NCBI GenBank assembly: GCA_965207615.1
Contig: CBDBMZ010000003.1
Coordinates: 1,257,994-1,321,993, forward strand
Length of the DNA: 64,000 nt
Reading direction: 5' to 3'
DNA from: Vicinamibacterales bacterium
GTDB lineage: Bacteria > Acidobacteriota > Vicinamibacteria > Vicinamibacterales > UBA8438
This document shows positions 1 through 64,000 of this stretch, one piece after another. The translations under genes were made by a program, and so were the position numbers. The notes below the pieces were generated by a model. The model was given only the letters and a program-made list of their open reading frames with translations. It made no database searches and was not told the DNA's origin. The number at the start of each line of letters is the position of its first letter. Within the stretch, counting starts at the first letter, position 1.

Positions 1-2987
1 CGCACCCCCGCGCGGCGCTCCGCTTCCTCCTCGGAGTAGCCCCGGTCGACGAGCGCGGTCCGCGTCGCGAGGTAGTGGCGGCGGACGTAGTTCTCGGCCT
101 CCTCGAGCACCTTCACCCGCTGCACCGCCTCGTCCATCAGCCGGGTGACGTTGTTGAACATCCCCTCGGCGGCCGACGCGATGACGATGTCGACGCGCGG
201 GCGCCCGAGCTCGCGCGCGGGGACGACCTCGACGTCGACGACGTTGCCGCGCGCGTCCCACACCGGGCGCGTGCCGAGGAGGTGGAAGATCTGCGACTCG
301 AGGATCCCCTCGTGGCGCAGCGTCTCGGCCCCCCAGATGACGAACGAGACCTTCTCGGGATAGCGCCCGTGCTCGGCGACGTGGTCCCTCAGCATCCGCT
401 CCGCGAGGAAGACGCCGAGGTCCCACGCGGCCGGTTTGGGCACCTTGTCGGGATCGATGCCGTAGAAGTTCTTGCCGGTGGGATAGGCGTCGGGGCTGCG
501 GATGGGCTCGCCCCCGCCGCCCGCCGGCACGTAGCCGCCGTCGAGGGCGTGCAGGAGATGGTCGAGCTCGCGCGGCCCCGACTCGACGATGCGGCGCTCC
601 ATGTCCTCGGCCATCACCCCGGCGTCGTCCGGCAGCAGGTCGCGGTCGACCGACACGATGGCCTCCACGGTGCTCGCGCGCATCTCCGGCTCGGGGGTGC
701 GGCCGAAGGCGTGCAACCCGTAGGGAATGTGCTGGTCCCGCAGCTCGATCACGTAGTCCTCGAGGGCGTGCAGCACGTCGTGGTCGAGCTCGGCCCCCGT
801 CCCGAGGTCGAGCCCGAGGTCCTTGACGATCCCCAGGTCGGCCGCCTGCTGCCTTATCTGGTCCGCGTACGCCTCGGCGAGCAGCTCGTTCTGGTGGACG
901 CTGCCGTGGTAGTCGTCGACGCTCTCGCCGAGCGCGGCGAGCTCGGGCAGCAGCCCGCTCTTCACGAACGGCGGCACCATGTGGTCGACGAGCGTGGCCA
1001 TGCCGCGGCGCCGCGCCACGAGGCCCTCGCCGACGACGTCGACGTTGTAGACGTAGAGGTCGGGCAGGTCGCCGATGAGCGCGTCCGGGGCGTCGGCCTC
1101 GGACAGCCCCGTGTCCTTGCCGTCGAGCCACTCCAGGGTGCCGTGCGTGCCGAGGTGGACAACGGCGTCGGCGCCGAACCCCACCGGCTCCGGCGCGCGC
1201 AGCCACGAGTAGGTCGCGACGTACTGGTGATGCGGCGCGAGGTCGTCGGCGTGGTACAGCGTCTCCTGGTCCTCGCCCCAACCGCGGGCCGGCTGCGGCA
1301 GCACCACGACGTTGCCGTACCGCAGGGCGGGAATGATCAGGCTGCCGTCCCGGGCCATGAGGGTCGCGTCCTCGGGGCGGCCCCAGTCGGCGACGACCTT
1401 CTCGCGCAGCTCGGGCGCGTAGGCGTCCAGCCACTGCAGGTAGTCGCCCATCCACGCGCGCGCCGCGCCGCCGTGCGACAGCATCTCGTCGAGCTCGCCG
1501 GGGGCGTAGCCGCCCACGTTGCGCGCCCGGGTCGTGATGCGCTCGAGGAGGGCGTCGGCGGAGAGGTCCGCGTCGTCCGATCCGAGGTGGTAGCCGTCGG
1601 CCCGCATGCGCTGGAGGATGTTGGCCAGCGACTCGGCCACGTTCAGGTAGCTGGCGCCGATGCCCGCCTTCCCCGGCGGGTAGTTGTAGTAGAGGACGGC
1701 CACGCGCTTCTCGGCGTTGGGCGTCGCGGCCAGCGCCGCGTAGCGCAGCGCGCGGCGCACCGCCGTCGTCACGCGGGAGCCGATGGGCTGGCCGGCCACG
1801 ATGGTGAGGCCGGTGTCAGCATCGGTGCGGCGCTCCTTGCTGCCGACGACGGTGGGCGCCACCAGCCCCGCCAGCTCGGGGACCGCGACCTGGAACGTCC
1901 CCTCGAACATCGACAGGCCCCGCGGCGAGGCGCGCCACTCGGCCTCGCTCCGGCCGTAGAGGCCGATCAGGCTGATGACCGGGATGTCGAGGTTGCGGAG
2001 CGGCCCGCCCGCCTCCGGGCCCGCGAAGCGGAACACGAACGCGAGGGCCACGTCCGCCCGCGCCGCGCCCGCGGGGTCGAGGAGCAGCGCCTCGAAGGCG
2101 ATGGCGGCGGGATAGCCGAAGACCGGGATGGCCTCGGCGCCCTGCCGCTCGATCTCGGCGATGACGGCGTCGAGGATCGCGGTGTCGCCCGCGTAGTACT
2201 GCGACCTGTAGAACCCGACGGCCACGCGCGCGGCCCCCGGCCGGAGCTTGCCGGCGGCGCGGCGCCACGCGTCGAACGCGTCCCAGGTTGCGAAGGCGCG
2301 CCCCGCCCCGCCGTCCGGGTAGTAGTAGCCGGCCTCGAGGCTCGGCTGCGGATCGGGGACCGTCAGCCCGGCGACGCCCGCCGCCGACAGCGCCTGCTTG
2401 AGCAGGCCGACCTGGTTCTCGAACCCCTGGTGGGCCCAGAACGCGCGCGCGCGTTCGTTCCACGCCACGCCGCGCTCGACGTAGTGCTCGCGCGGCAGCA
2501 GTCCTTCCCCGACGCCGAGCACCAGCCCCCGGCCCGTGACGTGCTCCACGAGATCGACGCCGCGCTCGGCCTCGAAGCGCTCCAGCATCTGCTGGTTCAT
2601 GACGTCGAGGACGAGCACGTCGGTCTCGAGGAGGGCGTCGACGTCGGCGTCGTCGAAGAGCGACTCGGTGAGGAACTCGACCGCGACGCGGCCCCGCAGG
2701 TCGGGGCGCTCGCCGAGGAGGGCCTGGTACGCGCCGAGGGTGCCGGACAGGTTGCCGTCGGAGAACAGGTAGGTGACGCGCGCCTCCTGGGCTCTCGCCG
2801 CAGAGGCGGCGAGCACGAACGACACGACGAGCGCGGCGCCGGCACGGGCCCACGCTGCGCGTCCCGGGGCCGCGCGTCGTCCGACCTGCGCCGCCCGGCC
2901 GGCGACGCCGTGGCGCCCGGCCGCCGCCCTCGGCCTCCGGCTTCCCGTCCCGGTCACCCGCTCGCTGGTCACACCCATGGGCGTCAT
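1..2987 (-). CDS. CobN/Mg-chelatase H family protein (HmuS/BtuS-like) with N-terminal signal/TM segment; 3' end runs off the window
   Basis: Manual minus-strand translation (absent from the ORF track; the + ORF 75..3053 is its antisense shadow) gives VHLGTHGTLEWLDGKDTGL...YVYNVDVVGEGLVARRRG..LVDHMVPP, PTGKNFYGIDP and RPRVDIVI, all CobN motifs. N-terminus ...AALVVSFVLAASAARAQE looks like a signal peptide. ATG at 2987 (alternative 2978). Confidence 0.9.
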   Translation of the reverse strand, partial: MTPMGVTSERVTGTGSRRPRAAAGRHGVAGRAAQVGRRAAPGRAAWARAGAALVVSFVLAASAARAQEARVTYLFSDGNLSGTLGAYQALLGERPDLRGRVAVEFLTESLFDDADVDALLETDVLVLDVMNQQMLERFEAERGVDLVEHVTGRGLVLGVGEGLLPREHYVERGVAWNERARAFWAHQGFENQVGLLKQALSAAGVAGLTVPDPQPSLEAGYYYPDGGAGRAFATWDAFDAWRRAAGKLRPGAARVAVGFYRSQYYAGDTAILDAVIAEIERQGAEAIPVFGYPAAIAFEALLLDPAGAARADVALAFVFRFAGPEAGGPLRNLDIPVISLIGLYGRSEAEWRASPRGLSMFEGTFQVAVPELAGLVAPTVVGSKERRTDADTGLTIVAGQPIGSRVTTAVRRALRYAALAATPNAEKRVAVLYYNYPPGKAGIGASYLNVAESLANILQRMRADGYHLGSDDADLSADALLERITTRARNVGGYAPGELDEMLSHGGAARAWMGDYLQWLDAYAPELREKVVADWGRPEDATLMARDGSLIIPALRYGNVVVLPQPARGWGEDQETLYHADDLAPHHQYVATYSWLRAPEPVGFGADAVVHLGTHGTLEWLDGKDTGLSEADAPDALIGDLPDLYVYNVDVVGEGLVARRRGMATLVDHMVPPFVKSGLLPELAALGESVDDYHGSVHQNELLAEAYADQIRQQAADLGIVKDLGLDLGTGAELDHDVLHALEDYVIELRDQHIPYGLHAFGRTPEPEMRASTVEAIVSVDRDLLPDDAGVMAEDMERRIVESGPRELDHLLHALDGGYVPAGGGGEPIRSPDAYPTGKNFYGIDPDKVPKPAAWDLGVFLAERMLRDHVAEHGRYPEKVSFVIWGAETLRHEGILESQIFHLLGTRPVWDARGNVVDVEVVPARELGRPRVDIVIASAAEGMFNNVTRLMDEAVQRVKVLEEAENYVRRHYLATRTALVDRGYSEEEAERRAGV

Positions 2988-3037
2988 CTCCGTCCTTGGT
3001 CCGGCGTGCGTCGGTTCCGCGCCCGGACGTCCGTACG

Positions 3038-3370
3038 TCAGTCGGGCACGTAGACGACCTGCCCGTCGGCGAGGCGATAGGCGGTACCGAGGCGCTCGCC
3101 CTGCCCGCCGAGCGTCTCGCCGGTCAGCTCGTAGGCGGTGATCTCGGTGCCCCGCTTGACGATGATCTCGCTCAGGCCGTCGGCGTTCGTCTTGACCAGC
3201 GTGACCTCGCTGTCCGGATCGACGAGGTCGCCGATGCGGTAGACCGAGAAGAGCGTGATCATCAAGCCGACGATGAACACCACCGATACGTCGAAGATGT
3301 TCGCGACCCCCGCGAGGGGATCCTCGTCCTCGGCGTCAGCCGGCGACGGCAGATGCAGAAAGCGTCCCAT
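3038..3370 (-). CDS. DUF2149 family protein (HmuV-like)
   Basis: EDEDPLAGVANIFDVSVVFIVGL and GERLGTAYRLADGQVVYVP are typical DUF2149 motifs; usual neighbour of CobN-like genes. Confidence 0.9.
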   Translation of the reverse strand: MGRFLHLPSPADAEDEDPLAGVANIFDVSVVFIVGLMITLFSVYRIGDLVDPDSEVTLVKTNADGLSEIIVKRGTEITAYELTGETLGGQGERLGTAYRLADGQVVYVPD

Positions 3371-4037
3371 CGTGTCGTTCCTCCGCCGCGAGTTCCTCCG
3401 CCGCCGTGCCGCCGGGCACGTCGCGCCTCAGCTCGCCCGCGAGCCGCTCCGCCAGGTACCGCTGCTCGCGCACCGCCTCGTTGACCCAGCCGTGTCGGAC
3501 CACCTGGATGACATAGGCGACGGTCCCGGCCGAGAGGCCCACGATGGTCGTGGTGAACGCCACCACCATCTGGCCCGCCATCGCCTCGAGGTTCCCGGCG
3601 GTCAGCGAGGCGAGCGCCGTCCCCATCGGAATGAGGGTGCCGAGCAGGCCGAGGCTCGGCCCCACCTTGACGAGCAGCCGCGACCCGTTCAGGGTGCGCC
3701 TCACCCGCTCCTCGCGCTCGAGGACCAGATGCTCGAGACCGCCGTCGCCGAACGACGGCTTCAGGCGTTCCGCCTCGACGTCCCGCAGCAGGCCCCGCAG
3801 GGCCGCCGGCAACGCCGCCCTCCGCGCGGAGTCCGAGCCGAGCACCGGGCCGGCGTCGAGCCACCCGTTGAGGTCGAAGCGGCCGCGCTCCTGCCGGCGG
3901 GCGAGCCATTCCATCAAGCACCCGCCGGCCATGAACACCGCGGCGCCGACCGCCGCCCACAGGAGCACGATGACGGGAAAGCGCAATACCTGGGCCAGCG
4001 CGAACAGGCCGTTCTCGAGCGTGCCGAGCAGATTCAC
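3336..4037 (-). CDS. MotA/TolQ/ExbB proton channel family protein (HmuU-like)
   Basis: KVGPSLGLLGTLIPM...MVVAFTTTIVGL. GTG start at 4037 overlaps the upstream stop (GTGA). Confidence 0.88.
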   Translation of the reverse strand: MNLLGTLENGLFALAQVLRFPVIVLLWAAVGAAVFMAGGCLMEWLARRQERGRFDLNGWLDAGPVLGSDSARRAALPAALRGLLRDVEAERLKPSFGDGGLEHLVLEREERVRRTLNGSRLLVKVGPSLGLLGTLIPMGTALASLTAGNLEAMAGQMVVAFTTTIVGLSAGTVAYVIQVVRHGWVNEAVREQRYLAERLAGELRRDVPGGTAAEELAAEERHDGTLSASAVAG

Positions 4038-4606
4038 CGCCGCCTCCGGAGCGTATGCAGTCCACCGAGCGAGACCATCGCCGCGACCCCCACGACGACC
4101 CAGGGATGGACGCCCGGCCGGACGAGGCCGTCCGTTTCGAGATTCATCGCCGCCGCCGCGCGCCACCCCGCGGTCACCGCCGGCGCCGCCGCGACGGCCA
4201 GGCCGAGCGCACCGATTGCGGCCAGCGCGTCGTCGCGGAGCGCCGGCGGGGCGAACCCCGGGTCGCGCCGCGACGACGACGCCGCGACGGCGAGGACCGC
4301 GGCCACCGCCAGCCACGCCGCCCACGCCGGCAGGCCGTAGCCGGCCAGCACCCGGGTCCAGAGGCCGCCGGCCAGCCCCGCCACCAGCGACGCGGGCAAC
4401 GACGCCGTCACGCCGTGCGGACGGGCCAGCGACAGCCCCGCCGCGGCGGCGACGAGCACGCCGATCCACCGTGCCTCCGGCTGGAACCAGAAGGCGCCGA
4501 GCGCGAAGCCGCCCGCGAGAGCGAGAACACCGCGACGCTCCCTCGCCGCGGTGGCGAGGGTCGCGCAAGCCAGCGCGCACAGCAGGCCGACGGCGTGCAG
4601 CAGCAA
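4034..4606 (-). CDS. Multi-pass membrane protein (occupies the HmuT position)
   Basis: About 6 hydrophobic segments; translationally coupled to the ExbB-like gene. Start uncertain (TTG 4606 chosen; ORF open to 4690). Confidence 0.7.
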   Translation of the reverse strand: MLLHAVGLLCALACATLATAARERRGVLALAGGFALGAFWFQPEARWIGVLVAAAAGLSLARPHGVTASLPASLVAGLAGGLWTRVLAGYGLPAWAAWLAVAAVLAVAASSSRRDPGFAPPALRDDALAAIGALGLAVAAAPAVTAGWRAAAAMNLETDGLVRPGVHPWVVVGVAAMVSLGGLHTLRRRR

Positions 4607-4695
4607 TCTGATGTCCCCCGCGATCCGAGTCTCGGCCCGCCTCCGCACCACATTAGAGCACCATGCCCGGAACGGCGGCGGCGCCCGCACAGGAA

Positions 4696-4774
4696 CTTCA
4701 GGAATTCTTAAGGATTCCTCAAGGCCACAGCGGATCCGCGGGCTGACTTCAGGAACTCTTCAGAAATTCTTCAG
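4696..4774. promoter_or_regulatory. Two triplets of 11-bp-period direct repeats (CTT[C/A]AG-N5), probable OmpR/PhoB-family response regulator boxes
   Basis: CTTCAG(4696)-gaatt-CTTAAG(4707)-gattc-CTCAAG(4718) and CTTCAG(4747)-gaact-CTTCAG(4758)-aaatt-CTTCAG(4769). TATACT at 4798-4803, 23 nt downstream. Confidence 0.7.
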
Positions 4775-4982
4775 ACCCCGACGCAAAACGCGCTCACTAT
4801 ACTCCACTCCACGTCAATCGTCGGACCTCTCCGCGCACGGCTCGACGACACCCGTTGCCCAGGACCGCGGCCCGTCCCGTCGTCAGACGGATTCGTGGGC
4901 TCGGCCGCGGGTCGCCGGTGTAGTCCGTGTGCGTGTCGTCGATCCATGCGGGGTCGACCAGGCAAGGAAGGACCAGGTCATC

Positions 4983-7343
4983 ATGACGCGGTATCGCGCC
5001 CTGCTCGGCATCTTGCTCTGCGCGCTGGCCATTGCGCCGGCCGCCGCCCAGGAACCCCTGACGGTGAGCGGAACCGTCACCGACTCGTCAGGCGGCGTCC
5101 TCCCGGGGGTGACCGTCGAGGCGCAGCGCGGGCTTCGCGTGGTGGCGACCGCGGCCACCGGGAACGACGGGGCGTACCGCTTGGACCTGGCCGAGGCCGG
5201 CCGCTACCGGGTGACGGCCCACCTGGACGGCTTCGCGGCCGGCGACGCGGACGTAGCCGCCGCCGGTGCGGCGACCGCCGACTTCCGCCTCGACATCGCC
5301 CCCGTCCGGGACACCGTCGTCGTCACCGCCTCCCGCACCGCCGAGAGCGCCGCGTCGGTCACCGAGTCGCACTCGGTCTTCACCGCCGACGACATCGAGA
5401 CCCTCGGCAGCCACTCGGTCGCCGACGTCCTGCGCTACGTGCCCGGCCTCAACGTCGAGTCGACGGGCCGCGAGGGCGCTCTCGCCTCCGTCTTCGCCCG
5501 CGGCGGCGAGTCCGACTACAACCATGTCCTCATCGACGGCGTGCGGGTCAACGACAACGGCGGCTATTTCGACTTCGACAAGGTCTCCGCCGCCGAGATC
5601 GACCGCGTCGAGGTCGTGCGCGGCGCCCAGTCGGCCCTCTACGGCTCCGACGCCATCGGCTCCGTCATCCAGATATTCACCAAGCGAGGAACTCCCGACA
5701 GCGGCCCACGGTTGTCCGGCAATTTCGAGGGCGGCTCGTTCGGCACCACCCGCGGCGACCTGCGCGTCCTCGGCGGCGCCGCCGGCCGCGTCGACTACCA
5801 GCTCGGCGTCGCCCACCGCGCGACCGACGGCGCGTTCCAGGACCGGCTCCTCGAGCCCGACCGCTTCGACCAGCAGTCCATCGACGGCAACCTCGGCGCC
5901 ATCCTCGGAGACAGCACCCGCCTGCGCGGCGGCTTCCGCTACAGCAACCGCCGCGGCAGCTCCGTCGGCAACATCACCTACGCCCGGGGCGACACCGGCG
6001 GCGGCTACGACACCGACGATCTGACCTGGCACGTCGACTTCGACCAGACCCTCTCCTCGCGCTTCGACCATTCCGCGACGGTGAGCCACTTCCGGTCCGG
6101 ACGCCTGTCGATGGACAGCGTCGGCGACCCCCAGTACCGCGTCTTCGCCCTCCTCGAGGGCGAGCCCGGCGCCCTCTACCCGGCCGGCCCGCGCCTCGTG
6201 CGGCTCCTCGACGAGCCCGCCTTCGACGCCCTCATGGCCGACCCGTCGGGCCTTGGGGCCGGCCAGTTCCTCGCCCGCACCGGCCCCTACAGCGGATTCG
6301 ACTATCCCTTCGAGTTCGAGAGCCAGTTGCGCCGGCCCGCCGTCCGCTACCAGGCCAACGCAACCTGGCTCGACGACCAGGTCTTCAGCGCCGGCTACGA
6401 CTACTTCAGCGAGACCAACGCCCTCGACACCCAGCAGGCGGTGGAGAACCACTCCTACTTCCTGCAGCAGCAGTTCAACGTGGCCGACGCGTGGTTCGTC
6501 ACCAGCGGGGCGCGCATCGACAACAACTCCCTCTACGGCGCCGCCGTCAATCCCAAGCTGTCCGCCGGCGGCTACCCCCTGCCTTATCGCGCGGGCGCCC
6601 TCTCGTCGGTCAAGGTGTCGGCCAACGTGGGGCGCGGCATCAAGAACCCGACCTTCTCCCAGCTCTACGGCTCGCAGTGGGTCGACGGCGACCTGTTGCT
6701 GCTGCCCGAGGAGGCGCTGACCGTCGACGCGGGAGCCGAGCTGACCTTCGACGACCAGCGCTGGCTGGCGAGCTTCACCTGGTTCAGCAACGACTACGAG
6801 AACCAGATCGCCTACTCGCCCTCGCTCGGCTTCGGGGGCGACGGCGTCCCCGACTACGTCAACATCGACGGGTCGCGGGCGGACGGGGTCGAGATGGAGT
6901 TCGCCATGCAGCGGCCCCTCGGCGGGGTGACGGCCAGCGCCTCCTACGCCCTGGTGGACACCGAGGTCGTGACCAACGCGAGCACCAGCGAGCAGTTCCA
7001 GCCGGGCCAGCCGCTGCTGCGCCGGCCCCGGCACTCGGCCAACCTGCGCCTCGGCTACACGCAGGGACGCGGCAGCCTGCACCTGTCCATGCGGGTGACC
7101 GGCGACCGTCACGACAGCGCGTTCCTCGGTCTGCAGCGTGCCTCGGACGGCCGCGGAGTGGACATCACCGTCAACCCCGGCTACACGCTGGTCACCGCCG
7201 GCGGTCAGTTCCGGGTGAGCCCCGAGCTGGCCCTGTTCCTGCGCATCGACAACCTGACGGACGTGGTGTACGACAGCGCGCTCGGATACCCGGGCCTGCC
7301 CCGCGCGTTCGTGGCCGGGGGCCGCTTCAACTTCGGCGGCTGA
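4983..7343 (+). CDS. TonB-dependent receptor (BtuB/heme-receptor-like) with N-terminal carboxypeptidase regulatory-like domain
   Basis: Signal peptide; VSGTVTDSSGGVLPGVTV domain; DTVVVTASR; plug motif IDRVEVVRGAQSALYGSDAIGSVIQIFTK; C-terminal LRIDNLTD...GGRFNF. Confidence 0.93.
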   Translation: MTRYRALLGILLCALAIAPAAAQEPLTVSGTVTDSSGGVLPGVTVEAQRGLRVVATAATGNDGAYRLDLAEAGRYRVTAHLDGFAAGDADVAAAGAATADFRLDIAPVRDTVVVTASRTAESAASVTESHSVFTADDIETLGSHSVADVLRYVPGLNVESTGREGALASVFARGGESDYNHVLIDGVRVNDNGGYFDFDKVSAAEIDRVEVVRGAQSALYGSDAIGSVIQIFTKRGTPDSGPRLSGNFEGGSFGTTRGDLRVLGGAAGRVDYQLGVAHRATDGAFQDRLLEPDRFDQQSIDGNLGAILGDSTRLRGGFRYSNRRGSSVGNITYARGDTGGGYDTDDLTWHVDFDQTLSSRFDHSATVSHFRSGRLSMDSVGDPQYRVFALLEGEPGALYPAGPRLVRLLDEPAFDALMADPSGLGAGQFLARTGPYSGFDYPFEFESQLRRPAVRYQANATWLDDQVFSAGYDYFSETNALDTQQAVENHSYFLQQQFNVADAWFVTSGARIDNNSLYGAAVNPKLSAGGYPLPYRAGALSSVKVSANVGRGIKNPTFSQLYGSQWVDGDLLLLPEEALTVDAGAELTFDDQRWLASFTWFSNDYENQIAYSPSLGFGGDGVPDYVNIDGSRADGVEMEFAMQRPLGGVTASASYALVDTEVVTNASTSEQFQPGQPLLRRPRHSANLRLGYTQGRGSLHLSMRVTGDRHDSAFLGLQRASDGRGVDITVNPGYTLVTAGGQFRVSPELALFLRIDNLTDVVYDSALGYPGLPRAFVAGGRFNFGG

Positions 7344-7411
7344 CGCGCTCGCCTCGGGCGGACCCCGGGGCCGGTCGCGCGCGGCTTCGCGCTGGAGGGA
7401 GCTGAATCGGC

Positions 7412-8602
7412 GTGAGTCTGCTGGACCGTTCGGGACCGTTGCGGCGCGCACTGTTCCAGGTCCACCTGTGGACCGGCGTGGCGATCGCGCTCTACGTCGT
7501 CGTCGTCTCGGTCACCGGCGCCGCCCTCGTCTTCCGCATCCACCTGCAGCGGGCCGCGCACCCGGCGTTGCTGACGGCCGCCACCGACGGTCCGCAGGCG
7601 GACATCGCGACGGTGCTCGAGAACGTACGCGACGCGTACCCGGGCGGCCGCGTGGCCGGGGTCGACGCGCCGACCACGGTGCGGCCGACCCACCTCGCCT
7701 ACGTCACCGAGGGCGGCCGGTTCCGTACCGTGCTCATCGACCCGGTCACCGCCGAGGTGCTGGGCGAGCTGCCCGAGCGCTCGGTGGTGCGCACCCTGCA
7801 GGACCTGCACTTCGACCTCCTCGCCGGCTCCACCGGCCGCGTCGTCAACGGCATCGGCGCGCTCTGCCTGCTGCTGCTCTGCCTGACCGGCGTGTTCGTC
7901 TGGTGGCCGGAACGGTCGGGGTGGCGGCGCGCCCTGAGCGTCGACTGGCGCCGCCCCTGGCGGCGCGTCACGTGGGAGCTGCACGGCGCGGTGGGCGTCT
8001 GGACGCTCGTCCTCACCGCCGGCTGGGCCGTCACCGGGGCGTACTTCGTGTTTCCCGACGAGTTCCGCGCCGCGGTGAACCGCATCTCCCCGCTGACCGC
8101 CCCCGTCCGCCCGCCGCAGTCGAATCCCGACGGCGCCGCGTCCGAAGCGCGCCCCACTTGGCGAGAGCTCATCGACCGGGCCCGCCCGGCCGAGCCGGGC
8201 GCGTTCGTCGCAAGAGTCGTGGTGCCGGCCGGCGACGAGGCGCCGTTCCAGGTGCTGTTCACCGACCACCGTCCGAGCCGGCTCGGCGCGCGCCACTTGC
8301 GGACGGTCTACCTCGACCAGTACACGGGCGAGCGGCTCGCCGCGCCGCCGGCGGGGCGGCGCACCCTCGGCGACGTCGTCATCGCCCTCGTCGGCCCCGT
8401 GCACTTCGGCAACTTCGGCGGCGTGGGCGTCCGCCTGGTGTGGCTCGTGATCGGCCTCGCGCCCGCCGTGCTGGGCGTCACGGGCCTCCTCCTGTGGTGG
8501 ACGCGCGTCCTTGCGCCGGCGTGGCGCCGGCGCAAGGAGGCCGGATCCACGCCCCGGCCGCCGGCGCAGGTCGTGCCGGTGCCGGATGACATGAGCACCT
8601 GA
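7412..8602 (+). CDS. PepSY-associated TM helix protein (iron-regulated inner membrane protein)
   Basis: LFQVHLWTGV, LQDLHFDLL, LTGVFVWWP, WELHGAVG and VHFGNFGG: conserved His-bearing TM helices. Confidence 0.9.
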   Translation: MSLLDRSGPLRRALFQVHLWTGVAIALYVVVVSVTGAALVFRIHLQRAAHPALLTAATDGPQADIATVLENVRDAYPGGRVAGVDAPTTVRPTHLAYVTEGGRFRTVLIDPVTAEVLGELPERSVVRTLQDLHFDLLAGSTGRVVNGIGALCLLLLCLTGVFVWWPERSGWRRALSVDWRRPWRRVTWELHGAVGVWTLVLTAGWAVTGAYFVFPDEFRAAVNRISPLTAPVRPPQSNPDGAASEARPTWRELIDRARPAEPGAFVARVVVPAGDEAPFQVLFTDHRPSRLGARHLRTVYLDQYTGERLAAPPAGRRTLGDVVIALVGPVHFGNFGGVGVRLVWLVIGLAPAVLGVTGLLLWWTRVLAPAWRRRKEAGSTPRPPAQVVPVPDDMST

Positions 8603-8860
8603 GAAGCCCATGGCCCGAACGCAGGAACCCGAGACGGACCGCGTGCTCACCGACGCGGAGCGCCGGCACCTGCTGCGGCGCCTCGCCTTCGCGGCGACAC
8701 CGGCGCTGGAGGAAGTGGTGCCGGCGCCGGCTGACACGAGCACCTGAGAGCCCCATGACCCGAGCCCAGGAACCCGAGTCGGACCGCGTGCTCACCGACG
8801 CGGAGCGCCGGCACCTGCTGCGGCGCCTCGCGTTCGCGGCGACGCCAGCGCTGGAGGAAG
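8570..8860 (+). repeat. Diverged 145-bp tandem duplication spanning the PepSY stop and DUF1800 start
   Basis: Starts ATGGCCCGAACGCAGGAACCCGAG (8610) and ATGACCCGAGCCCAGGAACCCGAG (8755) lie 145 bp apart. Both copies contain gaccgcgtgctcaccgacgcggagcgccggcacctgctgcggcgcctcgc. Confidence 0.92.
8610..8747 (+). CDS. 45-aa chimeric mini-ORF created by the duplication (DUF1800 N-terminus + PepSY C-terminus)
   Basis: MARTQEPETDRVLTDAERRHLLRRLAFAATPALEE-VVPAPADTST*; expression unknown. Confidence 0.4.
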   Translation: MARTQEPETDRVLTDAERRHLLRRLAFAATPALEEVVPAPADTST

Positions 8861-10239
8861 CCGTGCGCGGGCGGTCGGCCGACGACGCCGTCGCGGTCCT
8901 CGTGCGCGCGGCCCGCGACACGCCCCATCCCGAGCGCCCCGAAGCGGCCCGCGGCGTGTGGCGCAACCCCGGCCTGCGGTTCGCCGGCGTCTCCGACGAG
9001 GACTTCGAGGCGATGCTCGATCGACAGGCGCCCGGCGTGCGCGCCGCCGTCGACGACGTGCGCCGGTGGTGGCTGGCCGAGCTGCTCACCTCCCCGGCAC
9101 CGCTGCGGGAGAACCTGGTGCTCTTCCTGCACGGGGTCTTCGGCAGCAGCACCCGCCCGGTCGACGCCCCCCACGCCCTCCACGCGCGCAACGCCCTGCT
9201 GCGCCGGCGGTGCCTCGGCACCGTCCCGGACCTCCTCGCGGCCCTCGTCGTCGACCCCGCCATGATGATCCAGATCGGCATGGACGGGCACCGGCGGCTG
9301 CGCGTGTCCGACCGCGCGGCCAAGCTCGTCCTCGACCACTGGACGGTCGGCGAGGGGGCCTACGGGCCGCGCGACCTCGAGGAGCTGTCGAGGGCGCTGA
9401 CGGGCTGGCGGCTCGTCGCCCCCGAGGGGCGCGGGCCGGCCCGCGAGATCGCCCGCCGGGCGCCGCGGGCGGCGCAGCGCACCGGCCTCGTGCCGACGTT
9501 CCGCCCCGCGGACTTCGACGACGGCCCGAAGACCATTCTCGGCCGCACCCGCCCGTTCGACGCGCGCTCGGCGGTGCGGTGGCTGGCCGCGCAGGACGCG
9601 ACGGGCCGTCGCTTCGGCCGTCTGCTGCTGGCCCACCTCGGCGTCGAGGACGGCGGCGGGGCCCTCGAGGCGCGGCTCGCCGCCGTCTACGGGGCGACCG
9701 GCGGGTCCATCGAGGCGCTGCTCCGCGAGGTCGTGCGTTCCGAGGCGTTCTGGTCCGAGGCCTCGCGCTGGACGTTGATCAAGAGCCCCGTCCACCTCGC
9801 GGCGGGCGCCTGCCGCCAGCTCGGCATCGCGTCGCCGCCGGTGGCGGATATCGCGCGCTGGCTCGAGGCGAGCGGCCAGACCCTGTTCGACACCCCGAAC
9901 AACGGCGAGGGGGGCTGGCCGGGTCGGGAGGCCTGGGTGTCGCCCCCGTCGCGCCTGACCGTCCGGTACCATCTCGCCGCCGCCCTCGGGGGTCGGCTGC
10001 CGCCCCTCGGCCTCGAACGCCCCGATCCGTCCGGCCGCGAAACGGCCGGCGCGCCCGACGTCCCGCTCGACGCGACGCTCCGCGAAGCGTCGCCGTCGGA
10101 ACTGCTCTCGCGGCTCGACCCGGCCCCGGGGCTGGACGCGGCGGCGATCGAGCGAGCGGTGTCCGGCGCCGCGTCGCCGGAAGGCCGCAGCACGTTCATC
10201 CAACGCGTGATGATGTCCCCCGAGTATCAACTGGCGTGA
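8755..10239 (+). CDS. DUF1800 family protein (divergent)
   Basis: RHLLRRLAF, PLRENLVLFLHGVF, SRALTGW, LIKSPVH, GQTLFDTPN..GWPG and MMSPEYQL; followed by DUF1501 as usual. Confidence 0.85.
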   Translation: MTRAQEPESDRVLTDAERRHLLRRLAFAATPALEEAVRGRSADDAVAVLVRAARDTPHPERPEAARGVWRNPGLRFAGVSDEDFEAMLDRQAPGVRAAVDDVRRWWLAELLTSPAPLRENLVLFLHGVFGSSTRPVDAPHALHARNALLRRRCLGTVPDLLAALVVDPAMMIQIGMDGHRRLRVSDRAAKLVLDHWTVGEGAYGPRDLEELSRALTGWRLVAPEGRGPAREIARRAPRAAQRTGLVPTFRPADFDDGPKTILGRTRPFDARSAVRWLAAQDATGRRFGRLLLAHLGVEDGGGALEARLAAVYGATGGSIEALLREVVRSEAFWSEASRWTLIKSPVHLAAGACRQLGIASPPVADIARWLEASGQTLFDTPNNGEGGWPGREAWVSPPSRLTVRYHLAAALGGRLPPLGLERPDPSGRETAGAPDVPLDATLREASPSELLSRLDPAPGLDAAAIERAVSGAASPEGRSTFIQRVMMSPEYQLA

Positions 10240-10260
10240 GCGCCAGCCTGGAGGAGACCG

Positions 10261-11505
10261 ATGAACACCATCAGCCGACGCGACCTGTTGACCTGGTTCG
10301 CCCTGACGCCTACGGTTCCGTTCTTCGTCCGCGAGAGCGCGCGGGCGGCGGCCGCGGGGACGCAGGCGGCCGACGGCGGCGGGGCGGCCGGCCACGACGG
10401 GCGCGTGGTCGTCGTCCTGCGGCTGCGGGGCGGCAACGACGGACTGAACACGGTGGTGCCGGTGCGCGACGACCGCTACTACCGGGCGCGCCCGACCATC
10501 GCCATCCCCCGGCAGGACACCATTCCCCTCGACGGGACCGACCTCGGCCTCAACCCGTGGCTCGGCGAGGTGCGCCGGCTGATGGACGACGGCCACGCCG
10601 GCATCGTGCAGGGCGTGGGCTACCCGCGCTCGTCCCGGTCGCACGCGCGGGCGACCGAGATCTGGGAGACGGGCTCGGTGGCCCCCGAGGCGCCGCGCCA
10701 CGGCTGGCTCGGCCGCTATCTCGACCACGCCTGCGAGTGCGGCGACGAGCCGCTGGCCGGCGTGCAGTTCGACGAGACGCTCGGCCGCACCCTGGCCTCG
10801 GCCTCGGGCCGCAGCGCGTCGATCGGCCACCCCGAGCTGCTGCTCGGAATGGACGCCGCCCCGCCGCCGGCCGTCGCCGCGCGCGGCCCGCGCGCCGGCC
10901 GGCTCGACTATCTCAGGCAGGTCGACAACCGCCTCGCCCAGGCCGCGCGTCAGCTCCACCGCGCGCGGGCCGGCACCGGCGGCGGCTTCGACTACCCCGA
11001 CAGCGCCTTCGGCCAGTCGCTGCGGTGGACCGGCGACATGATCGAGACGGGCAGCCCGACCCGCGTCTACTACGTGTCCCTCGGCTCGTTCGACGGCCCC
11101 GACCCGGCCTCGTTCGACACCCACGTCGACCAGCCCGCGAAGCACCGGGTCCTCTTCACCGAGCTCGGGCGCGGCCTGCGCGCCTTCACGCGCCACCTGC
11201 GCCGGGCCGGGCAGCTCGACCGCGTGCTCCTGCTGACGTTCTCCGACTTCGGCCGCCTCGTCACCGAGAACCAGACCGGCGGCACCGAGCACGGCGACGC
11301 CGGGGTGCTCTTCGTGGCCGGCGGCGGCGTGCGGGCGGGTCTGCTCGGCGAGCCGGCCGACCTCGGCAAAGTCACCCGCGGCGGCCTCGACGCCACCGTC
11401 GACTTCCGCGACATCTACGCCGACGTGCTGCAGCGGTGGCTCGGCGTCGACCCGGCGGCGATCCTCGGCCCCGCGGTCGGCTCGTTCCCCGTCGTGAGCG
11501 CGTGA
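10261..11505 (+). CDS. DUF1501 domain protein with Tat signal
   Basis: ISRRDLL Tat motif; LRGGNDGLNTVVP, SRSH, FDTH, FSDFGR, GTEHG, VDFRDIYA. Confidence 0.9.
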   Translation: MNTISRRDLLTWFALTPTVPFFVRESARAAAAGTQAADGGGAAGHDGRVVVVLRLRGGNDGLNTVVPVRDDRYYRARPTIAIPRQDTIPLDGTDLGLNPWLGEVRRLMDDGHAGIVQGVGYPRSSRSHARATEIWETGSVAPEAPRHGWLGRYLDHACECGDEPLAGVQFDETLGRTLASASGRSASIGHPELLLGMDAAPPPAVAARGPRAGRLDYLRQVDNRLAQAARQLHRARAGTGGGFDYPDSAFGQSLRWTGDMIETGSPTRVYYVSLGSFDGPDPASFDTHVDQPAKHRVLFTELGRGLRAFTRHLRRAGQLDRVLLLTFSDFGRLVTENQTGGTEHGDAGVLFVAGGGVRAGLLGEPADLGKVTRGGLDATVDFRDIYADVLQRWLGVDPAAILGPAVGSFPVVSA

Positions 11506-11519
11506 ACCAGGAGATCCCG

Positions 11520-11948
11520 ATGCGCAAGACGCTTCCCGGACTGACCCTCGCGACGTTGCTGCTGTGCCTCGCATCGCCGATGGCGCAGGAGGCCGACCAG
11601 GACGACCTGCAGACGCTACAGGGCGAATGGACCGTGGCCGCGGCCGAGCAGGGCGGCCGGCCGTTCGACGTCATCGTCGGCGGCGTCCTCACCATCACCG
11701 GCGACCGCTTCGCGCTGGTCACCGCCACCGGCAACGAGCTCGCCGGGCAGATACGGCTCGACGCGGCGCCGTCGCCCCGCCACCTCGACTTCGTGCACGA
11801 CGACGGGCTTCTGTGGGAGGCGATCTACGTCGCCGCGCCGGATTTCTTCCGGCTCAACTACGTCGAGGCGAGCCCCGAGACGCCGCGGCCGACGATGTTC
11901 GTCACCGGGTCGGACGCGCCGGGCACGGTCATCGTCATGGAACGCTGA
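11520..11948 (+). CDS. Secreted TIGR03067-like domain protein
   Basis: Signal peptide followed by DDLQTLQGEWTVAAAEQGG...LDAAPSPRHLDF...AIY...RPTMF. Confidence 0.75.
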   Translation: MRKTLPGLTLATLLLCLASPMAQEADQDDLQTLQGEWTVAAAEQGGRPFDVIVGGVLTITGDRFALVTATGNELAGQIRLDAAPSPRHLDFVHDDGLLWEAIYVAAPDFFRLNYVEASPETPRPTMFVTGSDAPGTVIVMER

Positions 11949-11977
11949 CGGCCTCGGGCGCGGTGCGGCACGGGGCC

Positions 11978-13258
11978 TCACCCCATTGGCTCCAACCTGG
12001 TCCTAGTCGGAGGCCGCGGGAACGGCGGGCCGTACGTGGCTCGCCGCCAGATCCACTCCACGGGGCCCTGGGCGCGTCGTGCCAGCCACCAGCGGCACAC
12101 GCGCTGCTGCGCGACGAGGATCGCGAGCGCCACGAGGGGGAGCGTCGCGATGGGCAGCCGGCCGGCCAGGCCCGCGCCGTGCGACGAGAAGAGCAGCAAC
12201 TGGACGACGGTCTGCGACAGGTAGACGCTCAGCGCCATCCGGCCCAGCGGCACGAACCATGCGAGCCGCGCCCGCCATGCCTGCTCCCAGGCGAGCGAGA
12301 CCAGTGCCATGTAGGCGAGCGCGAGGGGTGTCGTTCCGAGCGTGTAGGCGGCCGTCTGGCCGAGTCCCACGGCAGACAGCGCGAATGTCGATCGCGCCTC
12401 GGTCTTGATCGCCGCGTACACGGCGCTGGCCAGCAGCCCGACCGCGCCGCCCATCCACACGGTGCGCCAGAGCGCGCGTCGCGAGGTCGAGAGCCGCGGC
12501 AGCACCGTCGCGGCCAGCCAGGCCCCGAGCACGAACAGCGCGAGCACCTTGGCCGGCCGCCCGGCTTGCATGTACGTGCCCGGCCGCACGACGGCGTAGG
12601 CCGTGTTCCACGCCCAGTAGTCCGAGGAGGACCCGTGCGCGAAGAGATCGAGCGTCGTCCTGCCAGCGATGCCGAGCCCTTCCCGCACGGTCGCGCCCAG
12701 GGCGGCGAACGGCGCGCGCGGGTCGAGGGCGCCGCCCGAGAGCCACACCACGAGGTGGGTGGCGAGCGGCACCGCGAAGAGGACCGCCATCGCGCCGAGA
12801 CGCCAGCGCGGGGACCAGCGCCACAGCGACGGCAGCAGCAGGCCCATCACCCCGTAGAGCAGCAGGATGTCTCCGGCCCACAGCGCGTACATGTGCGTGA
12901 GCCCGATGAGCATCAGCACGGCCATGCGCCGGTGGAAGAACGGCCCGACATCGTGCCCGCGCGCTCCGGCCCGCGCCGCCTGCAGCGCGAAGCCGATGCC
13001 GAACAGAATCGAGAAGACCGAGTAGAACTTGCCTTCGACGAGCCAGTCGACGCCGAAGAGCACGGCCTGCCCCACGGCCGCGGCCGGCTGCGCCGCGCGA
13101 CCGGCCGCGTCGAGCATGTTGGCCCCGAAGAAGCTGGTGAGATTCGCGAGCAGAATGCCGCCGAGCGCCATGCCGCGAATGGCGTCGAGCAAGGGGAGGC
13201 GTTCGCCCGCGGTCGTCGGACCGACGACGGCGGATCCGGAGGAGGCGGCCGGCAGCAT
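11978..13258 (-). CDS. DUF418 family membrane protein (YeiB-like)
   Basis: RLPLLDAIRGMALGGILLAN, GKFYSVFSILFGIGF, GDILLLYG, GRMALSVYLSQT, QGPVEWIWR. Confidence 0.9.
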   Translation of the reverse strand: MLPAASSGSAVVGPTTAGERLPLLDAIRGMALGGILLANLTSFFGANMLDAAGRAAQPAAAVGQAVLFGVDWLVEGKFYSVFSILFGIGFALQAARAGARGHDVGPFFHRRMAVLMLIGLTHMYALWAGDILLLYGVMGLLLPSLWRWSPRWRLGAMAVLFAVPLATHLVVWLSGGALDPRAPFAALGATVREGLGIAGRTTLDLFAHGSSSDYWAWNTAYAVVRPGTYMQAGRPAKVLALFVLGAWLAATVLPRLSTSRRALWRTVWMGGAVGLLASAVYAAIKTEARSTFALSAVGLGQTAAYTLGTTPLALAYMALVSLAWEQAWRARLAWFVPLGRMALSVYLSQTVVQLLLFSSHGAGLAGRLPIATLPLVALAILVAQQRVCRWWLARRAQGPVEWIWRRATYGPPFPRPPTRTRLEPMG

Positions 13259-13267
13259 CTCCCCGGG

Positions 13268-14449
<1,182 letters not shown>

Positions 14450-14523
14450 CTCGCGGATGTGCGTCCATCCCCGGCGCGACCGGCTTCCAGCGGATGCGGT
14501 GGACAGGCCGCCGCCCTGCGCGG

Positions 14524-14568
14524 ATCGTAGCCCCTGCCGCCCGGCGGCATCCTGAAGATTTGCTGAAG
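14524..14568 (-). promoter_or_regulatory. CTTCAG-N5-CTTCAG box plus -10 upstream of the MbnH-like gene
   Basis: Minus strand CTTCAG(14568-14563)-caaat-CTTCAG(14557-14552), then TACGAT (14529-14524) 22 nt downstream; same geometry as the TBDR promoter. Confidence 0.65.
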
Positions 14569-14599
14569 TCGGTCTGGCCGAACTCGGCGTACGACAGCA

Positions 14600-14789
14600 C
14601 CCACGGCACCGAGGAAGACGGCGAGGTCCAACAGGTCGTAGACCCGCGCATCGGAAGCGCGCGGCGAAATGAGCGTGGTCTTGCCGGTTTGCCGGGGGCC
14701 GAGCGGAAAGTGGGACTTCCGGGCAGCAGGGCGAGCAGGTTCAGCGCGCGACCGATGATGGGCCTGTCGACACGGTCGTCACCTGTCAT
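14600..14789 (-). pseudogene. Frameshifted 5' remnant of an AAA+ ATPase (AAA_14/DUF4143 type)
   Basis: IGRALNLLALL / frameshift / RKSHFPLGPRQTGKTTLIS...ARVYDLLDLAVFL; Walker A intact, rest of gene absent. Confidence 0.7.
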
Positions 14790-14864
14790 GACATATGACG
14801 ACAACGCCGACTCGACCCATCGGGCCGATGGCATGCGAGAGCGGTCGACCGAGTCGATTCCCCG

Positions 14865-15944
14865 TCATCGCGGATCCGGGCCGGGCCGGCCGTACACCGC
14901 CCCCAGCCTGCGAACGAAGACCTCACGCTCGAAGCCGCGCGGGGCATCGACGCGATGCCCCGGCCCAATGCGGAGGGCCCTGGCGAGCCCGTCGACGTCG
15001 CCCCAGGGCGCGAGCAGGTCGCCACCGGGGTGCCACTCGCGCACCCCGCCGCTGTCCCACGCGGCGACCGGCGTGCCGAGGGTCAGGGCCTCCAGGCCCA
15101 CGATGCCGAACGGCTCCTGCCAGCGCGAGGGCATGACGAGGACGGCGGCGCGGCGGTAGGCGGCAGAGAGGCGCCGGCGGTCGAGCCAGCCCAGCACCTC
15201 GACACCCTCCGCCTCGATCTCGCGGCGCAAGGGGCCGGTGCCGGCCACGACGAAGGGCAGGCGCGAGCCCGAGCGTCGCCAGGCTTCGATCGCATCGCGA
15301 ATGCCCTTGGCCTCGACCACCCGCCCCGCGAAGAGGACGCAGGGTGGACCGTCGGCCCGCGCGCCGAAGTCGAGGCCGTGGGCGACGGGGGGAACGACGG
15401 TGATCCGATCCGCCGGGACCCCCACCCGGGTCAGCTCCCGCTTCATGTAGGACGACAGCACGGTCAACCGCAGGCGTTTCACCGACTCCAGCCGCTGCGC
15501 GGTGAGCTCGAGGGTGTCCTCGAAGTACGCTGGGTCGTCGAAGCAGCCGGCGCACACCTCGCGTCCCATCGGGTCGCCGCACACCCGACCGTCGGAGGTC
15601 CACTTGCCCCGTCCCGGACAGAAGAAGCGGTGGTCCTGGACCGTCATCACCGCATCCACGCCGACCGCCCAGGCCAGCACCTCGGGGTTGACCACGTTGT
15701 GGACGTGCACCAGGTCGGGGCGGAACCCGGCCAGCAGGGGGTCGAGATCGGCGTCGGCACGTATCCTGGCGTCGAGCCGCGGTACGACCGTCACCGGACA
15801 GGGCGGGCGCACCGCGCCGTCGTCGCGGCCCACGGCGAGGTGCATGCGGTGACGGCCGTCCGACAGGGCGCCGAGAAGGCCGAGCAGAGCGAGGTCGGCG
15901 CCTCCGCGGTCACTCAGCCGATCCGCGACGTGGAGAATCCGCAT
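14865..15944 (-). CDS. Glycosyltransferase family 4 protein
   Basis: MRILHVAD..GGAD, PDLVHVHN, FAGRVVEAKG, PSRWQEPFGIVGLEA. Confidence 0.92.
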   Translation of the reverse strand: MRILHVADRLSDRGGADLALLGLLGALSDGRHRMHLAVGRDDGAVRPPCPVTVVPRLDARIRADADLDPLLAGFRPDLVHVHNVVNPEVLAWAVGVDAVMTVQDHRFFCPGRGKWTSDGRVCGDPMGREVCAGCFDDPAYFEDTLELTAQRLESVKRLRLTVLSSYMKRELTRVGVPADRITVVPPVAHGLDFGARADGPPCVLFAGRVVEAKGIRDAIEAWRRSGSRLPFVVAGTGPLRREIEAEGVEVLGWLDRRRLSAAYRRAAVLVMPSRWQEPFGIVGLEALTLGTPVAAWDSGGVREWHPGGDLLAPWGDVDGLARALRIGPGHRVDAPRGFEREVFVRRLGAVYGRPGPDPR

Positions 15945-16065
15945 CGCCGCTGCCGCTCGACGAGGTCCAAGTCGGACCGGCCCTTCCTTCTTCAACCACG
16001 GAACCGGCGTCGAGCCGGCGAGACAGGCGCGGATCGATCCCGTTGCAGAGGCCGAGGAGCGGCGT

Positions 16066-16377
16066 TCAACCTGCCGCGGCCTCCCCCGACCGGATCACCG
16101 TGATCTCGCGGTGCGCCAGATGACCGCGCACGCGGTCGACGTTCGCCCGCCACCAGTCGGAGCCGTAGAACGCCGCCTCCTTCCGCTCGAGATCCGCGTC
16201 GGTCTCCCCGTAGCTCCGCACCCAGATGAACTGCGTTCCGGCGTCGTTCACCCAGGCGCCCTCCACCTTGATGTCGTGCTCGCGGAGCAGCGGCGCGATG
16301 TGGCCGTGGAACAGATCGAGCCAGCTCTCCATCTGCCCCTTGTTGATCGTGTACACGCGAAGGTGGGCTATGGTCAT
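16066..16377 (-). CDS. NIPSNAP family protein
   Basis: LRVYTINKGQMESW...FIWVRSY...AAFYGSDWW; ATGA overlap with the amidase stop. Confidence 0.85.
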   Translation of the reverse strand: MTIAHLRVYTINKGQMESWLDLFHGHIAPLLREHDIKVEGAWVNDAGTQFIWVRSYGETDADLERKEAAFYGSDWWRANVDRVRGHLAHREITVIRSGEAAAG

Positions 16378-18035
16378 CTCATGTCCGGCGGGGGAACCCG
16401 GCGCAACGTCGCCTGCTCGAAGGCGTAGGCCAGCTCGATCAGTCGCGGCTCGCTGCAGGCCATCCCCGCGAAGCTCACGCCGAACGGCCGGGGCTCCGGC
16501 TCGAAGCCCTCCGGCATCGGCGGGTCCGATTCGGTCGTCACGAACGCGAACGGCACGATCACGGTCGGGTAGCCCGGCCGGGCCGAGATTCCCGCCCCGC
16601 TCGACCCGGGAAAGAGCAGGGCGTCCAGCTCGAGACCGGTCATCACCTCGTCGATGCCATGCTCGCCGTTCAGGCGCAGGTCCCGCGCGCGGTCCGCCTC
16701 GTACTCGGCGTGGTCGGCCTCCAGGTCCATCTCGTCCGCGCCGTCGAGGCGTGCCTGCCCGTACTTGAGCGCGCCCGCCTGCTCGTGGGCCAGGTTCCAC
16801 TCGCGAAGCGCCGTGAGCGTGGTGACGGGGGCGGTGTCGCCCAGGGTCGCGAGCCAGGCGTTGAAATCGCGCTTCATGCCGTACGCGAGCACGCTGCTCC
16901 CCGGGTTCGCGAGCAGGTTGCGGGCGGGGTCGGGGTCGACGACGCTCGGGATGTCCGCCGGATCGACGATGGTGGCGCCCTCCTGCTCGAGGACCGCAAT
17001 CGCCTCGGCCATCGCGGCCCGGCCCGCCTCGGACAGCCGGCGCTGCGGCTCGTCGGCGCCGGGGGGCGTGACCGGGTCGTAGTAGAGCGCCCGCGGAATG
17101 CCGATGCGCGCCCCCTGCAGGCCGTCGCGGCGGAGGAAGACCGTGTAGTCCCGATCGGACGGCGGCTCGCAACGCGACGTCGCCGGGTCGTTCGGGTCCG
17201 GCCCGGCGCTCTCGAGGGCCCCGAACAGGATGGCGGCATCGGCGACGGTGCGCGCCATCGGGCCCGCCGTGTCCTGGTCGGCCGTGATCGGAATGACGCC
17301 CCAGCGGCTCACCCGCCCCACCGTCGGCTTGATGCCCGCCAACATGTTGGCGTTCGACGGGGACAGGATGGAGCCCGACGTCTCGGTCCCGACGTTCGCC
17401 GCCCAGAAGCTGCTCGCGGTGCCGATGCCGGAGCTGGAGCCGCCGGTGCCCATGACGGGGCGGCCGTCGTTCGTGCCCGCCCGCGGGTCGCGGCGGGGGT
17501 CGTACGGGTTCAGGCCGAATCCCCCCACCGCGCTGTAATTGCCGGGCATGCCGCTGGCGGTGTAGTTCGCGAGCTCGGTCATGACGGTCTTGGCGAGGAT
17601 GACCGCTCCCGCCTCGCGCAGGTTGGTGGTGAGCGTCGCCTCGTACGGCGGCACGTAGCCTTCGAAGGCCAGCGCGCCCCCGGTGGTCGGCAGGTCGGTC
17701 GTGTGGATGTTGTCCTTGAGCGCGACCGGAATGCCGTGGAGCGGCCCGCGGACCCGCCCCTCGGCGCGCTCCGCGTCGAGCCGGTCCGCGTCCGCGAGGG
17801 CGTTGGCGTTGACCGCGATCGCGGCGTTCACGCGCTCTTCGTGCAGGGCGATGCGCAGCAGGTGCGCCTCGACCAGCTCCCGTGACGTGGTCCGCCCCTC
17901 CTCCATCGCCCGTTGCATCTCGAGGATGGTTGCTTCGACCACGTCGAAACGCGCCTCCCGATCCTCGACCGTGCACGAGGCGAGGAGCCCGGGCAGGAGG
18001 GCCGCGGAGAGCACGAAGGCAGGACGGGTGTTCAT
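16374..18035 (-). CDS. Amidase-signature family protein (probable lipoprotein)
   Basis: GPLHGIPVALKDN, GGSSSG, GTETSGSILSP; lipobox-like LLASC. Confidence 0.93.
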   Translation of the reverse strand: MNTRPAFVLSAALLPGLLASCTVEDREARFDVVEATILEMQRAMEEGRTTSRELVEAHLLRIALHEERVNAAIAVNANALADADRLDAERAEGRVRGPLHGIPVALKDNIHTTDLPTTGGALAFEGYVPPYEATLTTNLREAGAVILAKTVMTELANYTASGMPGNYSAVGGFGLNPYDPRRDPRAGTNDGRPVMGTGGSSSGIGTASSFWAANVGTETSGSILSPSNANMLAGIKPTVGRVSRWGVIPITADQDTAGPMARTVADAAILFGALESAGPDPNDPATSRCEPPSDRDYTVFLRRDGLQGARIGIPRALYYDPVTPPGADEPQRRLSEAGRAAMAEAIAVLEQEGATIVDPADIPSVVDPDPARNLLANPGSSVLAYGMKRDFNAWLATLGDTAPVTTLTALREWNLAHEQAGALKYGQARLDGADEMDLEADHAEYEADRARDLRLNGEHGIDEVMTGLELDALLFPGSSGAGISARPGYPTVIVPFAFVTTESDPPMPEGFEPEPRPFGVSFAGMACSEPRLIELAYAFEQATLRRVPPPDMR

Positions 18036-18283
18036 GCCAGGCCTCGCTTCCGCCCCGGTAGGGCTCGAGGAGCCAAGTGGTCTCGCCCCTCTCGGCGGAT
18101 GGCTCGGGCCGCCGAGACGCGGCGAGGTCGGCGACCGGGAACAGCCCGATTATAGGGGCCTTCCGCAGTTCACGGGAACCGGCGGCCGCTGGTAGCGGCG
18201 TCCGACCACACGAGCCACGACAACTGCTGCTGCGTATCGAGCCCTTCGCGGCTCTTCGCGGATTGAACTCGAGGATTTGAACC

Positions 18284-19441
18284 TCACCAGGCGCGCCGGT
18301 ACAGCTCGAGGGCGTCGCGGGCGCCGAAGGGCCGCGGATTGAACGTGCCCGTCCACTGTGTGGCCGCAGCCTCGGCCAGCGACGGCAGATCGTCGGTCGC
18401 GACGCCGGCGGTCCGGAGATCGCGCGGGAATCCCCCCGACCTGCCGGCGGCGGCGAGACGGCGGGCGAGTCGGTTGCCGGCCGGGCCGCCATCCGATGCG
18501 GCCGGAAGCCCGTCGGCGAGGCCGCCGTAGAGGTCGCTCTTGCCCTCCGCGTTCCACCGCACGACATGCGGCAGCAGGATCGCCAGCGCGATGCCGTGAG
18601 TCAGGTCGTAACGCGCCGTCAGCGGGTTGGCGCAGGCGTGCGCGGCCCCGAGCATCGAGTGCTCGATGGCCACCCCCGCGTAGAACGCCCCGAGCTGCAT
18701 CGCTGCCCGCGCGTCAACGTCGCCCGGATCGGCCAGCACCCGCTCGTAGTGGGGGTCGATCAGCCGGAACGCGGCGTGCGAGAACAGCGCCGAGACCGGG
18801 GTGCGCCGGGTGGTGACGGCGGTCTCCACCGCGTGGGCGAGGGCGTCGAAACCGGCGGCGGCGGTGACCGCGGGCGGCTGCGACAGGGTCAGATCGGGAT
18901 CGAGAATCGCGGCCGCGAACGCCAGCTTCGGGTCGCCGCACGCCATCTTCATGTGCGTCGCGGTATCGGCGATGACCGCGTAGCTCTGGGCCTCGGAACC
19001 CGTGCCGGCGGTCGTCGGCACCGCGATCATCGGGAGCAGCGGCTTCCGGGCGAGCCCGTAGCCCTTGTAGTCGGCGATCACGCCCCCGTTGGTGAGGAGC
19101 AGGTTGATGCCCTTGGCGCAGTCGAGGGGGCTGCCCCCGCCCAGCCCGATGACCCCGTCGGGCCGGCGGGCGGCGGCGAACTCGACCCCCCGGTCGACCA
19201 TCGCGCCGTCGGGGTTCGCCTCGCACGCGTCGAAGACCGCGGCCTCGACCCCGGCGTCGCGCAGTTGCCCGAGCGCGCGCTCGACGTGACCGGCATCGCG
19301 CAACCCGCGGTCGGTGACGAGCAGCGGCCGCGAGCAGCCGAGCTCGCGGGCCAGGGGCCCGAGCCGGTCGATGGCGCCCGATCCGAACACGAGACGGGTC
19401 CGAAGCTGGAACTCGAAGGGGGTCGCTGAAGCGGTCACCAT
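18284..19441 (-). CDS. Iron-containing alcohol dehydrogenase
   Basis: GLGGGSPLDCAK, PTTAGTGSE, DALAHAVE, HACANP, HGIA. Confidence 0.95.
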   Translation of the reverse strand: MVTASATPFEFQLRTRLVFGSGAIDRLGPLARELGCSRPLLVTDRGLRDAGHVERALGQLRDAGVEAAVFDACEANPDGAMVDRGVEFAAARRPDGVIGLGGGSPLDCAKGINLLLTNGGVIADYKGYGLARKPLLPMIAVPTTAGTGSEAQSYAVIADTATHMKMACGDPKLAFAAAILDPDLTLSQPPAVTAAAGFDALAHAVETAVTTRRTPVSALFSHAAFRLIDPHYERVLADPGDVDARAAMQLGAFYAGVAIEHSMLGAAHACANPLTARYDLTHGIALAILLPHVVRWNAEGKSDLYGGLADGLPAASDGGPAGNRLARRLAAAGRSGGFPRDLRTAGVATDDLPSLAEAAATQWTGTFNPRPFGARDALELYRRAW

Positions 19442-19714
19442 CCCTACAGTATGCTACCGGGGGCTGCGGTCATCCCGGCCGCGGAACCCCACGGCCGGGG
19501 CCCCCGCGCCGACGCGGAGCGCGCGAACGAACCCGCTCCGGGCACCGCACCGGCCGACCGTGGTTGCCCCCGGACGCGGAGGCGCCGGCGCGACGTCATG
19601 CTGCCGTACGCCAGGCGCGAAGCGGCGGAAACGGGTTGCGGCGGAACCGACGCCGTCGAGCGGAGCCGACCCCCGGCCGGCCCGCACCGGCCGACAAGGA
19701 CCAAGGGCCCTCCC

Positions 19715-20311
19715 ATGGACAGAGCCGACACGCGCTCCCGGGTCGACGAGGCGAGAGAACTGATCGAAAAGGCCTGGACCCTCCGTTGGAGAACGATGCA
19801 GTCGCCGCCGGCCGCCGAGGCCGAGTTGCAGCAGGCCATCGCCCGGTTCCACGGGTATCTCTCCGAGGCGGTGGGCCTCCTGCGCACGGCCGGCGCGACG
19901 CGCGAGCTGGTGGGGGCGCTGGGGAAGCTGGGCCATGCCGAGGAGAATGCCGGGCGCGTCGATGCCGCCCTGGCCTGCTACGAGGAGGCAGTGGCGGTCG
20001 CGCGCGGCGCGGACCACCGACTGCCGCTCGCCCATGCGCTGCGTCAACTCGGCGACCTGCATCGGAAGGCGGAGCGGTTGACCGCGGCGGAAGACTGCTA
20101 CGCGGAGGCCCTGACCCTCTACGGCGAGCAGGACGAGCCGCCGCCGCTCGACCACGCGAACGCCCTTCGACCGATGGCGATCCTCAAGGAGGCGCTGGGC
20201 CGGGTCGACGAGGCCAGGACCCTGTGGCAGCGCGCGCGCGAGCTCTACGGCGTGGCATCTATCGAGGCCGGGGTGGACGAGTGCACGGACCATCTCGCCC
20301 GACTCGGCTGA
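19715..20311 (+). CDS. Tetratricopeptide repeat protein
   Basis: Helical repeats ALGKLGH..AALACYEEAV and ALRQLGDLH..AEDCYAEAL. Confidence 0.8.
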   Translation: MDRADTRSRVDEARELIEKAWTLRWRTMQSPPAAEAELQQAIARFHGYLSEAVGLLRTAGATRELVGALGKLGHAEENAGRVDAALACYEEAVAVARGADHRLPLAHALRQLGDLHRKAERLTAAEDCYAEALTLYGEQDEPPPLDHANALRPMAILKEALGRVDEARTLWQRARELYGVASIEAGVDECTDHLARLG

Positions 20312-20472
20312 ACCGTCCGACGATGGCCGCCTCGCGGCCGCGCGGGCGATCCGCCTGACCGCCACGGCTCGCGCTGCACCATGACCGGACGTGCGGGTAC
20401 GGCAGCCTGTGATTGATCGATGATTGCGCGCTGCAAACCCACCGCCGTGTCCGAAGATCAGCACGTGACGCA

Positions 20473-21102
20473 CTAGAAGCCGGGCTTCAGCGTCCCCTTC
20501 TCGCGCGCGATCTCCAACAGCGTCGGATAGAACTGCACGAAGGTGCGCTCGACCGCGGTGTGCTCGGTGTGGCACTCGACGCACCGCGCCACGTCGTCGC
20601 CGACGAGAGGGGCGACCGCGTCGGGCATCGAGCCGGCGCGCCCGAACGCGTAGAACCCCCACCCGTCCTCGAAGCGCGAGTCCTTCACCTCGGCCTCGAG
20701 CGAGAGCAGCCGGCTCTGGAAGCTCCCCGCCACGTTGATCGACGACTCGGAGGCCGCCTCCCGAATCTCGAGGACGAAGATGCTGCCGTCCGGCCACTCC
20801 CCCGTCTCGGCGAACCCCGCGTAGGCCGAGCGGTTCACGAAGACGTTCTGGAACCGCATGGGGCGCGCGCCGCTGCCGGCCTCCCCGACCCGTTCGGCCT
20901 CGTAGGTCATCCCGAGGCCGGCGCTCAGGAACATCCACTCGCGGTAGTCGTCGGGGCGGACGAGCTCGTTGCCGTTGCGGTAGCGCGGGCCGTCGCCGGC
21001 CTCGGACTGGGCGCGCGCGGTGACGGCCAGCGATGCGACGCTTGCCGCCGCCACGCCCAAGGCTATCTTCATGCTCCGGACGGTCATCTTCCTGGTCTCC
21101 AC
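20473..21102 (-). CDS. Cytochrome P460/c'-beta family protein
   Basis: Signal peptide; LVRPDDYREW, FQNVFVN, WPDGSIFVLE, EVKD..GWGFY; C-terminal CVECH..TFVQFYP. Start may be 21087 or 21072. Confidence 0.87.
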   Translation of the reverse strand: METRKMTVRSMKIALGVAAASVASLAVTARAQSEAGDGPRYRNGNELVRPDDYREWMFLSAGLGMTYEAERVGEAGSGARPMRFQNVFVNRSAYAGFAETGEWPDGSIFVLEIREAASESSINVAGSFQSRLLSLEAEVKDSRFEDGWGFYAFGRAGSMPDAVAPLVGDDVARCVECHTEHTAVERTFVQFYPTLLEIAREKGTLKPGF

Positions 21103-21218
21103 GTCATCCCGCCCGCGAGAACGCCGGCAGGAGGTCTCCCACCGTCGACACGGGGGCGCATCTACTATCGAAGCGGCTCTCTTCTACTGTCCAAGCGGCT
21201 CTCTTCCATCTCCCCGAC

Positions 21219-22570
21219 TCATCCCGCCAGCCCCTCCAGCGGACCGTCGGCGGTGCCGAAGCTGTCGACCGGCACGCCCATGCCCTGCAGCAGCGACACG
21301 TGGATGCGCGCCAGGTCGGTCGGCTCGGCATACTCCAAGAAGCGGCCGGTCCCGATGGTCCCGCCCCCGCCGCCCGCGAGCAGGGTCGGCAGGTGCTGGG
21401 CGTCGTGCTCGTTCCCGTCGCCGAGGGTCGCCCCGTAGACGATCATGCTGTTGTCGAGCAGGGTCCCGCCGTTCGGCTCGCGCACCGACTGCAGGCGCCC
21501 GAGCAGGTACGCGACCTGCCGGTGGTGCCAGCGGATGACCTCGGCGTACATCGCCCGCTTCTGCTCCACCGAGTCCCACGAGGTGACGCCGTCGTCGTCC
21601 TCGGTCTTGCCCGACGCGTTCTTGTAGTGCGACAGCGCGTGCCACGTGCCGCGCACCCCCTCGATGAAGTTGAAGTAGCGGTTCGACTGCCCGTGGTCGA
21701 GCATGAAAGTGCAGACGCGGGTGGCGTCGGACTGGAACGCGGCCACCATCAGGTCCATCATCAGCCGCATGTAAGACTCGTGGTCGGCGGGGATGCCCGG
21801 GGTGGGCGTGGTCAGGGTGTCGGTCAGCGCCGAGTCGTCGCGCATCTCCGCCGAGCGGCGCTCCGCGAACTCGATGCGGCGCTCGAGCGCCCGGATCGAT
21901 TCGAAGTACTCGTCGAGCCGGTAGCGGTCGGCGGTGCTGACGTAGCTGCCGAGGGCGCGGGCGTCGGCGAGCACCGCGTCCATGACCGAGCGGTCGGTGG
22001 CGCCGCCCGACGGCGGCCGGAACATGCGGTCGAAGACGGCGCGGGGCTCGATCTCGCGGGACATCGGGCGGTCGGGCGCCGACCACGAGATGGCGTTGCG
22101 CGGCAGCGAGTTCGAGAAGAAGCCCTCGCCCTGCACCGACAGCTCGAGCGACGGCAGCATCGTCTCGTCGCGAAGGTGCCGCGCCGCCACCTGGTCGGCC
22201 GAGACACCGCCGGCGTTGACGGCGAGGCGGTCGTAGTCGCCACCGGTCAGCCACGTCGGCGGCCCGCCCACGTGGCCGTTGCCCTCGGGCGTCCAGATGT
22301 TGGTGGGGATGACGAGGTGCTCCCTGAACGGCTCGAGGGGGCGCATCCACTCGTTGAGCTTCACGAGCCGTCCCCCGGGCTCGGTCTCCTCCGGATACCA
22401 GGTGCCGCGCGGGATTCCGTTCGGGAAGTAGAGATAGGCCATCCGGTTCGCGGACGCCGGGGCGGCCGGCGGCCCGCCGCGTCGGACGGCATGACGTCGA
22501 GCAGCGGGAGGGCCACGGTGGCCCCGAGCCCGCGCAGCACGGTGCGGCGCGACAGGCGGCGTGACTGCAT
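21219..22570 (-). CDS. DUF1552 domain protein (Tat), interrupted by a one-base deletion near 22474
   Basis: MQSRRLSRRTVLRGLGATVALPLLDVM in one frame; NRMAYLYFPNG...SLELS..ISWS..FDRMF..GTLLDN in another. Adding one G to the run at 22473-22475 restores a full gene. Confidence 0.85.
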
Positions 22571-24594
22571 CAGTCGGTCTCCTCGACGCGGTTCTTCTTG
22601 TACTGGAAGGGATAGCTGGCCACGATCTCCTGCAGCAGCGTCTGGAAGCGGTAGCCGTCCGCCTCGAGGGCGGCGACGATCGTGCGCACCGCCGGCTCGT
22701 CGTAGTACTCGAGCTGGCGGCCAAGGGCGTAGGCGAGCATCTTCGACGTCACCTGCCGCACGAGGTCGTCGTGCCGGTTGTCGAGGAGCGCCTTCTTCAG
22801 CCCCGCGGGGCCCGCGAACGGCGTCCCGTCGGGCAGCGCCCCGTCGGCGGCGATGGCGCGATGGGTGTTCTTGTAGTACCGCACGATGGGGTCGGGGCTC
22901 GTCTCGGTCTCGAACTCGACCGTCTCGTCCGCTTCCGCCGGGTCCTCCACCCGCTGCCGGAAGTGATAGGTCTCGCGCCAGCGCCCGAAGTAGTCGAAGT
23001 TCTCGAGGCTGAAGCCGATGGGGTCGATGCGGCGGTGACACGCGGCGCAGGTCTCGTTGCTCGAGTGCATCTCGAGCTTCTCGCGGAAGCTGAGCCCCCG
23101 CAGGTCGGCCACCTCCTCGCTGAGCACGCCGGCGTTCGGCGGCGGGGGCGGGGGCGGGGTGCCGAGCAGCACGTCTAGCACGTAGTTGCCCCGCTTGACG
23201 GGGCTCGTCTCCTTGTAGTTCGACGTCAGGGCGAGGATGCTGGGCTGCCCGAGGACCCCGCCGCGGTTGGGGTCGTGGAGGGCCACTCGCCGCATGTGCT
23301 CGCCGCGGACCCCCTTCATGCCGTACAGCGTGCCCGCCAGCTCGGCGTTGACGTAGGTGTAGTCGGCGTCGATGAGGCTCCGAATGGGCCGGTCCTCGCG
23401 GAGCAGCGACAGGAAGAAGAGCGACGACTCGTCGCGCATCGCGGTCATCAGCGTCGCCGTGCACCACGGGTTGTCGATGGGGTCGAGCCAGATGCGGGTG
23501 CCGACGTGCTGGAAACCGAGCCACTGCGCCGCGAACACCGTCCCCAGGGTGTCGGCCCGCCGGTCGGCGAGCATGCGCGCGACCTGCGCCCGCAGCGTCC
23601 CGGGGTCGCTCAGCTCCCCGCCCGCCGCGAGGTCGAAGAGCTCCCGGTCGGGCATCGAGGCCCACAGGAAGTACGACAGGCGCGAGGCGAGCTCCCAGTC
23701 ATCGACCCGGTAGGCGTCGCCGCCCTCGCGGCCCCGCTCGACCCTCAGCAGGAACTTCGGCGAGATCAGGACCGACTGCAGCACCCGCTTGACCGCGGCC
23801 TCGTGGCCGAGCCCCGCCGCCCGGCCGATGCGGTACCGGTCCACGGCCTGATCGACCTCCCCGGCGGTGGCCGGCCGCCGGTAGGCGCGGCCCAGGAACC
23901 GCTCGAGCACCGCCTCGGCCGCGTCATCTTCGCCGACCTCCCCGCCCGGCTCGGCCACGAAGATCAGCTCGCGCGACGCGAGGTGACGGACGTCGGTCGG
24001 CTCCACCGGCAGGGCGAGCTCGACGATGCGCTCCGCCGCCGCGATGTAGCGCTCCATCAGCGCCGGCTGCAGGAACAGGGTGTTCGACGAGTTGTCGAAC
24101 CCGCTCGACCCCGTCAGCTCGTCGGGAAACCGGTCGGTGACGTTCAGCGCGACCCCGAACAGGTCGCGGATGGTGTTGTCGTACTCGGTGTGGGTGAGCC
24201 GACGCATCAGCTCGAAGCCGGGGTCGTCGAGACTCGAGTAGTCGAACTCCTCGATGTCGCGGTGCAGCAGGGCGGCCATGCGCCGCCGCACCTCGGGCGG
24301 AAGCGGCGGGGCGCCGGCCGGCGGCATCTCGCCATGGTCGAGGGCCTCGATGACGCGCTCCCACGTCTCGCGGTTGCGGACGAGGGGACGCTCGGTCACG
24401 AGCGTCGCGAGGTTGATGCCGGCGGTCTGGGTCTGCGGCCCGTGGCAACGGAAGCAGTACTGCTCGGCGAGGGGGGCGACGGCGTGCAACTCGGCGTCGG
24501 TCTGGGCGGAAGCGGCCGGGGCCACCCCCAACGCCCCGGCGAGCGCCAGGGTGAACACACCCGCGCGGCGAAGTCCGTTCCTCATCGTCCGCAT
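22570..24594 (-). CDS. DUF1592/DUF1588-type planctomycete cytochrome c domain protein
   Basis: CFRCH...MPP; RRLTHTEYDNTIRDL; ELASRLSYFLWASMPD; TSPVKRG; CAACH..IDPIGF; YALGR. Confidence 0.9.
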   Translation of the reverse strand: MRTMRNGLRRAGVFTLALAGALGVAPAASAQTDAELHAVAPLAEQYCFRCHGPQTQTAGINLATLVTERPLVRNRETWERVIEALDHGEMPPAGAPPLPPEVRRRMAALLHRDIEEFDYSSLDDPGFELMRRLTHTEYDNTIRDLFGVALNVTDRFPDELTGSSGFDNSSNTLFLQPALMERYIAAAERIVELALPVEPTDVRHLASRELIFVAEPGGEVGEDDAAEAVLERFLGRAYRRPATAGEVDQAVDRYRIGRAAGLGHEAAVKRVLQSVLISPKFLLRVERGREGGDAYRVDDWELASRLSYFLWASMPDRELFDLAAGGELSDPGTLRAQVARMLADRRADTLGTVFAAQWLGFQHVGTRIWLDPIDNPWCTATLMTAMRDESSLFFLSLLREDRPIRSLIDADYTYVNAELAGTLYGMKGVRGEHMRRVALHDPNRGGVLGQPSILALTSNYKETSPVKRGNYVLDVLLGTPPPPPPPNAGVLSEEVADLRGLSFREKLEMHSSNETCAACHRRIDPIGFSLENFDYFGRWRETYHFRQRVEDPAEADETVEFETETSPDPIVRYYKNTHRAIAADGALPDGTPFAGPAGLKKALLDNRHDDLVRQVTSKMLAYALGRQLEYYDEPAVRTIVAALEADGYRFQTLLQEIVASYPFQYKKNRVEETD

Positions 24595-24754
24595 CCCCGA
24601 TTCCGGGTCGTTTCGAAGGTTCCTGCGAGCGGGCACACTGCGGCGCGCCTCATTATACGAGCTCCCGACGATTCCTCCAGTCGCGATGCGCCGGTCGGCC
24701 GGCCGCACCCGCCGCGGCCGGGACCCGACCGTCCGACTCCAGCGCCCACTCGCC

Positions 24755-25789
24755 TCAGTGGATGTACGTGCTGCGGGCAAGCACGCGCCCGTCGCCGCGC
24801 CGCAGCTCCACGTCGATGTCATGGGACCCCGGCTCAAGGTCCGGCGCCAGGGTGAACAGCACGTAGCGCCCGCCGACTGCGCTCGCCAACCGCTCGACGG
24901 CGCGCCGCGGATAGTGAAAGGTCGTCAGGAACAGCCCGCCGGTGTGATGGGAGACGTCCCGCAGGGCGTGCTCGAAGGTGTGGTAGTCGGCCTGAGTCAC
25001 GTCGAGCGAGAACACGGCGGCGCGGGCCGCATCGAGGGCGTCGAGGGCCCGGTCGTAGCGGTTGAAGCCGTGGTCGAAGCCGTAACCGATCAGGACCACC
25101 GACTTCGACCCGGGCATGGGCTCGAGCACCTCGCCGAGCCGCCGCAGGGCATCCTCGACCTGCCAGATCGTCCGCCCCTCGGCCTGGTCGATGCCCGCCA
25201 CGATCGAGGGCCCCGCCTGCGACTCGAGCGCCGGCGGATCCTCGTGCATCACGTCCCAGGCGAGCACCTCGCGCGCGCGCTCCAGGTCGGCGGTGAAATC
25301 GAGCCAGAGCTTGAAGTGGTGCTCGAACGAGACCACCGCCACCCGGTCGTCCGGCCCGACCCCCGCCAGCAGGCGATCGCTGTCCCGCAGCAGCCGCAGC
25401 AACCCCAGCGCCCGGTCCGCCTCCAGGCTCTTCTGCACGAAGAACACGACGAGCTGCCGGCGGTCGCGCGGCGCGAGGACGGCGGTGAGGTCTGTCGAAG
25501 GCAGGGGCGCCCGGGCGGACCCGTCGGCGCCGTCGAGCCCGTCGGCGCCGAGCCAGAGCGCGGACTCGACGTCGACCGGCTCGCCGCCTATCCGGACCTC
25601 GAAGTCGTCCGGCGCGAGCCCCGCCACCGGCTCGCCCTCGTCGCCGATCACCCGCACGTCGATCAGGACGCGCGAGACGTCGACCCGCTCGACCAGCTCC
25701 GGCTGCTGCTGCGCGGCCAGCCCCGCCGCGGCGGACAGCACCATCGCCGCCGTCGACCAACCGCGCCGGTCACCGAAGGGTCGGGTCAT
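24755..25789 (-). CDS. VWA domain protein (Acidobacterial VWFA-related)
   Basis: Signal peptide; VLIDVRV..GEPVAGLAPDDF; DRVAVVSF; DFTADL; KSVVLIGYG; TGG. Confidence 0.8.
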   Translation of the reverse strand: MTRPFGDRRGWSTAAMVLSAAAGLAAQQQPELVERVDVSRVLIDVRVIGDEGEPVAGLAPDDFEVRIGGEPVDVESALWLGADGLDGADGSARAPLPSTDLTAVLAPRDRRQLVVFFVQKSLEADRALGLLRLLRDSDRLLAGVGPDDRVAVVSFEHHFKLWLDFTADLERAREVLAWDVMHEDPPALESQAGPSIVAGIDQAEGRTIWQVEDALRRLGEVLEPMPGSKSVVLIGYGFDHGFNRYDRALDALDAARAAVFSLDVTQADYHTFEHALRDVSHHTGGLFLTTFHYPRRAVERLASAVGGRYVLFTLAPDLEPGSHDIDVELRRGDGRVLARSTYIH

Positions 25790-25813
25790 GACGTCCCCGC
25801 GGCGGTCGCGACC

Positions 25814-26305
25814 TCACGCACCCGGCTCGTCGGCCTTCCGGCCGGCGTGGAACTCGGCGTAGACGTACACCGGAATCTTCAGGCCGCCGAGGCGCTCCTC
25901 GAGCACGGGGCGGACGTCGTCCCACTCGAGCCCCCCCACGCCGGTGGCGAGCCTCGGCAGGGCGAGAGACTTCAGGCCCTCGCCCTCGACGATGTGCGAA
26001 AGGGCGCGCAGCGAGTCGCGGACGTGCTTGACGGTGGCGCGCCCCGGGCGGCTGCCGTGGCCGTACCCGCCTTCCTGGGTGATGAGATTGATGACCCGCA
26101 CGCCTCCCGCCCCGCCCCACAGCCACGCCTCGCCCGGCTTCGGGTGCTTCAGGTTGCACCAGTGGTGGTAGTCCTTGTGCATCGCCGGGTACATCTCGTG
26201 CAGCGATCGCGCCAGCCCCTGGTTCATCGGGTCCTTCGGGGCCACGCCGTGGGCCAGCGCCTGCGCGCGGCTGAGGAGGATGTCTCCCGAGACGTAGTGA
26301 ATCAC
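25814..26305 (-). CDS. Macro domain protein (DarG/TARG1-like subfamily)
   Basis: IHYVSGDIL, AHGVAP, VINLITQ, SLALPRLATGVGGLEW; GTG start with AGAAAGGA RBS. Confidence 0.88.
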   Translation of the reverse strand: MIHYVSGDILLSRAQALAHGVAPKDPMNQGLARSLHEMYPAMHKDYHHWCNLKHPKPGEAWLWGGAGGVRVINLITQEGGYGHGSRPGRATVKHVRDSLRALSHIVEGEGLKSLALPRLATGVGGLEWDDVRPVLEERLGGLKIPVYVYAEFHAGRKADEPGA

Positions 26306-26629
26306 GAGCCAGTCCTTTCTGCCTCCGGCGCGTCCGCGTGCCGGGCGTTCATGCGCCGAAGATGATACAGCCATCCCCGCCCGGGGTCTTCCGGGCGATC
26401 CGGGCACCCCGGCCGCCTCCGGGCGCGGCGCCCGCATCACATTCCGCCGCGGTGTCGGGAAGAGCGCGCCTTCGCCGCGATGAGCTCGTCCGAGCCACCC
26501 CCGGCCATCGCGAGCGAGGGGCGCGACTCCGGTCACACCCTAGACCGGGAGCTGTCCACGACGACCGTATATCGGTAAAGTTTGTTTCCGTATATCTACT
26601 TTATCGGCAACAATATTGTCCAGACAGCC

Positions 26630-27931
26630 ATGCCCGACTCGTTGCGCGACATCATCCTCGACTTCCGCGAGGCCGATCTGCGGACCGGTGTCCCGCGCCG
26701 CATCGACGTGACGCCGACGCCGGGCAAGGCCACCGTCTGCATCGGCCCGCGGCGCGCCGGCAAGTCGACGTTCCTGTTCCAGCAGATACGGAAGCTGCTC
26801 GACCGCGGCGTGCCGCGCGACAACATCCTCTACCTCAACCTCTTCGACGATCGCCTGCGCCACCTGCAGCACGACGGCCTCGGCGGCGTGGCCGACGCCT
26901 ACTACTCCCTCCACCCCGAGAAGAAGAACACCGAGACGGTGCACTGCTTCTTCGACGAGATCCAGGTCGTTCCCGGCTGGGAGCCGTTCGTGGACCGCAT
27001 CATGCGCACCGAGAAGTGCGAGGTGCACCTCACCGGCTCGTCGGCCCGGATGCTCTCGGGAGAGATCGCGACGCAGATGCGCGGCCGGGCGTTGTCGTGG
27101 GAGATCTTCCCCTTCTCGTTCCGGGAGTTCCTCGACTTTCACGGCATCGATGCCGCCGGCCCCCTGTCGACGCGGCGGCGCCTCCTGATCCGCAAGGCGT
27201 TCGACGACTACTGGTGGCGGGGCGGATTCCCGGAAGTGGCGGGGATCGACCGCGCGTTGCGCATCCGGATCCACCAGGAGTACTGGGGCGCGATGCTGTT
27301 TCGCGACCTCGTCGAGCGGCACGACGTCTCGCATCCGCGGGCCGTCTCCGACCTCGCGCAGCGGCTGGTCGACGACACGGCGTCCCTCTACTCCGTCAAT
27401 CGGCTCACCCGGTATCTTCAGTCCCTCGGACACCGGGCGCCGAAGTCGGCCGTCTCCGACTACGTGGAGTGGTTCGAGGACGCCTTCTTCCTGTTCACGG
27501 TGCGCATCTTCGACGCCTCGCTGTCGCGCGCCAACGTGAACCCGAAGAAGATCTACTGCGTCGACCACGCGCTGGTGAGGTCGGTCGGCTCGCGCATCCT
27601 GGTCAACGCCGGCCACCTGCTCGAGAACCTCGTGTTCACGGCGCTGCGCCGGCGCACCCCCGACATCCGCTACTTCAAAGATCGGAACGGGCGCGAGGTC
27701 GACTTCGTGGCGCGGATGCCGGACGGGAGCCGCGCGCTGATTCAGGTCTGCGAGTCGCTGGTGGATCCGAGGACGCGCAAGCGGGAGGTCGCGGCGCTCA
27801 ACCGGGCGATGGCCGCGCTGGAGCTGCGGGAGGGCATTATCGTGACCCGCGACGAGGACGAGGCGGTCCCGGTCGACGCCGGCCGCATCGACGTCGTCCC
27901 GGCGTGGCGCTTTCTCCTCGACATCGGGTGA
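26630..27931 (+). CDS. AAA+ ATPase (AAA_14 + DUF4143)
   Basis: GPRRAGKS, FFDEIQ, LTGSSA, GGFPE, KIYCVD, LLENLV, EVDF..LIQV. Confidence 0.92.
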   Translation: MPDSLRDIILDFREADLRTGVPRRIDVTPTPGKATVCIGPRRAGKSTFLFQQIRKLLDRGVPRDNILYLNLFDDRLRHLQHDGLGGVADAYYSLHPEKKNTETVHCFFDEIQVVPGWEPFVDRIMRTEKCEVHLTGSSARMLSGEIATQMRGRALSWEIFPFSFREFLDFHGIDAAGPLSTRRRLLIRKAFDDYWWRGGFPEVAGIDRALRIRIHQEYWGAMLFRDLVERHDVSHPRAVSDLAQRLVDDTASLYSVNRLTRYLQSLGHRAPKSAVSDYVEWFEDAFFLFTVRIFDASLSRANVNPKKIYCVDHALVRSVGSRILVNAGHLLENLVFTALRRRTPDIRYFKDRNGREVDFVARMPDGSRALIQVCESLVDPRTRKREVAALNRAMAALELREGIIVTRDEDEAVPVDAGRIDVVPAWRFLLDIG

Positions 27932-28175
27932 TGCCGCTGGTCGGTGGAACCCAGCGATGTCGGCGAACTCGCTTCCACGAAAGCGCCATCCGCCGTCGGC
28001 GTTGCCGCGCAGACGATGTAGTCCGACTCGGCAGTGCCTGCTGGATCCGATCATCGCGAGCCCCGCCAGAAATCTTGAAAACTCGGAGTCAGCATCCGAA
28101 TCTTCAAACGAAACGCCAATCCGCAGGTCGAGGCGACCTGGCGCGAGCGGCCGCCCCCGCCGCCGGCGGCGAACC

Positions 28176-28718
28176 TCATCCCGTGGATTGGCGGCCTTCC
28201 CGCGACCGCCACTCCCGAAGCCTGATCCTCGACCGCTCGGGCAGCGCTTCGCCCGGAAAGACTGCATCGTGGATCCGTTCCAGCTCGCCTGCGCTCTCGA
28301 TTCCGCAGCGACCGGCGACGCGTTCGATGTCCTCCCAGTCGATGTCCCTCCCCGCCCGCATCTTCATGGCGATGATGTGCTCCGCGCTCGCGCCCGTCAC
28401 CACCAGGTGCGGCGACTGATACAGCACCCTGGCCCGCTGGTCCGTCGTTCGCGGCAGCTTCTGCGTGCCCTGCTCGTTCATCCACGTCGTCGGCCACGCC
28501 CGCTCCCGTGCAATCTTCAGGATCACTTCCTGAACGGCTCCATGTTCCTCCCGGACGTGACCGTCGATGTCGCCCGTGACCCGGCTCCCGTCGAAGCTGA
28601 GGCTCACGCACGGGCCTCCGTAAACGTAGATGTGAGTTCGCCGCCTCTGCTTGCGCAACTCCCGGTCCAGCGCTTCCAGGGCTTCGACGATGGCCGCCCG
28701 GTCGAGGGTCGGGCTCAT
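28176..28718 (-). CDS. DUF6036-like nucleotidyltransferase (putative toxin)
   Basis: IYVYGG...RVTGDID, WMNE, HIIAMKMRAGRDIDWEDI; ATGA overlap with the upstream gene. Confidence 0.78.
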   Translation of the reverse strand: MSPTLDRAAIVEALEALDRELRKQRRRTHIYVYGGPCVSLSFDGSRVTGDIDGHVREEHGAVQEVILKIARERAWPTTWMNEQGTQKLPRTTDQRARVLYQSPHLVVTGASAEHIIAMKMRAGRDIDWEDIERVAGRCGIESAGELERIHDAVFPGEALPERSRIRLREWRSREGRQSTG

Positions 28719-29164
28719 GGTCGCGCCATCCAGTCGAACCGCTCCCCGCCGCGAGCGTCGAGCTCGAGCGGATCGGGGATCGCACCGTGACGGATGAACG
28801 CGCCGGGGCTGTACATCGCGGCGTCGACGCGGATCGCGGGGCTGTCGGTCACGAACCAGGTCGGGGCGAGAAACCACTCAGGCCCCTCGTTCCATGCCGG
28901 GTTCTCCCATCCGTTGAGCCACGCCACGTGTTCGACCATGCCGCCGATGAGCGCGTCCCAGCGGGTGCCGCTCGGAGCGGGACGTGCGTGGAGCACCCGA
29001 TGCCGTTCATCCCGGGTCATCGCGTGCAGCTTCCGGGGCAGATCGCGAATCACCGCGCGCTTGCGCTCCGTATCGTCTTCCGCCTCGACGATGCACCGGG
29101 TGTAGTCGTCGAGGCTCAGCCCCCGCAGACAGAGCGGGTGCCGAACCCTCGTCACGCGTCCCAC
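28715..29164 (-). CDS. Partner protein of the DUF6036 NTase (putative antitoxin)
   Basis: PAPSGTRWDALIGGMVEHVA..PAW..FLAPTWF..SPGAFIRHG, a motif pattern recalled from upstream of DUF6036 genes; start uncertain. Confidence 0.65.
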   Translation of the reverse strand: MGRVTRVRHPLCLRGLSLDDYTRCIVEAEDDTERKRAVIRDLPRKLHAMTRDERHRVLHARPAPSGTRWDALIGGMVEHVAWLNGWENPAWNEGPEWFLAPTWFVTDSPAIRVDAAMYSPGAFIRHGAIPDPLELDARGGERFDWMARP

Positions 29165-29171
29165 ACTGTCC

Positions 29172-29414
29172 TCACGTTCTCCGCCAGCATTCCCAATCGC
29201 CCGACGGAATCAGCGGCTCGACGAGGCTCGCCCGGACCACGACGGAACCGCGTCCACACCCAAGCACCGTGCGATTGCGCGCGGGCCGAGGAACGGGCAC
29301 AACGCGCGCCAGCGGCACGTTCCGCTTCCGGATCTCGACCTCCTCACCGTTCGCGACCGCGGCGAGGTACTTGCTCAGGCGCTGCTTGAACTCGGCGATG
29401 TCGGCAATCTTCAT
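29172..29414 (-). CDS. Phd/YefM family antitoxin (orphan)
   Basis: MKIADIAEFKQRLSKYLAAVANGEEVEIRKRNVPLARVVP. Confidence 0.88.
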   Translation of the reverse strand: MKIADIAEFKQRLSKYLAAVANGEEVEIRKRNVPLARVVPVPRPARNRTVLGCGRGSVVVRASLVEPLIPSGDWECWRRT

Positions 29415-29455
29415 CGGCAACATGGTAACCAAAGCTGGCGCCCGAGTCCGTGGGT

Positions 29456-31614
29456 CTACCCACGCAGGTCGTCGAGGAACTCCGAGGCCGGCTCGACGCC
29501 GGTCACCAGGAGGCGGTCGCGGGCGCGCGTGCAGGCGACGTAGAGCAGGTGGCGCTCGGTGCTGTACACCTCTTCGAGGTCCGCCTCGTCGGCGACGTGC
29601 TCGATTCGGCCCTGGAGCGGGATGACCTCGTCGTCGCACGCGGCCACCGCGACGGCGCGGAACTCGAGTCCCTTCGCGAGGTGCATGGCGCCGACGGCGA
29701 CCGATCCGGAGACGCCGCCCGACCCGGCGTCGATCTGCACGGGCTGCATCCCCGCCGCCCGCACCGCCGACAGCGCCCGCTCGACCTGCCCTCGGACCTG
29801 ACGAACACGCCGATCGCCTGCGGCGCGTAGCCGTCGCTCTTTCGCGCGCGCAGCCAGGCCGCGATGGCCTCCGTCTCTTCCTCCGGCGAGTCGAACACCT
29901 GGAGCTCGGGCGCCGGTCCATTGAACACCGAGACCGTGGCGCCCCGCTGCTCGGCATTGCCGTCGACGTCGGCGAGCTCGCGGGGCAGGAGCCGGTCGGC
30001 CTGCCGCCGGATCTGGTGCGAGGTGCGGTAGTTGATGCGCAGCGTGTGCGACCGCCCCCGCACGTCGACGCCCAGCGAGCGCCACGAGAACGGGGTCTGG
30101 AAGATCCGCTGCCCGAGGTCGCCCGCGAAGAACAGGCCGTTCGGCCGACCCCGGCCGAGGGCGGCGAGCAGGCGCAGCTCGGCGACGCCGACGTCCTGGG
30201 CCTCGTCGACCACGCAGAAGTCGAACGGCGGATGCGCCGCCTGCGCAATCCGCGCGGCCAGCCGCGTGAACATGGCGGGCTCCGTCAGCCGCTCCTCGTC
30301 CGCGAGCGCCGACCGGACCCGCGAGAAGATCGACCAGAGCACCTCGCGCTGCCTCTCGGCCAGCCGCGTCCTGCGGCCGAGGCGCGGCACGTCGCGGTAC
30401 GCCTCCCAGGTCTCGAGGTGCCAGGCGTCGACCACCGTGCTCCATTCCGTCCAGAGGAAGTGGGCGCTGAACCGGTGGCCCTCGACGCCGGCCGCGGCCC
30501 GGTCGAGCACCGTCCGGACGTCCTCGTCGCGGGCGAGATCGAGGCGGCCGGCGCGGGCCGCGTAGAGCCGCCGGCCGATGGCGCTCATGGCGTGCACCTC
30601 GAGCCGCTCGGCGATCTTCGGCTCGTTGCCGATCAGGCGCGCGAGCCGCACCCGCAGGGCGGTGGCCAGGGCGTCGGAGAACGTCGCCAGCAGCACGCGG
30701 CTCTCGGGGTGCCGGCGGGCGAGATGCACGGCCCGGTGGAGGGCCACGATGGTCTTGCCGGTGCCGGCCGACCCCGAGACGCGGGCGGGGCCGTTGTACT
30801 CGCGCTCGACGAGCCGCCGCTGGGCCGGATGCAGGAAGACCGTCCACTTCTCCCAGGGATAGTCGAGGGCCCGCTCGAGCGCCTCGACGTCGGCCATCAC
30901 CCGGAAGCGCCGCTGGGCGTCGGGGTGATCGAACGCATCGGCGTCAACCGCGGCCGCGACGGGCAGGGCGAAAGCAGCCGCGCTCGCGGACGGCGACACC
31001 CCCACGGTAGCGGGCGGCAGGGCGGGAGCGCCCCCGGTCGCGATCTGCAGCAACGCCTCGGCGGCCTCGGCCGGCAGGTGATCGGCCAGGTCGAGCAGCG
31101 TGTCCTCGGTGGCCGCCCGGACGTCGCCCAGCCATTCGACGGGCACGCCGTAGCCGAGCAGGTAGTCGTCCGACGCGCCGCCGAAGATTGCTTCCCGCGT
31201 CGCCGCGGGACGGCCGGAGGCCACGGGTCGGGCGGCCGCCGCAACGTCCACCTCGACGTACCGCGGCACCGGAATCTCGCGCACCGTCTCGCGGATCTCG
31301 ACGAGCTGCGCCGCCCGCGTGGTCGGATGCCGCTCCAGCCGCCGCCGTTCGGCCCACTGATACGCGGCGTCGTGATGGTCCACGTAGCAGAGCAGGAAGC
31401 TCGACGCGGTCCGGTGGACGATCAGCCGGATGTCGCGGCTGACCCGGGCCGACCAGAAGCCCTTGTCCTTCGCCCCCTCGACCTGATGCAGCTTCAGCCC
31501 CGGCCGCGCCGGGTCCATCTGCAGGTCGAACGCGCTGGTCTTGACGGCCTTCTGCTCGTCGCCGGTCAGCTTCGCGAGGCTGTCGGTGAAGGTGTCGGCG
31601 ATGCGGAACTGCAT
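29456..31614 (-). CDS. UvrD-like SF1 helicase with N-terminal RelE-like domain; one-base deletion near 29790
   Basis: N-terminal MQFRIADTFTDSL..FWSARVSRDIRLIVH..YVDHHD; GSAGTGKT, VDEAQD, GDLGQRI, LRINYRT. The C-terminal HLAKGLEF and LLYVACTRA motifs are in a second frame. Confidence 0.88.
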
Positions 31615-31846
31615 GCCTTACACCGCGAAGCAGAAGTCGTGCTCCTCGAAGCGCGACACCTTCGCGCCTTGGAAAGGGCTCAAGCTGGCTCTGTCCATCG
31701 ACCGACCGGCCGTCAGACGCATGAACGAATTAGCCGCCATCATTCCCTCGACAGCTCCATGGTCACCCGATTTCATGCGCGGCCTGACGCGTTCGGGCTT
31801 CAATGAGCGCCACCCTTCATTGCGGAGTCCGGAACCGAGCCCGGCC

Positions 31847-32065
31847 TCACTCCGCATCGGGTCCCGCCGCCTCCGCCGACCTCCCGCCGGCCGTCGCGGC
31901 GGCATCCTGCGGCGGGTCCATGTAGGTGCGGCCCGATTCCGCTTCCAGCTTCTGCGCGTGCCGAACGATGGCTTCGATGTCGTAGTCGAAGCGCGCGGCG
32001 AGCCGCTCGCGCACGGCGCGCACCTCGGCCATGATTGGATCGAGTTCCGTGGGATCGCGGTCCAT
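31847..32065 (-). CDS. Small protein, putative antitoxin paired with the PIN gene
   Basis: DPIMAEVRAVRERLAARFDYDIEAI; starts 1 nt after the PIN gene stop. Confidence 0.7.
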   Translation of the reverse strand: MDRDPTELDPIMAEVRAVRERLAARFDYDIEAIVRHAQKLEAESGRTYMDPPQDAAATAGGRSAEAAGPDAE

Positions 32066-32066
32066 G

Positions 32067-32546
32067 CTATCGAACCTCCATCAAGAGTTGGTCCGGCGTG
32101 CACAGCGTGGGCGGCTCGTTGCCGCTCTGTCGGCACACCGCTTCGATCTGCGGCCGCAGCACCGCGTTGGCGATGTGCCGCAAGTTCCACGTCACGAGGA
32201 AACGGGCGCGATGGACGGCGGCGGTAGCGACGTGCACGGCATCCTGGGCCGCCCGCTCGGGCAACGCCCCGGCGTCGACGAGTCGTTGAGCGAGCATCGT
32301 CACGCTCGCGGGCGTCGTGAGCAAGGGCAGTGACGCAATCGCCGCGAGCCGGGCCTGCACGGCATCCGGATCGCCCGCCGCGGCCTCCTCCCGCACGAGC
32401 TCCGAGATCACCAGCTCGAATCTCCTCGGGGCGGCCTCCCACCATTCGCGCGTCGTGACTTGCCGCGCCGCGGTCACGACGTCCCGTGAGGGACGTGCCG
32501 TCAGGTAGCTCACGACGCTGGTCTCCACGTACACGCGCGGCTTCAT
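32067..32546 (-). CDS. PIN domain (VapC-like) ribonuclease
   Basis: VYVETSVVSYL, ISELVREE, DAVHVATA, LVTWNLRHIAN, CTP. Confidence 0.88.
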   Translation of the reverse strand: MKPRVYVETSVVSYLTARPSRDVVTAARQVTTREWWEAAPRRFELVISELVREEAAAGDPDAVQARLAAIASLPLLTTPASVTMLAQRLVDAGALPERAAQDAVHVATAAVHRARFLVTWNLRHIANAVLRPQIEAVCRQSGNEPPTLCTPDQLLMEVR

Positions 32547-32557
32547 GGCGTGGCCCC

Positions 32558-35386
32558 TCACACGCGGAACACCTTCATCACCTCGTCGCCGAGGTGGTTG
32601 ATGACCTTGACGGCGATGCGGCCCGACTCGGGGCGGTCGAACGGGCGAGAGACGTCGCTGTGGAGCGTCGCCCAGGCGTCGGGGTCGATCTCGGCCTTCA
32701 GGGTGGTCTTGAGGGCCTTGTAGGGGTCGTTGGCGCCGAGGAAGTAGGCGTGGCGGACGAAGAAGCTCTCCTCGTTGTAGTCGGTGTCGATGAACCAGCA
32801 GGCGATGCCCTCGGCGCCGTCGCTGCGGACCTCGCCGGTGTTGGGGTGGAAGACGTCGACGCCGTTGATCTTCACCTGTAGCTGCCCGTCCTCGGCGCCG
32901 TCCTTCGTCGCTGGCAGGATGTCGATGTCGGGCTCCCCGAAGACGACGAAGAGGTTGCCCTTGCCGGTGTTCTTCAGCTCGCCGGCCATGTGGAGGTCGG
33001 CGTTCATGCGGGCCTTGAGGACGGGGATGCGGCCGAGGCGGTCGAACTCGGAGGCGTGGGCCTCGTAGTTGAACGCGCAGGCGATCAGCACGTCGAAACC
33101 GGCGTCACCCGCCTCCCGCGCCGCGGCCACGAGATCGGGGCGCGAGACCGTGCCGAACTCGGGGCCGACGAAGATGCCCGCCCGCTTCTCCCGCTCCGTT
33201 GCTCCACGGCCCTCCGCGTAGCGCCCCTCCGCGCAGATGTACGAGCCCGGCCACGGCGTGACCGACGTGAAGGCGATGCGGTCCTCCTTGTGCGCCTGCT
33301 GCACGCCCGCCGTCTCGAGCTGCTGCAGGATCATGCCCGCGAAATCCTGCTCCGGTCCGTAGTCGGCCTTCGCCTCCGCCACGCGGTCCAGGAGCTCGTC
33401 GTTCTCGTCGACGGCCACCACACGATGCGGCGACAGGCTCTCGACCGTGAAAGGCCCGGCCACACGCACCTTCCGCTTATCCTCATAAGGTCTATCGTAG
33501 AGGTACTCGTAGTCCGCCTTCGCGGCGATGGACTCGTCGATCTCCTGTTGGCGCGCCGCGCGGGCCTCCCACCACAGCCGATGCGTCTCGACCGCTTCCC
33601 GCGGCCAGTCCTCCGACGCCTCGCGCGGGATCTGCCACTCCTCCCAGTCGCGATCGAGCCTCGCGTTCAGGTCCTCACGCAGCGGCTCGAGTGTCTCCCG
33701 CCATCGCTCCCAGATGACATCGATTTCGGCGTTGTCCGCGATGGACTTCAGCGCGATGTGCGCGACCCGTTCGTAGACGAACCCTTGCCGCACATCTCCG
33801 CGCGTGGACTCCTGCGACGGAACCGTGCGCGCAATCTCCGCCTCCTTGAGCTGGCCGTCGGAACTGTCGCCGAGGAAGTAGTACGGGTAACGCGCCCCCA
33901 TGATGCGGGCACGCGCCAGCGCCAGCGCGACCCGCGACGTATCGATCGTGATCCAGCGTCGTGCCCACTGCTCCGCCGCGTACGAAATTGTGCCGGCACC
34001 ACATGTCGGATCCAACACCAGGTCGCCCGGATCGGTGGACAGAAGGACACAGCGTTTGGCGGCTTCCGTCGCAGTTTGGACAACGTAGATCGGAAACTTC
34101 TCTCCGTGCATGTCCGACCAGATATTGGAAATCGCAACTTGATTCCAATCGTCCCAAAAAACGATACCGCCGAGCGATTCCCCACCGCCGTCAAAAATAC
34201 GCCCTGCCTTCTCAAGTCGTGGGAGGCCGACGTTCGGATCAAATCTCCATTGCTTATTCGAACCACACCGCTTGGCTCTACCTCTGTAGATGTAGTCCCT
34301 GCTGCGGTGTTCACTCGGATGCTGACTTACGATCGGATAGTTAACTCGTGCCCATCGCGCACCCAGACTCAGTAGTTGATCAGTCTCATCTTGCGAGATC
34401 TTGCTCACATTGTGGAGAACCATTGGGTCCACGATAAGCGTATTGAACTTTATGGAATCGTCAGGTTGTACTCTCTCTTCAAAAATGTTCCTAACCTTGA
34501 CCTTGTCGCGAGATCTACAATACCACAATACGTAATCAAATACCGATTCGGTGATATAAGTTGCACTCTTCTTCTTGAATGCGATGGTGTTGACGTGATT
34601 GTGGTCACCAAACGTCTCGTCCAACAAGGCCCGTACGCGGTGGACATTCTCGTCTCCGATCTGAACGAAGATACTGCCGCTATCCGAGAGCAGGTCCCGC
34701 GCCACCATCAACCGATCCCGCAGATACGTCAGATACGAGTGAACCCCATCCCGCCACGTATCCCGGAACGCCTTCACCTGCTCCGGCTCGCGGCTGATGT
34801 GCTCCGCCTTGCCGTCCTTCACGTCTCGGCTCGTCGTCGACCACTGGAAGTTCGAGTTGAACTTGATGCCGTAGGGCGGGTCGAGGTAGATGCACTGCAC
34901 CTTGCCGCGCAGGCCCTCGCGTTCGGCCAGCGACGCCATCACCTGGAGGCTGTCTCCGAGGATCATCCGGTTCGACCAGTTGGCGTCGTGCTGGTAGAAC
35001 TCGGTCTTCGCGCCCTCGTCGGGCAGGCCGTTGAAGTCGGCGAAGAGGTCGGGCTGGGTCTCCCCCGCGGCGTCCTCGCGGTCCCGGCGCCTGTCCTGGG
35101 TCCGGCGCCGCAGGTCGTCGACGAGCACCTTCGGGTGCACCTTCTCCTGGATGTAGAGGGGCGGCGCCTGCACGACGAGGTCCGACCAGTCCTGCTCGTC
35201 CTTGCCGCGCCAGACGAGCTGGGGGTCGAGGTCGCGGTTGCGGCGCTCGTAGGCGACCCGCACGGGGCTCTGCTCGGAGCGGTCCATCACCGACCGGAAC
35301 TCGGCGGTCGGGATGTTCTTCCGCGACGCCTCGCCGTGGGTGAGGGTCTCGACCCTCCGGGGAGTCTTGCGCTGCCGCTTGGCCAT
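32558..35386 (-). CDS. Type III-like restriction-modification N6-adenine DNA methyltransferase (Mod)
   Basis: Beta-class order: IYLDPPYG (motif IV), variable TRD, VLDPTCGAGT (motif I); C-terminal IAVKVINHLGDEVMKVF. Confidence 0.92.
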   Translation of the reverse strand: MAKRQRKTPRRVETLTHGEASRKNIPTAEFRSVMDRSEQSPVRVAYERRNRDLDPQLVWRGKDEQDWSDLVVQAPPLYIQEKVHPKVLVDDLRRRTQDRRRDREDAAGETQPDLFADFNGLPDEGAKTEFYQHDANWSNRMILGDSLQVMASLAEREGLRGKVQCIYLDPPYGIKFNSNFQWSTTSRDVKDGKAEHISREPEQVKAFRDTWRDGVHSYLTYLRDRLMVARDLLSDSGSIFVQIGDENVHRVRALLDETFGDHNHVNTIAFKKKSATYITESVFDYVLWYCRSRDKVKVRNIFEERVQPDDSIKFNTLIVDPMVLHNVSKISQDETDQLLSLGARWARVNYPIVSQHPSEHRSRDYIYRGRAKRCGSNKQWRFDPNVGLPRLEKAGRIFDGGGESLGGIVFWDDWNQVAISNIWSDMHGEKFPIYVVQTATEAAKRCVLLSTDPGDLVLDPTCGAGTISYAAEQWARRWITIDTSRVALALARARIMGARYPYYFLGDSSDGQLKEAEIARTVPSQESTRGDVRQGFVYERVAHIALKSIADNAEIDVIWERWRETLEPLREDLNARLDRDWEEWQIPREASEDWPREAVETHRLWWEARAARQQEIDESIAAKADYEYLYDRPYEDKRKVRVAGPFTVESLSPHRVVAVDENDELLDRVAEAKADYGPEQDFAGMILQQLETAGVQQAHKEDRIAFTSVTPWPGSYICAEGRYAEGRGATEREKRAGIFVGPEFGTVSRPDLVAAAREAGDAGFDVLIACAFNYEAHASEFDRLGRIPVLKARMNADLHMAGELKNTGKGNLFVVFGEPDIDILPATKDGAEDGQLQVKINGVDVFHPNTGEVRSDGAEGIACWFIDTDYNEESFFVRHAYFLGANDPYKALKTTLKAEIDPDAWATLHSDVSRPFDRPESGRIAVKVINHLGDEVMKVFRV

Positions 35387-35393
35387 GTTCGTC

Positions 35394-35555
35394 CTACACG
35401 CGAGCCCCGACGGAGAGGCATCCTTCGATCGCTTCGCAGAGATTGCTCAACAGCTCTTCGAACGAGTCTCCCTGCGTGGCGCATCCCGGGATGGAGGGCA
35501 CCTCGGCCCAGAATCCGCCCTCCTCGGCCTCGTGGATCACGACCTTCAGCTTCAT
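35394..35555 (-). CDS. HicB-like antitoxin (short, no HicA partner)
   Basis: [34 protein letters not shown]. Confidence 0.85.
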
Positions 35556-35608
35556 GTTTCGCTCCGCGACCAGGTCCGCCGAGCTGTCCTCCTCGGCCAT
35601 GACGCCCC

Positions 35609-35857
35609 CTACCGCGGTCGAGCCGCCGCGCCCGCCCGAGGCTCCCGCGCGTGTGTGATGTCGGCGCCGGTCGCCAGACGCACCTGCGACGACGGCACGG
35701 TGGCCAACGCCGCCGTCTGCCCGTCCAGGGTCGGAAACTCCACCTCGAAAGCCTCACCGTTCCGATGGACGTGGACAATCGTCCCCACATCCCCGGCCTT
35801 CAGTCCCGGGTGGGCGGCATCGTCCGTGAGCACGACGCGACCATGTTCTTCCAACAA
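35609..35857 (-). CDS. DUF4926 domain protein
   Basis: [30 protein letters not shown]. Confidence 0.85.
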
Positions 35858-35877
35858 CCCGCCTCCTCAAGATGAGC

Positions 35878-36093
35878 TCACCCGGCCTTGTACGACCGGA
35901 CCGGCAGGGCCTCGGTCTCGAGCGTAGCCAGGTCGAGCTTCGCGGAAGCGTGGTCGATATCGAAGCCGACGGCGTTGCCGTCTGCGTCGAGGTCGACGTT
36001 GATCCCGGCGGAGACTTCGCGTGTCTCCACGCCCGGACCGGCCTTCAGCTCGACGTACAGGCTGTCGGTCTCCGGGTAGTAGTGCAGCTTCAT
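35878..36093 (-). CDS. DUF2283 domain protein (putative antitoxin)
   Basis: YYPETDSLYVEL...INVDLDADGNAVGFDIDHAS. Confidence 0.88.
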   Translation of the reverse strand: MKLHYYPETDSLYVELKAGPGVETREVSAGINVDLDADGNAVGFDIDHASAKLDLATLETEALPVRSYKAG

Positions 36094-36341
36094 GACGAGT
36101 CCCTTCGAAAGCCGCGGTCGAAGAACGCATTGTGGATTGTCTCACCGTCGGCCAGCGTCACCACGCGGAGAACGCGCGGGCCGGTTGCGCGGCCGGTGTC
36201 GATCTCGCCCCAGAAGCGGACACGGCCGTCCGGTTGGGTCTCGCGCCGCGACGGTGCCGCGATCACTTCGACGCACCATACGGGGTCGATGTACGGGCGC
36301 CTGCGCAGCACCTGCTCGCTGAAGTAGCGCGTTGTCTTCAT
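36090..36341 (-). CDS. Small BrnT/DUF4258-like putative toxin
   Basis: RRPYI..W...QPDGRVRFWG...LRVVTLADGETIHNAFFDR; ATGA-coupled to DUF2283. Confidence 0.7.
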   Translation of the reverse strand: MKTTRYFSEQVLRRRPYIDPVWCVEVIAAPSRRETQPDGRVRFWGEIDTGRATGPRVLRVVTLADGETIHNAFFDRGFRRDSS

Positions 36342-36383
36342 CGAGATCCCGAAGTCGCTCCATCGGCCGGCACGGCACCGCGG

Positions 36384-39300
36384 TCAGGCCGTCACCCCGG
36401 CGACGACGGCCTTGAACCGGTTCTCCAGCGCGCCCTCGAAGTCCTCCTCCATCTGGTACACGTCGGTCAGCTCGGCGAAGGCCCAGCGGCCGTAGGCGCC
36501 GAGGTTGTTGACGCCGGGCACCCAGTAGGTGTCCATGGTCGTCTTCTTGTCCTTGGCGTCCTCGCGGCGGTAGCCCTTGACCTCGACGACGAGGCGCAGC
36601 AGATCGTCGTCGCCGCGGCCGTCGTCGACGAGCACGACGAAGTCGGGCAGGTAGCGGCGCGTCTCGGAGCCGTAGCGGTACGGCACCTCCAGGCCGAGGT
36701 TGTGGTTCTTGACGTAGGCGCGCACGCGCCGGTGCGACTCGACGACGCGGCAGAGCTCCGCCTCCCAGTCGCTGTCGCAGACGACCCAGTTGACGTGGCA
36801 GCGTTTCACCTCGGTCTGCCACCGAGTCTTCCTCGACGTGGTGAAGTGCACGTGGGCGGTCGAGCCGACGGGGTTGTAGGGGTCGAGCACGGCCTTGACG
36901 GGGCGCTCGCCGAGCAGGGTCGTGGTGATGCCCGCCGTGATCCGCTCGCACGCCATGTCGCCCAGCTCCTGGTACATGAGCTGGGCGGGATAGGTGCCGC
37001 CCTTGCACACGAGGTGGGCGTCGAGCCATTGCCGGGCAATCCGCTTGAGCTGGCCGAAGAGGTGCAGCTTGGGCTCCTCGCCGGGGTCGCGCCACTTGGT
37101 CTCGAGCAGCCGCTTCGTCAGGTGGAAGAGCAGCGTCGACCGCCGCAGGTCGCCGGTGTGGACCAGGTTCAGGTCGACCCCTTCGCCGATGATTCCCTCG
37201 TTGCGGGTGATGGACGGGCCGACGAGGCCGGGCGTCAGCTCGAGCGTCGCGTCGTCGTCGAAGCGGGCGGTCAGGCGCTCTTCCGGCAGCTCGACGCGGT
37301 AGCCGGCGACCCGCGGGAAGCGGATCTCGCAGGCGTCGCGCTCGGGCGTGACCGCCCTGACGAGCACCGTCTCGCGCGGGGGCGTCGGCTTGACCGGCAC
37401 CGGCTTGGCCGTGAAGTCGAAGGGGATGCCGAGGACATCGGCGTACTCGACGTCGAAGAGGCCGGCCTCGTTGGGATCGTACGACTGGCGGCGCAACGCG
37501 CGGCCGATGACCTGCTCGCAGAGGAGCTGCGTGCCGAAGGCGCGGACGCCGAGGACGTGGGTGACGGTGCGCGCGTCCCAGCCCTCGGTGAGCATCGAGA
37601 CGGAGACGACGCAGCGAATCGACCCGCCCAGCGTGCCGGGCTTGCCCACGGTGTTCATGACCTCGCGCAGCAGGTCCTGGTCGGACAGGTGCTCGGCCTG
37701 CCGCCGGTCGCCGGTGCGCGCGACGATCTCGCGCCGGAAGCGCTCGATCTCGTCGTCGGCGGCCTCGCGGAAGCTCCGGTCGAGGGCCTCGCCCGAGTCG
37801 AGCTGCTCGCTGTCGATGAGCAGCGTGCGGGGCCGGGCGAGGGGGTTGCCGTGCTCGTCGAAGTTGCGGAAGAGGGCGAGGCGGCCGTCCACCAGCGAGG
37901 TCGAGCCGTCCTCGCTCTCGCGGTGGTAGCCGGAGATGTAGTCGTGGACCAGCTTCGACGTCGACGTGTTGTTGCACACGACGATGAAGCACGGCGGCGC
38001 CTCGATGCCCGCCTGCTCCCACAGCGCGAACGTCTTCTCGTAGTGCCCGTAGAGCGCCTCGAGCGCGGTCTGCAGCTCGACCGGCAGGCTGAGCGGGTCG
38101 AGCCCGCCCGCCTTGCCGCGCCCCTTCCTCGGCATCTTGGGCCGGATGTGCTCCCACAGGTTGCGGAACTTCGGCGTGTCGCCGCCGGGGATGTTGTCGG
38201 CCACCGGCACCCGCGGCAGCTTGACGATGCCCGACTCGATGGCGTCCATCAGCGAGAAGTCGCTCGCCGTCCAGGGGAAGAGCGTCCCCTCGGCGTAGCC
38301 CGACCCTCGCAGGAAGAACGGCGTCGCCGACAGGTCGATCACGCGCTGGAGGCCGAGCTTGCGCTGCACCGCTTCGAGGCCGGAGATCCACACCCGCGCC
38401 GCCTCCCGGTTCCTCTCGGCCTCCTTCCGATCGTCACCCTTGAGCTTTCCCTCTTCGTCCTCGCCGGGCGGCTTCTCCCGGTAGCAGTGGTGGGCCTCGT
38501 CGTTCAGGGCGAGGATGCGCTTGAGGCCCATCAGGCTCGGGATGACCCGCTGGAGCATCTGCCCCTCGGTTTCCTTGGTGCCAGCTCCGGCCCCGAGCCC
38601 TGCAGCAGGGCGCGGCCGCCCTTCGACAGCTCCAGCCGCTCGCGCGGCATGAACGCGTGGTAGTTGGTGATGACGATCTTCGCGCGCTCCAGATCGCGCA
38701 GCATGTCGCCGGGCACGAGCTCGCGGCTCGCGTAGTAGGCGTCGGGGTCGTTCGGCTGCAGCACCCGCAGCCGGTCGCGGATGGTCACGCCGGGGGTGAC
38801 CACGAGGAACCCGCGCGTGAACCGCGTGCTGCCGGGCCGGCGGACGGCGTTGACAGTCTGCCAGGCGACGATCATCGCCATGACCGTCGTCTTCCCGGCC
38901 CCGGTGGCGAGCTTCAGGGCCAGCCGGGCGAGCCCGGGGTTCGCTTCCTCGCTCGCCGCTGTGAGGTCGTCGAGGATCTTCCGCTCCTCCCGCCCGAGCT
39001 GCGGGGCGACCTCGGTCAGCCAGATGAGGGTCTCCACCGCCTCGACTTGGCAGAAGAACGGTCGGCTGTCGCCGAAGTGGTGGCTGCGCCAGTGCCGCAG
39101 GAGCCGCGCCGTCTCGGGCGTCACCCGCCACGAGGCCGGGTCGGGAAGCTCGCGCCAGCGATCGATCCGGTGGCGGACGCTGCTGATGAACCCCGTCAGG
39201 TCGTACTGCTGTTCACCGGCCTCGAGGGCCTCCGCCGCCTTGTCGAAGACGATCTGGCGCTGCTGCTCCTTCTGCTTCCGCGGCCTCGGGATGGGCGTGA

Positions 39301-39430
39301 TGAACGCCACCTGCCGCCGCGTGTCGACGACCCGGTTCGTGGGCTGGCCGCTCGCGTCGAGTTCCCAGTGGCGGGAGGGGTACTCGTAGGGCGAGTTCAG
39401 GATGGGTCGCTCGAAGAAACGCCTGTCCAT
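36384..39430 (-). CDS. Type III-like restriction endonuclease Res subunit (DEAH helicase + nuclease); one-base deletion near 38581
   Basis: FFERPILNSPY, FFCQVEAVET and KLATGAGKT in the first frame; NDEAHHCY, DLSATP, MLTEGWD, EQVIGR and YLPDF..VEVKG in the second. Confidence 0.9.
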
Positions 39431-39541
39431 GGCGCGTCAGGCCGCTGCGCCGCGACGGCGAGAACCGGCCTTGGCTGCAACCGATTCGGATGAATCGCGT
39501 GTGTCGCTTTGCGACGGGCTGGAAGGACCACGCCCCTCCAT

Positions 39542-39913
39542 CTACGTGCGCTCCCCGTCCGTGGCATCCAGCAGACTTCGCAGCGACGACGCGAGTGGCG
39601 GTACAGCTTCGCGGATCGTCGTCCAGACCACCCGGTCGCTGATACGCAGGTAACCATGAGCCAGGCGATTGCGGAGACCCACGATCGCTCGCCAGGGAAC
39701 CTCCGGATGCGCAGCCCGCACGTCATCGGGGACATGGGTCGCCGCTTCCCCAATCAACTCGAGGTTGCGCAGTACCGCGTCATATCGAAGAGCATCGGCA
39801 ACGAGCGTCTTCTGGTCCAGGCCCTCCGTATAGCTCATCACCTTTTCCGCGAACTCGATCATGTCCTGGACGTAGAAGCGCCATTCGCGAGGCGTGCGGT
39901 CCGGGTCAGACAT
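39542..39913 (-). CDS. HEPN/DUF86 ribonuclease (HepT-like)
   Basis: DAVLRNLELIGEA, PEVPWRAIVGLRNRLAHGY (RX4H). Confidence 0.92.
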   Translation of the reverse strand: MSDPDRTPREWRFYVQDMIEFAEKVMSYTEGLDQKTLVADALRYDAVLRNLELIGEAATHVPDDVRAAHPEVPWRAIVGLRNRLAHGYLRISDRVVWTTIREAVPPLASSLRSLLDATDGERT

Positions 39914-40196
39914 CGATCGCGTCCCGCTCCACGTAGGGACGTATCTCCGGGCGCAGCTCCTGGTGGGTCGCCATGTCCACCGACCGCCCCAGCAGGTCCT
40001 CCAGATACGCTTGCGCCCCGAAGTAGCGGCTCCAGTCGGGTGGCGCGTCGAACCGCACCAGAATGTCCACGTCGCTGGCATCGACGCCCTGGTCGCGGGC
40101 GAAAGAGCCGTAGAGCGCCAACGCGCGGACCCCGAAGCGTCGGGCGAGCGTTGCCTTGTGGCGCCGAAGCAGGCCCAGGACTTCGGTTCTGGTCAT
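39906..40196 (-). CDS. Minimal nucleotidyltransferase (MntA-like antitoxin)
   Basis: LYGSFARD..SDVDILV..LEDLLGRSVD. Confidence 0.92.
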   Translation of the reverse strand: MTRTEVLGLLRRHKATLARRFGVRALALYGSFARDQGVDASDVDILVRFDAPPDWSRYFGAQAYLEDLLGRSVDMATHQELRPEIRPYVERDAIDV

Positions 40197-40279
40197 TGCG
40201 CGCATCGATGGGGATGCGGACGGCCCCCCGGAGCGGCGCACACGAACCGGAGACGCTTCACGACGCCGCCACGACACCC

Positions 40280-41755
40280 TCACGCCAGAATCGGGTTCAC
40301 CACCCTTCCGGCCACGTCCGTCAGGCGGAAGTTCCGCCCCTGGTAGGCGTAGGTCAGCCGGGTGTGGTCGATGCCCAGCAGGTGGAGCATCGTGGCGTGC
40401 AGGTCGTGGATGTGCACCGGGTCGCGGGCGATGTTGTACGAGAAGTCGTCGCTCGCGCCGTGGGTGACGCCGGGCTTGACGCCGCCGCCGGCCATCCAGA
40501 TGGTGAAGCAGCGGGGGTGGTGGTCGCGCCCGTAGGTGTCCTCGTTGAAGACGCCCTGGCAGTAGGCGCTGCGGCCGAACTCGCCGCCCCAGACGACGAG
40601 GGTCTCGTCGAGGAGGCCGCGTTGCTTCAGGTCGGTGACGAGGGCGGCCTGGGCCTGGTCGACGTCCTTCGCCTGGCGCTGGATGCCGCGGGGCAGGCGG
40701 GTGTGCTGGTCCCAGCCGCGGTGGAAGCACTGGATGAAGCGGACATCGCGCTCGGCGAGCCGGCGGGCGAGCAGGCAGTTGCGGGCGAAGGTACCGGGGT
40801 TGCGCGAGTCGGGGCCGTAGAGCTCGAACGTGCTGTCGGGCTCGTCCGACAGGTCGGTCAGCTCGGGCACCGAGCTCTGCATGCGGTAGGCCATCTCGTA
40901 CTGGGCGATGCGGGTGCTCGTCTCGGGGTCGCCGTACTCGGCCTCCTTCAGGCGGTTCAGGGCGCCGAGGTCGTCGAGGTAGCGGCGGCGCGTGCCCTGG
41001 TCGACCCCCGGCGGGTTCGACAGGTACAGCACGGGGTCGCCGGTCGAGAGGAACTTCACGCCCTGGTAGCGGGTCGGCAGGAAGCCGCTGCCCCACAACC
41101 GGTCGTAGAGGGGCTGCCCGGTCTGGGCCGAGCCCTTCGAGATCATGGCGACGAACGTCGGCAGGTCGGCGTTCATGCTGCCGAGGCCGTACGAGAGCCA
41201 CGCCCCCATGCTCGGCCGGCCCGCGAGCTGGGCCCCGGTCTGGAAGAACGTGATGCCGGGGTCGTGGTTGATCGCCTCGGTGTGCATCGACTTGATGAAC
41301 GTCAGCTCGTCGACGATCTTCGCGGTGTGGGGCATGAGGTCGCTGACCCAGGTGCCCGTGGCGCCGTGCTGCTGGAACTGGAACATCGACGGCACGAGGG
41401 GGAAGCGCTCCTGCCCCGCCGTCATGGTGGTGACGCGCTGGTCGCCGCGCACCGACGGCGGCAGGTCCTCGCCGACCATTTGCGCCAGCGCCGGCTTGTA
41501 GTCCCACAGCTCGTGCTGCGACGGGGCGCCGGACTGGAACAGGTAGATGATGCGCTTCGCCTTCGGGGCATGGTGCGGCAGGCCCGGGAGGGCGCCGAAG
41601 CCGGCCGCCGCGCCGGGGACGCCGCCGCCGGGGGCCTGGGCCGCGAGGTCCTGCCCGAAGAGGGTGGCCAGGGCCGCGGTCCCGATGCCGGTGCTCGTGA
41701 GCTCGAAGAAGCGCCGCCGGGTCATGAGCCGTTCGAGGTGCGCGTCCATCGTCAT
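40280..41755 (-). CDS. DUF1501 domain protein (planctomycete type, Tat)
   Basis: [62 protein letters not shown]. Confidence 0.92.
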
Positions 41756-41958
41756 TCCTTTGTGATCGTGCCGTCGAAGTTCAGGTTCGCGTGGCGACCG
41801 TCGGAGCAATGCCGGCTCGGCCGCGCCGAGGGTCTCGTCGCGCCCCGGCTCGCGCTATTCCTTCGTGATCGTGCCGTCGAAGTTCAGGATCAGGTTGGCG
41901 ACCATCGTGTACGACGCCAGCTCGGCCACGTCCAATGTCTCGTCGCGCCCCGACTCGC
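41752..41958 (-). repeat. Decayed ~103-bp tandem duplication of the 3' end of the DUF1553 gene
   Basis: attcctt[t/c]gtgatcgtgccgtcgaagttcagg at ~41754 and ~41857; gtctcgtcgcgcccc at ~41832 and ~41937. Confidence 0.88.
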
Positions 41959-44900
41959 CCTGGCTGACGAGATCGAGGGCGGCCCCACGGTCGGCCTCGT
42001 AGCGGTCGAGGTGCCGCCGGTAGCCGTCGACGAGAATCTCTCGCGCGGCCGCCGGGGGCCGGTGGGCGGTGGACAGGAGGTACGCGTAGCCGATGCGGTC
42101 CTCCGGGGTCTCGCCGCCCTCGGTCATCATGCGCTCGGCGAGGCGGCGGGCCGCCTCGACGTAGGTCACGTCGTTCATCAGGTTCAGGGCCTGGAGCGGC
42201 GTGTTGGTGCGGCCGGTCCGCACGATGCACGTCTCGCGGGTCGAGGCGTCGAACGTCATCATCGTGGGCGGCCCGAGGGTGCGCTTCCAGAACGTGTAGA
42301 GGCTGCGGCGGTACAGGTCCTCGCCGGTCTCCTGCACGTAGTCGCCGTAGCCGCCCTCGACCATGTCGGCCCACAGGCCCTCCGGCTGGTACGGCTTGAC
42401 CGACGGCCCGCCGACCTTCTCGACGAGGAGGCCGGAGACGGCCAGGGCCTGGTCGCGGATCATCGGCGCGGGCAGGCGCAGCCGGGGGCCGCGCGCGAGC
42501 ATGCGGTTCTCGGGGTCGCTCTCGAACTCCTCGGCCGAGACGTGCGAAGCCTGGCGGTAGGCGGCGCTCGTCACGATGGCCCGCTGCAGGGCCTTGACGT
42601 CCCAGCCCGAGTCGACGAACTCGGTGGCGAGCCAGTCGAGCAGCTCGGGGTGGCTCGGGAACTCGCCCTGGGTGCCGAAGTTCTCGGCCGTCTTTACCAA
42701 GCCCGTCCCGAAGTACATCTGCCAGAACCGGTTCACGGTGACCCGGGCGGTCAGCGGGTGCCCGGGGTCGACGAGCCAGCGCGCGAACGACAGGCGGTTG
42801 GCCTCGACGCCCTCGGGCAGCGGCGGCAGGACCGCGGGCACGCCGGGGAACACCTCCTCGGCGGGGGCGTCGTAGGAACCGCGGTTCAGACGGTAGGTGG
42901 GCTTGCGGACGGTCCGCTCCTCCATGACCATGACGGTCGGGAAGCTCGCCCACAGCTCGTCGCGCTGCCGCTCGAGCCGGGCCACCTCGCGCACCGCCTC
43001 CTGGATCGCGGGCGGCGCGTACTGGTCGAGGAACGCGAGCCGCAGCTTGTCGGCCTGGGCCGCGGTCCGCTGGCCGGGCTCGAGGGCGGCAATCTGGCCC
43101 AGCGTCTCGGACGTCGCCACCACCGCGGCCTCGGCCGGGGTCAGCACCCCCTCGTAGACGCGGACCTCGTCGAGGTTGCCCCGGAACCGCGGCTTCTCCG
43201 ACCCGCTGGCCCCGATGCGGAGGGGATAGCGGGTGGCCGGCAGCCGGTTACCGACGAGGTCGAGCAGCGGCTCCGTGGCCTGCAGGCGGCCGTCGACGTA
43301 GATGCGGATGCCCTCGGGGGTCTTCGAGCCGTCGTAGGTGGCGACGACGTGCTGCCACCGGCCGAGGGCGATATCCCCCTCGGTCTGCGCCGCCACCCCG
43401 TCGTCGAGGACGCGGGTCGACAGGTTCAGGCGGATGCGGCCGTCCTCGAGGTAGAGGCCCCAGCCGACCTCGCCCTGGTCGCCGCCGCCCGCGCGCGAGA
43501 CGACCACGCCGTTCTCCGCCGTGGGATACATCCACGCGGCGAGGCTGAACGAGTCGTCGTAGCCGACGTCCGGCGCGTTGCCGGCGTTGACGAAGCGCCG
43601 CCCGTCGAAGCTCGCGGCGTAGCCGAGGACGCCCGGATAGAACTGCGGCAGCCCGTCCTCGAGCACCGCCGGCACGTCGGTGGACGTCTGGATGCCGTCG
43701 ATGGTGCCCTCGAAGGCGTGGTAGGCGAGCAGGCCGTCGCGGAGGTTCCAGTCGACCGGCCCCGCCCGCTCGAGCGACGCCTCCCACTCGGCCCGGGCCG
43801 CCGCGGCCTCGGCGTCGAGGGCGGCCAGCGCCGTCCGCGCCTCGGCGAGCTCGGCGTCCAGCTCGTCCAGCTCGGCCTGCTGCTCGCCGGTGGGGGCGGT
43901 GACCAGGGGCGGGCTGTTCACGTACTTGAAGCCCTTGCCCCGCTCGGGGATGTTGTTGAAGTTCGCCATGACCTCGTAGAACTCCTTCTGCGAGATCGGG
44001 TCGAACTTGTGGTCGTGGCAGCGCGCGCAGCCCAGGGTCAGGCCCATCCACACGGTGCCGGTGGTCGACACGCGGTCGACGCCGTACTCGGCGAGGAACT
44101 CGTCGACGACGATGCCGCCCTCGCTGTTCAGGCTGTGGTTGCGGTTGAACGCGGTGGCGACGCGCTGCTCCACGGTCGCGCCGGGCAGCATGTCGCCCGC
44201 GAGCTGCTCGATCGTGAACCGGTCGAACGGCATGTTGGCGTTGTAGGCGTCGATGACCCAGTCGCGCCAGCGCCACATCGACCGCTCGCCGTCGGTCTGG
44301 TAGCCGTTGGTGTCGGCGTAGCGGGCGGCGTCGAGCCACTCGACGGCCATGCGCTCGCCGTAGCGCGGCGACGCGAGCAGCCGGTCGACGGCCTCCTCGT
44401 AGGCGTCGGCGGAATCGTCGTTCAGGAAGTCGGCGAGCTCGACCGGGGTCGGGGGAACGCCGGTGAGGTCGAGGGTGACGCGCCGCAGCAGGGTCGCGCG
44501 ATCCGCCTCGTCCGACGGGGCCAGGCCCTCGGCCTCGAGCCGCCGCAGCACGAAGTTGTCGACGTCGTTGCGCGGCCACTCGGCATCGGCGACGGGGGGA
44601 ACGGCGGGCCGCTCGGGCGGGATGAACGCCCAGTGCGACTCCCACTCCGCGCCCTGGTCGATCCACAGGCTGAGGGTCTCGATCTCCGACTCGTCGAGGG
44701 CCTCGCCGCCGCGGGGCATCCGCACCCGCGCGTCGTCGGCCGACACGCGGTGCACGAGGAGGCTCGCCGCCGAGTCGCCCGCGACGACGGCGGGTCCGCC
44801 GTAGCGGCCGCGGTCCGCGAACGGGCCCTCGGGCACGTCGAGCCGCAGGCCGGCCTGGCGCGACGCCTGGTCGGGCCCGTGGCACGAGAAGCAGTTCTGC

Positions 44901-45376
44901 GAGAGCAGCGGCCGCACCTCGCGGGCAAAGTCGACGGTGCGCCCGGCCAAAGCGGTCGGGGCGCCGCCCGCCGCCGCGGGGTCGGCGCCGAGGTGCGCGC
45001 CCTGGTCGATCCATGCGCGCACGAGCTGGATCTGGCCGGCCGTCAGCGACCGCCCCGACGAGGCCGGGGGCATGAGGGCGATGGGCTCCTCCGTCGTCAG
45101 CCGCTGGAACAGCGGGCTGCCGTCGGCGTCGCCGGGCCGCACGTGGGTCTCGATGAAGTCGGCGGTGTCGAGCCGCAGCTCGGCCTGCCGGGTCGCCTCG
45201 GACGCGCCGTGGCACGCGAAGCAGGCCTCGGCCAGCACCGGCCGCACGTCTCGGTGGAACTCGACCCGCTCCGGCGCCTGGGCCAGGACCACCTCCGGAC
45301 CGCGGTCCGGGTAGAGCCCCGCCGCCACCGCCGCCGCTCCCAGCACCGTCAACACCCGCAGAATGGTCATTCGCAT
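41855..45376 (-). CDS. DUF1549/DUF1553 (PSD1) planctomycete cytochrome c protein with LamG-like insert
   Basis: CFACH, CFSCH, CARCHDHKFDP; HWAF; WLDAARYADT; GRWQHVVATYDG (LamG); PSHPELLDWLA; TNTPLQAL. Confidence 0.92.
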   Translation of the reverse strand: MRMTILRVLTVLGAAAVAAGLYPDRGPEVVLAQAPERVEFHRDVRPVLAEACFACHGASEATRQAELRLDTADFIETHVRPGDADGSPLFQRLTTEEPIALMPPASSGRSLTAGQIQLVRAWIDQGAHLGADPAAAGGAPTALAGRTVDFAREVRPLLSQNCFSCHGPDQASRQAGLRLDVPEGPFADRGRYGGPAVVAGDSAASLLVHRVSADDARVRMPRGGEALDESEIETLSLWIDQGAEWESHWAFIPPERPAVPPVADAEWPRNDVDNFVLRRLEAEGLAPSDEADRATLLRRVTLDLTGVPPTPVELADFLNDDSADAYEEAVDRLLASPRYGERMAVEWLDAARYADTNGYQTDGERSMWRWRDWVIDAYNANMPFDRFTIEQLAGDMLPGATVEQRVATAFNRNHSLNSEGGIVVDEFLAEYGVDRVSTTGTVWMGLTLGCARCHDHKFDPISQKEFYEVMANFNNIPERGKGFKYVNSPPLVTAPTGEQQAELDELDAELAEARTALAALDAEAAAARAEWEASLERAGPVDWNLRDGLLAYHAFEGTIDGIQTSTDVPAVLEDGLPQFYPGVLGYAASFDGRRFVNAGNAPDVGYDDSFSLAAWMYPTAENGVVVSRAGGGDQGEVGWGLYLEDGRIRLNLSTRVLDDGVAAQTEGDIALGRWQHVVATYDGSKTPEGIRIYVDGRLQATEPLLDLVGNRLPATRYPLRIGASGSEKPRFRGNLDEVRVYEGVLTPAEAAVVATSETLGQIAALEPGQRTAAQADKLRLAFLDQYAPPAIQEAVREVARLERQRDELWASFPTVMVMEERTVRKPTYRLNRGSYDAPAEEVFPGVPAVLPPLPEGVEANRLSFARWLVDPGHPLTARVTVNRFWQMYFGTGLVKTAENFGTQGEFPSHPELLDWLATEFVDSGWDVKALQRAIVTSAAYRQASHVSAEEFESDPENRMLARGPRLRLPAPMIRDQALAVSGLLVEKVGGPSVKPYQPEGLWADMVEGGYGDYVQETGEDLYRRSLYTFWKRTLGPPTMMTFDASTRETCIVRTGRTNTPLQALNLMNDVTYVEAARRLAERMMTEGGETPEDRIGYAYLLSTAHRPPAAAREILVDGYRRHLDRYEADRGAALDLVSQGESGRDETLDVAELASYTMVANLILNFDGTITKE

Positions 45377-45480
45377 GACAAGCCTTCTCACTGCTCAACT
45401 CACAGTCGCCCGTCGTCCGAACGGATCACCGCAGGCGCACTGTAGCACGTTATGGACACTGTGGTTACGCTGGGACAGAC

Positions 45481-45710
45481 ATGTTCAACATGCGCGCGGT
45501 GGCCGCTCGAGGCGCGCTCGGGAACAGGCCGACGCTATCGGCCAAGCCGTCGACGAGAACGAGCCCGTGACGCCGAACCAGTTCAAGGCCGGTCTGTCGG
45601 AACCGCGGACCGGGATCGCGGCCATCCAGCGCAGGCTCGTCCGATGGATGGTCGGGACGGTGGCCTCAACGGGCATCCTGACCGTCGCAATCCTGCGCCT
45701 GGTCGGATAG
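45481..45710 (+). pseudogene. Degenerate DUF1640-like coiled-coil/TM gene
   Basis: REQADAIG..VTPNQFKAGLSE.RT.IAAIQRRLVRWMVGTV..LTVAILRL*; the ATG at 45481 is out of frame with this body. Confidence 0.55.
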
Positions 45711-45742
45711 AGACCACCCGCCCGCCCGGAACCCTACGGCCT

Positions 45743-46780
45743 CTACAGCCCCGACGCGTCGGCCGCCCGCGCCCCGCTCAGGGCGTTGATCATGCCGTAG
45801 TTGCCCTCGTGGCAGGCGTACTCGTAGATGAGCGAGTCGGAGAGCCGCATCGGGACCGCGGCCGTGAACGGCGCCGTGAACGTGGCCGGGTCGTCGACGG
45901 TGTACTCGTAGAGCAGCGTGTCCTCGCTCACCCGGGTGAACCGCTCCGTCAGCCGCAGGGTCGAGCCGAGCCCCAGCGCCACCAGCGCGTTCGGCTCGAA
46001 GCTCGCCCGCATGTCCGAGTAGTTGCGGCTCTCGACGACGAGGGTGTCGCCCTCCCACCGGCCGCGGGAGTCGCCGTTCAACTGAAGCAGCGTCTCGGGC
46101 AGGTGATCCCGCGGCTCGAGCGGGATGATGCGGGCATCGTGGACCATCTCGTTCAGGATGACCACGTGGTCCTCGTTCTGGAAGAGCTGCATGTTGTTGT
46201 TGTAGGCGCTCGGCATCATCGGGGGACCGGAGTTGAAGCCGACGAGGCACCGCTCGGCGAGGCCGCGGTCCTCGGGTCCGTCGGCCCCGATGCCGGCCGA
46301 GCGCACCCGCCAAGGGCGCTCGCCGGGGACGTCCACGTCGAGCGATCCCGCCTGGCGGGCGGCGCCCTCGACGAGCTCGGGCATGCGGCCGGTCGCCGGC
46401 TCGACGATGAGGGACGAGCGCCGGTCGTCGCCGACGGAGGTGCCGAAGTCGAGCCAGAAGGCGTTGTAGGCCCCCACGTTGCCCTCGGCGGGAGGCTGGT
46501 CGGCCGACTGCTGGGCCGCCGCCGCGAACGACTCGACGGCCGCCGCCTGCTCCTCGGTCAGCGTCTCGCCGAGCCCCTCGGGGCGCTCGAACGGGGTGGC
46601 GGTGCGGAAGTCCCACACGCCCTGCAGGTCGGGGCGGCCGTCGCTCAACCGCGGCGGCTCCCACGTCTCGCCCGGCTCCTGCCCGAGAACCGGCGCAGCC
46701 AGTCCACCCACGAGCGCCAGGGTCAGACACCAAACGTCGGATCGGTTGCTCACGGATTGTCTCCTCGCAGGTCGGTTCAT
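45743..46780 (-). CDS. Conserved secreted hypothetical protein (PRxxDGxPDLQGVW / EYACHEGN family)
   Basis: PRLSDGRPDLQGVW, ERC, GDSRGRWEGDTLVVES, ERFTR, YEYACHEGN. Confidence 0.8.
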   Translation of the reverse strand: MNRPARRQSVSNRSDVWCLTLALVGGLAAPVLGQEPGETWEPPRLSDGRPDLQGVWDFRTATPFERPEGLGETLTEEQAAAVESFAAAAQQSADQPPAEGNVGAYNAFWLDFGTSVGDDRRSSLIVEPATGRMPELVEGAARQAGSLDVDVPGERPWRVRSAGIGADGPEDRGLAERCLVGFNSGPPMMPSAYNNNMQLFQNEDHVVILNEMVHDARIIPLEPRDHLPETLLQLNGDSRGRWEGDTLVVESRNYSDMRASFEPNALVALGLGSTLRLTERFTRVSEDTLLYEYTVDDPATFTAPFTAAVPMRLSDSLIYEYACHEGNYGMINALSGARAADASGL

Positions 46781-47004
46781 CCGCAGATTCTACATTGGCG
46801 GCGGCCCCGTCCGCAGAACGTCGCAGCCGACGGCGAGTCGACCGGGCGGCAGCAGACCGCGAATGGACTTCTCCGGCCGGAACCGAACCGGCCGATCGGT
46901 AAGGGTGCCGGAGCGGTTGCCACGCCCATGCGCCGACGCGGCACTTGGTGAGGGCCAGCCCGGGACGGCCTGCTCGGGCGGAGTGAGGTGCGGTGGCCGA
47001 CGCG

Positions 47005-47202
47005 TCAACGCGCGTGCACACCGCTGTTGATGTGGGCGGTATGGCTGGTTTCCAGCGCGTCGACGCGGCCCGTCAGCCGGTCGAACTTGCTGTTGAGCTC
47101 GTCGATCTTCCCGTTGAGCAACCACGTGCTCACGACCAGGCCGATCGCGGTGGCCAGCGATATCAGCAAGTGTCCCACCGCGATGAGTCGGTCGGTATTC
47201 AT
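47005..47202 (-). CDS. Small TM + coiled-coil protein
   Basis: Hydrophobic helix then heptads (IDELNSKFDRLTGRVDALE); AT-rich promoter directly upstream. Confidence 0.6.
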   Translation of the reverse strand: MNTDRLIAVGHLLISLATAIGLVVSTWLLNGKIDELNSKFDRLTGRVDALETSHTAHINSGVHAR

Positions 47203-47240
47203 GCGATAAACATTATCACAGTGTCGTATACATCACAATC

Positions 47241-47984
47241 TCACGCCGTCACGTCGTACAGCAGCTTCACGCCGATGACGAAGAGCGAGGCGTGGACGAT
47301 GCGGAAGAACAGCTCGTCGGTGGCGCGCTCGTGCAGCCGGCGGCCGATCCAGATGCCCAGCGGCGCGAGGGGCAGCAGCACCAGCGAGGTGAGCAGGTTG
47401 TCGGCGTTCCACTGGCCGAGCCACGCGTAGGGGCCCACCTTCGACCAGTTCACGACGAAGAAGAACGCCACCCCGGTGGCCTGGAACGTCGTGCGGTCCA
47501 TGCGCTGGGGCAGCAGGTAGGCGTGGAGGGGCGGCCCGCCGGCGTGCACCGAGAAGCTCGCGAACCCCGCCAGCACCCCCCAGAGGACGCCGGCCGCGCG
47601 GCGTGGAGACCGACGGGTCGACTCCGCCGTCGGCACGAAGTACTGCAGCGAGTAGGTCAGGGCGATGACCCCCACCAGCGCGCGCAGGCCGTCGGGGGTC
47701 AGGTAGCCGAAGGTCACCGCACCGAGCACCGTGCCGAGCAGCGCCGCCGGCACCAGCACCCGCAGGTTGGGCCAGTCCCACGCCCCGCGGTAGGCGCGGA
47801 CCGCGAGGACGTCCATGACCATGAGGATCGGCAGCAGCACCGCCGCGGCCTGGGCGGGGCTGATGACCATCGCCATCAGCGGCACCCCGACCACCGCGAT
47901 GCCGCCGCCGAGCCCGCCCTTGGCGATGCCGACGATGAGCACCGCGACCGTCGCGGCGGCGTAGAACCAGGGATCGACGATCAA
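47241..47984 (-). CDS. Sulfite exporter TauE/SafE family protein
   Basis: GIAKGGLGGG, AAAVLLPIL, HAGGPP, VNWSKVGPY; start approximate. Confidence 0.9.
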   Translation of the reverse strand: MIVDPWFYAAATVAVLIVGIAKGGLGGGIAVVGVPLMAMVISPAQAAAVLLPILMVMDVLAVRAYRGAWDWPNLRVLVPAALLGTVLGAVTFGYLTPDGLRALVGVIALTYSLQYFVPTAESTRRSPRRAAGVLWGVLAGFASFSVHAGGPPLHAYLLPQRMDRTTFQATGVAFFFVVNWSKVGPYAWLGQWNADNLLTSLVLLPLAPLGIWIGRRLHERATDELFFRIVHASLFVIGVKLLYDVTA

Positions 47985-47994
47985 GAGGGCGCCG

Positions 47995-49446
47995 TCACTC
48001 GACCTCGACGAAGATGGGGTTCGAGTAGAACCAGAGGTCGTGCCAGGGGTTCTCGTCGGTGCCGTCCACCCGGGGCTCGAGGTCCTCGGTGCTCGTGCCG
48101 CGCACCCGGACGTAGAGGTCGCGGTCGACGGCCGGCAGCGGCGCCTCGAAGGAGAACCGGTCTCCGTCGCGGGCCAGCGCCTCGCGGGTGAAGCGTGCGA
48201 GGACGCGCGTGGTGGGGTTGCGATCATTCGAGGGATCGGAGGCCGGTCCCAGCACCTCGCCCACGATCACGTCGACGCGCCGGACGACGGGGTTCTCCCC
48301 CGCCGCGTTCGGGGTCTCCGGATCGCGGAACCGGACGGTGGCCGTGACCCGGCCCCCCGGCGCGACCCGCAACGTGCCGCCGAGCCCCGCCCTGCGCCCC
48401 CCGGCGCTCTTCAGGCCGAACTCGAGCTCGGTGACGAGGTCTCCCGCGACCGCGAACATGCGGCCCTGGCGCAGCCCGTCGAGGATGTCGGCATAGGTGG
48501 GACGGGCGTGGACCCAGGTCTTGTGGAACTCGCCGGGCCAGAAGTCGCTGCCCGCCCTGACCGGCTCGGTGTAGTGGAAGTGCGAGTCGGACGAGACCAC
48601 AATCCAGAACCGGCGCCCTTCGCCGAGGAGAGCGTCCCAGAGGCCGCCGACGACGGCCGTCATCTGGTCGAAGCCGCCCAGGGTCTGCGCCCCCGGGGTC
48701 CAGTAGGCGCCGCGGTACACCATGGTGTTCTTGTCGGTGAGGGTCGCCGCCTGGTGGCCCGGTGCGCCCTCCATGCCGCGGTACACGTCGGGCGCGAGGT
48801 CGTTGTTCTCGCGGAGCTCCCACGGCTCGTCGCGGCCGTAGTGGCCGAGCGCCGGCGCCGAGCGGGAGGGATGGTTCGCGAACAGGACCGGCAGCCGCTC
48901 GAGCCCCTGCATGTGGGCCAGCGCCTGCCGCCGGAGCGCCGCCGACTGCCGGCGCGGGTCGGGAGGCAGGGCCCAGTCCTCGTTGGCGTCGAACCGGCGC
49001 TCGATCTCGTGGAGCACCCGCGCCTCGTCCTCCGCCCTCGGGATGATCAACGTGTGGTGGTCCATGCCCGGCATGTTGAGCTCCAGGCCGTAGAACTGCA
49101 GCACGTCGGGAACGAGCTCGCGCGACAGGGTCAGCTCGCGGTACGCCTGCTCGAGGTTCAGCTTGGCGTGGTTCGGACCGCCGTGGTCGGTCGTCACCAT
49201 CCACCGCAGGCCGAACCGCCGGGCCATCGCCGCGTTCCGCGGCGTCGAGTAGAGGGCGTCCCGCGCCTTGATCGGCGTCGGCGGACTCGTACGGTAGTCG
49301 TAGCCGGCGCTCCAGTGGCTGTGGATGTGCGAGTCGCCGGCCAGCCACTCGCGTTCGTCGGCGGGCGCGGACAGCGCGAGGGCGGCCGCGGCGGCCAGCA
49401 CGCAGGACCAGACGAGGCGCGGAGAAGAAACTGGCGGCGCAGACAT
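47995..49446 (-). CDS. Secreted PHP-domain phosphoesterase
   Basis: WLAGDSHIHS, TTDHGG, NHP, SSDSH, YSNPIFV; signal peptide. Confidence 0.85.
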   Translation of the reverse strand: MSAPPVSSPRLVWSCVLAAAAALALSAPADEREWLAGDSHIHSHWSAGYDYRTSPPTPIKARDALYSTPRNAAMARRFGLRWMVTTDHGGPNHAKLNLEQAYRELTLSRELVPDVLQFYGLELNMPGMDHHTLIIPRAEDEARVLHEIERRFDANEDWALPPDPRRQSAALRRQALAHMQGLERLPVLFANHPSRSAPALGHYGRDEPWELRENNDLAPDVYRGMEGAPGHQAATLTDKNTMVYRGAYWTPGAQTLGGFDQMTAVVGGLWDALLGEGRRFWIVVSSDSHFHYTEPVRAGSDFWPGEFHKTWVHARPTYADILDGLRQGRMFAVAGDLVTELEFGLKSAGGRRAGLGGTLRVAPGGRVTATVRFRDPETPNAAGENPVVRRVDVIVGEVLGPASDPSNDRNPTTRVLARFTREALARDGDRFSFEAPLPAVDRDLYVRVRGTSTEDLEPRVDGTDENPWHDLWFYSNPIFVEVE

Positions 49447-49802
49447 CGCGCGCGATTCTATCACCGGGATCACCGGGCCTCCAGGCCCTCCCGACCGCCG
49501 TTCCGGCGGGCTCCGCTCGCGGCCCGGTCCGAGCGGCGCCGCGAGCCCCACCGCCGGGGCGACGGCCATCTCCGCACGCTCGGGGCCGCGGGTCGTGTCA
49601 GCTCCGCCCGCACGGGTGGAGGGCGGCGGCCGCCCCGCGGGCGCTCGGCGAGTGGAGGGGGCCGATGCCCCTCCCGCGTCCCGATGGCCCGTCCCCCGCG
49701 GGCACCCGGCGAGGAATTCACGGGCCGCCGCAACCCCCGGCCGCCCCACCGGAAGGCCGAACGCGTCGCACCCACGGCGGCAGTCCTGCGTTACGATGAA
49801 GG

Positions 49803-52616
49803 GTGATGAGCACGTCCCGTTTGGCGGCGCTTGGCTTCATCGCCCTGCTGCTGACTGCTGCCCATCTCGTCGCGGCACCGGCCGCTTCCCTTGCGTACTT
49901 CGCCAGCGTCGCTCTGCATCCCCTGCTCGGCCTCGTGCTGGTGGGCGCGCTCGCCCGGGAGGTGTGGCGGCGCCCGTGGCGGGGGAACGTCCCGGCGGCG
50001 GCCGGGGTCGGCCTGCTCGGGGCGGGACTGGCCCTCGGGCTGGCGGTGGCCGCGATCGGAGTCACCCGACAGACCGCCTGGCTGCTGCAGATCCACGTCG
50101 CGGTCTCGGCCGCCGGTGCGCTGCTGTGGGGAATCCACCTGTGGCGCGCGGTCGAGTGGACACCCGGATGGACACGCGCCATGCGAATCGGCCTCGTCGC
50201 GGCCGCCGCGGCCGGCCTCGCCGCGCCCCTCCTGCGGGCGGCGCGCGACGCCGAGTGGCGCGAGGCCCACCGCATCGAGAACCCCGCGCGGCCGCCGGCG
50301 ACCATGGACGAGGAGGGGGACGGCGCGTCGAGTCCGTTCGCGCCGTCGTCGGCCACCACGAACACCGGCGGCACCATTCCCGCCGACTTCTTCCTCACGA
50401 GCGAGACCTGCGGCCGCTGCCACGCCGACATCTACGAGCAGTGGAACGCGTCGGCCCACCACTTCTCGTCGTTCAACAACCAGTGGTACCGGCGGTCCAT
50501 CGAGTACATGCAGGAGGTGGTGGGCACCCGGCCGTCGAAGTGGTGCGCCGGCTGCCACGACCACGCGGTGTTCTTCAACGGGCGCTTCGACACGCCGATC
50601 GTCGAGCAGATCGACACCCCCGAGGCGCAGGCGGGGCTCGGCTGCACGTCGTGCCACTCCATCGTGCACGTCGGCAGCACCATGGGGCAAGGCGACTTCA
50701 CCATCGAGTACCCTCCGCTGCACGACCTCGCGGCGAGCGAGCACCCCCTGCTGCGGAGCGTGCACGACCTGCTGCTGCGGCTCGCCCCCCGACCCCACCG
50801 CGACACGTTCATGAAGCCGTTCCACACCGAGCAGAGCGCCGAGTTCTGCTCGTCGTGCCACAAGGTGCACCTCGACCTGCCGGTCAACGACTACCGGTGG
50901 GTGCGGGGGTTCAACGAGTACGACAACTGGCAGGCCTCGGGGGTCTCCGGGCAGGGCGCGCGGTCGTTCTACTACCCCGAGACGCCGCAGACTTGCAGTT
51001 CGTGCCACATGCCCCTGGTGCGGTCCGACGACCCCGCCGCCCGCGACGGCTTCGTGCGGTCGCACCGCTTCCCCGGCGCGAACACCGCCCTGCCCTTCGT
51101 CAACCGCGACCAGGCGCAGCTCGAGGCGGTACAGGACTTCCTGCGGGCCGGGCAGGTGAGCATCGACGTGTTCGGCATCACGCGCGTGGCCGGCGCGCCA
51201 GCCCCCGCCGCGGCCGTCCTGCCGGGCGCCGAACCCGCCCTGTCGAGCACGTTCGCGGTCGGCGAGGAGTCGCTGCAGTTCGGCGCGGCCCGGCGGCTGC
51301 CGGGCGGGCCGGCGCCGGCCGAGGTGATCGCGCCGCTCGACCTGACGCCGGTGGCGGTGCGACGCGGCGAGTCGGTGCGCCTCGAGGTCGTGGTCCGCAC
51401 CCGCAACGTCGGCCACTTCTTTCCCGGCGGCACCGTCGACGCCTTCGACGTCTGGGTCGAGCTCGAGGCGGTGGACGACCGGGGCCGCGTGCTCCTCCAC
51501 AGCGGCGAGGCGGCCGACGGGGGCAGCGGGCCGGTCGACCCCGGCGCCCACTTCTACCGCAGCCTGCAGCTCGACGAGCACGGCAACCCCATCAACAAGC
51601 GGAACGCCTGGGCGACCCGGTCCGTCGCCTACGTGCGGCTCATCCCACCCGGCGCCGCCGACACCGTCCACTACCGGCTCGAGATTCCCGAGGACGCGGG
51701 CGACTCGATCACTCTCCGCGCGAAGGTCAACTACCGGAAGTTCGCGTGGTGGTTCACCCAGTGGGCGTTCGCGGGGGTCCGCGACCCCTCGGACCCGGCG
51801 CCGTCGGTCACGAGCGGCCACGACGACGGGCGCTGGGTGTTCACCGGCGACACGAGCGGGGTGTCGGGCGAGATCAAGGCCATTCCTGACATTCCCACCA
51901 CGGTGATGGCGGAGGCCACCGCTACCCTGACCGTCGTCGACGCGGATGCACCGCTGCCCGCGGCGCCGTCTCCGCCGCCGGGCGACGCCCGGCAGCGGGG
52001 GCGCTGGAACGACTACGGCATCGGCCTGCTGCTGCAGGGCGACCTGCGGGGGGCGGAGGCGGCGTTCCGGCGGGTGATGGCCATCGACCCCGAGTATCCG
52101 GACGGCCCGGTGAACGCGGCGCGGGCCCGGCTGCAGGAGGGCGACGTCGACACCGCGGTCCCCCTCCTCGAGCAGGCCCTCGCCCTCGAGCCCGACCTCG
52201 CCCGCGCCCACTTCTTCCTCGGCACCGCCCTGCGGGCGCTCGGCCGCTACGAGGAGGCGCTGGAGCACCTGGCGGTGGCGCGCGAGCAGTACCCGCGCGA
52301 CCGCGTGGTCCTCGGCCAGATCGGGCGCCTGCAGTTCCTCGACCGGCAGTTCGAGGCGGCCATCGACACCTACCGGGCGGTGCTCGCCATCGACCCCGAG
52401 GACGTGGCCGCCCACTACAACCTGATGCTCGCGCAACAGGGCGCGGGCAACCGGGAGGAGGCGGCGCGCGAGCTCGCCCTGTACGAACGGTTCAAGGCGG
52501 ACGAGGCGGCCCAGGCGATTACCGGGGGCTTCCGCCGCGCCTCGCCCGAGGACAACAACGAACGGCAGGCCATCCACGAGCACCGGCACCCCGACCCCCG
52601 GCCCGCCGCCCCCTGA
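49803..52616 (+). CDS. Membrane-anchored multiheme c-type cytochrome with C-terminal TPRs
   Basis: N-terminal TM helices; five CxxCH (CGRCH, CAGCH, CTSCH, CSSCH x2); SHRFPG, GHFFPGG; TPR tail. Confidence 0.88.
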   Translation: MMSTSRLAALGFIALLLTAAHLVAAPAASLAYFASVALHPLLGLVLVGALAREVWRRPWRGNVPAAAGVGLLGAGLALGLAVAAIGVTRQTAWLLQIHVAVSAAGALLWGIHLWRAVEWTPGWTRAMRIGLVAAAAAGLAAPLLRAARDAEWREAHRIENPARPPATMDEEGDGASSPFAPSSATTNTGGTIPADFFLTSETCGRCHADIYEQWNASAHHFSSFNNQWYRRSIEYMQEVVGTRPSKWCAGCHDHAVFFNGRFDTPIVEQIDTPEAQAGLGCTSCHSIVHVGSTMGQGDFTIEYPPLHDLAASEHPLLRSVHDLLLRLAPRPHRDTFMKPFHTEQSAEFCSSCHKVHLDLPVNDYRWVRGFNEYDNWQASGVSGQGARSFYYPETPQTCSSCHMPLVRSDDPAARDGFVRSHRFPGANTALPFVNRDQAQLEAVQDFLRAGQVSIDVFGITRVAGAPAPAAAVLPGAEPALSSTFAVGEESLQFGAARRLPGGPAPAEVIAPLDLTPVAVRRGESVRLEVVVRTRNVGHFFPGGTVDAFDVWVELEAVDDRGRVLLHSGEAADGGSGPVDPGAHFYRSLQLDEHGNPINKRNAWATRSVAYVRLIPPGAADTVHYRLEIPEDAGDSITLRAKVNYRKFAWWFTQWAFAGVRDPSDPAPSVTSGHDDGRWVFTGDTSGVSGEIKAIPDIPTTVMAEATATLTVVDADAPLPAAPSPPPGDARQRGRWNDYGIGLLLQGDLRGAEAAFRRVMAIDPEYPDGPVNAARARLQEGDVDTAVPLLEQALALEPDLARAHFFLGTALRALGRYEEALEHLAVAREQYPRDRVVLGQIGRLQFLDRQFEAAIDTYRAVLAIDPEDVAAHYNLMLAQQGAGNREEAARELALYERFKADEAAQAITGGFRRASPEDNNERQAIHEHRHPDPRPAAP

Positions 52617-52620
52617 CACG

Positions 52621-54291
52621 ATGAGACGCTCACTTGCGCTGACCCTCGCCGCGTCCGCCCCGGCCCTCGTGCTGACCGCGGCCACCCCGGTCGTCTTCAC
52701 CGACGTCACCGAGTCGGCCGGCATCCGCTTCACCCACGCCACCGGGGCCTTCGGCGCCAAGTACATGCCGGAGACCTTCGGCTCGGGCGCCCTCTGGCTC
52801 GATGCCGACGGCGACGGGTGGCAGGACCTGCTGCTCGTCAACGGCACCGCGTGGCCGGGGCGGGGCGAGGCGGAGACCCACGCCGCGCTGTACCGCAACG
52901 ACCGCGACGGCACGTTCACCGACATCACCCGCGGCTCGGGGCTCGACGTCCCCCTCTACGGCATGGGCGGGGCCGCCGCCGACTTCGACAACGACGGGCA
53001 CGTCGACGTCTACCTCACGGTGCTCGGGCCCAACCGGCTGCTCAAGGGGGCCGGCGACGGCACGTTCACCGACGTGACGGCGACGGCGGGGGTCGGCGAC
53101 CCGGGGTTCTCGACCGCCGCCCTCTGGTTCGACTACGACGAGGACGGCCACCTCGACCTGTTCGTGGGCAACTACGTGCACTGGACGCCGGAGACCGACC
53201 TGTTCTGCTCGCTGTCCGGCGACGCCAAGTCGTACTGCACCCCCGAGTCCTACCAGGGCCAGAGCGGCACCCTGTACCGGAACCGGGGAGACTCCACGTT
53301 CCAGGACGTCACCGACGCGGCGGGCCTGCGGGCGCCCTCGTCGAAGGCGCTCGGCGTCGTCATGCTCGACCACAACGACGACGGCTGGATGGACCTGTTC
53401 GTCGCCAACGACACCCAGCCCGACCAGCTCTTCGAGAGCCGCGGCGACGGCACGTTCGAGGACATCGGGGTCCTCGCCGGGGTGGCGTTCAGCGACGCCG
53501 GGGTGGCCCGCGCGGGGATGGGGGTGGACGCCGCCGACTACGACGGCTCGGGCCGGCCCGACCTCGTCATCGGCCACTTCTCGACCGAGATGATGGCCCT
53601 CTACCACAACGAGGGCAACGGCCTGTTCATCGACGAGGGGCCGCGCTCGGCCATTGGCCGGGCGACCCTGCTGACGCTGACCTTCGGCTGCTTCTTCTTC
53701 GACTTCGACCTCGACGGCTGGCCGGACATCTTCGCCGCCAACGGGCACGTCGCCGACGACGTCGAACGGGTGCAGGCCCGCATCACCTATGCGCAGCCGC
53801 CCCAGCTGTTCCGCAACGCCGACGGACGCTTCGAGGAGGTCGACGCCCCCGGCACCGCCCTCGCGGCGGCCCAGGTCGGGCGCGGGGCCGCCTATGCCGA
53901 CTTCGACCGGGACGGCGACCTCGACGTGCTGGTCACCGCGAACGGCGGGCCGCCCCGGCTGCTCCGCAACGACGGGGGCAACGAGAACCGCATGCTGCGC
54001 ATCCGGACCGTGGGGACCGCCTCGAACCGCGACGGCATCGGGGCCCGCATCGACGTGACGGCGGGGAGCCGCGACCAGTGGCAGCTGGTCAAGACGGGCT
54101 CGAGCTACCTGTCGCAGAGCGAGTTGCCGGTGACCTTCGGGCTCGGCGGCCGGGCGCGGGCGGACTCGGTCGTGGTGACCTGGCCCAGCGGCGAGGTGGA
54201 CCGCCTCGGCGCGGTCCCCGCGAATCGGACGATCACCGTCGAGGAGGGCGCCGGCATCGTCGACACCCAGACGATCCCGGCCTCGAGATAG
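52621..54291 (+). CDS. CRTAC1 family protein (FG-GAP repeats + ASPIC/UnbV)
   Basis: Repeated DxDxDGxxD and N.GDGTF.DVT; SNRDGIGARI, SYLSQS, FGLG..V.WPSG. Confidence 0.92.
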   Translation: MRRSLALTLAASAPALVLTAATPVVFTDVTESAGIRFTHATGAFGAKYMPETFGSGALWLDADGDGWQDLLLVNGTAWPGRGEAETHAALYRNDRDGTFTDITRGSGLDVPLYGMGGAAADFDNDGHVDVYLTVLGPNRLLKGAGDGTFTDVTATAGVGDPGFSTAALWFDYDEDGHLDLFVGNYVHWTPETDLFCSLSGDAKSYCTPESYQGQSGTLYRNRGDSTFQDVTDAAGLRAPSSKALGVVMLDHNDDGWMDLFVANDTQPDQLFESRGDGTFEDIGVLAGVAFSDAGVARAGMGVDAADYDGSGRPDLVIGHFSTEMMALYHNEGNGLFIDEGPRSAIGRATLLTLTFGCFFFDFDLDGWPDIFAANGHVADDVERVQARITYAQPPQLFRNADGRFEEVDAPGTALAAAQVGRGAAYADFDRDGDLDVLVTANGGPPRLLRNDGGNENRMLRIRTVGTASNRDGIGARIDVTAGSRDQWQLVKTGSSYLSQSELPVTFGLGGRARADSVVVTWPSGEVDRLGAVPANRTITVEEGAGIVDTQTIPASR

Positions 54292-54360
54292 GAATCGGCA
54301 GAACGCGCCGACCGCCGATCCGCTGGCGAAGCGCTCTCCTGGAGGGTTGAGGTTCAGTAG

Positions 54361-55599
54361 ATGCTGGCGCAGATGGCGCCCCACGCCCTGCGAACGCTCG
54401 CAATCGGTATCGTCGCGGTGCTTCTCGCGGCGCCGGCCGGGGCTCAACAGACCGTCGACGAGTTGCGCGGCCGGGCCGAGGCAGGCGTCGCGGCCGCGCA
54501 GTTCAACCTCGCCCGCCTCCACGTCACCGGCACCGGGGTCCCCCGCAACGACGAACGCGCCGCGCACTGGTACCGCATGGCGGCCGAGCAGGGGCACGTC
54601 GGCGCCCAGCACGGCCTCGGGGTGCGCTACGACGCCGGCCTCGGGGTCGCCGAGGACGACGCCGAGGCGGTCCGCTGGTTCCGGCAGGCCGCCGACCAGG
54701 GCCACTGGGAGGCCGAGTTCCGGCTGGGACGGATGTACGCCCGCGGCGCCGGCGTCGGCCGGGACGACACCGAGGCGGTCCGCTGGTTCCGCCGCGCCGC
54801 CGACCAGGGCCACGCGGAGGCGCAGTTCAACCTCGGGCAGATGCACTACAACGGGCGCGGGGTGCCGCAGGATCGGGCGCGGGCGGCGCACTGGGTGCGG
54901 CTGGCCGCGGCGCAGGGCAATCCCACCGCACAGGTGACCCTCGCCAGCATGTACGAGACCGGTTCGGGCCTCGACCGGGACCTCGCCCTCGCCGCCCGCT
55001 GGTACCGCCTCGCCGCGGTGCAGGGCGACGCCGCGGCGCAGGTCACCCTCGGCTATCTGTACGACCGCGGCGCCGGGGTGCCCGAGGACGACGCCGAGGC
55101 GGTTCGCTGGATCCGGCGGGCGGCCGAGCAGGACTACGCGGAGGCGCAGTTCGCCCTCGCGAACCTGTACTTCAACGGCCGCGGGGTCGTGCAGGACCTC
55201 GCGGAAGCCATCCGCCTGGTCAGGCTCGCGGCCGAGCAGGGGCACGTGCGGGCGCAGTTCAACCTGGGGATGAGCTACGATAGCGGCACGGGGGTCGGGC
55301 GGGACGCGGCCCGGGCGGCGCGATGGTTCCGCCGCGCCGCCGACCAGGGCGATCCGGCCGCGCAGCAGAACCTCGGCATCATGTACGCCAACGGCGACGG
55401 CGTGCCGCAGGATCCGGCCACCGCGTACCTGTGGCTGACCCTCGCGGCGGCGCAGGCCGCCGAGCCGGCGCGCGCCAGCCTGCTCCAGGCCCGCGCCATC
55501 GTCGCGACGCGGCTCACGCCCGGCCAGGTGGCCGCGGCCGAGCAGCGCGCCGAGCAGTGGTCACCCGTAACCGCCGCGGCTCCTCGCGAGCACCGTTGA
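54361..55599 (+). CDS. Secreted Sel1-like repeat protein (9 repeats)
   Basis: Nine 36-aa AAxQGxxxAQxxLGxxYxxGxGVxxD repeats; signal peptide. Confidence 0.93.
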   Translation: MLAQMAPHALRTLAIGIVAVLLAAPAGAQQTVDELRGRAEAGVAAAQFNLARLHVTGTGVPRNDERAAHWYRMAAEQGHVGAQHGLGVRYDAGLGVAEDDAEAVRWFRQAADQGHWEAEFRLGRMYARGAGVGRDDTEAVRWFRRAADQGHAEAQFNLGQMHYNGRGVPQDRARAAHWVRLAAAQGNPTAQVTLASMYETGSGLDRDLALAARWYRLAAVQGDAAAQVTLGYLYDRGAGVPEDDAEAVRWIRRAAEQDYAEAQFALANLYFNGRGVVQDLAEAIRLVRLAAEQGHVRAQFNLGMSYDSGTGVGRDAARAARWFRRAADQGDPAAQQNLGIMYANGDGVPQDPATAYLWLTLAAAQAAEPARASLLQARAIVATRLTPGQVAAAEQRAEQWSPVTAAAPREHR

Positions 55600-55603
55600 C
55601 ACC

Positions 55604-56869
55604 ATGGACATCAACCAAGATCGGATCTGGTATCTCAAGCTCCACTGGCAGGTGCTCGGCGCCATGCTCCTCGGCGCCCTCACCGGCCTCGTCTTCGGCG
55701 AGGGCGCCGCGAACGCCATCGGCTGGATCGGCGACCTGTTCATGCGCCTGCTGCGCATGATCATCGTCCCCCTCGTCGTCGCCTCCATCGTCTCGGGGGT
55801 CGCGTCCATCGGCGGCGGGCGGGCCATCGGCCGCCTGTTCGGCAAGACGATGGGCTATTACCTGCTGACGAGCTTCCTCGCCGCGACCACCGGCCTCATC
55901 GTCGTCAACCTGTTCCGCCCGGGGGTGGGGGCCTCCCTCGGCGACGCCGCGGCGGGCGGCGAGATGCCCGAGCTCGACATCCCCACGTCGGGGGTCGACC
56001 TGCTGCTCGACATCGTGCCGACGAACGTGCTGTCGTCGGCCGCCGCCGGCGACATGCTGCCCATCATCTTCTTCAGCATCGTCCTCGGCGCCTCGATCAC
56101 CACCCTGAAGGCGGACGGCGCCCGTGACACCCTCCTCGGCTTCTTCGGGGCGTTCTTCCAGGTGATGGTCGCCCTGACCTCCGGCATCATCAAGCTGCTC
56201 CCCATCGGGGTGTTCGCGCTCATCACGCGGATGGTCGGCACCACCGGCTTCGAGGCCTTCGGGCCGCTGATCCGGTACTTCCTGACCGTCGGGACCGGGC
56301 TCACCGTCCACCTCTTCGTCACCCTCCCCATCGTCCTCATGGTGCTCGCCCGCATCTCCCCCGCCATCCACTTCAAGAACCTGCGCAACCCGCTGCTGAT
56401 CGCCTTCTCGACCAGCTCGTCGGCCGCGACCCTGCCGGTGACGATGCGGACGGTTCAGGAGCGGGTGGGGGTCTCGAACAAGGTCTCGTCGTTCGTCCTC
56501 CCCATGGGGGCGACCGTGAACATGGACGGAACCGCGGTGTTCGAGTGCGTGGGAGCGCTCTTCATCGCCCAGGTCATCGGCTTCGACCTGTCGCTCGGCG
56601 CCCAGGTGGTGGCGGTGATGACGGCGCTGCTCGCGTCGATCGGCGCGGCCGCGGTGCCGTCGGCGGGACTGGTGGTGATCTTCATCGTCCTCGACGCCAT
56701 CGGGCTCGGCGGCAACCCGCAGGCCGAGGCCATCGTCCTCGCCATGCTCGCCATCGACCGGCCGCTCGACATGTACCGCACCGCCATCAACGTCTTCAGC
56801 GACTCGTGCGGCGCCGCGATCATCGCCCGCTCGGAGGGCGAGGACGGGGTGGATACCGAAGTGCGCTGA
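55604..56869 (+). CDS. Dicarboxylate/amino acid:cation symporter (DAACS)
   Basis: AFSTSSSAATLP, GATVNMDGT, SIGAAAVP, DMYRTAINV. Confidence 0.95.
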   Translation: MDINQDRIWYLKLHWQVLGAMLLGALTGLVFGEGAANAIGWIGDLFMRLLRMIIVPLVVASIVSGVASIGGGRAIGRLFGKTMGYYLLTSFLAATTGLIVVNLFRPGVGASLGDAAAGGEMPELDIPTSGVDLLLDIVPTNVLSSAAAGDMLPIIFFSIVLGASITTLKADGARDTLLGFFGAFFQVMVALTSGIIKLLPIGVFALITRMVGTTGFEAFGPLIRYFLTVGTGLTVHLFVTLPIVLMVLARISPAIHFKNLRNPLLIAFSTSSSAATLPVTMRTVQERVGVSNKVSSFVLPMGATVNMDGTAVFECVGALFIAQVIGFDLSLGAQVVAVMTALLASIGAAAVPSAGLVVIFIVLDAIGLGGNPQAEAIVLAMLAIDRPLDMYRTAINVFSDSCGAAIIARSEGEDGVDTEVR

Positions 56870-57153
56870 GAGACTGAGCCTCCAATAGCCTTTCTACCTG
56901 TCTGTCGGACAGGTCGTCTCGTACAGTCCTCCTGACCCGAGAGTGACGAACGGTCACGGACCTCGCGGGACAGCTGCAATGCGAAGAAGGCCAAGCCGAG
57001 CGCTCCGGCCGCCGGCGCCCATTTGCGCCGGGAGAGGTAGCGGCCGGAACGGGACCGTCGCTCCGCAGGCGTGACAACAAGAACACGTTTACTCGGAAGA
57101 AGACCAAAAAACCCTTGTCAAACTGGACGCCGTTGTGTAACGCTGGGTGTGTC

Positions 57154-57423
57154 ATGGAAGGCACGGCACGCCAGTTGGTTACGCTTGTGGGTCTGTTCGC
57201 GAAGCACACGGGGCTGAGCATCTCCACCGTGTCGCGGCATGCGACCGGAAGCGGCGACACCGTCGCCCGGTTGCAGCGCGGCGGCGCGATAACTACCCGG
57301 AGAGCTGATCGGGCTGTTTGCTTCCTGTCCGACAACTGGCCGGATGGTATTGCGTGGCCAGCGGACATTCCCCGGCCGGTGTCGTCCCGAGGCCTGCCGC
57401 GTCGCGGCCGCAGGAAGCGGTGA
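57154..57423 (+). CDS. Phage Cro-like HTH protein
   Basis: LSISTVSRHATGSG..RLQRGGAITTRRA...SDNWP..AWPADIPRP resembles Cro-like proteins of alphaproteobacterial prophages; TTGTCA -35-like hexamer at 57115. Confidence 0.65.
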   Translation: MEGTARQLVTLVGLFAKHTGLSISTVSRHATGSGDTVARLQRGGAITTRRADRAVCFLSDNWPDGIAWPADIPRPVSSRGLPRRGRRKR

Positions 57424-57434
57424 CGGGTCCGCCG

Positions 57435-58262
57435 TCAGGCGACAGCGTCGCCGTTCGGGCCGCACCAGGCCACCCGGCCCACGATCACGTCGCCCGCCCT
57501 CATGGGGCGCGATCGGTGAGAGCGGTGATCGCTGACCAGGCTCCAATGGTCCCCGATCTGCCGCAGGCGCTTGACGACCAGTTCCTCGCCGGTCCGGACG
57601 ACGAACAGCTGACCGTCCACCGCGACGCGCTGATCCTTGTCGACGACGACCAGGTCGCCGTCCTGGATGGTCGGCTCCATCGAATCGCCGGCCACCCGGA
57701 TGCACGTCAGGTGATCGCCTCGGGCCCAGGGCGGCAGCACCCTCTCGGAGACCGCGATCGACAAGTCGGCCGACTCCTCGAACTCGACCTCGCCGGTGTC
57801 CGCCTTGAACCGGACATGCTCGGCAAACGGCATCATTCGCGTCGTCGAAGACTGGCCGGCCATCTGCGGCAGCAACTCGGCCGCCATCGCCGCACGTTCG
57901 GTCAGCTCCTGCACCAGGCGCATGCCGTCGCGCAGCTTCGACGCCATGACGTCCTTCTCGATCAGCCCCACCGCGTCCACCACGCTGGCGTCCGAAGGCA
58001 GCTGAAGCGCCTTGGTGATCTCCGGCGGCAGCTGCGGAGCCTTGCCGCCCCGATCGGCGGGACCGACCGACAACCGCATGCCCATGACGGACGCGATCGA
58101 CTGAAGCGTCGTGTATCGCGACGCCCGGCCCTGCACCACGCTGCGCAACTGACCGAGGGGAATCCCGGTGCGCATGGCGAAGGGCCTGAGCCCTTCCGCC
58201 TCGATCTGCTGACGTACTGCTTCTACGAGCGTGTCGACTCCACTAGGTGTCACGGTTAACAC
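57435..58262 (-). CDS. CI/LexA-like repressor (HTH + S24 peptidase)
   Basis: N-terminal HTH (GLRPFAMRTGIPLGQLRSV); RVAGDSMEPTIQDGDLVVVD (catalytic Ser); VVKRL (catalytic Lys); IVGRVAW. Start 58253-58262. Confidence 0.88.
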   Translation of the reverse strand: MLTVTPSGVDTLVEAVRQQIEAEGLRPFAMRTGIPLGQLRSVVQGRASRYTTLQSIASVMGMRLSVGPADRGGKAPQLPPEITKALQLPSDASVVDAVGLIEKDVMASKLRDGMRLVQELTERAAMAAELLPQMAGQSSTTRMMPFAEHVRFKADTGEVEFEESADLSIAVSERVLPPWARGDHLTCIRVAGDSMEPTIQDGDLVVVDKDQRVAVDGQLFVVRTGEELVVKRLRQIGDHWSLVSDHRSHRSRPMRAGDVIVGRVAWCGPNGDAVA

Positions 58263-58654
58263 GATATACGAAATTCCGCTTCAAGGACAATCGTCATTAC
58301 GCGAGCTCCTTCGGCGTGCACATCGAGAGCAGATCTCGGGCGGCTCGCGGGGCTGGATGATGTCCGGCGGACGGTCGCGCTGCCGGAGTGAGCCTGGAGC
58401 CTCAACGGGGGTCCGCTGATCGCGGCGACGGTCCCACCCGCAGCCGCCGGCAGACACGGAGGCCCGAACTCCGGGCCGTAGCCCCCGTTAATCGCAAGCT
58501 CGCCGCCGCCCCTCCCGCGCCGATTCGGGAGCTCGACGACGCGGCCGGCGTCGAACCGCAGGTTCGGCAGCAGCACCGCCCGGACGGTGTCGTTGCCCGC
58601 CACGGCCCAACGTCGGAACGTCGGTGGCATAATCACGACAGGAGGGAGCAAGCC

Positions 58655-59281
58655 ATGACCCGTTGCCAGCTTCGCCGCCGGCCCGCGACGCGGGCATCCG
58701 GATGCGGTGCGCGCCGCCGTTGCGCGGCCGTGCTCGCCACCGCCGCCGTCGTCGTCGCGGGCACCGCCGCCGCGCAGGATGCGACCCCGGAGCCCCGGAT
58801 CCCGCCGCTCGCGACGGCCGAAGGGGCCAACATCACCCGGACGCTCGCCCATCACCCCGATCTCGCCGAGGCTTGGCTGACCTTCGCCCGCTACGTGCTC
58901 GGAAACAGCACCCTGCCGCCGCGCGAACGCGAGCTCCTCATCCTCCGCATCGGCTACCTCCGCGGGTCGGCCTACGAATGGGGCCAGCACACCCGGATCG
59001 GGCGGGAGGCGGGCCTCTCCGACGACGAGATCCTGCGCGTCATCGAGGGTCCCGAGGCCGCGGAATGGTCTCCGTTCGACCGGGTCCTGCTGCGCGCGGT
59101 CGATGAGCTCCATCACGATTCCGAGATCAGCGATGCGACGTGGAGCGATCTCGCCGCCCGTTACGACACCCGGCAACTCATGGACGTGGTGTTCACCGTC
59201 GGCCAGTACAACCTCGTGTCGATAGCGCTCCGGACGTTCCGGGTACCGCTCGACGAGGGGGTGGAGGGATTCCCGCGGTAA
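58655..59281 (+). CDS. Carboxymuconolactone decarboxylase (CMD/AhpD-like) family protein with apparent signal peptide
   Basis: RTLAHHPDL, LPPRERELLILR, YEWGQH, AVDEL, TVGQY; RBS GGAGG. Confidence 0.88.
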   Translation: MTRCQLRRRPATRASGCGARRRCAAVLATAAVVVAGTAAAQDATPEPRIPPLATAEGANITRTLAHHPDLAEAWLTFARYVLGNSTLPPRERELLILRIGYLRGSAYEWGQHTRIGREAGLSDDEILRVIEGPEAAEWSPFDRVLLRAVDELHHDSEISDATWSDLAARYDTRQLMDVVFTVGQYNLVSIALRTFRVPLDEGVEGFPR

Positions 59282-59331
59282 CGGGAGGCGCTTCCGAACG
59301 ACGCGGCGGCGGGCGCCGCTGGAGACAGGCC

Positions 59332-61236
59332 ATGACGAAGAAGAAGACAGGCGCGACGATCGCGCAGACCGCTCCCGTGACCCGCCGCGGTTTCCTGAAG
59401 GGGGCCGCCGCCGGCGCGGCGGCGGGCGCGGCGACGCTGGCGGACCCGACCGTGCGCGCGGAGCCGGCGCCCGCGGCGCCGACCGCCGCGCCGCCGCCGA
59501 CCGAGGCCCAGCTCGCGCGCGAAACCGAGCTGCCGCCCCCGTCGCGCGCGGTCGACGCCTACATCGTGGAGCGCCCGGGCTCGGACCACATGGTGGACGT
59601 GCTGCGGTCGCTCGACATCGAGTACTGCGCGTCCAACTGCGGGTCGAGCTTCGAGGGGCTGCAGGAGTCGATGGTCAACCACGGCGGCAACCACCGGCCC
59701 GAGTTCCTGACCTGCCTGCACGAGGAGTCGGCGGTGGGGATGGCGCACGGCTACGCCAAGGTCGCGGGCAAGCCGATGATGGCCCTGCTGCACGGCACCG
59801 TCGGCATCCAGCACGCGTCGATGGCGATCTACAACGCCTACTGCGACCGCGTGCCCGTCTACCTGGTGGCAGGCCTCGACTACGCCGGCCCGGTGGCCGC
59901 CCACAACGCGACCGACCTCGCGGCCCTGGTGCGGGAGTTCGTCAAGTGGGACGACCAGCCCGATTCCCTGGCCGACATGGGACGGTCGGCGGTGCGGGCG
60001 TACCGCGTCGCCACGACGCCGCCGATGGCGCCGGTGTTGCTGGTGCTGGACGCGAAGATCCAGAAGGACCCCGTGGACGGCGACCCCGGGCTTCCGCCCA
60101 TCTCACCGCCGCGGTTTCCGAGCGCGGACGCCGGATCGGTCCGGGAGATCGCGCGGATGCTGACCGAGGCGGAGAACCCCCGCATCGCCGCCGGCCTCGC
60201 CGCGCGCACGCAGGAGGGTATCGACCTCCTCGTCGAGCTCGCGGAGCTGCTGCAGGCCCCGGTCGACGGCGGGGGCGCCCGCCTCAACTTCCCGTCCCGG
60301 CATCCCCTCGCCGGCACGGGGACCGGCCGGCCCGACCTCGTCCTGAACCTGGAACCGGCCGGCCGGGGGGGGCCGACGGTGCCGGCGGGCCCGGGCATCC
60401 GTACCATCACGATCAGCTCGGCCGAGTTCCTCGTCAGCCGCAACTTCAGCATCTACGAGGCGGGGTCGGGCACCGCGGACCTGCTGGTGGCGGCCGACGC
60501 CCAGGCGACCCTGCCGGCGCTGATCGAGGAGGTGCGACGGCTGGTGACGGACGACCGGCGGCGGCTCTTCGAGGAGCGCGGGGCCGCCATCGCCGCCGCC
60601 CACGCCGAGCGCCGGCGGCAGGACATCCGGCACGCCCGTCACGGCTGGGACGCCAGCCCCGTCAGCCTCGCCCGCATCGCGGCCGAGCTGTGGCCCCTCA
60701 TCAAGGACGAGGACTGGTCGTTCTCGTCGCCGCAGGGGTTCATCGGGGGGTGGCCGGGCCGGCTGTGGGACATGAAGCGTACGTACCACGCCCTCGGTTC
60801 GCGGGGCGGGGGCGGCATCGGCTACGCCCTGCCCGCCTCGGTCGGCGCGGCCCTCGCCAACCGCGAGCACGGGCGAATCACCGTCAACATCAACGGCGAC
60901 GGCGACCTGAACTACGCGCCGGGGGCCCTGTGGACGGCGGTGCACCACCAGATTCCGCTGCTGACCATCGTGCACAACAACCGGGGCTACCACCAGGAGG
61001 TCATGTACCTGCAGCAGCAGGCCGCGGCCCGCAACCGCGGCGTCGACCGCGCCGCCATCGGGACGACCATCACGGACCCGAACATCGACTACGCGCAGAT
61101 GGCGAAGGCATACGGCATGTACGCAGAGGGCCCCGTCGAGCACCCCGCCGACCTCGGACCCGCGCTACGGCGCGGCGTCGAGAGGGTCAAGGCCGGCGAG
61201 CCGGCCCTGATCGACGTGGTGAGCCAGCCGCGGTGA
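59332..61236 (+). CDS. Thiamine pyrophosphate-dependent enzyme with twin-arginine signal
   Basis: TRRGFLKGAAAG..AATLA; LHEESAVGMAHGY; GDGDLNY...HNNRGY. Confidence 0.9.
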   Translation: MTKKKTGATIAQTAPVTRRGFLKGAAAGAAAGAATLADPTVRAEPAPAAPTAAPPPTEAQLARETELPPPSRAVDAYIVERPGSDHMVDVLRSLDIEYCASNCGSSFEGLQESMVNHGGNHRPEFLTCLHEESAVGMAHGYAKVAGKPMMALLHGTVGIQHASMAIYNAYCDRVPVYLVAGLDYAGPVAAHNATDLAALVREFVKWDDQPDSLADMGRSAVRAYRVATTPPMAPVLLVLDAKIQKDPVDGDPGLPPISPPRFPSADAGSVREIARMLTEAENPRIAAGLAARTQEGIDLLVELAELLQAPVDGGGARLNFPSRHPLAGTGTGRPDLVLNLEPAGRGGPTVPAGPGIRTITISSAEFLVSRNFSIYEAGSGTADLLVAADAQATLPALIEEVRRLVTDDRRRLFEERGAAIAAAHAERRRQDIRHARHGWDASPVSLARIAAELWPLIKDEDWSFSSPQGFIGGWPGRLWDMKRTYHALGSRGGGGIGYALPASVGAALANREHGRITVNINGDGDLNYAPGALWTAVHHQIPLLTIVHNNRGYHQEVMYLQQQAAARNRGVDRAAIGTTITDPNIDYAQMAKAYGMYAEGPVEHPADLGPALRRGVERVKAGEPALIDVVSQPR

Positions 61237-61247
61237 GGAGGTGCGAG

Positions 61248-61673
61248 ATGACGAGCGCAAGACCGGGTCGTTCGCGGGTCGCCGCCGCCTTCGCCGCGTT
61301 CCTGCTGGCCGCCGTCTCAGTCCCGTCCGGCCTCGGCGCGGGCGCATCGTCGGCGCAGGACCCCGCGGCGCTGGAGGGCGACGCCGAACGCGGCGCCACC
61401 CTCTACGAGGACTACACCTGCTACGGCTGCCACGGCTACACGGGCGAGACCGGCCGGGGACCGCGGCTGAACCCGCCCCGCCTGCGGCAGGCGCAGTTCA
61501 TCGCGTACCTGCGGAACCCGCCGAACCCGCGGCAGATGCCGCCGTACCGGCAGGCCGACGTCTCCGACCGGAAGCTGGCCGACATCTACGCCTTTCTCGA
61601 GTCGCTGCCGTCGGCATCGCCCGACATCGAGGACATCCCGGTGCTGCGCGCGATCCTGGGGGAGACGCGCTAG
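61248..61673 (+). CDS. Monoheme cytochrome c
   Basis: Signal peptide; CYGCHG; MPPY distal Met; RBS GAGGAGG. Confidence 0.9.
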   Translation: MTSARPGRSRVAAAFAAFLLAAVSVPSGLGAGASSAQDPAALEGDAERGATLYEDYTCYGCHGYTGETGRGPRLNPPRLRQAQFIAYLRNPPNPRQMPPYRQADVSDRKLADIYAFLESLPSASPDIEDIPVLRAILGETR

Positions 61674-61920
61674 GAGTCCGCGCCGTGAAACGGCGTTGAC
61701 TCCCGGAGGGCTGGTCGGGCGCCCGGCGGAGCCCGAGGCGACGATGGGCGGGCGGGCCGGCCGCGCCGGTTCCCGTCGGTCCAACCGGCGGCAACCGCCG
61801 GCGCGGCTTGGCCGATCGGCCCGTAACGAGGGACGGCCGAGCGGGAAGGCAGGTCGCCGAACGGCAATCCTCGAAGCGGATTGCGCCCGTCAGGACGGGC
61901 GGAGCGTCCTCCACACACCG

Positions 61921-63990
61921 CTACGGCAGGGCCAGGGCCACCCACTCGGGGACCTCGCCGCGGGCGCCGACCGCGACGACGATGAACTGCTTCCCCTCGT
62001 GCAGGTAGGTCATGGGGCCCCCGGTGGTGCCTGCCGGCAGCTCGGTCTCCCAGACGACCGCGCCCGTGGCCTTGTCGTAGGCCCGGAACGTCCGGCCCCA
62101 GCGCCACGACTGGTCCTGCTCGGGGTCGGACGCGTCGCCCTCGCCGCGCAGGGTGCCCATGATGGCGTCGCTGCCCTCGCCGAGGAAGAGCAGGCTGCCG
62201 GTGACGAGGGGGGCCGGGCGGTTGGGCGTGCCGAGGGGCGGCAGGTCGAGGTGCCTCAGGCGCGGGTGGTTGCGGGGCCCGTCGCCGTTGGGGGCCATCC
62301 ACGCCAACTCGCCGCGGTTGAGGTCGAGGGCGGTGATCCGCCCGTAGGGCGGCTTGGTGATGGGAAGCCCGTGGGGGCGGGGCGTGGGCACGCGCAGCTC
62401 CTCCCCCCGCGGGGTCGCCCAGGCCAGGGTGGCGTTCTCGCCCTCGGTCGGGGCGACGCTCCACACCGTGGGCATGGTGTGGGACACCGCGTAGTAGATC
62501 CCCGTCTCGGGGTCGAACGCACCGGTGTGCCAGTTGCCGGCGCCCCAGCCGCCGGGGGCGGTCAGGGTGCCCAGCTTGCCGCCGGGCTCGTCGCTCCGCG
62601 GCCACGGCGGGGTGAACAGCGGCCCCAGCACGAGTTGCTCGACCGCCTCGAGGGCCGCCGCCCGCAGCTCGGGCGTGAAGTCGATGAGGTCGTCCGCGGT
62701 GACGCCCTGCCGGTCGAACGGCGGGGGCTTCGTGGGAAACGGCTGGGTCGGCGAGGTCCGCTCGCCGGGCACGATCGACTGCGGCACCTCGCGCTCCTCG
62801 ATCGGCCAGACCGGCTCGCCCGTCTCCCGGTCGAACACGTAGAGGAACGCGGTCTTGCTGGGCTGCATCACGGCCCGGATGCGCCGGCCGTCGACGGTGA
62901 TGTCGCCGAGCGTGGCCGGCCCCACCGTGTCGTACTCCCAGACGTCGTGGTGCACCATCTGGAAATGCCATGCCCGCTCGCCGGTGGCGGCGTCGAGGGC
63001 GACGAGGCTGTCAGAGAAGAGGTTGTCGCCCGGCCGGTGCCCGCCGTAGACCATGCCGGTCGGCGCCGACAGGGGCACGTAGACGTGTCCCAGCGCCTCG
63101 TCGGCCGCGAGGCAGCACCACGACCCGAGGTCGCCGGAGTAGCCGGCGGCGCCGTCGCCCCACGTCTCCGACCCGAACTCCCCGTCCCGGGGCACGACGT
63201 GGAACGTCCACCGCAACTCGCCGCTTCGCACGTCGAAGCCGCGGACGTCCTCGGGCGCCGCCTCCCGGACGACCCCGCCGTCGCCCGACCCGCCCGTGGT
63301 GCCGGCCACCACCACGACGTCGCCGACCACGATCGGTCCCGCCGACCAGTCGAAGTCGCCGGCGAGAGGGTGGTCGATCCGCAGGTCGACCCGGCCCTGA
63401 TCGGCGAGGCCGAACCCGGGGGCCGGCCGCCCAGTCCGCGCATCCACCGCGTACAAGTACCCGCCCCGCACCAGGAGCAGCCGCCGGACCGAGCCGTCGG
63501 TCCAGTAGGCGACCCCCCGCGTGCTCCGCCCCGCGACCTCCTCGAGGGTGGCGGCGAACGGCGCCTGGCGCCAGACCGTCTCCCCCGTGGCCGGGTCGAA
63601 CGCCTCTAGCAGCCCGAGGGCGTTGGGCGCGTAGAGGACGCCGTCGATCATGACGGGCGTCGACCGCAGGTAGGCGTTGACCCGCAGGTCTGGAAACGCC
63701 TCCCGCACGGCCGGGTCGACGGCGGGCCGGCGCCAGGCGACCTCGAGGTCGCCGACGTTGCTCTCGTCGATCCGGTCGAGGGGCGAGTAGCGGGTGAACG
63801 CCTGGTCGCCGCCGAAGTAGCGCCACTCGCCGGACGGTTGCGCCGCCGCCGGCATCGCCGCCAGACCCAGCACCGCGGCCAGGAACCCAGGTACGAGAAC
63901 GGCCCGGACCTCCTCGGAACGAAACGAGCGGTGGGTGGAACCGCCGGGCGGCGGCTTCCGGGGCGGCGCCGGAACGAGCTTGCGTGGCAT
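61921..63990 (-). CDS. PQQ-dependent (glucose dehydrogenase-like) quinoprotein
   Basis: WRYFGGD..RYSPLDRI, RGVAYW, WHFQMVHHDVWEYD, PTQPFP, GGPMTY; start uncertain. Confidence 0.92.
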   Translation of the reverse strand: MPRKLVPAPPRKPPPGGSTHRSFRSEEVRAVLVPGFLAAVLGLAAMPAAAQPSGEWRYFGGDQAFTRYSPLDRIDESNVGDLEVAWRRPAVDPAVREAFPDLRVNAYLRSTPVMIDGVLYAPNALGLLEAFDPATGETVWRQAPFAATLEEVAGRSTRGVAYWTDGSVRRLLLVRGGYLYAVDARTGRPAPGFGLADQGRVDLRIDHPLAGDFDWSAGPIVVGDVVVVAGTTGGSGDGGVVREAAPEDVRGFDVRSGELRWTFHVVPRDGEFGSETWGDGAAGYSGDLGSWCCLAADEALGHVYVPLSAPTGMVYGGHRPGDNLFSDSLVALDAATGERAWHFQMVHHDVWEYDTVGPATLGDITVDGRRIRAVMQPSKTAFLYVFDRETGEPVWPIEEREVPQSIVPGERTSPTQPFPTKPPPFDRQGVTADDLIDFTPELRAAALEAVEQLVLGPLFTPPWPRSDEPGGKLGTLTAPGGWGAGNWHTGAFDPETGIYYAVSHTMPTVWSVAPTEGENATLAWATPRGEELRVPTPRPHGLPITKPPYGRITALDLNRGELAWMAPNGDGPRNHPRLRHLDLPPLGTPNRPAPLVTGSLLFLGEGSDAIMGTLRGEGDASDPEQDQSWRWGRTFRAYDKATGAVVWETELPAGTTGGPMTYLHEGKQFIVVAVGARGEVPEWVALALP

Positions 63991-64000
63991 CGGTGCATCC

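Follow-up and report, generated by a model that had tools for sequence, protein, structure and literature searches.

Three neighbouring transcription units in the window (the whole stretch of 64,000 nucleotides that was analysed, from a soil-type acidobacterium with a 7.08 Mb genome that is 98.4% complete) most likely form, judging from their sequence, a co-regulated gene island centred on an exported relative of the vitamin B12 cobalt chelatase. The predicted role of this CobN-like enzyme is most likely to strip or swap, in the periplasm, the metal of a ring-shaped cofactor that has been imported. The best explanation of the three units, to which a probability of roughly 0.45 is given, is that they would constitute one two-component-controlled uptake regulon with a periplasmic CobN-like cassette of the BtuS type, not the HmuS type, as its core. 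Gene families were assigned by Pfam and NCBIfam profile matches to the ORFs of the window, and on these matches the gene content of the units is as given in the first-pass annotation. The first operon is transcribed in the order membrane protein, ExbB-like protein, DUF2149 protein and CobN-like protein (an order that had been slightly misstated), followed by a beta-propeller gene left of the window. The second, divergent from it, encodes a TonB-dependent receptor (TBDR) and PepSY_TM, DUF1800, Tat-type DUF1501 and TIGR03067 proteins, and the third encodes MbnH and DUF418.

The CobN-like gene (P0001; 2987 to 1, minus strand; PF02514 CobN-Mg_chel, E = 7e-222) extends 1098 bp past the left window edge and has a full product of 1361 aa. 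On inspection, its N-terminus is a signal-like stretch (...AGAALVVSFVLAASAARA/QEA) and its C-terminus a hydrophobic stretch followed by RRRR, and we read the protein as probably exported and anchored at the C-terminus. Its motifs are HLGTHG and, in domain V, LDNDDFFMYMGG, of the CobN-type LDNDD Asp-Asp form; the pattern LDNDD..MY.GG was kept in 68/68 related loci covering that stretch. Against PDB entries, HmuS (471.3 bits) and Mtb CobN (470.9 bits) scored equally, so the assignment of a CobN-like active site hangs on this one motif. The Pfam family, the Asp-Asp motif and the Mtb CobN score are shared with the CobNST cobaltochelatase, and the first two of these would favour a canonical cytoplasmic CobN belonging to a cob cluster beyond the window edge. 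That candidate was rejected as extremely improbable: besides the signal-like N-terminus and the anchor, the protein scores under all NCBIfam CobN/BchH cutoffs (best 800.2 versus 1248), and left of the gene lie a conserved beta-propeller gene and then a receptor, with no cob cluster there. A CobS/T- or BchI/D-type gene is also absent among the ORFs scanned in the interval that starts 20 kb left of the window and ends at position 16000, as had been noted earlier for the visible part, and the genome is without a corrin pathway (CobQ and CobD are present; CbiC and CobS (PF02654) were not found). The earlier proposal of an exported Hmu/BtuS-like enzyme is upheld by these results.

According to the available part of PMC12583661, HmuS is the one exported CobN relative with biochemical proof; it has a two-anchor topology and T/U/V-like neighbours. 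Like the HmuYRSTUV system of Bacteroidota outlined there, the window locus combines a large CobN-superfamily protein, with apparent N- and C-terminal membrane anchors and the superfamily HxG(T/A)HG motif, with membrane protein, MotA/ExbB-like and DUF2149 neighbours and an adjacent TonB receptor. The match to the hmu operon that had first been drawn stands for neighbours and topology, but not for the HmuS-defining motifs as given in that source. The Met-rich insert is absent (HmuS residues 698–925 align opposite query residues 778–798), domain V carries the LDNDD motif in place of LSLDHxxEFMGG, and the head/neck region was not alignable to HmuS. Two further CobN homologs of the same genome do carry the HmuS signature (HFGTHG and ALSLDHVYEFMGG), and all three homologs sit among TBDR/ExbB/DUF2149 genes. 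By these sequence features, the enzyme of the window is not of the HmuS type. Unlike the Bacteroidota systems, the window locus also lacks HmuY and adds PepSY_TM, a conserved gene for a periplasmic beta-propeller and putative two-component control, in a high-GC Acidobacteriota genome that holds the two true HmuS-type paralogs elsewhere.

The remaining core genes are also on the minus strand. The DUF2149 protein (3370 to 3038; PF09919, 97.2 bits) resembles ExbD in topology, a soluble domain with a single TM segment, and is the counterpart of HmuV/PA1925. It is preceded by a MotA/TolQ/ExbB-like proton-channel protein (about 4037 to 3336, start approximate; PF01618, E = 6e-11), at whose start the GC3 frame switches near 4040. 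The polytopic membrane protein in the HmuT position (4690 to 4034, start uncertain; GC3 0.86 frame) has about four hydrophobic segments and no Pfam or NCBIfam match, and in 25 locus groups ExbB is preceded by a homolog of it. The core of membrane protein, ExbB-like, DUF2149, CobN-like and propeller genes by a TonB receptor is found again at 70 loci across Acidobacteriota and Proteobacteria. By tblastn, ExbB and DUF2149 were found in 58/70 of these and the propeller in 48/70; ORF clustering placed a TBDR in 45 of 63 locus groups and PepSY-type genes at most 10 kb from the cassette in 14 + 11 locus groups.

On sequence grounds, this core matches the known BtuS/HmuS/PA1922-25 kind. The combination had been put forward as undescribed, but its core was already reported as the BtuS 'third CobN type' (quoted from Rodionov 2003 in the available part of PMC6460266), as hmuRSTUV and as PA1922-1925. 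The likeness to BtuS1/2, drawn from descriptions only, is that CobN-like proteins encoded in TonB-receptor loci are exported and have a predicted role on metallated macrocycles brought in from outside, not in B12 synthesis, and that the clade is associated with cobalamin riboswitches; BtuS2 is located in an hmu-like operon. A cobalamin riboswitch stood next to the cassette's receptor in 8/41 related loci scanned, with the CobN-like gene downstream on the same strand in L058, L085, L060 and L098. No riboswitch was found at the window's own cassette or in any of the nine Vicinamibacteria-labelled loci scanned, so the loci behind the cobalamin link are those of Proteobacteria and a single one of Thermoanaerobaculia.

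PA1922-25 of Pseudomonas aeruginosa, as far as described in the available parts of PMC4542158, PMC9431628 and PMC11761036, is a single operon of TBDR, CobN-like, ExbD-family and DUF2149 genes, belongs to the Zur regulon and shows 45- to 147-fold induction when znuA is mutated. The window cassette resembles it in these gene descriptions (not by the PA1923 sequence), and could similarly serve uptake of a zinc or mixed Zn/Co chelate, with the CobN-like protein taking the metal from an imported metallophore. Zur-like palindromes in the divergent promoter of L061 and upstream of the CobN-like gene of L073, beside a Fur-family gene, are consistent with this. However, such sites were found by consensus in only 2/70 loci and not within the window, no zinc-specific partner such as ZnuA or COG0523 was seen near the window cassette, and we consider a zinc system improbable. 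In place of Zur, the window cassette has a direct-repeat operator and a putative OmpR-type regulator, and no PepSY, DUF1800, DUF1501 or MbnH genes are described for PA1922-PA1925 in those parts of the literature.

The second operon, on the plus strand, begins with the TBDR (4983–7343; Pfam CarboxypepD_reg, Plug and barrel). Its plug is most similar to BtuB/Cir, its best NCBIfam match is TonB-B12 (213.5 bits, under the 599.7 cutoff) and its best PDB match is E. coli BtuB (90.6 bits). The PepSY_TM inner-membrane protein (7412–8602; PF03929, 204.6 bits) has four hydrophobic segments with His 18, 44, 191 and 331 near segment ends, and is a putative periplasm-facing haem-dependent reductase. A receptor gene followed by a PepSY_TM gene is also the arrangement of FoxA/FoxB and CrtA/CrpH, and reduction of the imported complex in the periplasm may likewise be expected; unlike those pairs, the one in the window is embedded between the CobN-like cassette and the DUF1800/DUF1501/TIGR03067 genes, and its receptor matches BtuB best. 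Known PepSY_TM proteins are described as ferric reductases in the part of the literature available, and a near-perfect Fur box precedes the PepSY_TM gene of L094. Together with the proven function and shared topology of HmuS and a siderophore-type receptor and PepSY protein elsewhere in the regulon, this would suit haem-iron acquisition by an aerobic Hmu, in which PepSY_TM converts the Fe(III) of an imported haem or other iron macrocycle to Fe(II), for the CobN-like enzyme to release as HmuS does. Haem is nevertheless an unlikely substrate, given the missing HmuS motifs and their presence in the two paralogs, the unalignable head/neck region and the riboswitches of the relatives.

A tandem 145-nt duplication of 87% identity (8550..8839, plus strand; repeat D1) copies the first 39 codons of the DUF1800 gene, and C3:1266603-1266719 is 85% identical to DUF1800 residues 1–39. 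The DUF1800 protein (8755–10239; PF08811, 198.6 bits) has no signal peptide visible in its sequence. It is followed on the same strand by a DUF1501 protein whose N-terminus has the twin-arginine (Tat-like) motif SRRDLL (10261–11505; PF07394, 92.3 bits), and a small exported TIGR03067 protein with a signal-like N-terminus (11520–11948; 49.8 bits versus a 40.15 cutoff). Of the 70 related loci, 10–13 have these three families beside the cassette, almost all of them in a single Vicinamibacterales clade, and a second DUF1800-DUF1501 pair of the genome adjoins another PepSY-type gene without CobN; from the few co-occurrences and this CobN-free pair, they appear tied to PepSY/TBDR uptake and not to a freed ring. 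A DUF1800 ortholog (at least 89% identity) is present in 6/21 genus genomes, and all six hold the CobN-like ortholog, which bears out inheritance of the first two units as one block; across the 21 genomes these two units are either both there or both missing. PepSY_TM-DUF1800-DUF1501-TIGR03067 is a lineage-specific add-on inherited jointly with the core.

The third unit, on the minus strand, starts with a di-haem enzyme of the MbnH family (14443 to 13268; TIGR04039, 400.4 versus a 362.85 cutoff), which has a signal peptide and CxxCH at residues 72 and 236; the stop of its gene is overlapped by that of a DUF418 (YeiB-like) polytopic membrane protein (13258 to 11978; PF04235, 120.7 bits). MbnH is loosely linked to the core cassette, adjoining it in 3/70 loci (one a remnant) plus G004, and DUF418 is adjacent in 0/9 genus loci and 0/70 related loci, a position unique to the present genome. 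The right flank of the island is variable within the genus. MbnH and TBDR+PepSY pairs are known from copper uptake in the available parts of PMC12914433 and PMC13038864, and one could picture an MbnH-matured periplasmic copper protein and a CrtA/CrpH-like receptor-reductase pair, with the CobN-like enzyme handling a copper chelate, the more so as the MbnH gene carries the shared operator and the regulator is closest to a heavy-metal subfamily. Copper acquisition is nonetheless very unlikely: unlike in MbnH/MbnP systems, the genome has no MbnP (TIGR04052, 0 matches), MbnH is seldom linked to the cassette, no copper chaperone was seen, and the receptor is BtuB-like, not CrtA-like, by best match, CrtA itself lying outside the comparison.

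A repeat motif common to the upstream regions had been pointed out before, and a CTTMAG-N5-CTTMAG direct repeat is present in both. In the divergent promoter region it forms two triplets of CTTMAG-type hexamers in 11-bp phase (4696..4779, plus strand; matches at 4696, 4747 and 4758), triplet A being near-identical on both strands, and a copy of two hexamers oriented with the gene lies 108 bp upstream of MbnH (14552..14568, minus strand). The window holds four matches versus 0.00 expected, with any match in 0/100 shuffles, and the whole genome eight, in just four places; the only copies outside the window, at a distance of 2.7 Mb, precede a siderophore-type receptor (236.1 versus 223.5 for the siderophore-receptor model) and a long PepSY protein. 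In 13 related genomes the operator is kept in the orthologous intergenic region, its position in the divergent region being unchanged in L024-L030, L039, L040, L074, L079, L084 and L086, and the MbnH copy also occurs upstream of the G004 ortholog (L024, 18396–18412). At the sequence level, a shared operator for all three units is borne out. The three units might still be neighbours without a common pathway, separate uptake tasks sharing a regulator or insertion site, as the scarcity of DUF1800/DUF1501/TIGR03067, MbnH and DUF418 at related loci, the differing right flank and the CobN-free DUF1800-DUF1501-PepSY set could suggest. We regard this as improbable given the restriction of the operator to one more uptake locus, its conservation and the joint inheritance of the first two units.

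We infer from sequence that the operator is bound by an orphan OmpR-type response regulator/kinase pair (C3:4.5333-4.5354 Mb). Such genes adjoin the cassette in 8–9 related loci, sites matching or nearly matching the operator border them in L099, L042, L043 and L057, and the present genome has one ortholog of the cassette-adjacent regulator (64–79% identical). Its best NCBIfam match, under cutoff, is the heavy-metal response-regulator subfamily; conserved His, Cys or Met residues are absent from the periplasmic domain of the kinase.

Under the favoured explanation of a single uptake regulon, this pair would control the three units through the CTTMAG operator. The receptor would pull in a metal-bound macrocycle or chelate in an Hmu-like manner, PepSY_TM would reduce its metal at the periplasmic face, and the CobN-like enzyme, at the inner membrane beside the ExbB/ExbD-like channel, would then remove or exchange it; the direction of (de)metallation, removal versus insertion, is one that we infer. 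DUF1800, DUF1501, TIGR03067 and MbnH/DUF418 would be lineage-specific periplasmic accessories of the uptake and reductase side. The interpretation first offered, of import and demetallation followed by processing of the freed ring, is partly supported, its last step not being retained. A corrinoid or cobalt-type (possibly zinc) complex is more likely than haem as the substrate because of the CobN-type Asp-Asp motif, the two HmuS-type paralogs elsewhere and the relatives with cobalamin riboswitches. Speaking against corrinoid or cobalt, an organism unable to make corrin has little obvious cobalt need, and the siderophore-model receptor at the co-regulated second locus fits iron. The Zur-like (L061, L073) and Fur (L094) sites in the same subfamily, and the ties of MbnH and TBDR+PepSY pairs to copper uptake reported in the accessible parts of PMC12914433 and PMC13038864, also lie on that side. 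The core machine is of an already known kind, and what is new is this version, together with the switch and the additional genes that it has.

Because the G+C content of the window, which spans 1257994–1321993 of contig C3, lies between 69 and 77%, genes were called by third-position GC together with family searches. The first transcription unit is an operon on the minus strand, running leftwards from about position 4690, with genes for a polytopic membrane protein that matched no family, a MotA/ExbB-like protein, a DUF2149 protein and a CobN-Mg_chel protein whose gene crosses the window edge. A second unit on the plus strand encodes a TonB-dependent receptor (TBDR), a PepSY_TM protein, a DUF1800 protein, a DUF1501 protein with a twin-arginine N-terminus and a TIGR03067 protein, and a third, converging on it, encodes an MbnH-family di-haem enzyme and a DUF418 protein. 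From the full translation, the CobN-like protein (P0001) is 1361 aa long; its N-terminus is signal-like, and at the C-terminus RRRR comes after a hydrophobic stretch. The periplasmic part would span about residues 66–1320. The stop codon of its gene overlaps the start of the gene for an exported 412-aa protein, which had no Pfam and no NCBIfam matches; a 425-bp gap then precedes a CarboxypepD_reg receptor-like gene. The 412-aa partner is confidently modeled as a beta-propeller (pLDDT 90.6), the structure matches of which were only generic (CylK, sialidases) and gave no pointer to function, and PDB sequence searches with this protein and with the DUF1800 protein returned nothing useful.

Two repeat features were also found in this region. 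Between the PepSY_TM and DUF1800 genes, a recent tandem duplication (window 8550–8839; 145 nt, 87% identity) repeats the first 39 codons of DUF1800, compared with a gap of only about 11 nt in relatives. Upstream of the left CarboxypepD_reg receptor-like gene (window -2810 to -2340; 3190–3660 of locus L003), there is a 12-nt tandem, GGTCTTGATCGC, present twice, together with AACGTTG repeats; this motif differs from the CTTMAG operator described below.

P0001 belongs to the class I chelatase superfamily of CobN, ChlH and HmuS (PF02514, E=7e-222), with the HLGTHG motif present and H-x-GTHG kept in all 63 related loci that cover the stretch. It falls below every NCBIfam CobN/BchH equivalog cutoff, the best scores being 800.2 vs 1248 for NF004644 and 596.8 vs 822 for TIGR02257, and against solved structures HmuS (471.3 bits) and Mycobacterium tuberculosis CobN (470.9 bits) are tied. 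A canonical cob cluster beyond the window edge was considered and is ruled out by the propeller and receptor neighbors, the TBDR-associated homologs and the lack of CbiC; a genome profile search found CobQ and CobD and did not find CbiC or CobS (PF02654). The first-pass annotation had proposed an exported protein other than a cytoplasmic cobaltochelatase, and this was borne out by the signal-like N-terminus, the C-terminal anchor, the sub-cutoff scores and the absence of a cob cluster past the edge. In being encoded beside a TonB receptor and outside cob/bch clusters, P0001 resembles the exported BtuS-type CobN-like proteins, and its cassette shares with Pseudomonas PA1922–1925 the composition of TBDR, CobN-like, ExbB/D-family and DUF2149 proteins.

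One report defines the HmuS family by a Met-rich insertion in domain IV, the motif LSLDHxxEFMGG (His-1209, Glu-1212) and the head/neck haem ligands Met-79 and His-254 (HGR) (PMC12583661). P0001 differs from HmuS in lacking the Met-rich insertion, with HmuS residues 698–925 facing only query residues 778–798 in the phmmer alignment. Its counterpart of LSLDHxxEFMGG is ALDNDDFFMYMGG, in which Asp replaces the His and Met the Glu. The stretch LDNDDFFMYMGG resembles the two CobN structures in having Asp, in contrast to the His of HmuS and ChlH, and this form is kept in all 68 related loci covering it. [quoted passage not shown]

The HmuS signature is found elsewhere in the same genome, where the two other CobN paralogs read HFGTHG and ALSLDHVYEFMGG. 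All three homologs sit among TBDR, ExbB and DUF2149 genes. Going by these motifs, the genome encodes a pair of HmuS-type enzymes alongside one enzyme of another type, which argues for different substrates. The two HmuS-type paralogs lie in a one-strand cluster larger than that of the window (contig C3, 8720–29376; loci L103 and L104), which also contains a TonB receptor, MacB/FtsX, two beta-propeller proteins, an ExbB-like protein, DUF2149 and a GDSL lipase; across the genus, the majority of genomes have this cluster conserved.

Of 21 genomes of the genus, 9 have near-full orthologs of P0001, which were also found in a sister genus; in 16 genomes from other families of the order, the search gave no CobN homolog of any kind. 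Further afield, 70 loci from public genomes encode relatives at 53–97% identity, covering Vicinamibacterales, Bryobacterales, Terriglobia, Thermoanaerobaculia, Sphingomonadales, Hyphomonas and several Gammaproteobacteria. By tblastn with the window proteins, ExbB and DUF2149 were present in at least 58 of these loci and the 412-aa partner in at least 48, these and the following counts being lower bounds because many loci stop at contig edges. ORF clustering placed a TBDR cluster in 45 of 63 locus groups. The window-type PepSY_TM was recovered in at least 20 of the 70 loci, TIGR03067 in 13, DUF1800 in 11, DUF1501 in 10 and MbnH in three (one of them a remnant), with DUF418 in none. Of the proposed association of the chelatase and DUF2149 with DUF1800/DUF1501 and MbnH across phyla, the part joining CobN to ExbB and DUF2149 is upheld, and the part concerning DUF1800, DUF1501 and MbnH is weakened or unsupported.

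Several related loci have a recurrent module beside the cassette (L039, 15697–22478, and likewise L040, L042–L046, L051, L057, L079 and L099), with genes for a cytochrome c, a 182-aa protein, two DUF6644 proteins, a protein of about 320 aa, a DUF6152 protein whose mature N-terminus is His-His, a protein of about 530 aa and often a long PepSY gene. The genome of the window has its own copy of the cytochrome c/DUF6644/DUF6152 module at 1.80 Mb (L108, 3828–8504). At L073 (9240–16061), a 54%-identical CobN-like gene occurs without ExbB or DUF2149. Ahead of it lie a gene for a Fur-family regulator and a Zur-like palindrome, and behind it genes for an ABC ATPase and a MacB/FtsX permease; a full cassette (L094) is present in this metagenome-assembled genome as well.

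Within the genus, both operons are intact in six of the nine loci with wide flanks. G001 has lost DUF1800 along with the initial 260 codons of DUF1501. In G009 a deletion remnant (L031, 3154–8049) fuses the CobN-like protein from residue 315 onwards to the receptor from residue 444 onwards, and in G022 the CobN-like gene is split in two pieces with an in-frame TGA (L032/L023). From their sequences, these three forms are read as decay of the island. The sister genus has the receptor, membrane protein, ExbB, DUF2149 and CobN genes on one strand, with no PepSY or DUF genes. DUF1800 orthologs (at least 89% identity) occur in exactly 6 of the 21 genus genomes, all of which have the cassette, and several paralogs at 37% identity or less occur in each of the genomes. 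The genome of the window, which alone was scanned for such pairs, has an independent second pair, DUF1800 (38%) and DUF1501 (40%), at C3:5313362–5317724; a long PepSY-type gene comes next, with a receptor about 4 kb away and no CobN. The DUF1800–DUF1501 pair therefore goes with PepSY/receptor uptake and not with the chelatase. Nothing on-topic joining DUF1800 with DUF1501 was found in the open-access literature.

The PepSY_TM protein (PF03929, 204.6 bits) has His residues 18, 44, 191 and 331 adjoining predicted transmembrane segments, as read in its own sequence; four membrane-boundary His for two haems are a feature of the FoxB/CrpH-type reductases. The MbnH-family enzyme passes TIGR04039 (400.4 vs 362.85), with CxxCH at residues 72 and 236, and is the only protein of the genome above that cutoff; its partner MbnP (TIGR04052) had no matches in the genome. 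In L042 (2869–3643), a C-terminal remnant of MbnH (about 110 codons, 74% identical) lies between a kinase gene and a long PepSY gene, with an operator-like site immediately before it, so that MbnH may have belonged to the cluster for a long time.

The units share an upstream repeat, as had been noticed at first reading, and this proved real. The divergent intergenic region contains two triplets of CTTMAG-type hexamers in an 11-bp phase, and the MbnH upstream region has one hexamer pair oriented with the gene. The strict pattern CTTMAG-N5-CTTMAG matches four times in the window against 0.00 expected, and in the 7.08-Mb genome there are only eight matches in four places, two of these places being in the window and two at C3:4.000 Mb, which defines a putative regulon. 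At the latter locus, three 41-bp motif units precede a receptor passing a siderophore-receptor model, and a hexamer pair precedes a 582-aa PepSY-like protein. The motif is found at the orthologous position in the seven genus loci keeping the divergent pair and in six more distant Vicinamibacterales loci, and the MbnH ortholog of G004 likewise has a copy upstream; of 106 loci scanned, 82 lack the motif. About 20 nt downstream of the repeats there is a TAnnnT, and the direct repeats, 11-bp phase and TAnnnT together suggest the geometry of an OmpR/PhoB-type activator. Divergent from the operator-controlled siderophore-type receptor is a cobalamin riboswitch (56.8 bits) at C3:4000001–4000135 (L002, 8001–8135, minus strand), behind which come btuF-like, FecCD, ABC-ATPase and cobQ genes; with CobQ and CobD and neither CbiC nor CobS (PF02654), the salvage set of the genome is unusual and incomplete.

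The genome has 10 Trans_reg_C genes, none of them near the window locus or the 4.000-Mb locus, and a candidate regulator was found through relatives when the ORFs of all 70 related loci were clustered. A response regulator (Response_reg and Trans_reg_C) occurs beside the cassette in eight loci and a HAMP-HisKA kinase in nine. A strict operator copy lies 3' of the kinase gene in L099, and one-mismatch versions flank the regulator/kinase pair in L042, L043 and L057. The ortholog pair in the genome of the window is single and lies among unrelated genes (C3:4533340–4535444), the regulator gene at 4534710–4535444, with identities of 64–79% for the regulator and 51–69% for the kinase. The best NCBIfam match of the regulator is a heavy-metal regulator subfamily (227.5 vs cutoff 279.2), and its PDB matches are generic OmpR-family proteins. 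The kinase had no PDB or NCBIfam match; comparison across relatives found no conserved His, Cys or Met in its periplasmic sensor domain, and an ExxE motif in the copy of this genome is not conserved. On this conserved context, the pair is the likely regulator acting through the predicted operator.

As regards the substrate, an Rfam scan of 41 of the 70 loci identified a cobalamin riboswitch in eight (L058, L059, L060, L067, L069, L075, L085 and L098), each directly upstream of the receptor of the cassette or of a long gene that takes the place of the receptor, and in four of them the CobN-like gene lies downstream on the same strand. The nine Vicinamibacteria-labeled loci scanned had no riboswitch, window 1–16000, including the 200-nt 5' region of the receptor gene, had no Rfam match at E<=1, and the region with the HmuS-type paralogs likewise had no riboswitch. 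BtuB is the best match of the window receptor in both NCBIfam and PDB, at a score below the TIGR01779 BtuB cutoff (213.5 vs 599.7). Bacteroides fragilis BtuS1/2 are described as exported and as affecting haem-iron use, and BtuS is cited as a third CobN type with a predicted role in metalloporphyrin salvage (PMC6460266). A Fur/Zur scan of the 70 loci, made with 19-mer consensus boxes, gave convincing sites in only three: a Fur box with two mismatches ahead of a PepSY_TM gene of L094, and Zur-like palindromes in the divergent promoter of L061 and between the Fur-family gene and the CobN-like gene of L073. All other rows had five mismatches and were chance-like, and with the same consensus no Zur-like palindrome was found in the close-relative loci L033–L041. 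The Pseudomonas operon PA1922–25 (TBDR, CobN-like, ExbD-family and DUF2149) is described as Zur-controlled and induced by zinc starvation (PMC4542158, PMC9431628, PMC11761036), and a rise in cell cobalt is also noted. PepSY_TM proteins are described as reducing ferric siderophores and probably copper too (copper: PMC12914433, PMC13038864).

Homology and conserved context make it probable (roughly three in four) that the system imports a metal-bound macrocycle or chelate, reduces it in the periplasm and has its metal removed or exchanged by the anchored CobN relative. Removal would be favored over insertion, because Co(III) and Fe(III) are inert and the need for a reductase fits removal better. 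The cobalamin riboswitches, the motif of CobN type, the likeness of the receptor to BtuB and the existence of separate HmuS-type paralogs would rank a corrinoid or cobalt-type ligand first, ahead of haem or iron, then zinc, then copper; mechanism and ranking taken together are put at somewhat less than even odds. It is a bolder and rather unlikely proposal that the P0001 clade is a previously unrecognized class of periplasmic corrinoid/cobalt (de)chelatases with a CobN-type metal site. In such a class the CobN relative would work without AAA+ partners, drawing electrons from PepSY_TM and perhaps also using the proton channel of the ExbB-like and DUF2149 proteins, and cobalt would be removed from or inserted into corrinoids or cobalt chelates outside the cytoplasm. 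DUF1800/DUF1501, which occur at two places of this genome beside PepSY genes, would then serve as a Tat-exported accessory in reducing metal chelates in the periplasm.

The core is already known as a kind from Hmu, BtuS and PA1922–25. Searches of open-access text found no account of a motif-defined split between HmuS-type and P0001-type enzymes in a single genome, of the conserved propeller partner, of the predicted operator for two-component control, of the PepSY–DUF1800–DUF1501–TIGR03067 operon or of MbnH without MbnP. Soil and marine bacteria commonly encode exported CobN relatives, with the reaction proven only for gut HmuS, and a test on one motif separates the HmuS type from a second, CobN-like type, both of which this genome has. 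For a phylum that has otherwise gone unstudied, the locus also offers a predicted operator together with a candidate regulator, and it gives DUF1800/DUF1501 a reproducible context beside PepSY_TM reductases. The riboswitch and Zur links suggest a role in cobalt or B12 (or zinc), which could explain the long-puzzling PA1922–25 and those B12-regulated receptors that are other than plain B12 importers. If the proposed (de)chelatase class were true, it would account for whole cassettes behind cobalamin riboswitches in Proteobacteria and under Zur elsewhere, and B12 auxotrophs such as this acidobacterium could recondition scavenged corrinoids.
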